From Somniosus microcephalus (lineage: Eukaryota), in the NCBI GenBank assembly GCA_052327205.1, contig CM126204.1:124062001-124126000 (forward strand): DNA of 64,000 nucleotides. Reading direction: 5' to 3'. The notes beneath the pieces were generated by a model. The model had not been told where the DNA came from and searched no databases. It saw nothing but the letters and a program-made list of their open reading frames with translations. Within the stretch, counting starts at the first letter, position 1. The number at the start of each line of letters is the position of its first letter. Made by a program: the position numbers and the translations under genes. Positions 1 to 64,000 of the stretch are shown in pieces.

Positions 1-310
1 AAGAAACTTTAATTAATACTTTGCTTATCAATCTTGTTTTCCTGAAGGATTTTCAGTTTAAAAAAAAATCAGAATAATTCGCCATTTAAAGTAGTCCTTA
101 ATGCAGATGCTGAATACAGAAACTTGTTTAAAGTTTAACAGAGAAGAGACACCCATAGACTGAATGTGCAGGAAAAGCTTCCCATAATGCAGTGTGTAAA
201 CCAGAGCTAACAAACGTCCTGCTGCGTTGAAAACCCCAAAAAGACAAAGGCACAATGAAATAGAGAGCTTACCACCGGCAGCTTTCAAAACGGCAAACTA
301 GGCAAACTAT

Positions 311-458
311 NNNNNNNNNNNNNNNNNNNNNNNNNNNNNNNNNNNNNNNNNNNNNNNNNNNNNNNNNNNNNNNNNNNNNNNNNNNNNNNNNNNNNNNNNN
401 NNNNNNNNNNNNNNNNNNNNNNNNNNNNNNNNNNNNNNNNNNNNNNNNNNNNNNNNNN
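311..458. other. Assembly gap (148 N)
   Basis: Run of N characters. Confidence 0.99.
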
Positions 459-3400
459 AGACCTGGTGCTTTTCAGTTGACTTGCTCATTGAATATTCTG
501 AACTAAAAAGGCTGCAACAGGGGGTTAGCTATGAACTTTTTAACTGGGTAAAATTTATACAAAAGTAAATTAGTGTGACAGCGAAAATATGAGAAAAATT
601 TCTGATTAATTTCCACTTCATAATATCAATGACACCTTTGGTTCCACTTATAGTTCTCCTACAAGGGAAGCTGATAAAGAGTGAATGAAGCTTGTGTTCT
701 TCACAGTGAATGTTTAGTGGTTTTTTAATAGCAATGTACTATATAAAGGCACCAGGAAGTACTCTGCATTAGCAATTGAGATCAGTAGTTAATAGGATGA
801 TGTCTTTTAGCTTTTGTCACAAGATTATTAGGAAGGATAGGTTTTCTGCCTCATCATTCCATGCTTTTAAGGGCCTGTTGAACATAAGTGCTAAAATACA
901 GGTTTCTCGGCACTGTTTTCTGTGTATGGTAAAAGCCTTTTAATGGAACACCTTTTACAGTTTTACCAGGTGATTTTGTCATTGCTCTCTCATCTGCTTC
1001 TCTTGCTGTATTAATTACTTGAAGGGTTCTGCTTTTCACAAGACCCTTGATGTTATCCCTATATACAAAGTAGAAAAGCAACCCTCAAGCAGGCCTTAGC
1101 ATTCCCCATTACTTGTCAGCATTTGTATAATTACATTAGACTTTACCAGTTTTATTCAATGAACATTCTCTATACGTTTGACTATTAGGTGATCAAAAGT
1201 TAATGCTCAGTAAACTGTAATGAGATTTAAATTATTATACTACAGTAAAATGGCAAAGCTATATAATTGTTGATTTTTTTGGGTAATGTTTTGATTATAC
1301 CGATAAAAGGCAGTAATTTTTTGCAACTGGTAACTGAAAAAAGTATTATAATTGTTGTAAATAAAGGAGAAATAAATAAAAATGTTGGATTTGAATGTTC
1401 TCTTGCAACTTAATGATTTAATTGCCCAACTCACCAACAGTAAAAGGGAAAACTACATATTGTAATTTGATTGGCACAACCATTTCTTTTGTTTTGCTTT
1501 CAATTTTACTTTTATTAGTTTTCAGTACAATTCACTGAAAGATAATAGACAAATATATCAAAGAGATTTCTGTTGGTACCATGGCAACAATAGTGTTGTA
1601 GTACCAAGTTGGACAGTATTACATATCGGAGAAAGACAAGTTGCGCAGCTGCATTAAAAGTACTGAGGTCAGAATAATTTTAGGTTTTGTCCAGATTATC
1701 TTTGAGTGTTTGAATAAATAGAAGCATGCAAAAGGGACCATCTGATTCTGTATTCCAGTAATCATTCCTGTTCAGTCATGGGGGGGTGTTTTCCAAGGTA
1801 AGCAAATTGTTAATATTCTTACATATACACTGAGCTTTCCTGTTGTTGACTGAAACATAATTGATAGCAAAGGGTTCTCTTTCCATTTTTCTTGTGATAA
1901 ATCTCCAGGTGAAAAAGAGCGACAGAAAGAGATTTACAGCACTTGACAACATGTGAAGCGAAATTAAATTAGCACTGCCTTTTAAATCTCCCATAGCCAA
2001 GATTTATTTGTTCTAGCTGATGTTATTAGTTCAATCATGTTATCCCTTTATATGCAAAGAAAATGGTGTTTGCTGAGGGGAATTACATACCACTGTAATA
2101 TAGATACAGTACTGTAAAATAAAAATGTGGCTGGCTGTACTTATTTTTCTGTAGCAACATAATTCTCTGTGATAATACACAGTTTGAAGGGCTTAAGAGT
2201 CTTGGAAGTTGCCTGGATTTTTTTCCACACATTGGCATATCTAGCCAGGGAAAGTTAAACAAGCAAAAATGTGTTATGCTCGTTTTTTTGTTTTTTTTAA
2301 ACGCCAACAGTACTAGTTTTAAACAACAAAAGCAGTGTGCTTTCATATCTAATCTTGAGATTAGGTATTGTGACAGAAGCTAAACTGCCTTTTTATGGTG
2401 CCAGAATACAACCTTTTTTCTCCCTAACAAGACTGGTCTACCACCATAGCCCACTCAACGTAATTAAATCAATCCTTTGTACTTGCCATTTTCTCCTCTA
2501 GTGACAGTGCTAGATCTGATTATATGCTTCATGCATATTCAAAGTGTGGTGCTGACAGCTCTTTAATGAGCTCTTACTTAATCAGTAGGAACAATGTCCA
2601 TCTTGTTCTTTTTTTCCCTTAGACATTAGAGGTAGAAACAATCAAGCAAAAATGAAACATAAGGCATTCATCTGCAAAATATTGTTCTTTTAAAAGTATG
2701 TAAGTCTGCTAAGTTACATGCTGCTCCATAAAATTCTGATCAACAAATTGGATTAATGCTATTGGATTAAATAGAAAATGGTTAGAGATGAAATGAGGAG
2801 CCCTTGTTTTGATCAGACATTAATAATTTTTGTAATTTGATAAATCTGTCAAGGTCTTCAATTGGAGTTATTAATAACAGGATTAATTTATCCCTGGTGT
2901 TAGTTACTTTCTGTAAGCCTTTTATTTTGAAACAAAGACTTAAATGAGTATATCAATTTCTAAACTGAGAAATAATTAGTTCTTTTTTAAAAATCTTGCA
3001 TGATTGTTTTGATAAATTTCATTTTGATACATCTTTGCATGGACAACTTTCCATCAATACTACATATCTATTTATAAGGTGCATTAAAAAGAACAAAATA
3101 CATTTCAAAAAATGTCATCTTATGGATTGAGAGCTGTTACTATTTATGCACATGTGTTATTTTGTTAATCAAACAGGACTTTGGAACCATAAACCTGCAG
3201 TATTCGCAATCACAAGTCTTTCCTCCTCCACCACCATTCTTTTATCTTCGATATTTCTCCTTTTGTTACTGCCCAGGGATTTGTGCCCATTGTAACCATC
3301 ACATAACTGGTGTTGGTTTGACTTGCCTACATATGACTACAGTTACTGCTATGTCGATGTGACATTTAAAAAAAAAACTGTAATCTTTTATTCATGTCAA

Positions 3401-4646
3401 GGAAAAACATGTACATTTTGCATCAGATGGGATATAAAACTCATTGCTTTCAAAATGAAATTGCGCTGTTGAGAAGAGTACTTTGAGACAATTATATAAT
3501 TGTCTGTTGAACTTTGTTTTAATTCTGTATCTCTGTCTTAAGTTTTAGCTGCTGGCTTCTTAGTGCATTAGTTCAACAAAGTAATGAGTTTGTACAAAAT
3601 GCTGCTGATTTGGAAAATAACTTTTTCACTGTCAACTATTTGTTATAGTTGTTTTGATGGGTATACTTAGACTGAAATTTAAAACAGAAACAGAAAAAAA
3701 ATAAAGTTTAATGTAATTTCTTTCTTGGAAAAAGGATTGTTTTTCTGGAATTTATAGCCAGCTTTGTTTTGAAGAATGTATTTGTTATGGTCAAAATAGA
3801 CTAAATGGTTAAAATAGACTAAAAGGTTGTGATGAACAAATGTAATATTTGCAAAGTATGACCCCCCCCCACCCAGCAAAACAAATTGGTAGGATTACTA
3901 TTAATGTTGTATAGTTTAATCTAATTTGTTTCTTTCTGTCTGTGGCAATCATATGCATGGTCTAATTTGTAAATTTGTGTAGTTTAAAATGAGCTGCTTT
4001 ATTGACAGGTATTGACATCTGCATCATTACTCCCATGGTTTACTTCAAAAGTAAATTATCTGCAGTTTTTTATAGCTAACGGAATGTTCAGCTAATACAT
4101 AGACGATATTTGGAGCAGGGTGCCTCAATGAAAGTGTTCATTAGCTAATGGGCACTGAAGTAAAATACTCTCTCAAGTGAAAACATTTATTCAGCATTTG
4201 AAAAGTAAATCAATTTAAAATTGATTATTTTCTGTTGTCTTTTTGCTGCATAGCTTTATTTTCTTAGCATAAACCATTTGGAAGTTATTGTGAAGGAGAG
4301 AGAAGTAGTTGCCTTTTCACTGCAGTGTTGCAACCAAATTGTTACAGCTCCTCTATTCAATAGTTGTGAATATAATGAGGAGATAGTCATGTAAAATAGG
4401 AAATGCAGTTATAAGTACATTTTGATTTCTGAATTCCAATGTAGCCTTCACACTTTGACCTTTTAAAAACCAACTGTAGAAAAAAAACTTGCATTGTTAT
4501 AGCAGAACTCTATATTCTATTTTTAAAATAGCAAATTTAGAAATTTCTTTAGTTTGTGCCAGTGGAGATGGTCTTACTCATCACCTTAATAGTCTTATTT
4601 TCATTTTTTTAAATTTTATCTCTTCTATTTTTTTTTAATAGCGGTA

Positions 4647-5264
4647 GGGCAACTAGCTAGTGCAGTGGTTTAAAAGATTGACCTTTCACCAGTGAGATCA
4701 TGAGTTTGAACCCAGCACAGAATGATTGGATGGAAATTTCTTCTCTTTGCTGGCTTTAATGGTCCTATGTTAAATGTCTTTTGGCAGTCTCTAGTGGGCA
4801 GAGGCCAATAGGACAAAATTACTCACAGTTCAACACAAATTGGCAGTCTCAAGATGTATTTACACTACAAGCTTAGATTTGGTGCAAATCGGTTTCTACC
4901 TCTCACTGATGGTAAACCTGTGTAGTGTAAGTGGAGAGTTACAGCCTGAACTAATTGGAAACAAAGCAAAGCGAGATCTCCCTCTTCCAGGGAGTCTCGT
5001 ACTGCTTCGCTCCAGTGTTAGGTCAGGTACAGGCAAAACTGCTTTGCACCAATGCTGCAGTTATAGTGTAAATGTTCCCTATTCAGCTATAAGGATTGTT
5101 GGTGTGAGAAATAGAAATTGTGGGGGGTGGGGCGGAAGCTTTGCCTTGTACTTCGTCTAAACTTCAATGCTAAAACTGAGTACTTAAAATGGAAAATTAT
5201 TCCATTCTACAGGGCTGATATTCTTCAATTTGATGAGAATAAATGGTGAAATAAAAAAGAAAAA
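4647..5264 (+). mobile_element. tRNA-derived SINE resembling LF-SINE, degraded, apparently near full length
   Basis: A-box-like TAGTGCAGTGG (4658) and B-box-like GTTTGAACCC (4704). Colinear blocks CCTTTCACC, TGGCT..CCTATGTTAAATG, CTAGTGGGCAG, ACAAAA..TCACA..AATTGGCAGTCTCA, GGAAGCTTTG and CAGGGCTG match my recollection of the LF-SINE consensus. A-rich 3' end. Confidence 0.6.
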
Positions 5265-5804
5265 GTAGCCTCTTTATTAGCAGTACAACTCGCCTGGTAG
5301 TGATGCCATCAGCGGCCATTTTACTTGTGGGCTGGAAAAATGAGATTTTATGATGCAGGAGTCATAGCAAATTTGTTTAATCCTGCAGGAGTAGTAAGAA
5401 AGTGTTATCTTATCTCAGAAATACATCTGAAGAGGTTCGAAAATTCTATTTTATACCAGACTAGCATCTACATGGATTAGCAAAACATAATTCAAAGAGC
5501 AGGAAAGGTTGTCACTAAATCATCTGAGTTACAGAAGGATTGTAAAATTTACAGTGACATCAGTGGGAAACTTTACTGATTCTGAGATACGATTAATCAT
5601 GGCTTCCAGATGTACACCAGTATCTTGCACAGGCAAGGATTAAAATCAACAGAAAAGAGGAATCTTAATTGCTTTCTCTGTACTGATTTTGGATTTTCCC
5701 CCTGCTCTGCGGTCAACTACACTGAGTCAAGATGAGCTCCCATTTGATTAGCTTCCTTTTGCCCATTATGTCTCTGCGTTTTGAAATACTTGGATAATGC
5801 TCCA

Positions 5805-6143
5805 GGGCAGCACGGTGGCATAGTGGTTAGCACTGTTGCCTCACAGCGCCAGGGACCCGGGTTCGAATCCGGCCTTGGGCGACTGTCTGTGTGGAGTTTG
5901 CACATTCTCCCCGTGTTTGCGTGGGTTTCCTCCGGGTGCTCCGGTTTCCTCCCACAGTCCAAAGATGTGCGGGTTAGGTTGATTGGCTATGATAAATTGA
6001 CCCTTAGTGTTAGGGGGATTAAATGGGGATATGTGTTGGTGTAGGGGTTACGGGGATTGGGTGGGATATGTGTCGGTGCAGGCTCGATGGGCCGAAATGG
6101 GCTCTATCTGCACTGTGGGGTTTCTGTGATCTGTGATTTCTGT
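5805..6143 (+). mobile_element. HE1-type V-SINE (elasmobranch tRNA-derived SINE)
   Basis: tRNA head GGCAGCACGGTGGCATAGTGG..GGGTTCGAATCC; V-domain GGGTTTCCTCCGGGTGCTCCGGTTTCCTCCCACAGTCCAAAGA; CR1-like tail GGCTCGATGGGCCGAAATGG with short terminal repeats. Confidence 0.88.
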
Positions 6144-6715
6144 GCGACAAACTGCACTCGTTTTGGAGAGAACACCAGTCGGGGTGGGAGCAAGAACAAG
6201 AAAAGTGAAAGCATCTAGTAAAATGTTATAGTTTGGGGATTTTTATTCATAATTAGAAACAAAGTTCAAATACCAGCTGTCGGTCTGGGCTGGACTGCTG
6301 TATAGAACAGTTGTAGCAAAAAGTAAACCGATAGATCCAGCTGCACAGAAGTGCAAATTTCTTTAAGCCAACCAAAGTGCCATGTCAGCCATGGAAATAT
6401 CCACAACCTAGAACTTCCTGCTTTGTTATCCAAAGGAACTTGGAGGAAAGTGTAGTGTGGCTGGCAACAGATGGATATAAGGGGATGACGATAAGGTGAA
6501 ATGTAAGTGAATGAAAAGGATAGTAGAGGTCAGTCAACTATTCATGCCTGTAAGCTTTACAATAATGTCCTGTAAATCGATAAATGCTGCACAATTATAG
6601 CTTCTGAAGTTATTTGTTGAAATATGATTGTTGCAAGATTTCATTTACAGCTAGCTGGCTGTTGGGTTGTTCCTGATTTTAAGCCTTTATATAATTCTGT
6701 TCCTCTGTTTTTCAG

Positions 6716-6815
6716 GAAACAATAAAGAGGAGGAAGAAGCAATGATGCAAGAGTGGTTTGTGTTGGTGAATAAGAAGAATGCCTTGATACGACGACAGAA
6801 CCAGCTTTCACTTTT
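6716..6815 (+). CDS. EHBP1: EHBP1 coding exon (bMERB domain): (G)[32 protein letters not shown](L)
   Basis: TTTTCAG acceptor, GTAAG donor, 100 bp; peptide nearly identical to the vertebrate EHBP1 C-terminus; phase joins the next exon (TT+G = Leu). Confidence 0.96.
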
Positions 6816-7199
6816 GTAAGTGCAAAGAAAACTAAACAAATAACCAGTGTATTTTGTCAAGTTGTATAATAATCTACATGAATGTAAAGCTGCATTTATA
6901 TGTCCATTTACTTTATTTACACGGAACTTTATTTCTCTCTGTTGTTAAAGGTTACTTGATTAGAATGTGTTTGTGAAATTCAGAAATAATGTTTATCAAT
7001 TGACAAGCAAAGCTCAATAATGTGGCACATCTGCAACATTCATTCTTGTTACTTTTATAATTCAATTTTAAATATTATATGATTTCTACTAATACCTAAT
7101 TTCACACTGTTTGAAAAGGGTGTGAGATTGGGTATTAGTAGGATTCTTTTCTTGGTTAGTGTAAGGATGTTGGTTTGTATTTTCATGAAGTTGTATAAA

Positions 7200-9449
7200 G
7201 AATGATTTGCATTTCTAGTGCTTCAAGTGCAGAGAAAACATCGCCAAAGTGCTTTTCAGGATGATGGACAAAGATGGGCCACGAAGCAGGGGGAGGAAAA
7301 GGAAATAGAGGGATGGGGTGGCAAAACATAGTGGAAGAGAAGCGCCTTAAGGAGGAAGGTGATGTGGGAGAGATACTAAGGAAGAGAGTTCCGGGGGCAT
7401 GCACATATGGCTGAAGAATTGAACAGAGGGAGCCAGGAACAAGGAATGGAGCAGAGTGAGTGTGCAGGGATTTGATTGTTGAGGTAGGATAGGGCAAAGC
7501 TACTGAGGAAAGCTCCAGCTCATCCAGGTCTTCCTGTTAGACAGGCAAGAGGTTGCAGAGAGTGGTAACGGCCTTGAGGGGATGATCAATGGTGGAGGCA
7601 GAATTGAGCCGAGGATCATCAACATACGTGTGGATGCTGATCCCATGCTTCTTGATAATGTTGCCATGGTATAACATATAAATGATGAAGAGGAAGGGTC
7701 AAGGATGGAGCCCTGGGGTATACCAGAGCTGACCATGCAGGCATAGGCAGAGAATCCATTGGAGGTGATATAGTACAAATGATGCAACAAGTAGGAGTCA
7801 GAGAGCAATGCAACAAAGGTGGACTGTAGAAGAGAGACAATTGAGGAGGAGGCTTTGGGCTGAGCAAAGGTAGCAGAGGAGGATCAGGAGGGACAGGTGG
7901 TCACATTCACACTCGCAAGCACAGGATGCCGTTTTCATGGCGACAGTGCTGTGGGCAAGGCAGGATAACAAACTGGGAATGGTGGGAGTGTAATTGCAAG
8001 ACCATAATTCATTCCAGAGAGAAAGGGAGCATTGGAGATGAGCCGTGATTGGACATAATGGAGGGGGTCAAGAGTAGGTTTTTAGAGATGAAGGATATTA
8101 ATGGCAGTTTTGAAGGATGTAGCAACCATGCTGGAAGATAGCAGCAGGTTGATGATGTCGACGCGCATGGAGCTAAGGACAGCAAGCTGGGACAGATGGT
8201 GTTTGAGGAAGCACATGGTGGACTTCATGGTTGCGAGGTGGTTAGTACGGTCTGATGGGGAGGTGGAGGATAAACTGGAGTAATGCAGGTGAGGACTTAG
8301 TTGGGAGATGGACTGGGAACAGGAAAGTAGAGGAGTCACTGAGGCAGAGGCAGCAGAATGGATGATCTTGTTTTGGGACATGAAGACATCCATGAAGTCT
8401 TCGCATTTGATGTCAAAGGTGAGGATGGAGAGTACAGTGGGGTGAGGTCGGAGGCAATTGTTAGAGATGTGCCCACAGGATGATATGTGGAACGGGAGTG
8501 ACTAGCCTTTGATGTATCCATGCCACATTTGACAATGGATAGCCAGAGTGGTTACTAGCCAAGATTGCTTAAGGTTACGGGCTATGGACTGGCTGTTGTA
8601 CCAATGGAGATGGTGGAGAAAGTGATCTAATGGGGATAAAGTGGGAATAAGACATTTTTTCAGATCAGTGGAGGTATTGGTATCATCATAAGTAGATCAA
8701 AGTTACGGTGAGATGCGAGTTGACATTTGTGAGGGAGTTGATGTGTAATTTTTTCCCAGGGGAGGAGAATGAGAGTGGAGGGGTTTGGCAGATGCAGAGG
8801 GATAAGTAGGAGAAGGGAGATCAGGAAAAGATTGGAGAGGATGTCAGTAACCGAGACCTAAGAGGTATCAAGACGCTGTATGATGCAAGGTCTAAGGGCA
8901 GGCCATTTGTGTGGGGGCATTGATGGGAGGGGAGACAAAGGAAGTCAGCTACGGTGTGAGAGGGTGAGCTAAGATGGAGGTTGAAATCACCAAGGATTCC
9001 CTTGGCGCAAGGACAGGGGGCAGAAAGGAGATAGGAGATTTCAGTGAGCAAGACACCTATCTGCCCTGGGGTGGGGCACTTAGATAAGGAGGACATGAAA
9101 GGAGTGGAGGAGGCTAAAGTGTTCAACTGTGGAAAAGGAACCAGAGGAATAAGGGGAAAGAACAAAGTAGGATTTGTAGATAAGTGCTACGCTAGCAACG
9201 TGACAGTTTACGTGGGGGACATGGTATAACGTCATGCCAAGTGGGCAGTCTTGGCGAAACAGATTTCAGTAAATCAAGATGTTGATGCACTCCTCCAGGA
9301 TGAGGTCATGTATGGAGAGGACCTTATTTGCAAGAAGGCAGATAATTTGTAGGATAAAGCGTAGTTGGCTGGAGACTCATCAGGGCAACAAGGAGACTTG
9401 ATTGGGGGTCAGAAAGGGCAAGTGAAGAAGCAGGAGGATGGAGAGAAGG
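7200..9449 (-). mobile_element. Degraded L2-clade LINE (RT and AP endonuclease remnants)
   Basis: Minus-strand fragments SSGIPQGSILDP (RT), SFKTAI and GILGDFNLHLS..GLPLDL (APE); reverse-complement L2 tail near 7205; many stops and frameshifts. Confidence 0.8.
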
Positions 9450-9523
9450 TTTGAATTATATGGAAAATGGTGGAAATACTCAGCAGGTCAGGCAGCATCT
9501 GTGGAGCGAGAAACAGAGTCAAT

Positions 9524-11388
9524 GGCCCTGATTTTCTGCCAGCCGTCGGGCGGCTTTCCAGGCAGCCGGGGGCTGAAAATCACCGAAAAAGTGGGTCGCT
9601 CCCCCCCCCACCCGCCTGATTCCCCACCCCATCCGACTTTCGGACCGCCGTTTCCCCGCGACCCGCTTCAGTCCCGCCCGCCGCTGGCGGGACTGGCCGT
9701 CGGAACACTAATAAGCAATTATTACCTTGTTTAAGTCGATTTTCAGGGGCCGTTGCGATTTTGGGGCTTTCCCCACATCAAACACGCCTGCGGGGAACCC
9801 CGCTGATGAAACCTGGCGTGAAGCTTGCCGGCTTGCTTGCTGCCAGCTGCAGGTCATTCGGAAAAGCTGCGATTTAAAGGGACAGCACTTGTATGTTGAA
9901 GGACCTTGTTGCTGAAGGCTTGGGGCTACTTCTTCAAGGCTTAGGCACAGCTGTGGAAGGTTGGAGCCTCACAAACTTCTCCAATGTGATCTCCTGAGAA
10001 GCCCCTCTCGCCACCCTCACTCAGCGCTTCCTCAGCGGAGGCATCTACGAGAAGCATGGGACGCCTTTTTTCCTTCCCTTGCCATTAGAGGATCTCCAGC
10101 AGCAGAGGCGGCAGCAGCAGAACCAGGAACAGCACGATGAGCACCAGGCTGCTGCTCACTCACCTGAAGCTGCACAGGCCAGAAGGGGCCAGCGCTTGGA
10201 AGTGGCTTGAGAACACCTTGCTGCGCTTTAGGGGGCCATGGGGACCCGTTTCTGCACTGGCAGTCCTACTCAGAAGGACTTCCATGAAAGTCTGGTTTCT
10301 CTGTTCAATAGATGGCCAACGCTCCTCAAGAGATGTCATTCTCTTATGAGCACTCACCATATTTTCCGTACCCTGGCGAGTTATCTCCTCCATGGAGGTT
10401 GCCAACCTTTCCATGGTGATGCGTTCATGCGCCAATGACTCCACAAAGGCTCTGCTTATGCTCGCTATGGACTCCTCCATTTGCTCCACACTCGCAGCGA
10501 CCCTGGAGACAAAACCTGCCAGAGACTCCTGCATCTGTGCATGGAGATCCATCACCTCTTCTCTTGCGGATGGACCCAGAGGGCAGAGGGCCGACATGCA
10601 GCGCAGCTGATCTGAGCTGGCAGAGTCCTGCGCCCTCCGACGAGGACTCTCCACTGCTGTCCCTGTCTCCAGAATCTGCTGAGGCTCACTTGTGAGCTGT
10701 GAAACACCAGGTGACAACACTACTCTATGTCCCAAATGTCCCCCCGAGGTGTGAGTGTCTGCGCTGGTGCTGGGTGCGCTTACTTCTGCTGACGCTGCGC
10801 CCTGAGTGGTTGGAGCTTCCTCTGAGGAGTCTGGCTGCACAGCCTCTTCCTCCTCCACAGTGAGGACGGGGGCTCTGGATGGTACTGTGGGGGAGTAAAG
10901 GAAGGAGTTAGAGATGTGATGCCAAGGTGACATGCACATTCGAGTTGACATCTGCTGACACCTGCATCCATGCAGCCTTGGTCTCAGTGGGAGGCCTCTT
11001 CCTGCCTGACCTAGGGAAGAGGACCTCCCTGTGGGCCCTAACCCCATCCAATAATGCCTGCAGTGAAGCTTTGTCGAATTTGAAGGCAGCTCGGGGTCTG
11101 GCACTGGCCACAGCTGCTGCAGGCTCCTCTGCCATCCTGTATGGTTCGTTTGGAAGCCTTCAGAGGATGCAGTGCTTGCTATGGACCTTGAAAGCACCAC
11201 GAATTATGACATCATACTGTGGGGCTTTCTGACTAGAAATGGACAATTAGCAAGGCTGCCCACATGCTGGGAATTAATTGGCCACTTGAGGGAAAATTGC
11301 GTGGAGCTGGCTGACATTTTTTTGTGTGTCAGAACCCCACATTCGGGGGAATCCGACCATTTCCCACACAAGCCACAAAATCGGGCCC
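9524..11388. mobile_element. Non-autonomous PIF/Harbinger DNA transposon (internally deleted) with Myb/SANT-like gene remnant
   Basis: TIRs GGCCCTGATTTT / AAAATCGGGCCC (10/12 match); 3-bp TSD AAT (9521-9523, 11389-11391); removing it restores the host repeat exactly; GC-rich interior. Confidence 0.85.
10160..11135 (-). pseudogene. Harbinger Myb/SANT-like DNA-binding protein remnant
   Basis: ORF 10908-11135 RAAFKFDKASLQALLDGVRAHREVLFP..TKAAWMQVSADVNS resembles the Myb_DNA-bind_5/MSANTD N-terminus; an acidic Ser/Thr-rich and coiled-coil-like segment follows in another frame (part of ORF 10160-11200). Confidence 0.7.
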
Positions 11389-11565
11389 AATGTTTCAGGT
11401 CGATGACCTTTCGTCAGAACATTCTGACAAAGGGTCATCAACCTGAAACACTGAATCTGTTTCTCTCTTCACAGATGCTGCCTGACCTGCTGAGTATTTC
11501 CACCATTTTCTGTTTTTATTTCGGATTTCCAGCACCTGCAGTATTTTGCTTTTGAATTATATGGA

Positions 11566-12270
11566 GATGGTTTGAGAGATTAACTGCAGAGAAATGTGCT
11601 GGGTGGGGAATGTGCTGAGAAAGGGGGATGAAGCAGTTTGGGTGACTGTTGCAGCAGAGAAACTGGCAGAAGCCATTGAGCGTGGTGAAAAATGCCAACA
11701 TTGAGGCAGATGAAGACCTTGGCAGTGAGAGACTGGAGTCAGAATTCCAATGAACCCAGCTCTGCCTTTGCAAGTGAGGTGGAGCGGAACCCATGATCGC
11801 TCAAATTGAAGGACACTGACCCGTCCCAAATTGCAGGGCATGGTTATTGTGTTCAGGGCAGGCGCCGGTGCCTGTAAGGAAAGACAGAGCAGCACCTAGC
11901 TACTCTACTAGGCTACCCTTCCCAAGCTAAAGGTAAACCAGCACTGAAAGATCTTCAGTTCCAATGGGATCTATAACTTTGGCAGCATATGAAGAGTCGC
12001 TCAGTGCAGAGGCTGAGGGGGGAAAGGAGGGACAATATCTCTGAGAAACTCGCGGTGGGGCGTTGGGGTGTTAGAGGAGGAGGCTTTTAGAGGTAAGGTG
12101 AGAGAGGTGGAAGAAGGCGAGGTGCTTGAAGGAGAAGAAGGAACCAGAGGAACGGGGGCAAGAGACCAAGGTGGGGTTGGTTTGATGATGAGGGCTCACT
12201 GCGGTGGTTTGGCCAGGGCAGGTAGGGGAATGTATACCAAAACCGTGAGGCGTCAGTAAGGGCAATGTGC
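11566..12270 (-). mobile_element. Probable 5' continuation of the interrupted minus-strand L2
   Basis: Resumes directly after the 15-bp TSD; same purine-rich plus-strand composition as 7200-9449; no diagnostic motif. Confidence 0.4.
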
Positions 12271-12289
12271 CGACACCTGTGTAGATTAT

Positions 12290-12598
12290 GTATGTAGCCT
12301 CCTACCGCCCACAATTCCCGGCCCCTAAACTTGCTGTTCCTCTGACTCACGGCCTCTCCTGCATTCCCCACTCCTTTCACCCCACCATTGGCAGCCGTAC
12401 CTTCAGCAGCCTAGGTCCTACTTTCTGGAATTCCCACTCTAAACCCCAACACCTCCCCACCTCTCCCTCCTCCTTTAAGACCACCTCTTTGATCAAGCCT
12501 TTGGCCACCCTTCTAATTTGTCCTGCTTTGGCTTGGCCTCTGTTTACCTTTTGCCTCTGTGAAGTATGTTATATGCGCTATGTAAATGCAAGTTGTTA
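12290..12598 (+). mobile_element. L2 LINE 3' fragment
   Basis: PTIGSRTFSSLGPTFWNS (L2 ORF2 C-terminal motif) and tail GCGCTATGTAAATGCAAGTTGTT. Confidence 0.75.
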
Positions 12599-13662
12599 AG
12601 TCATAAACATATTCTATTGTATCTTTACAAATTGTGACAGCTTGTAAGGTCAGTTATTGCTGTCTTCACTGCTATCACTTTAACTATATTGGGGGAGTGG
12701 CATTAATTTGATGCTGTAATTAAACATGTACTTCATGTCTTTTAAGCCATCTGAACATCATTTTTATAATTATACCATTATTTTTAACAATTTAGAAACA
12801 ATGTAACATATAATTTAGTTATGATTTACTATCAGTGTGGCATATTTAAAATATCACCTTCTTGTAGTAAATCACAGTACTCAGCTTCACATTTTCCTAA
12901 TTTTGTTTAATTAGCTACAAGATTTAAATGAGATGAGTGAAGATTAAATTTAGCTGCAAACTAACTCTATACCGTAGAGCCTCAGAACAGTAGCACTGAA
13001 CAGTATGCAACTAGATCTGTATAAAATGGAATGTAGCTTTTCCAGATTATTTATACACCAGAAATATGATTAATGAAATTATTGCAGTAATTATTGATTG
13101 ACAACTTTATCACAACATAACAGGGATGATTCGTGAGTCGGTAGGTGGACCCAGCCAGGAGCAGCACACGCAGGCAGCAGTGGTGGGGAAATCTTGGGCC
13201 CACAGCTCCTGATTTTTCATTAATTAATTTAAATAAATGGAAAGTCAAGGTCAAGGTTTGCAGGCCTGCGCTTTCTCGGCCAGCATTACTCGTGAGTGCC
13301 ACTTCATGCCGGACTGCCCAACTAAGCAATCAGCCCTGCACTTATCATTATTTCCCCATTACTTTTGAATGTATCTTGATCTTCTGTAAGGGAACCTAAT
13401 CTTTCTTATCTCCCTTTTAGCCCCCCTTCACTGATTTCTGGGGCTCCACACCTCCTGAGACACGCAGGACACTTACCAAATGATTTTCTTCCCTTTTCTG
13501 CCACAGCAGGGTGGAGCATCAAACCTGTGTCCCACTATGCCTCTGTGACTCTGTTGTGCCACTGTATGCCATTATAATTCTTCATTTGATAAACATTTAT
13601 ATTAGAATAACATGGAGTAACAGCTCTATTGTTTATTGCTGTATTATGATCATGTTCTCTAC

Positions 13663-13990
13663 GAACATTGAAACATAGAAGATAGGAGCAGGAGTAGGCC
13701 ATTCAGCCCCTCGAGCCTGTTCCACCATTTAATGAGATCATGGCTGATCATCCAAATTCAGTACCCTGTCCCTGTTTTCTCCCCATGTTCCTTGATCCCT
13801 TTAGCCTTAAGAAATATATCTAACTCCTTCTTGAATATATTTAATGAATTGGCCTCTACGGCCTTCTGTGGTAGAGAACTCCACAGGTTCACCACTCTCT
13901 AGGTGAAGAAATTCTTCCTCATCTCAGTCCTAAATGGCCTACCCCTTATCCTTAGCGTCTGACCCCTGGTTCTGGACTTCCCCGCCATAG
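13663..13990 (-). mobile_element. CR1 LINE 3' fragment
   Basis: Starts GAAACATAGAAGATAGGAGCAGGAGTAGGCCATTCAGCCCCTCGAGCC, the reverse complement of the CR1 3' UTR/tail, followed by ORF2 C-terminal sequence. Confidence 0.85.
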
Positions 13991-14738
13991 GAATATATGG
14001 GACCAGAAAAGAGCTTTGCACCTGGCTGGTTTCAGCATTTCGGAAGTATCATATCCCACAATATTTATCATATCTCTTTACCAGTTCTTTCTTTGGGTAC
14101 TTATCTAATTCTCTCTTGAATTTGATTATACACTCAGCCACACTGCCTCCTTGGCAGTCCATGCCATTCATTCATTACCTTCTGCATAAAGCAGTTAAAT
14201 CTTAACCATCTCTTCAGCATCCCTTTTCTACGTTTAAGGATATGCCCTCTTGTTGTCAAATAGTAACTATGTTAAAAGTTTATTTTTCAGGATGTGGGAT
14301 GCATATATTGCCCAACCCTTGTTTCCCTGAGAAGGTGATAATGGACCTTCTCCTTGAACCAGTGTAGCCCTTGTGGTTATGATTCTCCCACAGCGATGTT
14401 GGGAATTCCAGGATATTGATCCAGTGATGTATTTCCAATTCAAGATGATGGTGTGTGACTTGGAGGCATTGCTGTTCTTGTCCTTCTCAGTGGTAGAGAT
14501 TGAAAGGGAGGGAAATGCTGTTCAAGTAACCTTGATGAGATAGCTTCCAAAGATGACTCCTGGGCTGGCAGCCCCTTTCTGAGCTGCTCTTCTCTTCAAC
14601 TGTATCCATGGTCATCCATTGCCATCTTTTGCCCTTTCTTCCCCCAATCGCCTTTCTTCAATTGCTGATAGTGAAGGCATTTCAGCCCAAACTACAAGTT
14701 CAAAGCTACCCCTGCAGAGTCCACTGCCCATCCCCTGG

Positions 14739-14960
14739 CGTGCGGGTTAGGTTGATTGGCCATGACAAAAATTGGCCCTTAGTGTTAGGGGGGGGGTCAA
14801 ATACGTGGGGTTACGGGGATAGGGCTTGTGTGGGATGGCTGTCGGTGTAGGGACCGGGTGCTAGGGTTTGGATGATCAGCCATGATCTCGTTGAATGGCG
14901 GAGCAGGCTCGAAGGGCCGAATGGCCTACTCCTGCTCCTATCTTCTATGTTTCTATGTCT
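14739..14960 (+). mobile_element. 5'-truncated HE1-type SINE body fused to a CR1 3' tail
   Basis: GTGCGGGTTAGGTTGATTGGC..CCCTTAGTGTTAGGGGG shared with the copy at 5967-6017; then GATCAGCCATGATCTC..GGCCTACTCCTGCTCCTATCTTCTATGTTTC, the same tail as the CR1 at 13663. Confidence 0.75.
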
Positions 14961-15869
14961 TTGTTCTCTCTCAGCTCTTTCAACTGCTGAAACTCTGCTG
15001 AAACTTGACCTCTATCACTGGATTCATTGCAGACAGGACTTAGTTGACTGCACGGTTTGACTCAGAGGCTGTGGCGCTGCTCTGCTTTTCAGTCACTTCA
15101 AGTCTTAAGCTGCAGAATTCTTTTGTCAAATTGGTTTACGATCTCCTGGACTTCTCTGGACAACGTTTCTGCTTTGAACTACATTGGATTACACTATGTT
15201 TCTGCACTGGATTACACTGTAAGACTTACCTGCTTTGTCTCTATCTTTGCTGCAAAAAGATTTTTACCTTTAAACTGCAGCTGTGTCTCTGCTGAACTGG
15301 TTCTACTCGTTTTTCAACTCTGCTGGCCTCTAGCTAGCAGCTGTTGCTCCACTTGCTGTCCGGTGACTCGTTCTACCGGTTTTCAGTTTTGCTGGTTACT
15401 GGCTTGTGGTTTTACTTTTTCTCCGCCACTTTGATTGATTCTTACAGCAACAACCTCCATCCTCAAACTCTCTACCCTTCAAATAGCTTCTGGACTTCAC
15501 TCACCTGCTTTGGACAGCAGTTCGGCGATACTCCATGCCAGCCCCATCCTGCTTACGTCGGCTTTGTCCTTCCATGGGACCTTTGACTTTGACCCTGGCC
15601 TCCCTACTATTGTCCCCAACCTATTCCCTGCTACCAGGAAATATGTATTCCATTAATTACTACATTTAAACAGGCCAATGTAACCTGAGCTTTTCTCATG
15701 TCCATTCACGTGCGCGCTTTGGCTGCCACTCCGGACCCAAGCCATTCCATTTTTTCCCCCTATTTTCCGTTTCTCTCTATCCCTCCCTAACTGCTCTCTC
15801 CTGTCATTATGCCTCCTTTCATCTCTCCTCTCTTGGATACACTGCCCATCAAATCCCTACCCCAATCCA

Positions 15870-18072
15870 TCATTACTCTTCAACCGTCTTATTCTCCTGC
15901 CGCCGACCCAGGCTTGACTCCCTCTTAGATAAGCCTACAGCTTCCCTCTGTGCCTCTCTTGGCATCCTACAAAGGGCCCATCCAGGCACTTGTTTCTGCC
16001 GCCTTACGAGCAGCAACCCCAACTGTCCCATCCTACTCTCTCGCCGACCTTCCCACCCAGCGCACCCACTGGGGACAAATCTTGCAAATCTCCTCCCCAT
16101 CCAACTCAGCCCCCCCAGCACTGACCCTGTGGATGCTGGCAGTGGGGCAGCCATCACCGACCCTCTCCGCATCTCCCTCCAGAACGTCCGTTCACTTACG
16201 AACAAGGCCCTTGCCATCCATGAGTTTATTGCGGATGATTGCATCGACATCATGGCCCTGACGGAAACCTGGCTGAGGAGTGATGACACCTTACCCTTAA
16301 ATGAAGTCTCCCCGCCTGGCTATACATTCCACTATTTGCCCTGCTCAGACCGCCATGGTGGCGGTGTGGCTCTCATCACCAAATCATACCTTGGTCTGTC
16401 CCCCTATTCCTATGGCAGTTTCTCCTTTGAGCATCTCACCTTATTCCACCCCTCTCTTCTCACATTTAAAATTCTTGTTCTCTACTGCCCACCCAAGTAC
16501 CATAAAATTTTTATTGCTGAGATATTTTCACTGCTCTCCTCCCTCAGCCTCTGCACCGAACAACTTCTCATCCTCGGTGATTTCAACCTCCATCTCAATT
16601 CATCATGCTCTCTCTCCTCTGAGTTTACTAGCGTCCTATCCTCCCTTAATCTCTCCCTCCATGTAAACTCCCCAACCCATATTCACAGCCATCCCCTCAA
16701 CCTTGCCATCTCTCGTGGCCTCGCTACTCCCATCATGTCAATCGCAGATAAGGCTAACTCTGACCACTTCATCATATCGCTCTCCACCCACATCCCCCTT
16801 CCACCCCTTTCCCCCCCAACCCTACCTCCTTCTGTCCGTCCCTGGAAAAACCCTCTCCAACTCTCTTAGAACTGCACTTATGAAATCCCAACTGTCCAGC
16901 CTTTGGCCCTCCATTCACCATGACATTTCTGCAGCTACCGATCTGCTCAGCCACACCCTCACCATCACCTTTGATGCCCTAGTCCCTACTAAAACAATTA
17001 CTCTCTCACCCTGGGCGTTCCCCCTGGTACGGCTCTCATCTTCACTCCCTTAAGTCCAGAGGATGCAGACTTGAATGGATATAGCGGACAACTGGTTTAG
17101 CCATTCACTGCCAGATCTGGCTGGACCACATAAAGCATTTCGGGTCCTGCTCTCATCTGTCAAAATTGCTCACTATTCCAGAATCATTCTGGAATGCAAA
17201 GATAAACCGCGGCTCCTATTCTCTACTGCTAACCATCTTCTTAAACCCCTCTCCCCTGTCTCCTCCACCCTCATCTCCAACAACAAGTGTGAAGAGCTCA
17301 TGGACTTTTTTGTCTCGAAGATTGAGACCATCCGTTCAGCTGCCTCTGCCACTTCCCTTCCTTCCCCATGCCCACCGGGCCAAACTTCCTCTAAGGTTCC
17401 CCCCTGCCCTAGCCCTGAACTCGCATCTTTCTCCAGTTTCTCTCCGATCTCCCCTCATGCCCTTTCTGAGGTCATCTTGTCCATGAGACCCACTTCCTGC
17501 TCCCTCGACCCTATTCCCACCAAACTGCTGACCACCCAACTTCCTTTTCTGGCCCCCATGTTAGCTGACATTGTTAATGGTTCTCTCTCCTCCGGTACTG
17601 TCCCCCTCTCCCTCAAATCTGCCGTCATCACCCCTCTCAAAAAAACAACCCTTGACCCCTCTGTCCTTGCAAACTACCGCCCCATCTCCAACCTCCCTTT
17701 CCTCTCCAGTCCTTGAACATGCTGTCGCCTCCCAAATCCGTACCCATCTGTCCAGCAATTCTATGTTTGAATCCCTCCAATCAGATTTCTGCCCTTGCCA
17801 CGGTACCGAAACGGCTCTCATCAAAGTCACAAATGACATCCTTTGTGACTGTGACAAAGGTAAACTATCCCTCCTCGTCCTTCTTGACTTATCTGCAGTC
17901 TTTGACCCGGTTGACCACTCCATCCTTCTCCAACTCCTCTCCACCGTCGTCCAGCTAGGTGGGACTGCACTCGCCTGGTTCCATTCTTATCTATCTAATC
18001 GTAGCCAGATCAGATGTTAACGATGTTTTACTACGTTAAAGGTGCTATATAAATACAAATTGTTGTTGTTGC
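15870..18072 (+). mobile_element. L2-clade LINE (APE plus 5' half of RT, internally deleted, with tail)
   Basis: ORFs 16129-16869 (LQNVRSL, MALTETWL, GGGVA, ILGDFNLH), 17075-17716 (LDPIPT, NYRPISNLPFLS) and 17571-18020 (HGTETALIKVTNDI, LLDLSAVFD); L2 tail TTACTACGTTAAAGGTGCTATATAAATACAAATTGTTGTTG. Confidence 0.92.
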
Positions 18073-18079
18073 TGTAGTA

Positions 18080-20520
18080 CATCCTGTAGTATGTACTGTA
18101 GTCACCTTGCACCAGTGAGGGAGGGGGTGAATACTGAGTACAATGGCAGGGACGCCACTCAGTGAACTGCTCTGTCCTGGATGCTGTTGAGCTTCTTGCA
18201 TGTTGTTGTGCCCATCCAGGCAAGTAGTGAGTGTTGCATCATGCTCCTAATTTGAGCCACTCATTGCAGAGTACCAAGCCTTTGCACTGCTCTTATAGCT
18301 ATGATCTTGATATGACTGTTGCATTTAAGCTTCTGTCAGTAATGTACCCCCCCCTCCCCTCAAGATGTTGATGGTGGGGGACTCGGCAACAGTGGTGCTG
18401 TTGAAAGAGGAGATGGTTGGAAATTTTCCTCTTCAAGATGGTCATTACCTGGTACTTATGTGGCACAAAGGATACCTGCCAGTTGTCAGCCCAAACCTAA
18501 ATGTTGTCCAGCTTCTGCTGTAGAGTGGCATCGGCTGCTTCATTATTGGAGGAACTTAACGCTGTGGAATTGTCAGCGAACAGCCTTACGACTGAGGAAA
18601 GATCATTGATGAAGCTGCTAGAGATGGTTGGGTCAAAAACACTTTCTTGAGGAACTCCTGCATCAGTGTCCTGGGACTTTGATGATTGGCCTCTGGCAAC
18701 CACGGCCGTCTTTGTTTGTTTGTATGACTCCAGCCATTGAAAGGTTTTCCCTTTAAGCCCCATTGACCTCAGTTTTGCTAGGGCTCCTTGGTGCCACACT
18801 CAGTTGAATTATGCCTTGTTTTGAGGGCAGCTGCTCCCACTTCTCCTGGATCAAAGCTGTGATGAGGTCTGGAGGTGAGTGGTTCTCGCAGAACTGAAAC
18901 GGATCAACAGTGATTGGGTTATTGGTGACTAGCTGTTGTTTAATGGCACTTTTTTTTATTCGTTTATGGGATGTGGGCATCGCTGAAAAAGCCAGCATTT
19001 ATTGCCCATCTCTAATTGCCCTTGAGAATGTGGTGGTGAGCCACCTTCTTGAACCTCTGCAGTCCGTGTGGTGAAGGTACTCCCACAGTGCTGTTTGGGA
19101 GGGAGTTCCAGGATTTTGACCCTTCCATCTTTTTCACTGATGATTGGGAGGAGGCTTATAGGGCGATAATTGACCAAGTTAGATTTATTTGTTTTTCTTT
19201 ACTTATCTGGGCAGTCTTCCACATTGCCTTGTACATGCCAGTATCATAGTTGTAGTGGAATAGTTTGGCAAGGGGATCAACTTGTTCTGGTGCACAGGTC
19301 TTCAGCACTACAGTTGGGATGTTGTCAAGCACAAAACCTTTACGTTTTCCAATGGATTCAGCCACTTCTTAACGTCACCGGAGTGAACCAAATTGGCTGG
19401 AGACTCGCATCAATGATCGTGGGGACGGCGAGAAAAGACCAAGTAGATTGTACACTTTGCACTTTTGGCTGAAGGTACTTACAAACACTTCAGCCTTGTT
19501 TCTTGCACTCGTGTGTTGGGCTTCACCATTGTTGAGTATGGGATGTTCATGGAGCTTCCTGCTCCGTTAGCTACCTGGTTGTGGGACTGCATAGCTCTGT
19601 CTCTGGCCTGCTGCATTTTGTACTTAGTGTGCAAATAGCCCTGTATTTAGTTTCACTAGGTTGTTACTTCATTCTAAGGTATGCCTGGTACTGCTACTGG
19701 CACAGGTTTGGTCCCCTGGCTTTGATGGTGATGGAGGAGCGTGGGATATGCTAGGCCACGAAGTTACAGATTGTGGTCGTTTATAATTCTGCTAATAATG
19801 GACAACAGCACCTCATGGGTGCCCAGTTTTGGGCTTCCAGTTCTGTCCTTAGTCTGTTCCACTTTGCATGGTGGTAGTGCCACACTACACGATGGAGGAT
19901 GCCCTCAATGTGGAGACGAAACTTTTTTTCCCACAAGTACTTTGCAGTGGTCACTCCTACCATTGCTATTGTGGACAGATGTGTCTGTAACAGATAGGTT
20001 TGTGAGGATGCAATCAAGAAGGTTACTTCCTCGTGTTGGTTCCCTCACCACCTGACAATGGCCCAGACCGGCAGCTACGTCCTTCAAGATTTGACTACCG
20101 CAGTTACTGGTGGTACTACCAAGATACTCTGGGTGGTAGTCGCCCACCAAAGTACATTCTGATCTTCTTCCAAGTGATGTTTAACATGGAGGAATAGTGA
20201 TTTATCAGTTGACTTGGGTAGGCGGGCTGTTGGTGGTAGTCACCAGGACATTTCCTTGACCTTGTTTGATCTAGACTTCATGGGGTTTGAAGTCTATGTT
20301 GAGGATTGCAAAGGTCGCTCCCACCCGACTGTATATCACTGTGCCCCCAGCTCTAGTGAGCCTATCTTTCCTGTGGGACAGGATATACCAGGGGTAGTGA
20401 CGGTGAGTCTGGGATGTTGGCTGATAGATATGATTCTGTGAGTATGACTATGTCAGGTTGTTGCTTGACTAGCCTGTGGTACAATTCTCCCAACTTGGGC
20501 ACTAATCCCCAGATCTTAGT
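18080..20520 (-). mobile_element. Degraded CR1/L2-group LINE with a nested LINE 3' fragment (~18950-19120)
   Basis: Minus-strand remnants GVPQESVFDPT..FINDL..VRLFADN, NYRPISLLPII, DNIPTVVLKTCAPE and VREPTRGSNLLDCILTN. Confidence 0.8.
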
Positions 20521-21461
20521 GAGGAAGATTTTGCTGAAATTGCATAAGTCTTGCCTGGGTCATTATGAATCTGTCTGATTTTATTCTTATTTTTCAATTT
20601 GGTCATGATTTTTTACAACTGAGTGGCTTTCTCAGCTACTTCAGAGGGCAGTAGAGGTCAATCACATAGTGTGGGACTGGAGTCACATGCATGCTAGTCC
20701 TGAAGGACATTAAGTGAACCAGTTGGTTTTTTTAAACAAAGCGGCAGGTTTTATGGTTATTTTCCTAGCATTAGCCTATAAATTTTTTAAAAATTATTAA
20801 ATTCAATTCCATAACTAGCCTAATTTGGGATTTTAATTCAAGATCACTGGTCTGTTAGTCAGTACCATAATTACACTACTGTATTCCTATTATTGCACTT
20901 ATATTGGTGCTTTCTAAAGTTGTGAAACTGCTATTATATCTCAAATTACCCATAATCTTCAAAGTTCTGGCTTAATCCAATGGTTCTGAGCAATTTTGTT
21001 GCCTTATATAATGTACGTCTGGAAATCTCCTCTTGAACACTTTGGTGAACTTTTGTCATTGCTTTGGAGATCTCCAAACATTTAACAAGGTCTCGCACTC
21101 AGCACATCTGAACAAGGTACCATCATATAACCTCCCAGCAGAACTACGTTGATGGCTATAAAGTTGCTCCTCAAATTGGTTTATTTGCTGGGTTATCCTC
21201 CAACTCTTTTTCCATTAACTCGGGGTCCCAGGACTCTGTATTACTCTGTTCCTTCTTCATATCAAATCCTCTTTCGTTCATCGTCCACTCCTTTGCTAAA
21301 TGCCTCCCAAATCTCCTTTGTTGCTGAAGATTCCTCAAGAAATTTATTTCCACGATACTAAACACTTATTTTCCCCATAACAACTCTTAATTCGATAAAG
21401 TCCCAACTTCATCCAAGACTTGAATACTGTCCCCATATTGAGGATGCTGTCCTAGTACCTA

Positions 21462-24400
21462 GTGTTGTCAGCTGGAGGAGCTTGAGCTCCAGGTTTCAGA
21501 GCTTGAGCAGCAGCTGGTGTCACTGCGGTGCATCCATGAGGCGAGAGCTTCGTGGATAGCACGTTTCAGGAGGTGGTCACCCCGCAGCTAAGGAGTGTGC
21601 AGGCAGACAGGGAATAGGTGACTGCTAGACAGAAAAGGAGGACCGGGCAGGTAGTGCAGGAGTCCCCTGAGTGTATCTCGCTCTCCAACCAGTATTCGGT
21701 TCTGAGTACTGGTGAGGGCAATGGTTCCTCTGGGGAGTACAGCCAGAGCCAAGTCCGCAGCACCATGGGTGGCTCAGTTGTACGGGGGGGAGGAAGAAGA
21801 GTGGGAGAGCAATAGTGGTCGGGGTTTTGATAGTATGGGGAGCAGACAGGTGTTTCTGCGGCCACAGACGTGACTCCAGGATGGTATGTTGCCTCCCTTG
21901 TGCCAGGGTCAAGGATGTAACTGAACAGCTGGAGAACATTCTGAGGGGGGAGGGTGAACAGCCAGAGGTCGTGGTCCATATTGGTACCAACGACATAGTT
22001 AGAAAGAGGGATGAGGTCCTGCAGGCAGATTTTAGGGAGCTAGGAAAGAGATTAAAAAGCAGGACCTCAAAGGTAGTAATCTCCAGATTACTCCCAGTGC
22101 CACGTGCAAGTGAGTATAGAAATAGGAGGATAGAGCAGGTGGATGAAGAGATGGTGCAGGAGGGAGGGCTTCAGATTCCTGGGGCATTGGGACCGGTTTT
22201 GGGGGACGTGGGACTTGTACAGGCCGGACGGGTTGCACCTCAACAGGGCTGGAACCAATATCCTCGCGGGAAGGTTTGCTAGTGCAGTTGGGGAGGGTTT
22301 AAACTAATTTGACTCGGAGATATTCCTGGTTATAAGGTGTTCAGGAAAGATGGGGAAAGAAAGATAGGAGGTGGTGTGGCAGTATTGGTTAAGGAGAATG
22401 TTAGTGCTGGAGAGGTAGGATGTCCTGGAGAGGGCAAGGACAGAATCTATATGGATGGAGTTAAGAAATAATAGAGGTGCCATTACACTACTAGGTGTAT
22501 TCTACAGACCACCAAATAGTGGGAAAGATCTGGAGGAGCAAATTTGCAGAGAAATTACAGAGAGGTGCAAGAACTATAGAGTAGTGATAATGGGGAACTT
22601 CAACTATCCTAATATAGACTGGGATTGTAATAGTGTAAAGGGCAGAGAAGGGGAAGAATTTCTGAAATGTGTTCAGGAGAACTTTCTTGATCAGTATGTT
22701 TCCAGCCCGACGAGGGAGGAGGCATTGCTGGATCTGGTTCTCGGGAATGAGGTAGGTCAAGTGGAGCAAGTGTCAGTAGGTGAACATTTAGGGAACAGTG
22801 ATCATAGTATCATAAGGTTTAGATTAGCTATGGAAAAGGACAGGGAGAAATCTAGAGTAAGAATGTTTAATTGGGGGGAAGGCCAATTTCAGTGGGATGA
22901 GAATGGATCTGGCCCGGGTAAACTGGAATCAAAGATTGGCAGGCAAAACTGAAGTGAAACAATGGGCTGCCTTTAAAGAGGAAATTGTTCGGGTACAGTC
23001 GAGGTACATTCCCACGAGGGGGAAAGGTAGGTCAGAGTTCCCTGGATGACGAAACAGATGGCCAATATGATGAAGCAGAAAAAGAGGACGTATGACAGTT
23101 GCAAATACATCTGAGAATCAGGCTATATACAGAAAGGTCAGAGGAGAAGTGAAAAAGAAAATAAGAGGGGCAAAGAGAGGGTATGAGAATAGAATGGCAG
23201 CCAGCATAAAAGGTAATCCAAAAGTCTTCTATAGGCATATAAATAATAAAAGGGTAATAAGAGGAGGGGTGGGGCCGATTAGGGACCAAAAAGGAGACCT
23301 ACACATGGAGGCAGTGGGTATGGCTGAGGTACTAAATGAGTACTTTGCATTTGTCGTCGCCAAGGAAGAGGATGCTGCCATAGACATAGTAAAGGAGGAG
23401 GTAGTGGAGATACTTGACAATATAAAAATTGATAAAGAAGAAGTATTGGAAAGACTGACTGTACTTAAAGTAGATAAGTCACCAGGAGCGGATGGAATGC
23501 ATCCTAGGATGCTGAGGGAATTGAGGGCGGAAATCGCGGAGGTACTGGCCAAAATATTCCAATCCTCCGTAGATACGGGGGTGGTGCCAGAGGACTGGAG
23601 AATTGCAAATGTTACACCATTGTTCAAAAAAGGGTGTAAAGATAAACCCAGCAACTACAGGCCAGTCAGTTAAACCTTGGTAGTGGGGAAGCTTTTAGAA
23701 ACAGTAATCGGGGACAAAATTAACAGTCACTTGGATAGGTGTGGATTAACTAAGGAAAGCCAGCATGGATTTGTTAAAGTCAAATCATGTTTAACCAACT
23801 TGATAGAGTTTTTTGATGAGGTAACAGAGAGAGTTGATGAGGGTAATGTGGTTGGCGTAGTGTACATTGATTTCCAAAAGTCGTTCGACAAAGTGTCACA
23901 TAATAGGCTTGCCAGCAAAGTTGAAGCCCATGGAATAAAAGGGACATTGGCAGCATGGATACGAAATTGGCTAAGTGACAAGAAACAGAGAGTAGTGGTG
24001 AACGGTTGTTTTTTGGACTGGAGGAAGGTATATAGTGGTGTTCCTCAGGGGTCGGTTCTAGGACCACTGCTTTTCTTGATATATATTAATGACTTGGATG
24101 TGGATGTACAGGGCACAATTTCAAAATTTGCAGATGACACAAAACTTGGAAGTATAGTGAACAGTGAGGAGGAGAGTGATAGACTTCAGGAAGTCATAGA
24201 CAGGATGGTGAAATGGGCGGACACGTGGCAGATGAAATTTAACGCAGAAAAGTGTGAAATGATACATTTTGGTAGAAAGAATGAGGAGAGGACATATAAA
24301 CTAAATGGTACAATCCTGAAGGGGGTGCACGAACAGAGACACCTAGGGGTATATGTGCACAAATCGTTGAAGGTGGCAGGGCAGGTTGGAAAAGCAGTTA

Positions 24401-25020
24401 AAAAGGCTTACGGGATCCTGGGCTTCATAAATAGAGGTATAGAGTACATAAGTGTGGAAATTATGATGAACCTATATAAAACACTGTTCGGCCCCAACTG
24501 GAGTACTGTGTCCAATTCTGGGCACCACACTTTAGGTGGGATGTGAAGGCCTTAGAGAGGGTGCAGAAAAGATTTACAAGAATGATTCCAGGAATGTGGG
24601 ACTTCAGTTACATTGATAGACTGGAATAGCTGGGGTTGTTCTCTTTGGAGCAGAGAAGATTGAGAGGAGATTTGATAGAGGTGTTCAAAATCATGGGGGT
24701 GCTGGACAGGGTAGATGGAGAGAAACTGTTCCCATTGGCAGAAGGGTCGAGAACCAGATGACACAGATTTAAGGTAATTGGCAAAAGAACCGAAGGCGAC
24801 ATAAGAAAAAAAAATTTTACTCAGCAAGTGGTTAAGATCTGGAATGCGCTTCCTGAAAGGGTGGTGGAGGCAGACTCAATCTGGAGTTGGATAAGTATCT
24901 GAAGAGAAAACATTTGCAGGGCTATGGGAAAAGGGCAGGGGAGTGGGACTAGCTCAGAGTCCGCATGGACTCGACAGGCCGAATGGCCTTCTTCCATGCG
25001 GTAACCATTCTATGATTCTA
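21462..25020 (+). mobile_element. CR1 LINE, long copy (ORF1 SGNH esterase, ORF2 APE + RT), inactivated
   Basis: ORF1 MVCCLPCARVKDV..VVVHIGTND; ORF2 GVFYRPPN, MGNFNYP, KSPGADGMHPR, NYRPVS, QHGF, GVPQGSVLGP, KFADDTKL; tail ATTCTATGATTCTA; stops, frameshifts and a deletion at the ORF1/ORF2 junction (~22310). Confidence 0.95.
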
Positions 25021-25702
25021 CCTCTGTCATGCTGCTGAACAAAGTTTAAAAAGCTTGTCAAATGATACTCCTTTCAGCTTTCCTCTTTTTATTTCAAAAC
25101 TGCAAACTCACAATCCTGTATACTCTTCCCTACATTCCTACTGTGTTGAAAGCAAGATTCATTGCCTAGCCGCCAATTTAACTCCTTTTTCCCAGGACCT
25201 CAAAACTGTGGAATTGCATTTCTCCCCAATCTTTCATTCATCCTACAGTCTTCAGATTTTAAAACCCAGTCTTGGCATTGCCTAATCCCTGCTACCTAAT
25301 TTACTTTGTTTTATCTTTATTCCTAGTTTCAACCTGGGAGCCCATTGTATGAGGTTGACTTCTAACAACCTTTACAACAACTATCTCTCCTGCCGAAAGA
25401 CAAGAAAAATCAAAAGACCAGTGTACCTAGTGTCAAATCTCATTTTGCCCTCTTTCCAAATAATTGAATAAAATTTATAGCAATACAAATGATGTAACAT
25501 TGTATGATATGCAACACACTATTTTTAAATTCGCCATAATTAGAACACTATCAGTGAAGGTTTGTATATCAGTCATTTGGAGTAGATTAAAGGTTTGAGA
25601 AAAGACAATGGTCAGTCCCAGTAATCAATGAATCTTAAAGGTGCTTTTAGTCAGTAATGATTTGTTAATTACTGTATTGATGAACTTTTTTGACTTGCCT
25701 AG

Positions 25703-25776
25703 GGAAAAAGAACACGATCTTGAGAGACGCTTTGAGCTGCTAAATAGAGAATTACGGGCTATGCTTGCAATAGAAG
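25703..25776 (+). CDS. EHBP1: EHBP1 coding exon: EKEHDLERRFELLNRELRAMLAIE
   Basis: CCTAG acceptor, G|GTAAGT donor, 74 bp, phases compatible on both sides. Confidence 0.96.
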
Positions 25777-26097
25777 GTAAGTGATGAGTGGTTATTTCTC
25801 ATTTTTTCAAAATTATTTACATTTTCCCTTTCAAAGCTTCAATCACTTTAATATTTTGGCAAAGTTAACTGCTCATAAATTCTCCTGGGCTAAGTGTCCA
25901 AGAAAATGTTGATCATTGCAAACACAGTATCTGACTTTAAAAGAAACTCTGCGTCCTATATTTAGAAATTAAAACTAGTACAAATGTATGTAAAAAATCG
26001 TAATATCAAGTTCTTTGAATAACTGAAATTCTAGATGTTCATATTGGCAGTATCTGTTGCAGTAACTCTTATCCTCAAATTACTCTAGACTTGCAGT

Positions 26098-26162
26098 TAA
26101 GCACCTTGGGACGTTTTGCTACGTTAAAGGCGTTATGTAAATACAAGTTGTTTTGTTGTTGC
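26098..26162 (+). mobile_element. Isolated L2 3' tail
   Basis: GCACCTTGGGACGTTTTGCTACGTTAAAGGCGTTATGTAAATACAAGTTGTT, same tail as at 18020-18072 and 56831-56872. Confidence 0.7.
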
Positions 26163-28392
26163 CATAACTTGAGGGTGAAAAATGCATTTGAAAATCTTGG
26201 AAATTCTTTTCTTTTTCAAGCAAATGCCATCTGGTATTGACTGTGACTTTGTCTGCAAAATAAAACAATTGCAATCAATGCAAATTGATTTTACTGCTAT
26301 GTATTGACCTTGTTAGCCTTTGACTGGGTACAATTATGTCTTTCTTCACCTGATAAGATACCTGAGCCATTATAAATCAATTCTAATTTATTTCATAGAT
26401 TCTGCCACTGGCATATATTTAGACTGGAATTAAACTGCAATTGGTTCATTTCTGTGTTTCATTGTTCATTTTGCCAGCTAATGTGCTGTTACCAAGAGTT
26501 AGTTCATCTAGAACAGTATCTTTTTGTAAACCCAAAAGGAAGGATTTTTTTATCGTGTTCTCGAGGAAAAAAACATAAATCACCGAAGATACATTTTTTC
26601 CATACAATATGATCAAAAACTGGTGCAAATTAGTGCATTTCACCCCCCCCCCCACAAAATAAATCACACATATAATCTATTGGTTACTGTCCAACTTGTT
26701 GAAGTACAATTAGCCAGTTATTACAGCTGTTAAATCTGTTCAAGAAAGTGTGTTGTAGAAATAGTATAGAAATACAAAATGATAGAGAAGTGAGCATGGG
26801 TGTGAATTGTTACTTTTGCTTTGTGAAGTGCATCTTTTCCCCTGTGATGTAATTTGTAAGGGAACAAAAATATACAAGTAAAGCTTCACTATAGCTGCAA
26901 ATCTGCATTTGTTCTGAATTTACAGCAGATGCAGCTCAAAGCACCCAGAATAAACAATTAGTAGTTATTCACTGTAATCATAGATAAGAGTTAAAAACTC
27001 CCACATCACTTCTTGTATTTCTGGACTGAAATTCAGAGATTAGCATCAGGGTACTATAAACAGCATGATCCAAATCTCTGTCTGGATTTAACCGAGAAAC
27101 ACTGATGGTGCATGCATTGGGCACATCATTTATTACCTCCTGAGGGATAACAATTCAAATCATCCTGCCTCAAGCTGTATAAACAAAATGCCAATGATAT
27201 TCTATAGCATGTGTTTAGGAAATTATTAATCTGAATAACTGATCTTGCTAAACTTTTTAGTTTATCCAAAGGCATTTTTTTAATGATTTATTTAATAAAT
27301 GGAAGCAAAATAAATTATTTTTAGTCCTGAACATTAAAAAAATCTGTAGTGTTCTGCTGCTTTGAGAGCCACATTAATATATCATCTTGGTTAATGCTTA
27401 CACAGGAAGAGATAAATAATGTTCATAGCAAATATGTAATTATCTGTCTTCCCGATTTCAGTCCCAGGGGTTTTCCAGTTCTGCAGATAGTGCTGTAACC
27501 ACTGATGACATGACAGTGAAAAAGAGTTGTGCAGTCAGTGGTCCCATTCATATCAGTGTTTTCCAGACAGGTATGCTGATTTTTTTGGTCTGTTGATGAC
27601 AGAGTAGAGTAGACAGTTCAGTAGACTGTGCAGGACTCAATGATAGCATGTGAAGGCAGTTTATCAAACTCTTCTTGACCTATTGATGTCAGTAGCATGT
27701 GAGCACTTTCTTGTGCAGTTGCTGACCATTGTGTTGGTTATGTGTGGACAGTTTCTCCTTGACCACTTCACGAAGCAGTTACGTGGATGCTCAGTAATCT
27801 CTGAAAGGTCAGTATTCTCCATGTGCTGTAGCAATTGAGATACTGTGTTGGAAACTTGGACAGCCCATGCTGAAATATACATTGCCATTCAGCTTGTGGG
27901 TTGTGACGAGGTCAATAGGCCTATCAAACAAAGAAAGCTGTAGATAGAATAAGGTTAAATGTGATACCCAATCACTTTCATAGCATTAGATCCAATTGCT
28001 AGTGGCATTACAGCATGGATGCATTTGATTTGGAGAATGGTATCATCCTTCTGTGAAGCCTTTAGGTTGAAATTTCCATTTGTATCACATTAGTTCTGAA
28101 GAAAAGTGCTACATACGGTCGACATCCAAGCTCGTACTTTTCTGTAACAACAAAAAACATTTAACTGGGGTTAACTAAACTTCACTAAATATATGAAAGA
28201 TTGAGGCAGTTTGCTAAGAGATTTGGTCATTTTATTTATACGACATTTTCTTTATTTCTCATTTTACAATCTGGCTCAGTACTTGAATTTGTCTGGAAAA
28301 TGTACTTAGGCTCACCAGAGTTTGGAAAGGTAGACTGATTTTTATTTCCCCATATGTTGTATATAGCACTTAATACAAATAGTCTTTTACAC

Positions 28393-28566
28393 AGAAACAT
28401 AGAAGATAGGAGCAGGAGTAGGCCCCTCGAGCCTGCTCCGCCATTCAATTCGATCATGGCTGATCTTCCAAATTCAGTATCCGGTCCCTGCTTTCTCCCC
28501 ATACCCCTTGATCCCTTTAGCCTTAAGATAGAAACATAGAAGATAGGTAGAAACATAGAAGATAGG
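28393..28566 (-). mobile_element. CR1 3' tail fragment with repeated terminal unit
   Basis: AGAAACATAGAAGATAGG occurs three times; body matches 13670-13810. Confidence 0.8.
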
Positions 28567-30409
28567 GCACTTTTATAAGACACTTCAGATCTCTGTACTG
28601 TTCCACATACATACACTCAGTTAATTACAATTATCTTTCAACAATAAATTCTTTGTTGCTTTCTTCCCCTCTTAATTTTAGAGGAAATGTAAGCCATGAT
28701 GTGGCAGTGAATGCATATGAAGTAACTGTGTTTCTAATTAAACTGCTTAATGTAAAAATAAGGTAAGGTGTGTAATAAAGCCGTGAATTTGTATAAAGAT
28801 CCCAGTATGTGAGCTTGTAGACATTTTAATTGTAGATGAGGTTTTGCTGACAGCATTCATTTAATTGGACAGAAATAAAAATTAAATGCTGCATTTGTTC
28901 TGATTTAAAACATTCTACTGATCACATTTTAACACAAAAAATGAGCATGGTATTTAGAGGATATTTTAAAAACTGCCACAACTGAAAAGGTAATATTATC
29001 TACCTAAATTATATCGCAGCAGTGTCAAATGCATGTTTTCACAGTTTTGGACATCAAATAAATACCTGTCATTGGTCTTGAGTATCTGCTCATGTTTTGT
29101 TTATACATGGCCTAAGGATAGTCTCTAAAACATTCTGTTTTTTATTGTTAACCCACGAAATGGATCTTACTCTGGATTTTGCACTGCTTTATTCACTCTC
29201 AGTTTGTAGTTTGAAGTGTAGGCTCTTCTAAAAGGATTTATGCATAGGTTCACTATTTTTGTAGTTACGGTTTATATGATAAGCTTTTTTATATTTAAAA
29301 TCAATATGTAATCCTGTGAAGGAGCTTATCCCCCTAAAACCCCATTTGTAAATCTATTTTAGCTTTGTTGCACGGTGCAGCCACAGTATTCCAGAGATTG
29401 ATTAGGTCCAGCAGTAGAATCCTATCAAATGGACGCTCTGATGATGCTGCACACTCTTTCTGGAACGCTAGTTGACTGGGACTGAAGATAAGACCAGATT
29501 GCAATTCCCAGTGCATCATTCACAACAAAATGTTAATTTTCAGAAATTTACTGCCTAATTCATTGAAACAACAATTTTATAAGTACAGCATCCATATGTT
29601 TGTACTTTTTCTTAGTATAAAGTAGTATATAGCCAACAACTAGCTTTTTATTCTATAATATATTAACCTATATTTGATTTTTAATCAAAATGTCTTTAGT
29701 TATAATTTATCAATTAAAGAGCAGCCTTAAAATGATTATTTGAATAAGTACATTGTGTGAATTAATTTCCCGTTACTTTATCGGAGTGAAATTTAAGAAT
29801 TCTATATCTAGTTTGTATCGGCTTATTCATGTTAAGCATTTTTATTTTTTCTGTTTAAATTGGAGTTAAAAGTTTTAAATCCCTAGATTGTATGCTGCTT
29901 GGGTTGTCATTTTTGATGATTTTTTACTGGTAGCAGCCCTTTTTCCTCTTTATTTGTTGGTGTGCATTCAACTATGAATTCATAAAGTAGAACAATGAAA
30001 TATATGAATTAGACCAGCTTCTCCTGTCCCAATTATTTAAGCAGCAAAAAATGAAGTTAATGCATTTTGTTGCATTGAAATGTTTAAAATGTTGTTGTAA
30101 TAGATGTTATAGTGGGGTAAAGAAGTTGCATTTTCTCTCATAAACATACAAACGTTTTCAGATTGAAATGTTCTTCATAAAGTACAATTACTGTCTGCGG
30201 GAGTGTTGGTGGGGACGAGGAGGTGGGCAGAGGAAGTGTTTGGTTACGATGCTCTGGCCATCATGGTGTGGGGCAGGCTTGATGGACCAGCTGGTTTTTT
30301 CCTGCCTGTCCGCTTCATGTGCTCATACTTCTCTCGCAACAAAACTGGAATTTTATCCTGAGCATTCCGTTCCAATTACGCTCAGCTTTTTTTGGTGTTC
30401 TGACCCTCA

Positions 30410-30600
30410 CATTTTCTCCGCTCCTGTACTGAAGGCACTGACTTGCACAGGGGTATGTTTCCATGACTGCCAACCACCCTCTGGTACCTTGTCCACGTCC
30501 CCCATCTGTGACAGTGAATGCTGGTTGGATATCCTATCATCGGGGATCAACACAACCAAGCCTGAAGCTGTCCCCAATATCCACATATCCAGTTTCTAGC
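30410..30600 (-). mobile_element. 3' half of AmnSINE2-like SINE (degraded)
   Basis: Reverse complement shares blocks with the 3' half of 59452-59845 and with 37205-37340. Confidence 0.45.
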
Positions 30601-31399
30601 ACGTAAATTCATTCAATTCTCTATAGTTGTAACAGATTTTCAAAGAAAATACCATTGTAAAAGTAGTAAGTCTATGATGTGAATTTCTTGTAAATTATAC
30701 TGTGGCCTCAATCTGTTCACATTTTTGAAAATTAGAAATTATTATTCTGGTATTATTTGAGGTCCGTCAGGGAATATTGCTAAGTTTTTTTGTACATACA
30801 CTTCACAAGAGTGAACCCTCAGTGTTTCAACTTTCATTTGACTATTAAGATGGTCAAAAATTATGCCTGACCTCAAATATGCGTTGTATCTTTTTGACAA
30901 AATGTGAAGCTGAAAACAACATGTCCTTGAACTTAATCAAACAGTGGAAATTTCCATAATGAAAAGTTGTGACTCAATAATATAGATTCCTTTAGTGTAT
31001 GGGTAGATTCATAGAGGTTGCATGGAACTGGGAAACCAATGGATCAAGCTGTTTAAACAAAAACTCTGCAGTGTCACGCTTGTTAGTATAGTTGTACAAA
31101 GAAATTGGAGCATAGTAACCACAGGCCTTTGATTATGGGCAACATAGTGTAGCACAGATGTAGCAAGTGGAGAGGCTTCAACCATTCTCAGTGGGTGATA
31201 ATTGCTGTGGTCAGTCGCCTGTTAATTTGTTGTTCCCTGCCCTCCCCCATTATGAAGGTTTTTTTCCTTCATGTACTTTGATAAAGTATCTTTAAAATGT
31301 GAATAGGTTTAATACTGTTCTTTTTCTGTTCTCTTCAGCCAAAATAATTCAATTTGTAATGATTTATATAAACAGATTTGGCCCAGAGGACCCCTCTCC

Positions 31400-32020
31400 C
31401 CCCCCCCCCCCCTTCCAGTTTAGTAAAGAAAAGATATTGGAGAAATTAATGGAACTAAAAGCCAATAAATACCCTGGACCTGATGACCTACGTCCTAGGG
31501 TTTTAAAAGAGGTGGCTACAGAGATAGTGCATGCATTCCCTAGATTCTAGAACAATCCCAGTGGATTGGAAGGTAGAAAATGTAATCCCGCTGTTCAAGA
31601 AAGGAGGGAGAGAGAAAACAGGGAATGACAGGACAGTTAGCCTGACACCAATAGTAGGGAAAATGCTAGAATCTATTATTAAGGATGTGGTAACAGGGCA
31701 CTTGGAAAATCACAATATGGTTAGGCAGAGTCAATATGGTTTTATGAAAGGGAAATCGTGTTTGACAAATTTATTAGAGTTTTTTGAGGGTGTAACTAGC
31801 AGGGTGGATAAGGGGGAACCAGTAGATGTAGCATATTTAGATTTTTCAAAAGGCATTCGATAAAGTGTCACACAGCGGTTGTTACACAAGATTAGGGCTC
31901 ATGGGATTGAGGGTACTATATTAATTCAGATTGAGGATTGGTTAACGGACAGAAAACGGAGACTAGGAATAAACTGGTCATTTTCGGGTTGGCAGATAGT
32001 AAGTAGTGGGATGCTGCAAG
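31400..32020 (+). mobile_element. CR1 ORF2 (RT) fragment
   Basis: KYPGPDDLRPRVLKE, DWKVENVIPLFKKG, QYGFMKGKSCLTNLLEFF, YLDFSK. Confidence 0.9.
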
Positions 32021-32029
32021 GCTTGCGTA

Positions 32030-32390
32030 GAATTTTACAGCACAGAAACAGGCCATTCAGCCCAACTGGTCCATGCTGGTGTTTATGCTCCACACGAGCC
32101 TCCTCCCACTCTACAACATATCCTTCTATTCCTTTCTCCCTCATGTACTTATCTAGCTTCCCCCTTAAGTGCTATGCACCTCAACTACTCCTTGTGGTAG
32201 CGCCTTCCACATTCTAACCACTCTCTGGGTAAAGAAGTTTCTCCTGAATTTCCTATTGGATTTATTAGTGACTATTTTGTATTTATGGGCCCTAGTTTTG
32301 GTCTCCCTCACAAGTGGAAACATCTTCTCTACGTCTACCCTATCAAACCCTTTCATAATTTTAAAGACCTCTATCAGGTCACTTCTCAGT
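32030..32390 (-). mobile_element. CR1 3' fragment, opposite orientation
   Basis: Minus-strand ORF KGFDRVDVEKMFPL..TRAHKYK..RRNFFTQRVVRMW (CR1 ORF2 C-terminus) plus tail. Confidence 0.88.
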
Positions 32391-34785
32391 CTTTTAAATT
32401 ATTTATAAAACTTATATGTTATGTTCTCTCCTTCCAACTAATTTCTATCAAAGTAGGAAATGTGTAAAATATTAGTCATTTGACATTATGTGATGCCATA
32501 TCTTGCCCAAGTGAGTTATGGTGACTTATTGGATAAATGAAATACACCAGTAACACAATCACTTGAGTCACATTTTGTTTAGGTAGTAGATGACTTAATT
32601 TGAAATTCATAAATATCAGATCTGTCGCACTTTTTTGGTTGGTTCTTGGATATTGGAGCCAATGAAGAAACACTTTAGCAATGTGTTCACTCTCTCTGAA
32701 TATATAGGGGAGATTTTCCTCTCTGAGCATCTGTAGGACATTCATCTGGTGCATTGCACTTGAGGGGCATTGTGCCTAAGAGAAGGCAGATGCCCCTTTT
32801 TTTTGCATGGGCGGGAGGAACTCATGCTACAGGCTATCCCGTTGGCTGGGCCCTGCACCCTCAAAATGTTGGAGGCCTGGAAAACAGCAACCAGAATGCC
32901 CCAAGTGCCCCTAATTCCCCAGGGGGGGAGGGGGGGATTGTCTTCAGTATGGTCCCGCAACCCTCACAGAGCACCCAGTCTGGGGCAGGCACCTGCACCA
33001 GTTTTCAGCAGGCACTCCTGTTAGGTGCTGAATGAGCAGACTGAGAATAAGAGATCAGGATCTGCCTCATTTAAATGCAAAAGCTGGCCCTGCCACATTC
33101 TAAGTCCAGTTACATTTTCTGGGAAAAGCCCTGGAAATCCTCATGCCTCTCAAAATTTTCTCCAATCCCAGAATCTGATCTCTCCTTGTTTCTATGTATA
33201 ATATATACTGAACTTACATAGTTTGCTGCAACTTGCTGTAGGTAATGACGGGAAGATCCACTACTCACGCAATAAGTTGAAGTGATTCTCTACAGTAGTT
33301 AATCCATCATTGTGATTGTTGTGCTAACTCATTGGAGCATTATGGCCTTTGTTGTCTGTCTTTACATCCATTACTGTGGCCAAATATATGTATATACATG
33401 CCATATATAACGCACACACTCGCGCGCATGCACACATCACACACACATGCACACCAAATATATAATTAGTTTTTTCAATTCAAGAGTAATGAGTGATTTC
33501 AAGGAAGTAATCTCACTTACACACAAATTTAACACACAGACTACCCCATGCAGTGTTTTCGTGACATTCCAAGAATGGTCTGCTGTTAAAGGTAACAAAG
33601 ATCCTCTGGCTTATTATCCCTGGGAGCCACAGGTAAGTGGAGAGTGAAACTGATGGATAACTCTTCTGAGGTGTCCCTCATCCCTATAAGAAGGTTCCTG
33701 ACCTCTGCTCACCCCTTCTCCACAACATTGCTACCACAATCAGGATTAGCACTTTGTGTTGATATGCCAATGAGTCAAGCTACTACATTAACCTGCAGGG
33801 TATTCAGTATCATTGAAAAATGTACTGTCATATTACATTTAGGATAGTATGCTTTATTAAAACTGAATTTCATATAAGGAAGTTCGAGAAATGGATAGAT
33901 TGCAAGATTACCCCATTTCACAGACACAGTATTGAACAAAAGTAACCTGACGATGATTAATTACTTTAAATCATATTGGAAATATGACAGAATAAACTTG
34001 TGAGCAACAAAATGTAGTTAAAATCTGAGGTAGAAAGCAAAAAATGGCAAAGATTCATTACTTGTACTTTGGTTCTTTGAACCTTTAGTACGTAAAGGGT
34101 AAACTTGTTGCAATCATGCAAAACCTCTCTGCACCAATGCAAATGTATTTTCAAGCCTGGCATTAGTTTAAAGGCTGTGCTTCAAATACTGTAAACAGAA
34201 TAGCATCTGAATTTTGTTTGAACTCAGCCACGACATGCAGAATTTTTTTCCAAAAATTATGTTTTATAGACAATTCATTTTGTTGTTTTCCTTCCCAGTT
34301 TCTCCATCTTCCTCGCTGCATTGTGCTAATGTCCTATTTTTCTTGCAATGCTGACTCCAGCAAGGCCACCAAAACAGAGTGGAACCTCAACTTCTGTGAT
34401 ATTTCTAATTTAGGTACATTTAATACTGACAAGTTGCAGAATGTACTTTTTTTTTAAGCCGCAAGTATTTTAACACTTGTGCTAGGACTAGTGCTAGTTT
34501 TGGTACCATAGAAGTAAACATTTACTCTGAATGGTTAAACGGTGCTGAAATTATTTCAGTTACTTTGTTGAATATAATGAGCATTATTTTGTTTACCAAA
34601 TGGATTTCTAATATCATAAATATATCTGATGATTGTAAGCTCACTTGTTGTATTTTGACATGATATGACCCCAGTGCAATTGGGGGCAGACATACTTTCA
34701 ATATATACGACTCACTCCCATAAATAAAACTTGTTTCAAAAAATTCTTAATTTTCCTATATTTGAGGAAAATAACATACAGTGCA

Positions 34786-35037
34786 GCCTGCTGGAGACTC
34801 ACAGTACTGGGCCTTCAAGCTAGAAGAGAGTCACTTCACTGACGTGTGTGGAGAGTCTGAGTCCAACTGGCCGTGAATTTTTTAATGTCGGTTGAACATT
34901 GGAGTTTGCATTCAAAACTGGGAAGGATGTCAATCCGTGATCAACACAGTGTGAGTCACCTGCTGACACACCGCATACGTCAGTTTGAGCAGCTGTCTTC
35001 TGGCTGGGAGACATGACGTAACAAGTCTCCAGTAGGC
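34786..35037. repeat. Degenerate ~250-bp palindromic (MITE-like) element
   Basis: Three colinear inverted blocks: GCCTGCTGGAGACT/AGTCTCCAGTAGGC, AGCTAGAAGAGAG/CTGTCTTCTGGCT, ACTGACGTGTGTGG/CCGCATACGTCAGT. Confidence 0.65.
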
Positions 35038-35627
35038 ATCTTGTGACTGTTAAAATTTGGAATTTCTCCCCAAATATACAAGGAATAAAGCAATATTAAT
35101 TAACAAGCTTTGTAGGCAGAGAACTAACTTGATTTACAAGTACTTCCAATCTGCAACAGTATTCTTCCCTTTCAAATCAACTGTCTAATTAAATAATTTT
35201 TTCTTGTATGTCAATAATTTCATGTTTTCTTTAAATATATTTCCTTTCCTCTCTTTAAAATAGTAATTAATGTTGGGGCACAGTTCCACAAACTGTGTCT
35301 GCCTTCCAGTAATTCACTCACGTGGTTTTAACGTGTGATCCTAGACAGTGAGGACTATCAATCGGGTGAGATACCAGTGGAAAATGGAACAAAATTGGAT
35401 GGTAAATCCTTGCCCTGCCTCCACTGAGTTGGCTGCTGGCCACCTTGTCCATTCCCAGTGCACGTAAATACTGGTGGGAAGGTGGTATCTGGCAAGCTGC
35501 CATATTTCCCTACTTACTTCCACTATCTCCACCACCGCCAGGAGAAAGTTGGCGGTGGGCCCTGGGGCATCAACGGTAAGCCCCTGTAGTCAATGCATAG
35601 AGGCAGAGGGGCTGGTAGTGGCCATGA

Positions 35628-36078
35628 CAGCCGTGGCTCAGTGGTAGCACTCAGTCAGAAGGTTGTGGGTTCAATTCCCACTTCAGAGACTTGAGCACAT
35701 AATCCAGGCTGACACTCCAATGCAGTACTGAGCGAGTGCTGCACTGTCAAAGGTGCTATCTTTCAGGTGAGACGTTAAACCAAAGCCCTGTCTGCTGTCT
35801 CAGGTGGACGTAAAAGATCCCATGGCATTATTTCGAAGAAGAGCAGGGGAGTTCTACCCAGTGTCCTGGCCAATATTTATTCCTCAACCGACATTACTAA
35901 AACAAATTATCTGGTCATTATCACATTGCTGTTTGTGGGAGCTTGCTGTGCGCAAATTGGCTGCATTACAACAGTGACTACACTTCAAAAAAAAAGTACT
36001 TCATTGGCTGTAAAGCACTTTGGGACAACCGGTGGTCATGAAAGGCACTATAGAAATGCAAGGTTTTTTTTCTCTTTT
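35628..36078 (+). mobile_element. DeuSINE of SacSINE1 type (tRNA head, Deu domain, L2-like tail)
   Basis: Head GTGGCTCAGTGGTAG..GGGTTCAATTCCC; Deu-domain CTTTCAGGTGAGACGTTAAACC..AAAAGATCCCATGGCATTATTTCGAAGAAGAGCAGGGG..GTGTCCTGGCCAATATT..ATTGCTGTTTGTGGGAGCTTGCTGTGCGCAAATTGGCTGC; tail GTAAAGCACTTTGGGA..CTATAGAAATGCAAG. Confidence 0.88.
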
Positions 36079-36877
36079 CCATGCGACCCCCGCAACATTA
36101 ACCATTTCAGGCCTCAGTCTCAGTGAGGGCTGTCGTCATTGGGCCTCCTCAGGTGCTGCAGCAGCTGTGTCACTGCTACACCAGCAAAAATTCTATTCTG
36201 TGGCAATGGCACATTCCCTCGGAGTGGCAGTTACCCTGCTGGGAGGCCACCTTGCACGCCAGATGAGCCTCAACCAAGGAAAATGGGTCAGGGTTACAGC
36301 CAGATCACAGCACCAAGAAGTAGGGAATCCATCCCCGAGTGTCAGCAGGCAATTCCACCATGGGGAGCATTACAACCAAACTTGACATTCACACACCTGT
36401 TCTTTCCAGCAGCTTAGCTCAGTGTTGTATGTTGCAGTTATCCACAGAACTATCAGGGAGGACTGATAGTTGCAACTTTCTACCTTTGTATTCATTCATT
36501 CATTGAAGCCTATATTACCATATATATTAAACCACATGCTTGGCCCAAGAGGTCATAATTTGCAAATTATTTATTTCTTGGACCTGACTTTTTATTCTTG
36601 AACTAACCTCTTACAGTTACAGCCTAAGTGCTTTCATTGCTTTTTAGTCCAGCACTCAGCCCTCCCTACATCCTTCCTCGATGCAGCCACTCTACCTATA
36701 TCTTATTGTTTTACCTCCTGATCTCTCCATCTCCAGTTTTTATTGTTTCTGTTTCCAGATCAACTCAATCCCTCCACTTTCCAACCATGTTTTCTCAATC
36801 AGCAACATCAGACTAAGGCTTGAGGTCAAATAATTGTTATTTGACCACTTCACTTGACTGGTCCTTGTTACACTGTG

Positions 36878-36952
36878 CTCGCAGTCACCCTCTCTACCCC
36901 TCGCAGTCACCCTCTCTATCCCTCGCAGTCACCCTCTCTATCCCTCGCAGTC
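36878..36952. repeat. Tandem repeat, 22-bp unit x ~3.4
   Basis: CTCGCAGTCACCCTCTCTAYCC repeated. Confidence 0.95.
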
Positions 36953-37204
36953 CAAGTAGTTTCAGCTTGGTAAGGTTTTAGAAAAATTGCTTTTTAATAG
37001 AAAACTTGAAGCCATACAGCCTGTGACACCTGAACCAACTGGATCTTGTGTGATCTTCTGCAGTAATCCCACCATAGGCCTTGCTATGCCAGTCGAAGGA
37101 CTGTTTCGACAAGTTTTGTTTTACACTACTAGCAACAGGCACCAGATGCAGTACAACAGTAGCAGGAGCATCAGGGGGTTCCTTTTCTTCAGGGAGCTTT
37201 ATTT

Positions 37205-37468
37205 TTCCACTTTCCTCCCATCTTATGACTGACTCTTGTTTGGATATAGTTCCACAGGTACCTCACCCAAGTGGCCTGGATGGTGAGTGTCAGCAAGGTA
37301 TTCAACCTTGAATCGAATACAATCAAACCAACCTTGTTCTCACCCAATATCCCTCCCTCCCTCCCTCCCTATACAGTTAACTCGGCATAGAGTTGGAATA
37401 TAGCCTGGAACTTTCTACACTATATGGCTTACTGAAACCCTGAGCAATGCCTTTATCCAATGCACCGG
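37205..37468 (-). mobile_element. AmnSINE2-like SINE (degraded, internally deleted)
   Basis: CAGTTAACTCGGCATAG is the reverse complement of the TGCTGAGTTAGCTG block at ~59528; ACCTCACCCAAGTGGCC matches the 3' block. Confidence 0.5.
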
Positions 37469-39973
37469 TGGGAGGGAGAGGCACCTTCACAATAAGCCTT
37501 TAAAGCTTTTTTTGAAATAACGTTAGGAAGCCTGCTCGCTGGCTTTCCACTTTTACAGAGTTAGCTATTCCGTTTGCACCTTATTGTATTCATGCACAAA
37601 ATTACGTAAGTTATGAATTCATCATACAATCTTATTCCCATATGTGAGAAAATACTTGGGTTCCTTGGGGTTGTTTAGTAATTTCTTGTGATCGGAAATG
37701 TCGCTGGTAATCAGACAACTCCAATGAGCAAAGCTGCCTGCCTGTATACAATACACAAGTACAGAGCGCTGTTTCTCCCCATTCCACAGCCATGGGGGTG
37801 GGCAGTAATACTGCGACCGCCTGCTCACGGTACTGGTAGGTGCTAGGTGCAGTGCAGTAAACTGGGGCATAAAAGGAATGGTTTGAGTCACGCGGTATGC
37901 CAGGCTTATAGCCTAAGAGGTCTGGCAATATTCTGTGGTTGCTCTTAAAATCATTACTTTTGGCAGACATTAAGACTTTATTTAGCACCCTAAATGTATG
38001 TTAGTCCACTATTATTATGGGGCTTTGTTTTAATTTAAAATTTGATTTACCCATACATGTTAAAGTATCGGGAATTTTTTAATTAATCTATGTGGAAAAA
38101 AATGCTGCCTGACTCAATTCTAATTATGGTGGCACGTTTGTGGGGAGATGTATCTAAATTCTGAACTTGTAAATCCTCTATAAAGCATCAGTCCCGCAAG
38201 AACCTCCAGCATGTACAGAGCTGCTGAGCCTGTTTGTTGTCTGCAGCGGATTTTGCATGGGAGGGGGTTGGTGCTGTTTGCAATGGCGCATTCTTGTGTT
38301 GCTTATGAAGATTCACATGGTAACGGTTGATGTGCATTGTTGGATTTATCTGAATGCAACAGCCGTGTGAGTTTAACGTGAAAGCCTAGGGCAGTGGTGG
38401 GGGCTAAATCCGAGTAGATTGCACACTCTGTTTGGGAAGTAGAGAGGGGGCTGTTTCATTACTTTAGTGGCTTTGGATATTGAAGCTGGTGTCCGATTTC
38501 CCTGGACTATGGTTTGTTCAGGTATCTCTGTCAGCAACTACTCGTCCTTTCTCATTGTTTACTTTCTTAATGAGCTGGGCGGAGCCGATCGCCTGCTGAT
38601 TGACAGCTACAAGCTGCTGGTGTGGGGCGGCCAGCGAGACCTGCTCAGCCAGCCCTCAAACCCTTTACCCCTCAAACCCTCTCCTCCCACAACCTGCGGA
38701 CAAGGGCATTTGGGCAATTCGACAGTCGCCTTTCTCAAAAATTAAGAATGACGAATTGTTAAAACGCATACATTTAAATAATCTAGATTAAAATTGAACC
38801 ATAAGTTTTTTAAATCTGCAGCCTTCATTGGTCTTTGAACTGGAAGTTAGTTGGCTAAATTGATCAAATCTACGTTGAGAATTGCTAATTTACTATGTAC
38901 CTGTCTCAATGTGCTGGCTTTCTGTTTTCCCTTAAGTAGATGCATGTTATATACACTCTTATTTAAAGGTATGCTGTGCTGTTTGTTGCGTTACACAAAA
39001 TACCAATCTTAAAAGTTACTTAAAACCATTTTGAACTTGTATTTTTAAAAAGTTGTTTGCTAAGAATGTGCTGAAATCCGAGTTGTGTTCTTTATGCAGT
39101 GGAGTTTCTGGCGCCTCTTGCATATTAAGCCTGATATGAACGGATTGAACCACGCGTTTGACAATTTAGTTAATTCTTGATGGGCAGGGGATAGTAAATC
39201 TGTAGAATACTATTGATAACATTTGAGCCCGCCCGGTGATGCATTTCTCTGGTGAAGTGGTTGTAAAGTATACGCCGTGCTGAAGAATGCAGCAACTCAC
39301 TTTGCTGGAGTTTTGCTGTTCTCTGTTTATACACAGCGCATGCAATGTTCTGTAATAAGCAGAGTTTGTTTACCTTTTAAAGGATTGAATATTTGGGATA
39401 TATTTGGTGTTTTGGGATCAAAATGTCACTGGCGCACACACCAAAAGAGAAACTAATGCCGTTTGTACCAGAAATAAATAACGACGTCCCCTGCGCCTCT
39501 TTCTGCTGACAGGTAATGCAGCGGTAAAGCCAACTGAAAGAATGCAGAAAGCCGAAACTAAATGTTGGGCTACACTGTGGCACCAAACCCCGAATAAAGT
39601 CATCGTTCCTCTCACCAACGTAACGTGGTCATTCTAACCTGTGGCGAGAATGGGTTATGTAACCAGCACGCTGTGATTAAAACATAACGCTGTTAATGAA
39701 GGTATTTGTTGTGTATAATCGCAAAACTCGTGAAATAATCGATTGAATCAACTTGGAAAGTTTGAATGTATGAAAATGCCCAGTTCCAAATTGTTTGAAC
39801 TGTAATGGCAGATGATTGCCAATGTCTGCTTGATGCTTTCAAAACCAACTATCATTTCTAAATACTACTTGGTTTACACTTGGAGTTTCGGGTAATACTG
39901 AGAGTTTAAGCAGAAAACAAAAAAGTACTCCTAGCAAACAGAGAATAAATGTACTGTATACTTGTGTTTTCAG

Positions 39974-40088
39974 ACTGGCAGAAAACAGAAGCACAGAAGC
40001 GACGTGAACAGCTCTTGCTCGATGAACTAGTTATTCTAGTTAACAAACGGGATGCACTTGTCCGAGATTTGGATGCCCAGGAAAAACA
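39974..40088 (+). CDS. EHBP1: EHBP1 coding exon: (D)WQKTEAQKRREQLLLDELVILVNKRDALVRDLDAQEK(Q)
   Basis: TTTTCAG acceptor, GTAAGT donor, 115 bp, in phase. Confidence 0.97.
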
Positions 40089-40190
40089 GTAAGTATTCCA
40101 CTGGGAAAGGAAACTCTTCCATCTCCATACTGGCTTAAAACTTTTCTCATTGTTTAAGTATACTGACCGGCTGTGTACCGATATATACAA

Positions 40191-40329
40191 TCATATCAAA
40201 TCTTGTAGTTTCTGAATTTTGTATAGTCATATCAAATCTTGTAGTTTCTGAATTTTGTATAGTCATATCAAATCTTGTAGTTTCTGAATTTTGTATAGTC
40301 ATATCAAATCTTGTAGTTTCTGAATTTTG
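40191..40329. repeat. Perfect minisatellite, 36-bp unit x ~3.9, in the last EHBP1 intron
   Basis: TCATATCAAATCTTGTAGTTTCTGAATTTTGTATAG at 40191, 40227, 40263 and 40299 (partial); no spacers. Confidence 0.97.
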
Positions 40330-40440
40330 AAATATAGTTTGATGGTGTTGATTATTAGATTCTTAATGTATAACAACGATCCAACCATCTCCATGGAATT
40401 AGTGTGTCGATTTGCTGATGCTATCTGTTTCTGTTTACAG

Positions 40441-40531
40441 GGCAGAAGAAGAAGATGAACACTTGGAACGAACTCTCGAACAAAGCAAAGGCAAAATTGT
40501 CAAGAAAGAAGATAAATGTGTACTTCAGTGA
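40441..40531 (+). CDS. EHBP1: EHBP1 terminal coding exon: AEEEDEHLERTLEQSKGKIVKKEDKCVLQ*
   Basis: TTTACAG acceptor; ends in the CaaX prenylation motif CVLQ and TGA at 40529-40531. Confidence 0.97.
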
Positions 40532-41980
40532 GATGCACAAAAAGTGACCCCACATAGAAAACTGTTATTGTCATATTTTAATAAAACATATGCGATGGAA
40601 TTTGAATGATACAATATCATATGTAGGGTTGTAAACTGTGTAATGTTTTATGTTGACAGCATTTAATCCTCCTAATGCCGTACATCCGTGTATTTGGCTG
40701 CATTCGTTTTTATGAAATTGTATTTTGTAAAAAAAAATGCTGAGTGTAATTGTTTTATTTGTATCAGTGGCATTTAATCTCTATCCGATATAGTTTGGAG
40801 AATTCTTACTTCTGTACCGAGGGGAAAAAACACCAAATTGTTACAAATGTAGCAGGATTGTTACTAGCATTTTTTGTTCATACTGGGTTTAGTTTTCATG
40901 TTACTTTACATCGTACAGGACTGATTGGCTTTCCGATTGATTTTTAATCAGTTTTCAAATACTGTCGCCCAGAAAGGAAGGGTTAGGGGTAACCGTCACC
41001 TGCTTTCTCCATGTGGACTGGATTTTAAAGCAAAATCATGTGATGCAGAATGATATTAAAGCAGAGCCAGACTCTACAGGTTTACATTGGAAGTTGAACA
41101 AATTGACCGCCAAGTTCATTTTTTTTTTCAAAAGTACTTAGGATTGTAATTTTCATTAAGCTGCTTCACTTTTTATAATTATAGAAAAATATTTAAAAAT
41201 CGGAATGTTGAGGCTTGCTAGTGCTGCATTTCAAATATTTGGTTTTATTTTCATTGAGGAATTGGGCGTTTCATTTGCCCTGTAAAGTCTGTTGAAATCT
41301 CTCTTTCTATAAATAGTAAGCTTATACAGACCGGCCATGTTGTAAATGATGTTGTCTGAAGCTAGTTTTAGTTTGAACTCTTAAAAGGGCTGATAAACCT
41401 GCACCAGTTAGTGAAACTGACTCTCTGGTGTTTAATTGATGTTTATTTATTACCCCGAACAACACAATCTGATTGCGTGAGCTGCAGGTATTTTGCTGAA
41501 CCTTCTTTCCTGGGTTCTGAGATCGTTGTTATTTGTACTCTGAAAAGAAAGGATTTATTTAGGAGCTCAAAATTATGTTCAGTGTAAACTCCTGCATAAA
41601 TCTGAAGTCAGCTGCAGCTGCTGTTTGTGGGAAGAAACATTTCTGTTTATTTATTCCAGGATCATCCACGAGTCCTCAATAAAAACTCAACTTTTAAGTG
41701 TTTCATGTCGAAAAAGATTGTTGTTGGTGTTTTACCCTCATAACTTTCACACAAGGCTCCAACCTTGCGCTCTGTATATTATTGTGCGTATAAGAGTTTT
41801 ATTTGTACATAGTTTGTTACCAAACAGAACAGTTCCTAAGGGGGTTTCCCTCTGAAATAGCTGGCTTTATTGGAACACAATTTACTTTAAATGGGACCCA
41901 TTTAATGCGTTACTGAAGTTGAAAGCTGCGTCCTTCATTTTCTGTTGAACCAATAAACTTAAGTTTTAACAATTATACAT
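40532..41980 (+). other. EHBP1: EHBP1 3' UTR (end uncertain)
   Basis: AT-rich; AATAAA at 40580, 41678 and 41952. Which signal is used cannot be told from sequence. Confidence 0.5.
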
Positions 41981-44900
41981 CAGCAATTACATTTTGGTTG
42001 GTAAAGGTCAAGGTTTCGATTTAATTATAAACAAATACAATCTCTCTGAAATGTCGGCAGATTTACACGGCAGATAAAGCTGAAAACCCGGTGCTTATAG
42101 CCAGTAATCTCTTGCGGTAAATAACGCTCTCATCATGCACCAGTTTGCTGTTAACTCGTTCATGACCATTCCACTCTCAGCAATAAGAAATATTTGACAC
42201 CATTGGTTCAAAAAAAAACTCGGGGAAAAAAAGGTCACAAGTCCAAATCTAAAGTGCATCTTTGATCGAAATTAAAAATAAAAACGTGAATTTAGTTTTC
42301 TAGCACTACCTGAATGCCTAAACTCTGGAATCTGTTCTTTTCGTTGTATCTTTTAACTCAACGTATCCTACAGATTTCCATCAGTCAGCCATTATACATG
42401 TAAACGAATTCAACCACAACCACTGGATTTATATTATGCTTTTTAGACTTTGGATATCAATGGCAATTGATCTTGTGTTAACATTTTAAATTGCACTAGA
42501 GCATTATTCTTTACCTTTAAAGCAACTAAGCCCATTTTATGTTTCTTTGAAATAAGGCTAATAAAATGTTCTAAAATATGCTGTACACGTTGGTTGGTAA
42601 TGGCTGATTTCCGTATAATCGATTCTAAATGAGGGTGGAATAATACCTCGATCATCTATTCCTATTCACACAAGCTGCCGAAGTGGACCAGGAGATTGAG
42701 CAAACGCGCGAACCACCACCCAACCGCAGCATTAAAGCTTAAAGTTTTAATAAAGTTCTTTATTGCTGCAAAATAATATATACTGCCATTTCAGTTTGAG
42801 ACCCATTCTATAGATAACTTAGAACATGCCACCACTAATCCCATCAGATCAGTTAGAGGTTACAGTCGTGAGCTTGTTTATTTTATATCCGTGCGTATAT
42901 TTCTGAATTATATTACAATCTTCCCTCGCGTTTTATCGACACAAAATACTTGGGATTGTGATGTTTAACTTTGATACCATTCTCAGGTGAGGTTGACTGT
43001 TATTGCACCAACATTGATGCCCCCGTCAATAGAAGGAAATAGCCTCCCATCGTGTATAATATTGTTTGAAGCACCTCAATTCAATTGCCAACGTTTTAAG
43101 CCTCGAAACGTAAATGTTTCAAGGTCTTTTATGCGGAACACGTCATCTGTGTAATACACTGATTATTTCATAAACCTCAGATATGTAATTCCTAAGTTTG
43201 AGGCGGTGTAATATGCTGCCTACCTCCTAAGGCTCATGTTGATGGTATATTTTTAATTTGGGTTAATGTAGGCCATTCATTCCTAGGAGGGAGATTAGAA
43301 AAACAATTTTCTAGGGAACATCTGTTTACACACACAGCCTTTTGCAATGGCTTGATTAGGAGCTTGACTAATGACACCAGAATGCAGGCTCATCACAGCC
43401 GCCTTCTCCATGATTAAATAGTGGAAATAAGTTTTGACGGCTGACGTCCACTCTGGCCTTCTTAATATTTTAAAATTAATTTGCTAATATGGTCTCAGTT
43501 TGTGCTATCTAGTTTTACAGGACAGCTCTTGCCCATCGGGAGCTGGGATCGCTCGCGCTCTATTTTATAGGACGAATACAGTTTTGAAACAGGCTCGTAT
43601 TTCAGACCATGCAAAAGCAGGTTTTTGGTTACTAAACGCAAACTAAATAAGCTGCATACGTTCTGCTTGCACCGTTTAGTATTAGTGCAGGTTTGTAGCA
43701 TTGCTGTAAATAGAAATCTAGAGTAAGTCCAATATATCAGCACTGTACTAAAGAGTGTCTCCATGTTTCGTAGGAAAGTACAAGTTATGAACTAAAACAG
43801 GCAATAAATCCTCATACTGTAAAGATGAAATGTGCACTTTAACTGCACTGCGATATCAGAAATATGTTGCTAACATAACAATGCAGTTATCACCTGTGCC
43901 ACATAAGAATCGGATAGGCGCCATTTATTCAAGCATCTTAACGGCTTCCAGTTATATAGTTAGGTGGTGTAAATAATGCTATACTGAAAAATTCCTAAAT
44001 CATTATAACATTACTACTCCATCTGTAATATAAAAATTACTTGCAATTAATGGTAGCCATGTTTTCAGTTCTTACCTGTTTAGCTCCTGGATGCACATAG
44101 TTACAAGTAGATTCTACAAACACTCTCGAAACGGCTGAAACAAAGCTCGGACACGCAGTTTTAAAACTTTTCGGTCCTTCACCTGCTGAATTAGGAGTTG
44201 ATGAAGGGGTTTAGTCGCGATCGAGACTGGGGAAGTCTCTTGTGAATTATTACATCTGGGCTCTTTGAAGTGCTTAAATGTAGCTCTAGGTGCTGATCAC
44301 TGGGATTCCAATCCCCCCTTTCACGGACGCAGTTACACAATCCTTGATATGATTTCCTTCTCTGTGTAAAGCAAATTAAACCAAGTGTGGCCGTTACAAT
44401 CTGCTGGAGAATTTATCCTGAAACCAGCTCGCATTGCCGCTCGAGTGCCACATTTGCCCATATTTTATTTATTTTTGTCTGTGTGAGGATCAGCAGTGTT
44501 CGGAATCCTGCCACAATCTTCTGACTTTAACCTTTGAAGGAACAAGAGACAAAACTTTTTTTTCTCCCCTGCCTCAATCCAAGGCTTCAGTCTCGGCTTT
44601 AAGAAAATTCGCCTGCAATTTCGGATTAGACAAATACTCTTATTACAAAGGTTAGTGCCACTTGATACCTTGATACTTAACACAGGCTTGATCAGCTCAT
44701 CTTAAACAGAGACTTCACAGAATAAAAACAGCCAGTAAATCCCTGGTATTGCTATGGAGGTATACTCGATTGTGCTTCACCGACCAAATTAGCATTATGT
44801 TTTGTTTGCTTATTGCCAGCTTAAAACCAGGATTCAAAAAAATGTACATCTTAAAATATTATTCAAACGGCCCAGCTGGGCAGTGCAGTCGTATTCCCGA

Positions 44901-46599
44901 AGGTTTCCATACAGTACTACAAATCTAGTGTTATAAATTAGAAAGGATTGGATGATTAGTACAAGTTTCCGCAAATATCACAGCAAAATATAACCTTGTT
45001 ATCAATAACTATAACAATAGATGCATAATCATGTATAAACAATAGCAGTCCAACCCAAAACTGTGCAGTCTGTATGCATAATGAAGTAACAATGGCCATG
45101 TGGGTTGTGATCTTATTTTTTTTCCGAAGGTATTAGCTTTTTTTTACGTTTAGCAAATACTAATGTTAATCCCGAACAATTTCTAATTATTTCGAATGGT
45201 TGGTTGCATCCTTCTTGCTCATGGTAACGAGATCTTATTATCATGGAAATTGTCTGCTTCAATGTAAAATTATCTTCCTTGAAGTTTTCACTTTTCAAAC
45301 AGAGCAAAAACCAAAACAAAAAAAACTTCTTGAAAAGTGCATTATTTGGTGAGTTGGCGCTGAATTGACCGCGCTTCTTTTGTTATAAAAGGTGCTGGTG
45401 TCGATGACTTTAGTGAACTATAGGGAAAGTCTTGTAAGACCTCCCTTTGATGAGCTGGTTCCATATAGTAAAAAATGTAATTTCGTCGTCTGGCGGCCGG
45501 TTTCTTTGAACATTAGCTCGCTTTCAGCTCCCGCTTCAATTAGAATGAGTTGATTTTCTGCGAACAACAAAAGGGTGACCAAAGGCTTATTAAAGGTCTT
45601 CAGAAGAACTCACCGAACCTTTCAAAAACAGTTAAGGAAACACTGTGCCCTCCATGATATTCTGTTACCGTATTTTATTTGTTCACTAAAGAAAAGTGAC
45701 GCTTGAAAAGTGGTTTCTTTGATACCCAGCGACCGACAGTACTTGTCTAATTCATTTATTTTCCGCGTCGGCGTATTTTTTCTTTTGAAATTTCGATTAA
45801 AGGCAGTCCCATTAAACTTTACGCTGACTATTCCGAAATGTAATTCTAAGTGGGGATTAGGCCGTCATCAATATTCATGAGAACGTACAATTCCGAACAA
45901 AACAAAAAAATCTCAACACATATTTCTAGGGGTAATTATTTCGCAAGTAAGAATCGAACTTGGCGAAAAGAAAATCAACACATGTTTAATATCGGTTCCT
46001 TTTAGAGATTAGGAAGGCCCGTACCTTTAAAAAGAGAGAGAAGAGATAATCGTTTAATTTGTGGCTAACATTCGTTTAAACGTAAACCAAGTTTAACATG
46101 CAGTCTGCTGAAACATTTAAAGCGTACAGGGAGAACCTACCATGATGCCGATGTCTCAATGGACATTAATACATTGGCTTTATTTAATGTAGTGTACACC
46201 ATGAAGCTCACAACGAAAATTACATGTACAACATGCACAACTATTTAAACACAGTTAGCTTCGCCCAGTTATTCCAGCCCAGAATCTCTATTTGTACACT
46301 TCTTCTATAAATTTCACCAGATAAATAAAAATGCTGGATAGGTGGCAATTACACAGATATGGGATGACAGAAAACATACTCTCATTAATGTCTGAACTTT
46401 TCAGTCTCACAACAATGTGCTAGTTTAGTGCCTAGACTTCCATAACAATAAATACCTGCAGTATTTAACTACTGCTCAGTAATATTTCTTCATTAATAAC
46501 TTAGCTTGGTGTATAGAAATTGCTAGTTTAGTGGATTTCCCTGGTAGAAGGATGTGTGTGCTGACCAATTTCAACTGACCTTTTTACCAAGCTCTGGAA

Positions 46600-46804
46600 G
46601 GAGTGTATCACGCCTCTGGGAAAGTAGTGCGCTGGCGTCACCGGGCGATGCGCTGTCAGTCATGGGCAGGGCGCTGGGCGATTGGTCGGCGCCTGCACTG
46701 CGTCAGGCGGTTCCGCCAGGCTCGCGCTCACATAGAGAAGGCTGCGCCGGAGCGCGGTGATCAATCTCCATCAGTCTCCATTTACACCGCCAGCAGACAG
46801 CCAG
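46600..46804 (+). promoter_or_regulatory. OTX1: OTX1 promoter / candidate first non-coding exon
   Basis: Local CpG/GC peak, reverse CCAAT box (ATTGG 46681), CGTCA half-sites, no TATA box; weak donor CAG|GTACAA after 46804. Confidence 0.6.
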
Positions 46805-46990
46805 GTACAAACACACACTCTCAAACTTTCCAGCTTACTTTCGCTCTTAACTCATTTCAGCCGCGTCACGCTTGACTTCATCAACCACTCTCCGGCGCTT
46901 CCAAGTTTCTAACTTTACTACTTGTTTTGTGAAGGGGCGATTACTTTGCCCATCCGCCCCAGCCTAATTTTGTGTCATGTTGTGTTACAG

Positions 46991-47060
46991 GCCAGAGAAG
47001 TGGCTCCTGCTCTCATTTACTGAGTTTATTTGTGTCCAACCGTGTGAAAAAGCTACGCAG
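46991..47060 (+). other. OTX1: Candidate OTX1 5' non-coding exon
   Basis: TGTGTTACAG acceptor and strong CAG|GTGAGT donor; mammalian OTX1 has 5' non-coding exons. Confidence 0.55.
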
Positions 47061-47490
47061 GTGAGTGTGAGACTAGCTGCATTTATGGGAAGTGTATTTG
47101 AGTTGAGACGATCAGTAAGTTTCTTTTATTAAAAAGGAAGCAGTTTGGAGGTGTGGCAGTTTTAAAATCAAATGCATTTTGTTGTGGTTTGTTGCTAAAG
47201 TACAACCGTTTCTGGCGCTGTTTAATTGTGAATGAGTTATTTTTCTTGTCATAGTATTTCTAAATGTTTATATTTGTGCTATATTAAGTAAAGCAATGTA
47301 TAGCTGTTAGCTGCGTCCAAAGTATGTGGATCGTCTAATTTGCTTCATTTTTCTCACGGAAATTTACAATTGTAGTGTCCAAGGGTCGAATAAAAGCCTT
47401 GAATCCACTTACCGGCTAATTGGAGAGGCGTGTTTTCGCTTTTTGTTAATTTATTTTGCTGATAAGGTTTCCCTTTAAATTGTCTCCCCC

Positions 47491-48076
47491 GAGGTCTAGT
47501 CTAAATTGTAATTGACTTAATTTGCACCCAGCGATCGCCTTTTAAATGAGCGCACGGTTTTATCTGGGTCCTGTGGAGGTGAAAATTTGGTTTAGGACAC
47601 TGTTGATTGCGAATAACTGCAGTTTTGGCTGCCGGTTAATTTTCTCTGCAAGTGCTCTGATGTTATCGTTACTGTTTTGAGTGTGTATTCGATTAAAATG
47701 CCCACACTGAATATTCAGATTGATCTAATTGTTTTTTTAATTGGAAGCTAGTTTTTTGGGGGGGAAAGCAAGCTTGATATTTTTTGTCGACTTTATATGT
47801 AACTTCTATTATACACAACAGGTTTTAGGATGTGATTGTAACAAATTTAACATTATTAAACGCCAGGTAAAAGTGGTCCCGCAGGTTTCTAAACACTAAG
47901 TTGTCTGTTCGATTATATCACTGATTATCGAAGAGTTTAGTCAAGGAAACCAAAACAAAAAATTGTCACTTTAGTTCATCCTTTCGTACTCAGTGATATT
48001 TTACTTTGATTCCAGAGGTCTAGTCTTAATTGCAATTGATTTTAATTTGCACACCGCAATCGCCTTTTAAATGAGC
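47491..48076. repeat. Dispersed direct repeat of ~61 bp (47491-47551 and 48015-48076)
   Basis: GAGGTCTAGTCT..AATTG.AATTGA.TTAATTTGCAC..GC.ATCGCCTTTTAAATGAGC in both copies. Confidence 0.9.
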
Positions 48077-49538
48077 TGATGTATATCCAATCCTCCCGAG
48101 GAAAGATTAAAAGACTATCAGAACTTCACTGTAGGACAAGCTCGATGTATTTGAATTGTCACTTTTCTCCAGTTTTATCATGAGCCAAGTCACCAGTTGG
48201 AATCGTCACTTTAATCTTCTAACCGCCATTACTGTACAATTCGCCTAATTACAAGGTACATACGCAACTTGATAAAAACAAGACATTTTAGGATGGATGA
48301 AGTTTAAAAAAAAAAAAAAAAATCAGATACTGTGAAGTAGAGGAAGATTAAAATCCCTCGAACGAGTGCCTGTAATTAAGGAACGTGCGCCTGTAGGATT
48401 ATCTCATTAGTTCATCAGGACACATCTACAATAATGAATTCTTAATCACATGAATGATTCCTTTAATCGCCAGACATACGCCGGTTGCAATTGTGGAGAA
48501 CATTCAACTCCAAAAAGTTATACTGGTGATGGAGTGGACTGGCGGCTGCAAAGTTCGAGCTCCCGCTGCCCCCCCTCATACTTGGTTTTATCCCCATAAA
48601 TGCTTTACATTTTTTAACAAGGCTACAGAAGTGAGTCAGAGTTGGTGGACTATTTAAATTTGGAGTTCTACCTCGCGGTGTAAAAGGAAGATACGTTTTG
48701 GGGGCCAGTGCTTGGTCTAACATTTTTGGGAACCTTTTCAGTATTCACTCCACAATAGTTATAAAACTAAGTTTTTGGAACATTTTTCTTGCCTTAATCC
48801 AGGAACCAGTACTTTAATTGTGGCCTAGTGGTGCCTGATACAAATAATGTTAGTGATTTTATGGATCTTGTTGACCAAGTTCCATGTCCCACTCTGCGGA
48901 AAATGACCAACATTTGTGCTGAGTCCCCGAAACCCTACCGCCATTTTGGATTCGCTAATCTTTTAGACCATTTCCACTTTACCAGAACAGTAAACTGTTG
49001 AATCCAAAATCGACATCCTCCTGTAAGGAATAACTTGAGGCTCCGGCCAATTTTTTTTTTTTTAAACGCTGGAGTAGAAACGGCCAATTTTTCCAATCCT
49101 TGTGGATGCTCATTAAATGTTAATTTCAAAAAAAGTTAATTTCAATGCAGATTTATTGCAGGGCAGATGAGATTAATATTTAGATCTGTTCACTGCATGA
49201 TTGCTGACTCTCAAGCCGAACAATGATTAAATGTTTCTGAACTATCCCGTGTTCTGTAATTAACACAAATCTATTAAATTGCGGTTTTCTGCCCACCTGT
49301 ACCTCGGACACGTCAGTCACGGCCATTCATGTTTTCCATACTGAAATGCAATGACTTATTTGACTCTAAAGCATTCTATCCTCTGATTATAACGGGCCTT
49401 AGTAAAATATGTAAAAAAATATTTTTTTTAGCGAACACGAAAGCTGACGAGGATCGGACTTGGGGACCATCCGAACTGCAACCGGAAACTAGATTTTAAG
49501 TTTTGAAGATTTGGAGAGCAGATTGTACAGTTTTTAGC

Positions 49539-49635
49539 ATGATGTCATACCTCAAACAGCCTCCCTATGGCATGAACGGCCTGAGCTTGACCGCACCTGG
49601 CATGGATTTGCTGCACCCGTCAGTCGGGTACCCAG
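49539..49635 (+). CDS. OTX1: OTX1 first coding exon: [32 protein letters not shown]
   Basis: Canonical Otx N-terminus, 97 coding bp, CAG|GTAAAG donor; likely exon acceptor TTTTTTTTAG at 49431. Confidence 0.97.
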
Positions 49636-49941
49636 GTAAAGGCAGCCACGCGCACAGACCACTCCAATATTTAAATGTTTAATATCAAGTTGCAATCTTA
49701 ACGATGCAGAACATTTCGTCAAATATTGTAAACTTGGAGGCTTTTTATTTAGAATTGTAAAGTTTGGATTCAATAGCAACCTTGTAACTTACACAGTAAT
49801 CTTGGTGCATAACTTTATAATGCGGTTTTGGTGGGGTTATATTCTCAGTATACGGGGAATGGGGACTAATTACCGGGGTATTTACCTTTTTTATAACGAA
49901 AGCAAATAGTTGTGGAAGATTGAACTCGTCAATCTTTCTAA

Positions 49942-50148
<207 letters not shown>

Positions 50149-51962
50149 TGAAGTAGCCAATAATGTAATTCTAAATGTCTGATTTGTGGTAGCGACACTT
50201 AAACCTTCTCAGCCAGGAGAATGCAAGAAATGGCCAAAGATTGAATCTATAATCGCCACAAGGAAGCGCAGGGCCAGCTTTAAATCGTCTGCTACGATTT
50301 TGCAGTGAGATTTTATGCTTGCGGTATCTAAAAGATGGTTCAAATGTGCAGAAAAGTAAAGTTTTGCTATCGCTCTTGGCTCTAACCTGCCAAGTCCTGA
50401 GCGGCCCCTAGTGGAACCGCCTCGGGGTCAACCGACTCAGTGCCGTCGCATCAGGCGCTTGTCGGGGTTTCAGGGTTTGGGGCGAGTATTTTCCTGTAAT
50501 GTCTCGGGCATCAAGCGTTTTGTTTTTCAATATTGCAAATTGGGGGAAATATGAAAGATCGCAAACAGTTGTAACTATGTATTTCAAGTTACATTCAAAC
50601 ACCAAACGACACTATGCTTAACGTCTCAAACCGGCATAACATTCCGCGTTCTGGAAGTGGATCTTTCCGATTGAGACGGTTGCTTGTGAAGCATTTTCAG
50701 ACCATATTTGGTTAGAGACAGGTTAAGATTTTGCGTGCCAGCGATTGGCTACGGCATGTTTGCAAAACAAACCGACATGCAGGTGTATTTCATAGTTTAT
50801 ACTTAAAAGAAATCTCCGCACCTATGTTGAGAATATTTTGAAAACTTTGGCTGCATAAATTATCTTCCAATATATTCGCCAAAATCAATTTAAAAGATGA
50901 CCCTATCCAACACGAAGCCCCACATTTCTGCAATCTTAGCTGCAGATATCTCGGTCACTTCTAAGCCAACATCAACAAACCAATGTAATTGTTGCTACTA
51001 ATACTTGCGCCAGTCAGTGGTTTTGGGAGACCCCGCAAAGTAGGATTTTGAAATGTGGAATCGAACTCCGACTCAGGAAAAAGTAACTGATGCAAAATGA
51101 TTTAAAATGAATCGAGGTGAGCAACACAAATGGTTTGACTAGAACTCAACCAGTATTGACACTGGTCCTCTGACCATTACAGCAGTGGCGTGAGGAATCC
51201 CACACCTTAACGCTGAAGGTTATAAATCGGCTTTAGTCGAAATTATCCCATTTAGTGCATTAGAATGTGTTTACAGGAAGTACTGGCATTTTGTATGATG
51301 GGACGGGCTGTAGTGACCAATGAGGTTGAAAATGGGACTGAGTTTGTATAAACTTTTTAATTAATCTGGCACCAAGATGTAACTTTTATTGGGGGAAATG
51401 TGATGCTGGAAGCCAAGATCTGTAAGCAACGCGTCTCGCGTGTTTATGCGATTATGGACAGATTATAAAGGGATGGCGAAATTTGTGAATGGCGATTGGA
51501 CTGCACTCTCCTTACAATCTTTTAAGGAGATTAAAAACCCATGTGTTCGGGTTTTTAACCTTCACTATGATTCGAATTGACAATCCCAGAAAACCAGCTA
51601 AAGCAACAAAGACTTGGTGGAAAATTAAGGCCGATAAAGCTTTTTCTGTACGAGTAGTGGGGAGAAACATGAGCGAGTTTGAATAGTTTAAATGTTGCCT
51701 TTTCCAGCCCTCTCGCCTAATGCAAGTACATTTTTATCGGAGTTTTGCACTTTATTTAGGAGAGGGTTAAATAAAATTGGACAAAAGGCTTTCATCCAGT
51801 GAACCCGCAACGGGATAAAACTTGGAGCAGATTAAAGGGGAATTTGACAAGTTTATGCAAGAAAACTTCGCGCCGACTCCTAACTGGGAAAAGTCGTGCG
51901 GGCGCCATTCCCTGATGTAGCAATAATGCAGTTTTGTCCCAATTCCCTCCTGGTCTGACTAG

Positions 51963-52685
51963 GTGTGGTTTAAAAATCGTCGCGCCAAATGCCGCCAGCA
52001 GCAGCAGAACGGAGGCAGCGCCAAAGCCCGGCCGGCCAAGAAGAAATCGTCGCCGACCCGGGAGAGCAGTGGCTCGGAGAGTAGCGGTCAGTTCACCCCG
52101 CCCGCCGTCTCCAGCTCTTCCAGTTCATCCAGCAGCGGCCCCAGCACCAACGCCAACAGCGGCCCGGCCTCCTCCGTCCTCAGCACCCCCGCGTCCATCT
52201 GGAGCCCGGCGTCTATCTCCCCGGGGGCCGCAGTCGGGGAGCCTCTGGCCGCCAGCGCTTCTTGCATGCAGCGCTGCTCATCTTCATCCTCTTCCAGCGC
52301 CTATCCCATGGCATACGGTCAAAGCAGCGGCTATACCCAGGGCTACCCGCCCTCCTCCTCCTACTTCGGCGGCGTGGATTGCAGCTCGTACCTGGCACCC
52401 ATGCATTCACATCACCCACACCACCCCCACCACCAGCTGTCTGCCCACGGCGCCGCCCTCAGCCCCATGAGCACTTCGTCCATGTCTGGGCATCACATCA
52501 GTCAGAGCGCCGCTCACCACCATCACCACCACCATCACCAGGGCTACACGGGGCCAGGACTGACATTCAACTCGCCCGACTGCTTGGATTACAAAGACCA
52601 GACCTCCTGGAAACTCAACTTCAACACAACGGACTGTTTGGATTACAAGGACCAGACCCCGTCCTGGAAGTTTCAAGTCTTATGA
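51963..52685 (+). CDS. OTX1: OTX1 last coding exon ([15 protein letters not shown]..His runs..two DCLDYKDQ tails..WKFQVL*)
   Basis: CTAG acceptor, K50 recognition helix, His-rich segments typical of Otx1, synteny with EHBP1; spliced CDS 972 bp = 323 aa. Confidence 0.98.
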
Positions 52686-53230
52686 AATTGTGGTCGACTT
52701 TAATGCACCAGATTTGAGTGTTTTCACCGTGTCTACAAAACAGTTTTAAGAACTTGTTGCTTCTGCTGGGCAGGTGTCTGAAACTTCAAGTTGTACTGTT
52801 TTACTAAGACTGGTTTTATTTCCATTCCCTCCACTTTTCACAGACAATCTTTTTAGGTGTGACAATCAGCATGGTGTCTGTTTTGAATTGGGTAATGATG
52901 AGTGCCCGTGTATGTGTTTGGACTTAGTCAAGTAGACAAAACCAATCCCATTGTCATGCCACAGGACACAAACATGCAGCTTTACTGTACAACAAACCTG
53001 CTCAACTTTCCAATAAAGTGTATTCAACTAAATGTCCGCCAGATTGCTGTACTTTAAAATCTATGGTGATTTCGTTTGATTAACGCTGATCTGGTCCGCG
53101 GCCGCAGAAAGCAGCTGCCACTTTTGTAAAATATATATTGGTCAGTTGCATTGACCTTTTTTTATTGTAGCTAATTGAATTCGTCCAAATTAATTAGGAG
53201 ACGAAATAAAACGAATTCTACCCGGATTAA
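52686..53230 (+). other. OTX1: OTX1 3' UTR (end uncertain)
   Basis: AATAAA at 53012, 53205 and 54125. Confidence 0.5.
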
Positions 53231-56200
53231 TATTCCTTTTGCCAAGTGTGTATAAGAGTGCGGTAAAGCCACATAAAAGGTGAATGTTGTTGTCATGCCT
53301 CTGAAGGTATTCGATCTAATTCACGTTAGTACACGAAGCATATTGTGTAGGTAGTGTTGTAGTGGAAATACCATATTTCAGATAGGGGATAGCACTTGCA
53401 CATTTGTGTAAATTATGGTCGCGCTGATTTTTGTCGCTAAATGAAATTATTTTGCGGATTAGATCTTTTCCTATCAAATAGTGTTGAAAATATTTAAGGC
53501 ACCGCCGTTATATACATATATAACGTTATATATAATTAAATGCAATTAAGGAGAACCCCGTGTCTGCGTGCTTGCTGTTTTTCCTTTTCGAATTAAATTT
53601 TATGGGATAATCCAAATGACGTATGGAATTTACATCGAAATATTTTAATTGCTTAAGTTTTGGGAAACGCGAACGAAACGCCCTGTTGCTGACTGGAGGA
53701 AACTCTCAATTCGCGCGCTCTCCATTCATTCCCATTCTCTCCCCATTCTGTCTCATTCGCGCTCTCTCCCTTTCTCTCATTCATTGTCTCTCTCCGTTCT
53801 TTCTCTCAAGCTGCCTTTCGTGATTTTAACTTAAAAGTTGCTCAGTTATATTTCGTACTTTTACTTAAAAATATATGCCACACTTTTTTTTTAAAACCAC
53901 ACCTGGAGCCGGTAGGTCGCTTTAAGTAACGCAGCAGAATTATAATCCGTCCATTCATCGAGGTGAACCACCGCGGCGAGTGTTTATATATCGACTGTAA
54001 AATATAAAATGATATAGTTTTTACGTTGAAACCTGCCGTACCAGGTTTGTATGTAACCGGAATGATCCAGTGATTAATTTAGGACACATTTGCTCAGTGT
54101 TTTATCGGGTCTCTCTCTCCATAGAATAAAAATGACCTCCTTAAAATGATCTGTTAACTGCAAATTAATTCAATACTTTGCATCTTAAAAGAAGCCGAGA
54201 TTTGAAGTTTTTTAACATGTTTAAATGTACTCACTCCTCCCCCCCCCCCCCCCCTTTACTGAGATTGTAGCCTAAGCAAAGTGCAAGTCTTCTAACTAAC
54301 ACTCGGGCTCTAGAGCTTAAAGGTAAACCTGTCCAGAGTCGGAGTTTGAGAACTCGAGCTCTTTAATTTAAGCTAATGGTCTATTAACAAAGTGGACGTT
54401 ACCGGTTAAAATGGAAGGCAGCCTATGTTTACACACAGCTGATGGATGTGTAGAACACAACTTGGCTAAGTTTACCTGCGCTCTTAACATTTTATCTATT
54501 AACTTCCTCAACACGGATTGTTGAGTCGTACAGGGGATGGTTACTTGCATCGTGTGGCTCGGTTCACCGGTGATGCTAAAAGTGCAACGGGAGGAATATT
54601 ATACCAGACTTGGTAAGTGATTTTTAAATTTGCTAATCGTATCTTCCAATTTAATTTGGGTTTGTTGTAAGGCTTCTGTTCTGATGTAACATACTAAAAT
54701 ATACAAATCAAAAATGCTCAGATGAAGTGTTGCTGCTTTTCTAAAGAGATGGTTTTTCTGATTTATGTTGGCTGTGGAGTGCTGGCTTAAAAAATGTACA
54801 CGTGCTGTTGTACAAATAGTTTATCAGTAAATTGTTCAGAAACTGCTTTCCTGATGCCCTTCAGTCTTTTTTTATTAAACTGTGTTTTGCAAAAATTGTT
54901 TTTTGGGGCAGTGTAGAGTAGATCTGTCCATTTATGTAATGGATAAATTGCAGGAAATATCCATTGGGAAATCTATCTTTAAATAAAAGTTTCACCAGTT
55001 AAAACACCTGAGCTAACTTTTTTCACTGTTACAAAACAGTGTGTTTGGTATGGTGTCCTGTGGCAGGTTTCCCCATTTCCTCCCCTTTCTCTTGTTAAAT
55101 GTCCCTGGTATTTGCAGGTCTATTCATTTCAGAGAATTCTGGGATGTATATAAAGTATTAAATTATAAATACAGATGATGGAATTGAGCAAACCAACTAC
55201 AACCAATGATCTAAATTAGCATTTTTTGACTAGCCTGGTGTTCAGGAATACATACAGTACAGAATTGCATGTAAAACATCTGGTGTGGTACCAATTTGCT
55301 TCTGATGTGTGGCCCATGTAATTTTGAAAATGTATAAATCCTCTTAACTGATTGCTACAGTACAGCCCTCCTTTATAGTAATTGGATCAATAATTTGAGG
55401 ACCAAATCTTCTAGATTATTTGAAATACTATAGTCTACTTGTTTTTGACACAGTAGCATTGACTAAAGTGTAACTTTAATGCTTCATTTGATATTGCCAG
55501 CAACTGTGATTTATAATAGATTTCAAGAGTAAAGGTTTTCAAGTCTTGTCTTGTCTTTTTTTTTTTTCTTTCCCTCCCCTCTAGCGTTTCAGTACATCAC
55601 CCAGTCAGTATCTGTAGTAGGACAAAGAAACTTCTTCATCTGCCATTGCATTATCTGAAGCAAGGTAACCACAAAATACCAAGAGTGGCTCATCTTGAAT
55701 GAGTGAACTTTGAGTAGGGCAATTGTTTGAACTTTAGAAATGATTTGTTTTTCATAAATGCCTGCAAACCTGAATATATCATGTTGAACTGTTGTAAATA
55801 ATTAAACCATTTTCAGTATTCCTAAAACTTCAATTTTTGTGCTGGAAATTTTGCTGTGGTACTGATTTTGAAAGACATTTAAAACTTTTCCCAAATGAGC
55901 TGATTTCTCTGCTTAAATTTTGTACATATGTTCTTTTGCTTTTTTCATAACCAATTTGAATACAGGGAGGGGAGCAGTTTAATTCATCCATGTGTCAAAT
56001 TGGGATGTCTATACTCGAGTACCAGCAACTGTTTACAGTTTTGATGTACTCAACATTTCAAACCTGATCACTTCCAATTTGCATTGTTTTCATTTAAAAC
56101 TTTCATAAGTCTAATTTAAAATGGGTTCATTTATCATTATGTTCAGCTCTATCTCCATTACATTCCTGCATGTGCCATTCCATGTGTATATTGGGGATTG

Positions 56201-56964
56201 GCTTTTTTTTAACCAGGTTTAAAAGATACATTTTGTCTAATGTTGGGTCACAATGTGTAGTTATAACCTTTTAAAGCTTGAATTAAGTTTATTTTTGGAA
56301 CAGATGCCAGTTTTGTCTAATGAACAAGTTCTATAATCTGACTTAAGCAAATCTTGGATCAAAATATTTGTAACAACTCAAAATTCCTGAGCTGCAGTAG
56401 TAAAACCTGAAATGGTTGCAATATTTATATGCATGGAAACTCATTTTCAACAGGATGTTTCACCAAAATCATTTTGATTTCATATAGAATGAGAAACTTA
56501 CTGTAATGGAATGAAATGATGCCTCCAGGGTGATTCATTCCCAGTTACTGATCTACCTGTAGGCAAGGCATTCATCTGAAATGTAGTTCACTATTCAAGA
56601 CAGCTGAATATACAAACCTATACAAGGTCAATTGTCTAATGCATGGGACCATGGATGGAGCCAAACATTTGCCTGCATTGTTTCCAATATTATATGACTA
56701 CTTTGTATCTGATCACATGAACTGTCTTGTTTTGAAGCACTTTTTATAGGTGTGGTTACCTTTTTTAAATTAGTGGTTGGAGCAAAATTTGATTTTGACT
56801 GCCCCAAAATATTTTCTTATACTCCTGTGCAGCGCCTTGGGACATTTCACTACATTAAAGGTGCTATATAAAATGTTATGCAAATTAGATATGTGCTGTC
56901 AATAGCAAACTATTCTAATTTGAGGTACAGTACAGGAGTCTAGGAGGTTGTAACCCACACTGAA

Positions 56965-57172
56965 CTCTTGCCAGAAGTGCATATATGTAATCATCAAAAG
57001 ATGGTCAAGCTTGGTGGGGTTTTTTCAACTTCCTCTGACACCCACCCTGGCCAGGATTTATTGGCCTCCTGCTGAATAATAGTCACTTGGTTGTAATATA
57101 GGAAAGTGACCAGTGCCTGTGAAATTGTACTCCAGCCATTGAGTGACCAATTTCAGGAGGGATGAGGGAAAA
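56965..57172 (+). mobile_element. 3' half of AmnSINE2-like SINE (degraded)
   Basis: GTCACTTGG..CCAGTGCC..TTGTAC and a purine-rich end shared with 59763-59845. Confidence 0.45.
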
Positions 57173-57433
57173 GTTCACTATTTTCTTCCTCTTCCACACC
57201 CCCCCCCCCCCAATAGTTTATAATTATTAGCAGTGACAATATTTACTAAAATTAAAATATCCCTCTTCCTTTTTTGAGTTTTTTTTGACTTACCTAAACA
57301 TGAATACACATTAAATCAAATGTAAATTCAACCCTCTTTTTAAAATACTTTTAACTGTTGTATAACCATATAATTTCTGTTTTGACCCTCGCTTCAAGCT
57401 ATCTTTAAGAGGGATGATGGGATAATCCAGTGT

Positions 57434-57620
57434 ACAGCGATCAGACATGGCCATATCAGTTCTTGGTTGACCTGCATAATGGATGCCTGAGTAATGGGAA
57501 AAGGCATCTATCCCTCAATTAAATAAAAACTGAATGTTGGGGATAGATGCCTTTTCCCATTACTCAGGCATCCATTATGCAGGTCGGCCAAGAACTGATA
57601 TGGCCATGTCTGATCGCTGT
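57434..57620. repeat. Near-perfect inverted repeat (81-bp arms, 25-nt spacer)
   Basis: 57434-57514 is the reverse complement of 57540-57620 at 79/81 positions. Confidence 0.97.
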
Positions 57621-59451
57621 CCAAGTTTCAAACCTTACGAAAAATCCAATTTTTTTCTATATGGTATCTGGAGGGGGAGGGGAGATGAGAAGAGTGCTGA
57701 AGGACTTGAAAGTGAATTGTATGTCTCCTTGAATATGTTCATTCAAGGTGGTTGTGGTGCAAATATGTGCTGTGCTCTGGGACTGTATTCTTCACTCTTG
57801 TTCCTCTACAGAGAATTTCATGTTACAGCCAGCCCATGAAACACTTGCCCAGAGGAAGGGAGGGGAAAAACCCAGCCATCGCTGCTCTTGTACCGCACCT
57901 ACTTAAGGGTAGCACAGCAAAAAAAAAAAACCTAGGAACTGTGCTTTTTATTATTTTGGTTCCATCAGCAGCAACACCCAATACTATATACCATTCCTGA
58001 GCTGAATGGACAGCAGTGGACCTGCTCCCAGGTCTATTGCTAGTGGTGGCAGAATGGAGTGTTAAATTGACCTGGACTAATTCAGTTTACCCATCCTCCA
58101 CTTACCTGGTTAGATGAAAAACTAGCCCTGTGGGGAATTGCTGCCATGGACTCAGTCTTACTACTTATTGTACAACATAATGCAATAATATGCTTCATCA
58201 GTAGGTTCCCCAATTTAAAATACAAATGTTCTGTTTTCAGTTTGGGGGAAAAAGGTCCACAGCATATTAATGTAAACACCTCTCGGTGGCCTTTCTTTGC
58301 ATGCTTGCAATAGGTGTTGTTACTATAAACAAACACCAGGTAAGTTGATCTCCTAGAAGAGCATTCCTTTGTGTTTAGTAGAACACTCTTAAATTGTCAA
58401 TGCATGAGTTCTTGCTGTTCCATGAACCTTAATTGGATGCTAGCCACAAAGTGGAAAACAAATGAAATAGTCACTAGCCAAAGATACATATTCATCAGTT
58501 GGAACTTGAATATTGCATTTAGCAGGCAATCTATAAATTTTGAAGCAATATTTTACATAGTACTGAAATATGCCATGTAAAGAATTTAATTTTTTTTCAA
58601 AATGTAAATACTAGACTGGCAGAGAATCAAAGCCTAAATACCTTATTCAGAGGCAGAAATCTGACGCATCTGACAAAATAATTGCCTTCATTTGTTTGGA
58701 CTAATTGTTTTTCTCCCTGCCTGCTCTATGCTCCAACAGAACTCTTGTCATTTTCTATATAAGTTTATACACTTTTATTAATCTGTAATACCCTGCAGGG
58801 CACCAAAAGGAGTGAGGCATTATACTGCAATAAGTGGTTGCTAATGGTTTTTAATTGATTTTAACTGATTTATGTCAATGAAAAAACTTGACATCCATTT
58901 GTAGTAGAATGAAATGTCAAGTGTTCAAAAATAATTGCCCTTGAATATTGTTTTACATTTAAATTGCTTGGTAATTTTTCCCCTTCCTTTCTCCACCCCC
59001 CCCCCCCCCCCCCAACTAAAGTAATACCAATAGACCTTTTAATGTTTTGTTCTTGTACCGCAAGTTATTTCTGCAGTGGTTATGTACTGTAGTTATAGTT
59101 TGAAGCTGTAATTAAGATATTTTCATGTGCTGCCTGTTTGCATTTAATGATCCAGAACCTATTCCTTTTTTTCTTATGCCTCAATCTCTTGTCCCTCTTC
59201 TAGTCACTAATTGCCATTGTTCTCCTGACTTGTCTCCCTCTCCCACCACAGCTTTTTTCTTTCCCTTTGAGTTTTTGATTATCCACATTCTGTTGTCCTG
59301 TTTTTGTAGCTTTTTTCCCTCTTCCAGATGGAATTCTCCAGTATGAACATTGTCCAACTCTTTTACCTCCTCCCCACCTCCAAATACGTGCAACAGATTG
59401 TTTCATGGATCCCTAAGCACCATAGGCTACCTGCATTGTGCAGCAATTCAC

Positions 59452-59845
59452 ATTGGCGCAGTGGGTAATGACCTGTTTGTAACTGAACCATAAAAATCAA
59501 CGGTTTCAAGATTTGATTCCTGGTCCATGCTGAGTTAGCTGATGATGGTTGGGTTTTCAGTAGGAGTACTGCAGTTGTCCTAGTCTCCTGGTTGGGTCAC
59601 ACATCACTATTCAGTGAACTGACCACCCTCTCTTTTTTTACCCCCCCCCCCCCCCTCCTGTGGGAAAGGCATGTATGGGTGTCGAGTGTGAACAGGTTTT
59701 GCTGTGATAACTCTGGTCACATCACCTGTCCATACTTGCTATTAAGGCTCATGTAAGGAAAGGTCACTTGGATAATGCACAGGAGTAGAACCAGTGCCAG
59801 AGATTTGTACCTCTGCATGAGAGGAAGTGGGAGAGTTGAGAAAAA
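59452..59845 (+). mobile_element. tRNA-derived SINE, AmnSINE2-like
   Basis: A-box-like TGGCGCAGTGGG, B-box-like GATTTGATTCC, then TGGTCCATGCTGAGTTAGCTGAT, which I recall from AmnSINE2-type consensus sequences; related copies elsewhere in the window. Confidence 0.55.
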
Positions 59846-60823
59846 CAGTTGCACAGCAGACATACAATAACTTGTGGTAAATGGGTTAGGGTGTAGCCAG
59901 CAGTTTGGTTTATTTTCTTGTGTGCATTCTGTATATAGATGGGGTGTGTGTGTATCTAATGTAAAACCTCCATTTAAAAATCTGGTATGTGCATACTTCC
60001 TGTTCACAACCATTGCTTCATGTAACATTTAGATTTCAACATGAATGAGAACATTATCAAAGTGTCAACATTGCACTGTCATGCTTTCTTGATGAAATAA
60101 ATGAATCACTAAAATTCTGAATAAAAATTGTCATGTTTTCTTCAATAACTGACATTTCTAATGTCCAAAATAAGGTTTTAAAGTAGAAATCACAAATATG
60201 CATTTCACAATAATGGCTACATTTATTCAGTGATCCTTTTTTCTTTTACATAATATCTTTGACTTTTTTTACTTCAAGGTCTTAACCCTGACTCAGAAGC
60301 CTGGGTTTTAAACTAATTTTTTTTACCTCAAGTTAGACCCTGGTTCCAACCACATCTGAGGATTGTGTGCAGGTTGCAACCTACATGTTGGTTTTCCTGT
60401 GTGGATTTAAGAGTCTCTGCTTTGACCAAATTACATTCTCTCAAAATAGACATTGAACTCTAAGTTTTATTTTAAGCAAGTGAAGTTATTTGAGCTCCTC
60501 AGACAGGTGATTGACATCTGTTGTGGTTTCTTTGACACTTTCAAAAGAAAAGTCAAAGATTGAGTTTTTTCAAGTTACTTGCCTCTTGAGTTCAGTTTAT
60601 ATATTAAAAAAAAAAAAAAAAAATAACTACCATTAATGTTGGGGGTATCGTGTGTGCATATAAAAAGCATGACTGTAAATGAACTTTTCAGCATTTTGAG
60701 GTAACTTTTTTGTTTATGGAAATTTGTTAAACTATATGTTGGTAAACACACATGGTGCACTAAAGGGTAAATTTTCCATTCCCTACACTGTTTGCCAAGA
60801 CTGCACATTGAGAAACTACTCCG

Positions 60824-60825
<2 letters not shown>

Positions 60826-60856
<31 letters not shown>
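60826..60856. repeat. (TC)n microsatellite
   Basis: About 15 TC units. Confidence 0.95.
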
Positions 60857-60860
<4 letters not shown>

Positions 60861-61984
60861 GATACATCACCACCACCACCTTGCAGTTAACATGGATAAA
60901 CTTTCCAAGGTGTTTCAGAAATGCAAGGAAAATTAATATTGAGCTAGAGAGATTAGGCAGCTTTATAATGGGCATCTGAGCCCTTTTGAGAGGCTGGCAG
61001 GATAGGACTTTTGGCTGCTAGTCACCACATTTGCATAATTGTGGACCATGGGCACAAATCCAGAGTAAAATGGGAGCAATAGGCCAGGGGAGTGGAACTT
61101 GTTGCTGCAGTATTTTTAATTATCTGCAGCAACTTAAGGTGGCAGCAGCTTCCTGGAACACCAACTGGGAAGTGTTATTTCCAGATTTCTCAGTATATTG
61201 AGCTGTACTGAATTTTTACCAGTGTCTTTTGAGGTATATCAGATGAGTTTTCAGGAATTGAGATGTCAAACATCCTAATGTGCTCATGGAACAGCAGCCT
61301 CCACCCATTCCCTGGCACCGAGAAGGACTAAGCACAGAGCATTACAATTTTATGAAGTGGACCTCGAGGTGCTCATAGATGAAATGAGGTCCCTAACCCT
61401 TGCAAATCAATCAGCTCCTCCTCCTGGCTTCTCAAGCAGAAGCTTGCTTTTATAATAAAAAAATAAAAAAAAGTTGAGACTTGCATTTTTGGGCCTCTTC
61501 TGCTCCTGACTCCCCTTCCTGCTTGGCTGGTCTGGTGCAAAAGCCACAACTTTCCTCACACAGCCTGCACTTAAAATACGGTTGCACCCTGATGTCAGTG
61601 GAGCCTAATCTGCAAAAAGACGCTGCTAGATTTTGGCGAGTTAAAGCTCCGGTTATGATCATAGTCTGCAAGGTCAGTGGGAGACAGCAGGAGAGGCCCA
61701 CGCTGGCCCAATCATTCAATTTCTGCTGAGTACCACCCTTCTCACTCCCAGGGCAGCAGACCAGTGTTATAAAAGGCAAGGGAGCCACTTCCTCTTCTCA
61801 CTTTGACACCATGGGGCCTCCTCTGAGACCTGCACTTCTCAAATGGAATGACATGTCATCATGAACTGTGCAGTATGGTTCAACAGTTCCACTCTCCCAC
61901 CTGTGTTTGGAATTGCCCTCACAAGCCTTGCATACAGCTCTTTACAATACTCGTCATAAGAGTTAGCATTTATCCTCCATGTTA

Positions 61985-62440
61985 TATCAACAACTTGCAT
62001 TTATATAGCCCCTTTAACAGAATAAAATGTCCCAAGACAATTCACCGAAGTGCATCAGATTAAAAATCAATGCATATTGATGGAGCTTTAGGGAGGGTGA
62101 CCAAAGATTGATCAGCGGTGAGGCAAAAGGATTTAGGGAGTGAATGCCAGAGTAATGGGTCGGCTGGCATTGGGGGTGATGGATGCACAAGGGGCCAGAG
62201 TTGTAGGAACGCCATGTTCTCTGGGGGTGATGGGGCTGGAAAAGGTTGGAGTAGTGAGGTTATGAAGGGATTTAAACCTGAGGATGAGAATTTTAAATTT
62301 GAGGCATTGGCGGACCAAGTGCCAATGAAGATGGGTGAGCGGCACTTGGTGTGGGATAGGATTCAGGCAGCAGAGTTTTGGATGAGGTAGAGGATGGGAG
62401 ACTGGCCAGGAGAACATTGTAACAATTGAGATTGGTGATG
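61985..62440 (-). mobile_element. L2 LINE 3' fragment
   Basis: Minus-strand LHWHLVRQCLKFKILIL.FKSLH motif; reverse-complement tail CAACAACTTGCATTTATATAGC. Confidence 0.82.
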
Positions 62441-62447
62441 AAATCAG

Positions 62448-62655
62448 CTGTTGGAAGTACACAACAGGTCAGGCAGCATCTGTAAAGAGGAGACCGGTTA
62501 TGATGTTTTGGATGTATACTCGTCAATCTTCTGTACTGACAACGCATAATTAGAATTTCAAAATCTGTCTTTTCTCTAGATGCTGCCTAACCCACTGTGT
62601 AGTTCCAACATTGCTTTTATTTCAGATTTCCAGCATATGCAAATTTTCCTTTTAT
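62448..62655. mobile_element. Older palindromic Penelope-like terminal-repeat remnant
   Basis: TGTTGGAAGTACACAACAGGTCAGGCAGCATCT ... AGATGCTGCCTAACCCACTGTGTAGTTCCAACA followed by TTTTATTTCAGATTTCCAGCA, the same architecture as 9465-11550. Confidence 0.65.
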
Positions 62656-63665
62656 ACTGAAGCAGTTTGAATTACAATTAACTCTACACGCAAATAGGCT
62701 ATAAATACATCATTTCCCAATATTGTTTCTTTTTGAAATTTTTACTTTTAGGCTCTCTTTACTGTCCAAACCATGTGTCAGCAGACTACATGGGATCGTC
62801 TACACCAAAGATATCGTAATGGTTCTTGGAAGTGCTAATTTGGGATTGGCTGTCAGAGGGGTATTTCTGCAGGATCCTGTTGCGTCTCCACTTTAAGATG
62901 GAGACTTGTGTTGCTGCTCAATGTTTAGCGGCGTGAAAAGAACTAGCCAAACTTGCTCAATGGCTTAGTCAGTCAAGGCTGCTGTTTGAACACCCGTCCC
63001 TCAGGGGTAGTAATCCATACCTGGCCACTAGAGTGGCCAGGTTGCTAGTTTGTTTTTCCTTTTTTAGAATTTTGCTTTGGAAGTTCAATGAGGATGTGAC
63101 ACGCAAAGTTGTGCCACAGCTTTATGTGGGAGAGTCTTGATCTTGGGGTGTGCCTTAATGTTGATGCCAGTGGGCAAGCTTCAGAGAAAAACACCTCTGT
63201 TGTCAGAAATACTCAGTGCCACACACCCACCCTCCTGACCTCAAATGATTTGATTCAAGCAAACATTTATCTTTCAAAGCTTAAATCTACCCAAGGTACC
63301 TTTTTTGAATTACCAGTATTTTAGTTTGACTCCTTTTTATCATATCTATTTATCATATGTTATACTTTCTTTGCAATGGTGTCATTCTGAAAGGTAGAAA
63401 TGCTGGTAAGAGCATCCCAGCTGTTGGCAATGTTTCAAGTATTCCTCATGCACTGTTTTGTTACATTTAGTTAGGGTCACTGGTTTATGGTAGCTGAATA
63501 AATCAGTTCCATTTTTATTACATGGGATTATGGGATTTTCAGCCTCCGATTCCATCTATTTTTTCATAACTGCATATTAGCAGGCCTGTATCTTGTGTGC
63601 ACAGCGTTTTAGAAAGCTGTTTTAACTAAATGTTTAAGAGCAAAATCAGATGTTGGGCAGAACTC

Positions 63666-63734
63666 AATCAGTTTTTACCAATTTCCACCAATAAATTCAT
63701 ACCATTTTTTGTGGTGAATTGGTAAAAGCTGATT
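63666..63734. repeat. Imperfect hairpin (~23-bp stem, 21-nt loop)
   Basis: AATCAGTTTTTACCAATTTCCACCA / TGGTGAATTGGTAAAAGCTGATT. Confidence 0.8.
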
Positions 63735-64000
63735 CTGTTTAGATGTGACAGAAGGGCTACAATTACCCATTTTTTTTCTTAATCCGGTCCAGTGCTGCAT
63801 ATGCACCCTACCCGTGATCTCAGTGAGCACATAGTGTGCTGTGAGGTACTGGTGTCTCGAAACCTGGTTTTCAGCTGGAAATCAAACTAAGACACTGTAA
63901 TTTGGATATTTTAAGGGGGACATGGCACTTTAGGTTCTGCTGTGAGTGTTTATAATGGTTATACTGCAGCAAATGCCACTTCATTTCTAGTTAGATGTGG

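Follow-up and report, generated by a model that had tools for sequence, protein, structure and literature searches.

The window analysed here, a 64-kb stretch of DNA, contains the 3′ end of EHBP1 and the whole coding region of Otx1, both on the + strand. The four EHBP1 exons were placed with named shark EHBP1 proteins and their coordinates are approximate; the Otx1 coding exons span 49539-52685:

6716-6815, + strand: EHBP1 exon, the first in the window, covering about residues 1119-1152 (tblastn with a named shark EHBP1, splice sites read)
25704-25775, + strand: EHBP1 exon
39975-40089, + strand: EHBP1 exon
40439-40528, + strand: EHBP1 exon
49539-49637, + strand: Otx1 coding exon 1
~49951-50106, + strand: Otx1 coding exon 2, holding a homeodomain
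~51963-52685, + strand: Otx1 coding exon 3, holding the TF_Otx domain

The first-pass annotation had read the DNA as that of a shark, and the Otx1 gene bears this out: among the 120 homologues listed for exon 3, the best five are all OTX1 sequences of elasmobranchs, topped by that of the sawshark Pristiophorus japonicus with 98% identity, which identifies the host as a squalomorph shark. The subject of this study is a SINE-like element located in sense orientation 1.45 kb before the EHBP1 exon at 6716-6815, with the Otx1 start codon (49539) lying 44.3 kb downstream. As the part of shark EHBP1 upstream of residue 1114 could not be mapped in positions 1-6700 by tblastn, the element is intronic in EHBP1. 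Its proposed placement in the regulatory block of Otx1 thus stands, given that Otx-Ehbp1 is a known ancient regulatory block according to PMC3514665.

The window contains a 148-base assembly gap (311-458) and, in the last EHBP1 intron, 3.9 copies of a 36-bp tandem repeat unit with 100% matches (40191-40329). Positions 5805-6140 (+) are occupied by a young tRNA-SINE, presumably V-SINE/HE1-like, that is rich in CpG and retains both its A and its B box intact; it has a partial second copy at 14720-14932 (E 7e-13). By eye, its tail is of the CR1 type (compare the supplement of PMC7245038). At 9463-11510, inverted repeats of 62 nt (93.5%) surround open frames, one of which matches Myb_DNA-bind_5 weakly (E 0.002, short of the curated cut-off); this is possibly a Harbinger remnant, and arms related to its repeats form a palindrome near 62435-62650. 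A near-perfect hairpin of 190 bp (57431-57623; self-inverse E 6e-45), located 5 kb past the Otx1 stop, is probably a younger MITE.

Anatomy of the SINE-like element

The whole element covers 618 bp (4647-5264) with its insert, described below, and ~385 bp without it. The SINE portion comprises the following features:

4647-4716, + strand: tRNA-like SINE head (box scan and standard tRNA numbering)
4717-4851, + strand: 5′ SINE body, with blocks at 4751-4851; putatively the most LF-SINE-like portion
5083-5248, + strand: 3′ SINE body, with blocks at 5134 and 5210
5249-5264, + strand: A-rich tail (from reading the sequence)
4682, 4704, 4751, 4764, 4791, 4813, 4823, 4838, 5134 and 5210: starts of the ten named sequence blocks (motif search of 4601-5300)

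The first-pass annotation had reported at least six ordered blocks that would follow the LF-SINE consensus, and all ten sequences named there are indeed present, each occurring once in 4601-5300 and in the order given. It had also described a pol III head. Both boxes were recovered, in the proper order and with their starts 45 nt apart: an A-box-like site at 4658-4668 with one mismatch and a B-box-like site at 4703-4713 with two mismatches and without the conserved C. Under standard tRNA numbering, the stretch 4683-4689 takes an anticodon-loop-like position, and the TTC found there as anticodon suggests that the head may be of the Glu type. The box pair is near chance: the window holds two A/B pairs versus 0.8 per 64 kb in a Markov control, so that the pair on its own does not exceed chance. 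A figure of zero by chance obtained for one pattern is circular, the pattern having been derived from the site itself. Nor was the head recognized as a tRNA. ARAGORN found no tRNA genes in the whole window, and Rfam gave no matches in the window at the gathering score and only chance-level small RNAs, with no tRNA match to the head, at E ≤ 5-10. However, these null results weigh little, because Rfam, at the same setting, also failed to detect the head at 5816-5870, which belongs to the young SINE and is intact.

There is no CpG in 4645-4722, nor anywhere in the 207 bases of the head and 5′ body; such CpG loss and the missing C of the B box would be expected for an old methylated copy. At the head, the GC content steps from ~0.30 to 0.40-0.44. 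At the other end, positions 5195-5270 form no stable fold (z −0.01), and the 3′ end is unlike the CR1 tails in the supplement of PMC7245038, as compared by eye. The region 5080-5270 does not match any LINE remnants within the window, and no clear target-site duplication flanking the whole SINE was found at the 4647-5264 ends. BLAST and nhmmer searches of the 64-kb window for further copies of the element or of any of its four parts returned self and self-inverse matches only. Two AATAAA hexamers occur at 5238-5255 in the sense of EHBP1 transcription and are possible cryptic polyadenylation signals.

Several other readings of the element were rejected. An open frame of 121 codons (4795-5157) does not qualify as a gene: it belongs to no Pfam family, yielded none of 11 candidates at E ≤ 10 and is absent from the shark EHBP1 proteins; its one match among 1.84 billion representatives (E 1e-5, 29% identity) is of uncertain origin and was not used as evidence. 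A two-block pattern of the body matched once in GTDB, in a 170-kb bacterial contig, where 1.6 matches are expected by chance, and nothing similar extended beyond the seed. Searches of plasmids and phages with the element by blastn gave no match, and a scan for bacterial promoters and terminators, irrelevant here, was empty.

The palindromic insert

The first-pass annotation had described the element as following LF-SINE with a longer middle. This reading is reversed, because the middle is a separate palindromic insert, leaving a SINE body that is shorter than that of LFSINE_Vert. When the element was compared with the window by nhmmer, the one extra match was antisense to the query and covered the middle of the element itself (4856-5075; E 1e-5, and 3.5e-6 in a second search). 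The insert and its flanks are as follows:

4852-5079, no strand assigned: imperfect palindrome, MITE-like, 228 bp (nhmmer, folding and arm alignment)
4848-4851, + strand: left flank C-TCA, possibly one half of a duplicated C|TNA|G target
5083-5086, + strand: right flank TCA-G, possibly the other half, with three extra bases (5080-5082) between it and the right arm

The insert folds as a single long hairpin, both as DNA and as RNA (z −6.7, equalled by none of 200 shuffles in either case). Its outer arms form terminal inverted repeats of 38 nt each (4858-4895 and 5036-5073) that are 76% complementary; over the full arms, 66 of 88 aligned columns pair, a score reached by none of 500 shuffles. Pairing ends sharply at 4852 and 5079; in the DNA beyond these limits, no more than 4 of 20 and 4 of 30 positions pair. 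Five of the 1669 tiles of the window score as high as the insert, all due to two other hairpins. The centre lies near 4985-4989, with the left arm being ~43 nt longer. The left end of the insert has a 10-nt exact inverted copy at 4921-4930 inside this longer arm, which points to a subterminal repeat or else to a minor rearrangement within the insert.

We are highly confident that the insert is a MITE, that is, a non-autonomous DNA transposon placed inside the SINE; the crocodilian Chompy MITEs are comparable short palindromic elements. With moderate confidence, it can be assigned to the PHIS type (NuwaII/Harbinger). According to PMC4482050, NuwaII elements target C|TNA|G and carry terminal inverted repeats of 13-46 bp that usually start with GG. 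Similar to these PIF-Harbinger MITEs of the PHIS superfamily, the insert is a short palindrome with C-TCA/TCA-G flanks, and its right end reads GG inward, following the NuwaII rule, whereas its left end starts with AG, three bases are added at the right junction, and the 12 NuwaII host species listed in PMC4482050 include no shark. The fit to C|TNA|G is thus imperfect, and we estimate that a 3-mer would recur within a few bases about 1 in 10 times by chance. Neither the Myb-bearing element at 9463-11510 nor the hairpins at 57.4 and 62.4 kb match the insert, and they were rejected as its autonomous partner or siblings; the first of these hairpins (57431-57623) is probably unrelated to it.

The Jukes-Cantor distance between the arms is 0.28-0.30, which corresponds to ~0.15 substitutions per site for each arm. 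At the rate of 1.0-1.1e-3 given in PMC5499810, and assuming that the arms were initially perfect complements, the insert would be roughly 130-150 My old, both the assumption and the rate being uncertain; the slower rate quoted in the same source yields implausible ages. The SINE copy must be older than the insert and would thus exceed this estimate. Once transcribed within the EHBP1 pre-mRNA, the insert would fold into a stem of double-stranded RNA and, speculatively, might be a substrate for editing.

Probable affinity to LF-SINE and competing explanations

LF-SINE is the textbook example of an ancient retrotransposon that was turned into enhancers and exons, including an exon of PCBP2. The family is said to have been described by Bejerano et al. 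in 2006, and a copy near ISL1 reportedly was exapted as an enhancer. In agreement with the first-pass annotation, the LF-SINE consensus presumably resembles ~4720-4850 and, more loosely, 5125-5220; the blocks at 4682 and 4704 are not diagnostic of the family because both belong to the tRNA head. The SINE is probably related to LF-SINE. According to PMC5063351, LFSINE_Vert is a SINE2/tRNA element of 481 bp labelled as His-type. The shark copy is similar to it in having a head that derives from a tRNA and carries both pol III boxes, A and B (near chance alone), a long body, an A-rich 3′ end and, presumably, the order of the blocks, but differs in its chondrichthyan host, its MITE-split body, its head, which may be of the Glu rather than the His type, and its length. 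With the insert, the element measures 618 bp and, without it, ~385 bp, that is, ~95 bp short of ~481 bp, for which reason we do not file the copy as a member of LF-SINE; the shortfall would be accounted for if this copy had suffered a deletion or if sharks had a shorter subfamily. A further difference is the lack of a match at E ≤ 5 or E ≤ 10 to uc_338, the one curated LF-SINE-derived model expected in Rfam, a weak negative given that release 15 may lack the model and that the 3′ part of the copy is disrupted and diverged.

LF-SINE is called specific to lobe-finned fishes in PMC2315648, and the available portions of PMC5381603, PMC4255032, PMC5753468, PMC9004415, PMC11444175, PMC10257727 and bioRxiv 150482 mention it for coelacanth and tetrapods only; the name is absent from PMC3531059. 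No report of a chondrichthyan LF-SINE was found in the literature searched, outside of which lay Repbase, Dfam, Repbase Reports and most subscription papers, and we judge it about as likely as not that an annotation of a shark relative already exists in some resource.

The element could instead belong to a different or shark-specific tRNA-SINE family that has no more in common with LF-SINE than an unspecific tRNA head or an exchanged 5′ module. We consider this rather unlikely, although two of the named blocks are features of the tRNA head, uc_338 gives no match, the length gap is ~95 bp, and module exchange is common among SINE families (PMC7245038, PMC5499810). The presumed likeness is not confined to the head; it runs through ~130 nt of the body and resumes past the insert. 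Among the known families, SacSINE1, SacSINE1-CM and LmeSINE1, which are Deu-SINEs, resemble the element in being an old tRNA-SINE lineage. Their head, body and tail are common to shark, chimaera and coelacanth and were dated to ~434-488 Ma, as stated in PMC5499810, providing a direct precedent for a SINE lineage common to sharks and coelacanth. However, the SacSINE1 lineage carries a Deu domain, whereas none was seen in the element by eye, in an unscored comparison with five Deu rows of the PMC7245038 supplement; the domains of UCON3 and of the Meta-domain SINEs were likewise absent in an unscored comparison by eye with the rows of that supplement. From the sequence, the lack of Deu, UCON3 and Meta domains and of a CR1-type tail argues against an assignment to those shark SINE families.

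A second alternative is exaptation: like the LF-SINE copy near ISL1, the SINE, the hairpin or the two together would act on Otx1 as an enhancer located within EHBP1. The first-pass annotation had placed it between enhancer-like blocks, which the motif counts do not sustain: five developmental motif patterns gave 0, 2 and 1 matches in the three parts, versus 0-10 per 350-bp neighbouring tile. One of three tested ehbp1 intronic peaks in zebrafish gave otx1b-like expression (PMC3514665), Lhx2 sites in mouse brain show an enrichment of LFSINE_Vert copies (PMC10257727), and the shark copy is old and nearly full length. Nevertheless, with no motif excess, a body bearing an insertion and a probable deletion, and the young SINE (5805-6140) only 540 bp away, indicating that the spot tolerates insertions, exaptation appears very unlikely. 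Most likely, the element is a neutral fossil without sign of function. The AT-rich (GC ~0.32), repeat-poor intron stretch at 460-4600 contains clusters of homeodomain-type sites near 2210-2900, and a search for Otx1 enhancers would be better directed there than at the SINE.

It also is very unlikely, in our opinion, that a composite shark SINE family carries the palindrome as a constant component, with no later insertion in this copy: the imperfect target duplication would fit such a family, but palindromy has sharp limits at 4852 and 5079, and a DNA-transposon pattern fits both the ends and the flanks. Finally, that there is no SINE at all, only a lone MITE in ordinary intron DNA with boxes and blocks arising by chance, is extremely improbable, for although the chance rate of A/B pairs (0.8 per 64 kb), the head unrecognized by ARAGORN and Rfam and the single copy in the window would agree with it, the boxes, the anticodon-like loop and the A-rich tail are correctly ordered and spaced, and the GC content steps up at the head.

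Proposed origin of the copy and its possible meaning for LF-SINE

The Otx1 regulatory block of a shark thus contains a genuine SINE-like copy of old age in which a MITE is nested, and this copy behaves as the fossil of a tRNA-SINE. We favour, with somewhat better than even confidence, the explanation that an old SINE with a tRNA head, probably belonging to the LF-SINE lineage, left this copy, which is dead, was later split by a MITE and now is neutral. This explanation is supported by the head-body-tail order, the sharp-ended palindrome, the NuwaII-like flanks, the intronic site and the shark-coelacanth SINE precedent; against it stand the ~95-bp shortfall, the absence of a second copy in 64 kb, the near-chance A/B pair, the imperfect target duplication, and the head that may be Glu-type as against His-type.

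Judging from the anatomy and from general SINE biology, pol III would have transcribed a source copy with the help of its A and B boxes, and the resulting SINE RNA would have been reverse-transcribed from its 3′ end by a partner LINE into the EHBP1 intron, in sense orientation. Subsequently, a transposase, presumably of the PHIS family (Harbinger/NuwaII type), would have chosen a C-TCA-G site within the body of the SINE and set there the observed non-autonomous element of 228 bp, after which SINE and insert both would have decayed. With no CpG left and a B box without the conserved C, pol III transcription and further copying are unlikely. That the copy is still recognizable is attributable to the slow evolution of shark genomes and not to any demonstrated function.

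It is possible, albeit somewhat doubtful, that sharks carry an uncatalogued LF-SINE lineage; that this copy is, beyond that, a conserved Otx1 enhancer is highly improbable. The surprise would be only moderate, because SacSINE1/LmeSINE1 and UCON3 already span sharks and sarcopterygians and the repeat databases may hold an entry. UCON3, an ancient conserved repeat of tetrapods, was later seen as a SINE in chimaera (UCON3_CM) via a Repbase Report (PMC7245038), a case which shows that range extensions are often filed in Repbase only.

The nested MITE serves as a marker of relative age and accounts for the odd length of the element. If sharks do carry the lineage, LF-SINE would predate the split between sharks and bony fishes rather than being a lobe-finned invention, and would have been lost or eroded in teleosts. 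A shark relative would shift the origin of LF-SINE to the jawed-vertebrate ancestor and turn its name into a misnomer, a dating that holds only if homology and vertical descent are established. Such a relative would also be an outgroup that reveals which binding sites preceded exaptation, and old shark copies, with the present one being older than a MITE of maybe >100 My, could lead back to the ancestral element and to the LINE that mobilised it.

Follow-up and report, generated by a model that had tools for sequence, protein, structure and literature searches.

A palindromic 218-bp insert with two opposed hammerhead motifs in Somniosus microcephalus and its probable Penelope-like origin

Nested insertions at the locus

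The stretch of DNA analysed here (the window) comprises 64,000 nucleotides of the Somniosus microcephalus genome (GCA_052327205.1 CM126204.1:124062001-124126000). Exons of a host gene encoding a bMERB domain lie on its plus strand and are followed by Otx1-type exons; we take the bMERB-domain gene, in this synteny, to be EHBP1-like. Because plus-strand bMERB exons are located on both sides of it, the insert described below is intronic, and the one of its two hammerhead motifs that reads in the sense direction of the gene is the plus motif, which is dead. The main features of the locus are as follows:

6655..40528, plus strand: bMERB-domain exons of the host gene, at ~6655-6816 (40.3 bits), 25632-25781 (15.5 bits, below the cut-off) and 39949-40089 (45 bits)
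9000..11900, minus strand: decayed AP-endonuclease region of a LINE, whose order is kept across the insertion (tblastx match to the LINE frame at 15670-16869, E=5e-21)
9450..9464, no strand: left copy of the target-site duplication (TSD), 15 bp, from an exact-repeat search and A+T count
9465..9523, minus strand: distal part of the left inverted arm, holding the 3' strand of the minus helix I (9520-9518) and the AAT of the inner TSD (9521-9523)
9524..11388, minus strand: Harbinger-like, apparently non-autonomous DNA transposon of 1,865 bp, with a 3-bp TSD (AAT) and imperfect terminal inverted repeats (TIRs, 12/15), lying within the cleavage triplet of the minus motif
11421..11508, plus strand: right direct arm of 88 bp, pairing with the left arm at 80/88 positions
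11509..11550, plus strand: 3' tail of 42 bp without a partner, corresponding in position and roughly in size to the one-sided tail of Penelope-like elements (PLEs) (PMC8557442, PMC3846280, PMC11167929)
11551..11565, no strand: right copy of the TSD, 15 bp, from an exact-repeat search

The order of events is LINE, then the 218-bp insert, and then the Harbinger-like element. We presume that the host LINE is of the L2/CR1 type; PF03372 was found on the related LINE frame at 15670-16869. When the insertion site was compared with this LINE, homology continued in order on both sides and ran 8 nt into the 15-mer of the duplication. A length difference of ~29 nt from the comparison LINE keeps this alignment from demonstrating that the empty site had only one copy of the TSD.

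An earlier reading made from the sequence only had described a ~218-bp insert flanked by a 15-bp direct repeat, and both points were found to be exact: the repeat is perfect (9450-9464 and 11551-11565), and precisely 218 bp remain once the 1,865-bp inner element and one AAT are taken out. Within the 64-kb window, the 15-mer has just these two occurrences and none on the minus strand, the identity extends by 0 bases on either side, and for a fixed offset the computed chance of such a match is 8e-10. Its A+T content is 80% (12/15) compared with 52% in the flanks, and neither end of the insert carries an A-run or poly(A). The same reading had proposed two ~90-bp arms inverted about 11420/11421. 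This is indeed the best axis, with 80 of 88 positions paired against 36% for the runner-up; the length had to be corrected to 88 bp, and the tail at 11509-11550 had been overlooked (42 bp, or 40 bp when the 2 bp by which the arm overlaps the left TSD are taken into account). A stem of 9 bp could form between 11472-11480 and 11530-11538. The two arms differ at eight positions, three of which are CpG>CpA changes on the plus arm, including G8 of its hammerhead motif and the central base; the window as a whole is CpG-depleted (observed/expected 0.41). Once the CpG-type central change is allowed for, the arms are joined head to head without a spacer.

As to the inner element, AAT flanks it on both sides, removal of one AAT restores the colinearity of the arm, and comparison of its two ends shows agreement at 12 of 15 terminal positions. 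An open frame of 347 aa (10160-11203) had no usable match, and no DDE transposase was found among its ORFs of at least 150 aa. A Myb/SANT-like segment at 10911-11135 matched PF13873 with E=0.0016 (18.8 bits, under the cut-off of 21.7), and an Atlas match to this segment (score 0.89) is a lead only. The hallmarks of non-autonomous Harbinger elements are described as a 3-bp TSD, TIRs and a Myb-like ORF (PMC9179366), and, judged by these features, the inner element appears to fit such an assignment. It resembles PIF/Harbinger elements as described there in the 3-bp TSD and the TIRs and perhaps in a Myb-like ORF (that match being below the Pfam cut-off), and differs from them in that the TIRs match at only 12/15 bp, in contrast to the typical 25-50 bp, and in that no DDE transposase was seen. 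In the same study, elephant shark yielded no Harbinger, and a check of further cartilaginous fish was recommended (PMC9179366); the present locus points to a Harbinger-like element in such a fish.

Two hammerhead motifs and their predicted inactivity

The two arms begin at the axis with one hammerhead motif each, on opposite strands:

11389..11420, minus strand: minimal type I hammerhead, with the 5' strand of helix I at 11420-11418, the core at 11417-11411, a bulged A, a 5-bp stem II, GAAA at 11396-11393, and C15.2, A16.2, U16.1 and U17 (11389)
11421..11455, plus strand: inactivated hammerhead motif, with G8>A (11429), U16.1>C (11451), a stem-II pair lost (11440) and the outer helix-I pair lost

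Both motifs quoted in the earlier reading are present, the minus one only when the Harbinger-like element is removed, because the 3' strand of its helix I is located at 9520-9518. The accompanying claim that both cores are mutated was right for the plus core, in which G8 and U16.1 have both changed, but wrong for the minus core, in which all 12 invariant bases are intact (C3, U4, G5, A6, G8, A9, G12, A13, A14, A15.1, U16.1 and H17). The bulged base between 9 and 10.1, stem II and a short helix I are also present in the minus motif. Folding predictions gave stem II a pair probability of 0.79-0.86 in the isolated minus arm; the minus helix I, of 3 bp, existed only before the Harbinger insertion and had a predicted monomer probability of <0.01. 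The features shared with the minimal type I hammerheads of metazoan PLEs (Cervera and de la Pena 2014, PMC4209133) comprise CUGANGA, a bulged H, stem II, GAAAN, NUH, a short helix I and the lack of helix III. Relative to the published consensus, the minus motif deviates at two places only, 15.2/16.2 (C.A) and 10.1-11.1 (A-U). Thus, where the consensus has G10.1-C11.1, the minus motif has A-U and the plus motif G.U, and the palindromic 15.2/16.2 pair is replaced by C.A in both arms. Each of the two deviations of the minus motif is present in a PLE-type motif of the coelacanth (Latimeria) in Fig. S3 of the same paper (PMC4209133).

A hammerhead search had been suggested as a check. A descriptor requiring the core, a perfect stem II of at least 4 bp and U16.1/H17 found one match in the window, the minus arm, compared with 0.097 per shuffled window (300 shuffles); when 3/3 helix-I pairs were added, the chance expectation was 0.01 per shuffled window. 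Rfam gave 0 matches at the gathering score in the whole window, and none of its 13 sub-threshold matches in 11300-11650 (E<=10) was to a hammerhead family. When one core mismatch was tolerated, the descriptor matched 17 times in the window and 12.9 times in shuffles, which is chance level, and the plus motif is therefore recognised through its inverted minus partner. A strict-core look-alike at 33947 (+) failed the NUH and helix-I requirements, and the other relaxed look-alikes in the window were at chance level.

Six of the differences between the arms fall inside the 35-nt motif. Those at 11421, 11429, 11440 and 11451 harm the sense copy, that at 11455 breaks its outer helix-I pair as well, and that at 11432 is neutral. 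Selection against sense-strand cleavage is not claimed here, three of these differences being of the CpG type and the locus a single one.

The 3-bp duplication made by the Harbinger-like element is the minus motif's own 16.2-16.1-17 triplet, so that the 3' strand of the minus helix I is now 1.87 kb away, and only two G.U pairs are still possible in this helix. The hairpin at 11389-11453 folds at -39/-45 kcal/mol (z=-10.9, with 0 of 200 shuffles as stable); the hammerhead fold, when enforced, carries a predicted penalty of 31-45 kcal/mol if both arms are present, compared with 3.2 kcal/mol in the isolated minus arm. In read-through RNA of either strand, each motif is predicted to pair with its antisense twin. 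Because the two motifs sit on opposite strands, no transcript holds two sense copies, and a cis dimer of the two was ruled out on the same ground. Minimal hammerheads have been described as inactive when monomeric and weakly active as tandem multimers (PMC4209133), and as otherwise needing the PLE protein (PMC11167929). The earlier expectation that the motifs are probably inactive is thus upheld by the interrupted minus cleavage triplet, the broken plus core and the predicted hairpin penalty. Both hammerheads are predicted to be inactive in this insert; for the minus motif, the likely cause is the Harbinger insertion together with the antisense partner, and not a mutated core. Present-day host pre-mRNA would read the dead plus motif, and the insert, as modelled, would do nothing catalytic and form at most intronic double-stranded RNA.

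A second copy and relatives in sharks

One further copy of the insert was identified in the window:

62445..62652 (approximate), no strand: second, older copy with the same layout, that is, inverted arm, 9-nt spacer between cores, direct arm and tail

It is 77-79% identical to the first copy and has the same 3' end; its arms are identical to each other at 61 of 86 positions, and its cores are separated by 9 nt compared with 6 nt in the first copy. No TSD could be detected around ~62445-62652. A search of the window by nhmmer with the four arms revealed no third copy (next best E=1.1), and a weak translated match at 36708-36764 proved not to be a copy. Alignment of the copies showed variants at two positions that are common to both arms within an insertion and differ between insertions.

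The 44-aa open frame of the right arm had nine matches of 54-152 aa among 1.84 billion protein representatives, none of which contained a Pfam family (0/9), and no match among four longer candidate proteins. Mutual similarity of these relatives stops at the tail end in seven of the nine representatives, and by sequence they look like chance ORFs across dispersed copies. A profile built from a 10-row alignment gave one match among 8,000 scored long candidates and eight among 1,104 near-length candidates, five of the eight being already in the query. An RNF14 isoform of Heterodontus francisci and an enolase-phosphatase isoform of Heptranchias perlo begin with a translation of this hammerhead repeat, and two more relatives found by the profile share flanks with the related protein P0006. 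Since the profile searches gave named relatives from two sharks, the hammerhead-bearing family is regarded as a shark repeat. Over the core, two relatives read Leu-Met-Lys and one Pro-Met-Lys, compared with Leu-Thr-Lys here; the Met would be compatible, if indirectly, with a CUGAUGA core in these relatives. Just upstream of the core, both P0006 and P0010 read C-S-F-P-V-L. Neither reverse transcriptase (RT) nor GIY-YIG was found in the 13 related proteins, for which a single reading frame was searched, or inside the 218 bp; two of the four other related proteins carry only host-gene domains. GTDB genomes, phage records and plasmid records contained no match to a 31-nt degenerate pattern.

We assume that repeats of this kind are common in the genomes of sharks and have probably been catalogued. 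In the literature outside Repbase, Dfam and subscription journals, no description of a hammerhead-bearing shark repeat family was found, and a literature search on the crocodilian 'Chompy' repeats, pursued as a lead, turned up no description. A survey of 23 vertebrate genomes, elephant shark among them, found PLEs in every one (PMC4350176), and cartilaginous fish are absent from the species names in Table S1 or Fig. S3 of the 2014 hammerhead study (PMC4209133).

Origin of the insert and its meaning

Several features of the insert are those of PLEs: a shorter inverted copy joined head to head to the direct one, a one-sided tail, a TSD at an AT-rich target without poly(A), and a hammerhead within the repeat. 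PLE insertions are described as 5'-truncated, often with an adjacent inverted and truncated copy and with a 30-40-bp tail at one end (PMC8557442, PMC8969392), rotifer PLEs as having 8-10-bp TSDs, AT-rich targets and palindromic head-to-head junctions (PMC3846280), and minimal hammerheads as being located in the terminal repeats, or pLTRs (PMC4209133). The insert thereby resembles EN+ PLEs (Penelope/Poseidon, Neptune and Nematis; PMC8557442, PMC3846280) in its direct and shorter inverted terminal copies, one-sided tail, palindromic junction, AT-rich TSD and hammerhead in the repeat, and is unlike them in that it has no ORF, a TSD of 15 bp instead of 8-10 bp and a tail of 42 bp instead of 30-40 bp. 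Opposite-strand pairs of minimal motifs, 100-700 bp apart, were reported in Schistosoma and a wasp PLE and had already been ascribed to truncated PLEs in 2014 (PMC4209133); the two motifs here are only 6 nt apart.

No RT or GIY-YIG is attached here or in the 13 relatives, and PLE membership is therefore based on non-coding anatomy; the one-sided tail, the second copy of the same layout and the shark relatives strengthen it. The earlier view of a non-coding insertion consisting only of hammerhead-bearing PLE-type termini is supported. We put the probability that the 218-bp insert is of PLE origin, extremely 5'-truncated and with inactive motifs, at roughly 0.8, and it would be better called a truncated PLE insertion than a member of a distinct mini-element family.

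It should be noted that some details do not follow the published systems closely. The 15-bp TSD exceeds the 8-10 bp of rotifers (PMC3846280), the tail of 40-42 bp, a tail being also present in the second copy, is at or just above the published 30-40 bp, the second copy has a 9-nt spacer and no detectable TSD, and Rfam does not recognise the motif. The nick sites here lack the ATT preference of the anole enzyme, and there are 2-3-nt matches between the TSD ends and the element ends, whereas the anole enzyme primes without homology (PMC11167929). Such short matches in U-rich sequence may be due to chance.

A mechanism for a PLE insertion of this form is offered by the Poseidon element of Anolis carolinensis (PAc), whose protein in vitro cut and extended both DNA strands and used unprocessed RNA as template, with reverse transcription beginning at two sites that delimit the tail, and with protein-assisted hammerhead activity (PMC11167929). 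PAc differs in that its initiation takes place in an AC-rich stem-loop and ATT is preferred at the nick, whereas the present insert has U-rich sequence at both ends and its nick sites are not ATT. By analogy, an RT/GIY-YIG protein would have nicked both strands of the AT-rich target 15 bases apart, giving the 15-bp duplication. Priming would have come from the 3' end of the bottom strand at the end of the tail, and from that of the top strand ~42 nt upstream; the tail would correspond to the interval between the two start sites, in line with in vitro measurements on the anole PLE (PMC11167929). Only the last 130 and the last 88 bases of an uncleaved terminal-repeat RNA would then have been copied from the two nicks; the template would not have self-cleaved, as both arms span the cleavage site and the whole core. 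The two cDNAs would have shared one stopping point 3 nt short of the core and have been joined head to head without a spacer. Later, the Harbinger-like transposon would have entered one arm and displaced the helix-I partner of the minus motif, and decay through CpG-type G>A changes and U16.1>C would have killed the plus motif.

Within a PLE origin, the closest competitor of this two-strand priming is a fold-back, in which one cDNA or antisense template would have primed its own copying at the junction, with the endonuclease then resolving the intermediate so that only one side kept the tail. Head-to-head junction palindromes (PMC3846280) and the tail (PMC8557442) have been interpreted in this way in the literature, and the variants shared by the arms of one insertion at two positions are what a single template would give. 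Two-primer copying and cDNA fold-back lead to the same final structure. A fold-back should, however, leave a loop remnant or make use of a pre-existing palindrome, and the first copy has no spacer when the CpG-type change is allowed for; C-S-F-P-V-L upstream of the core in P0006 and P0010 suggests, indirectly, that the native upstream sequence differs from the palindrome half; and both strands were extended in vitro (PMC11167929). We consider fold-back a serious possibility with somewhat less than even prospects, and favour two-strand priming over it only modestly.

We regard as rather improbable, though still worth weighing, a dedicated non-autonomous PLE family whose short RNA, running from just 5' of the hammerhead to the tail, would be transcribed from a promoter in the terminal repeat and mobilised in trans, the palindrome being its standard product. 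In each window copy, the point of inversion is no more than 10 nt upstream of the core (the cores being 6 and 9 nt apart), the two arms of the first copy stop at the same base, and pLTRs are reported to suffice for mobilisation in trans (PMC3846280). Yet only two copies were seen in the 64-kb window, two relatives share sequence further upstream, which indicates that longer forms exist, and 5' truncation is common in PLEs in any case (PMC8557442, PMC8969392).

Readings outside PLEs fare far worse. A miniature inverted-repeat (MITE) or fold-back DNA transposon, with long TIRs and a motif that arose by chance, would account for an insert that is short, non-coding, strongly palindromic and flanked by direct repeats, but the inverted repeats are not terminal, with 42 bp extra on one side and such an extension in both copies, there is no spacer, and the motif fits the PLE minimal-hammerhead consensus at a level of 0.01-0.1 chance matches per window. 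DDE transposases also make TSDs shorter than 15 bp, and we think this origin very improbable. We give equally little credence to a hairpin or ribozyme useful to the host in the intron of the EHBP1-like gene, as microRNA precursor, editing substrate or splicing regulator: the hairpin is intronic, stable and in the sense direction, and related copies begin two shark gene models, but the best microRNA match reached 26 bits against a cut-off of 75 bits (Rfam, 11300-11650), the sense motif is mutated, a transposon interrupts one arm, and no sign of constraint was found, with 8/88 differences between the arms. A SINE or a twin-priming LINE fragment was rejected because there is no Rfam match in the window, the arms duplicate one segment and they do not match the window's LINEs. 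Animal non-LTR retrozymes (bioRxiv 10.64898/2026.07.22.740005; PMC7229834), which have been reported in one chondrichthyan genome, are likewise non-coding, hammerhead-bearing and related to PLE pLTRs (bioRxiv 10.64898/2026.07.22.740005). Their units are arranged head to tail with same-strand hammerheads that can dimerise (bioRxiv 10.64898/2026.07.22.740005); the present arms are head to head, with opposite-strand motifs that cannot, and a retrozyme was thus rejected as well.

As a truncated PLE insertion, the single locus is an ordinary fossil in a clean three-layer nesting, and its value is that of a minimal example of Penelope integration. The origin of the inverted repeats and tails of PLEs and the purpose of the hammerhead are stated to be open questions (PMC8557442, PMC11167929). 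A bolder proposal, which we hold to be doubtful, is that shark genomes carry a standard ribozyme-only Penelope product, in which a short uncleaved RNA with its 5' end fixed at the first base of helix I is copied from each nicked strand and the cDNAs are fused without a spacer. If this were true, such copies would record that the inverted repeat and tail originate from two-strand priming on sense RNA and not from antisense self-priming, and the hammerhead would be shown to stay uncut during integration. The locus points to a hammerhead-bearing repeat family in sharks, and if the junction at the ribozyme edge recurs genome-wide in these animals, the mechanism of PLE integration would become testable by counting alone.

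Host gene and other features of the window

The head-to-head insert at 9450-11565 (copy 1), probably of the Penelope-like (PLE) type, shares the window with the following features:

311-458: assembly gap of 148 N, distant from copy 1
6655-40528 (+): final exons of a bMERB-domain gene, which we take to be EHBP1-like
15670-18020 (+): decayed LINE carrying an endonuclease frame plus a weak RT frame
21700-24900 (+): decayed LINE with a strong RT frame (PF00078)
49539-52685 (+): three Otx1-type exons, 3' of the bMERB-domain exons
62445-62652: second head-to-head copy of the family, with tail (copy 2), older than copy 1

An inverted pair at 13665-13773 and 14849-14958 (110 bp, 89% identity), presumably two oppositely oriented LINE 3'-end fragments, is unrelated to copy 1. 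CUGACGA followed by a weak stem occurs at 33947 (+) and 49444 (+); neither site passes the full hammerhead descriptor, and each probably arose by chance.

A Harbinger-like element of this shark-like genome lies at 9524-11388. A published study found no Harbinger in elephant shark, and its authors asked that other cartilaginous fish be checked (PMC9179366).

Second copy and possible stem

The inversion point of copy 2 lies just 5' of the hammerhead core, as in copy 1, and no TSD was found around copy 2. Two 9-mers of copy 1 (11472-11480 and 11530-11538) are complementary at 8 of 9 positions, and copy 2 has a comparable near-complementary pair. At the 9-mer position, 6 of the 13 related proteins read F-P-A-S-A, which is compatible with a perfect 9-bp stem across the family; this stem would surround the end of the short arm and is a possible RT-initiation structure. 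The unit by itself (direct arm plus tail) folded no more stably than shuffles (z = -0.4).

Splice-acceptor-like stretch and shark gene models

On the plus strand, 11454-11477 comprises a pyrimidine tract, CAG and ATG, in this order, and resembles by its sequence a splice acceptor in sense orientation relative to the host intron. The peptide encoded by this part is the start of two shark gene models (P0011 and P0013), an RNF14 isoform of Heterodontus francisci and an enolase-phosphatase isoform of Heptranchias perlo. Thus, the PLE-type repeat family may have been exonised in sharks, or else may mislead gene prediction there.
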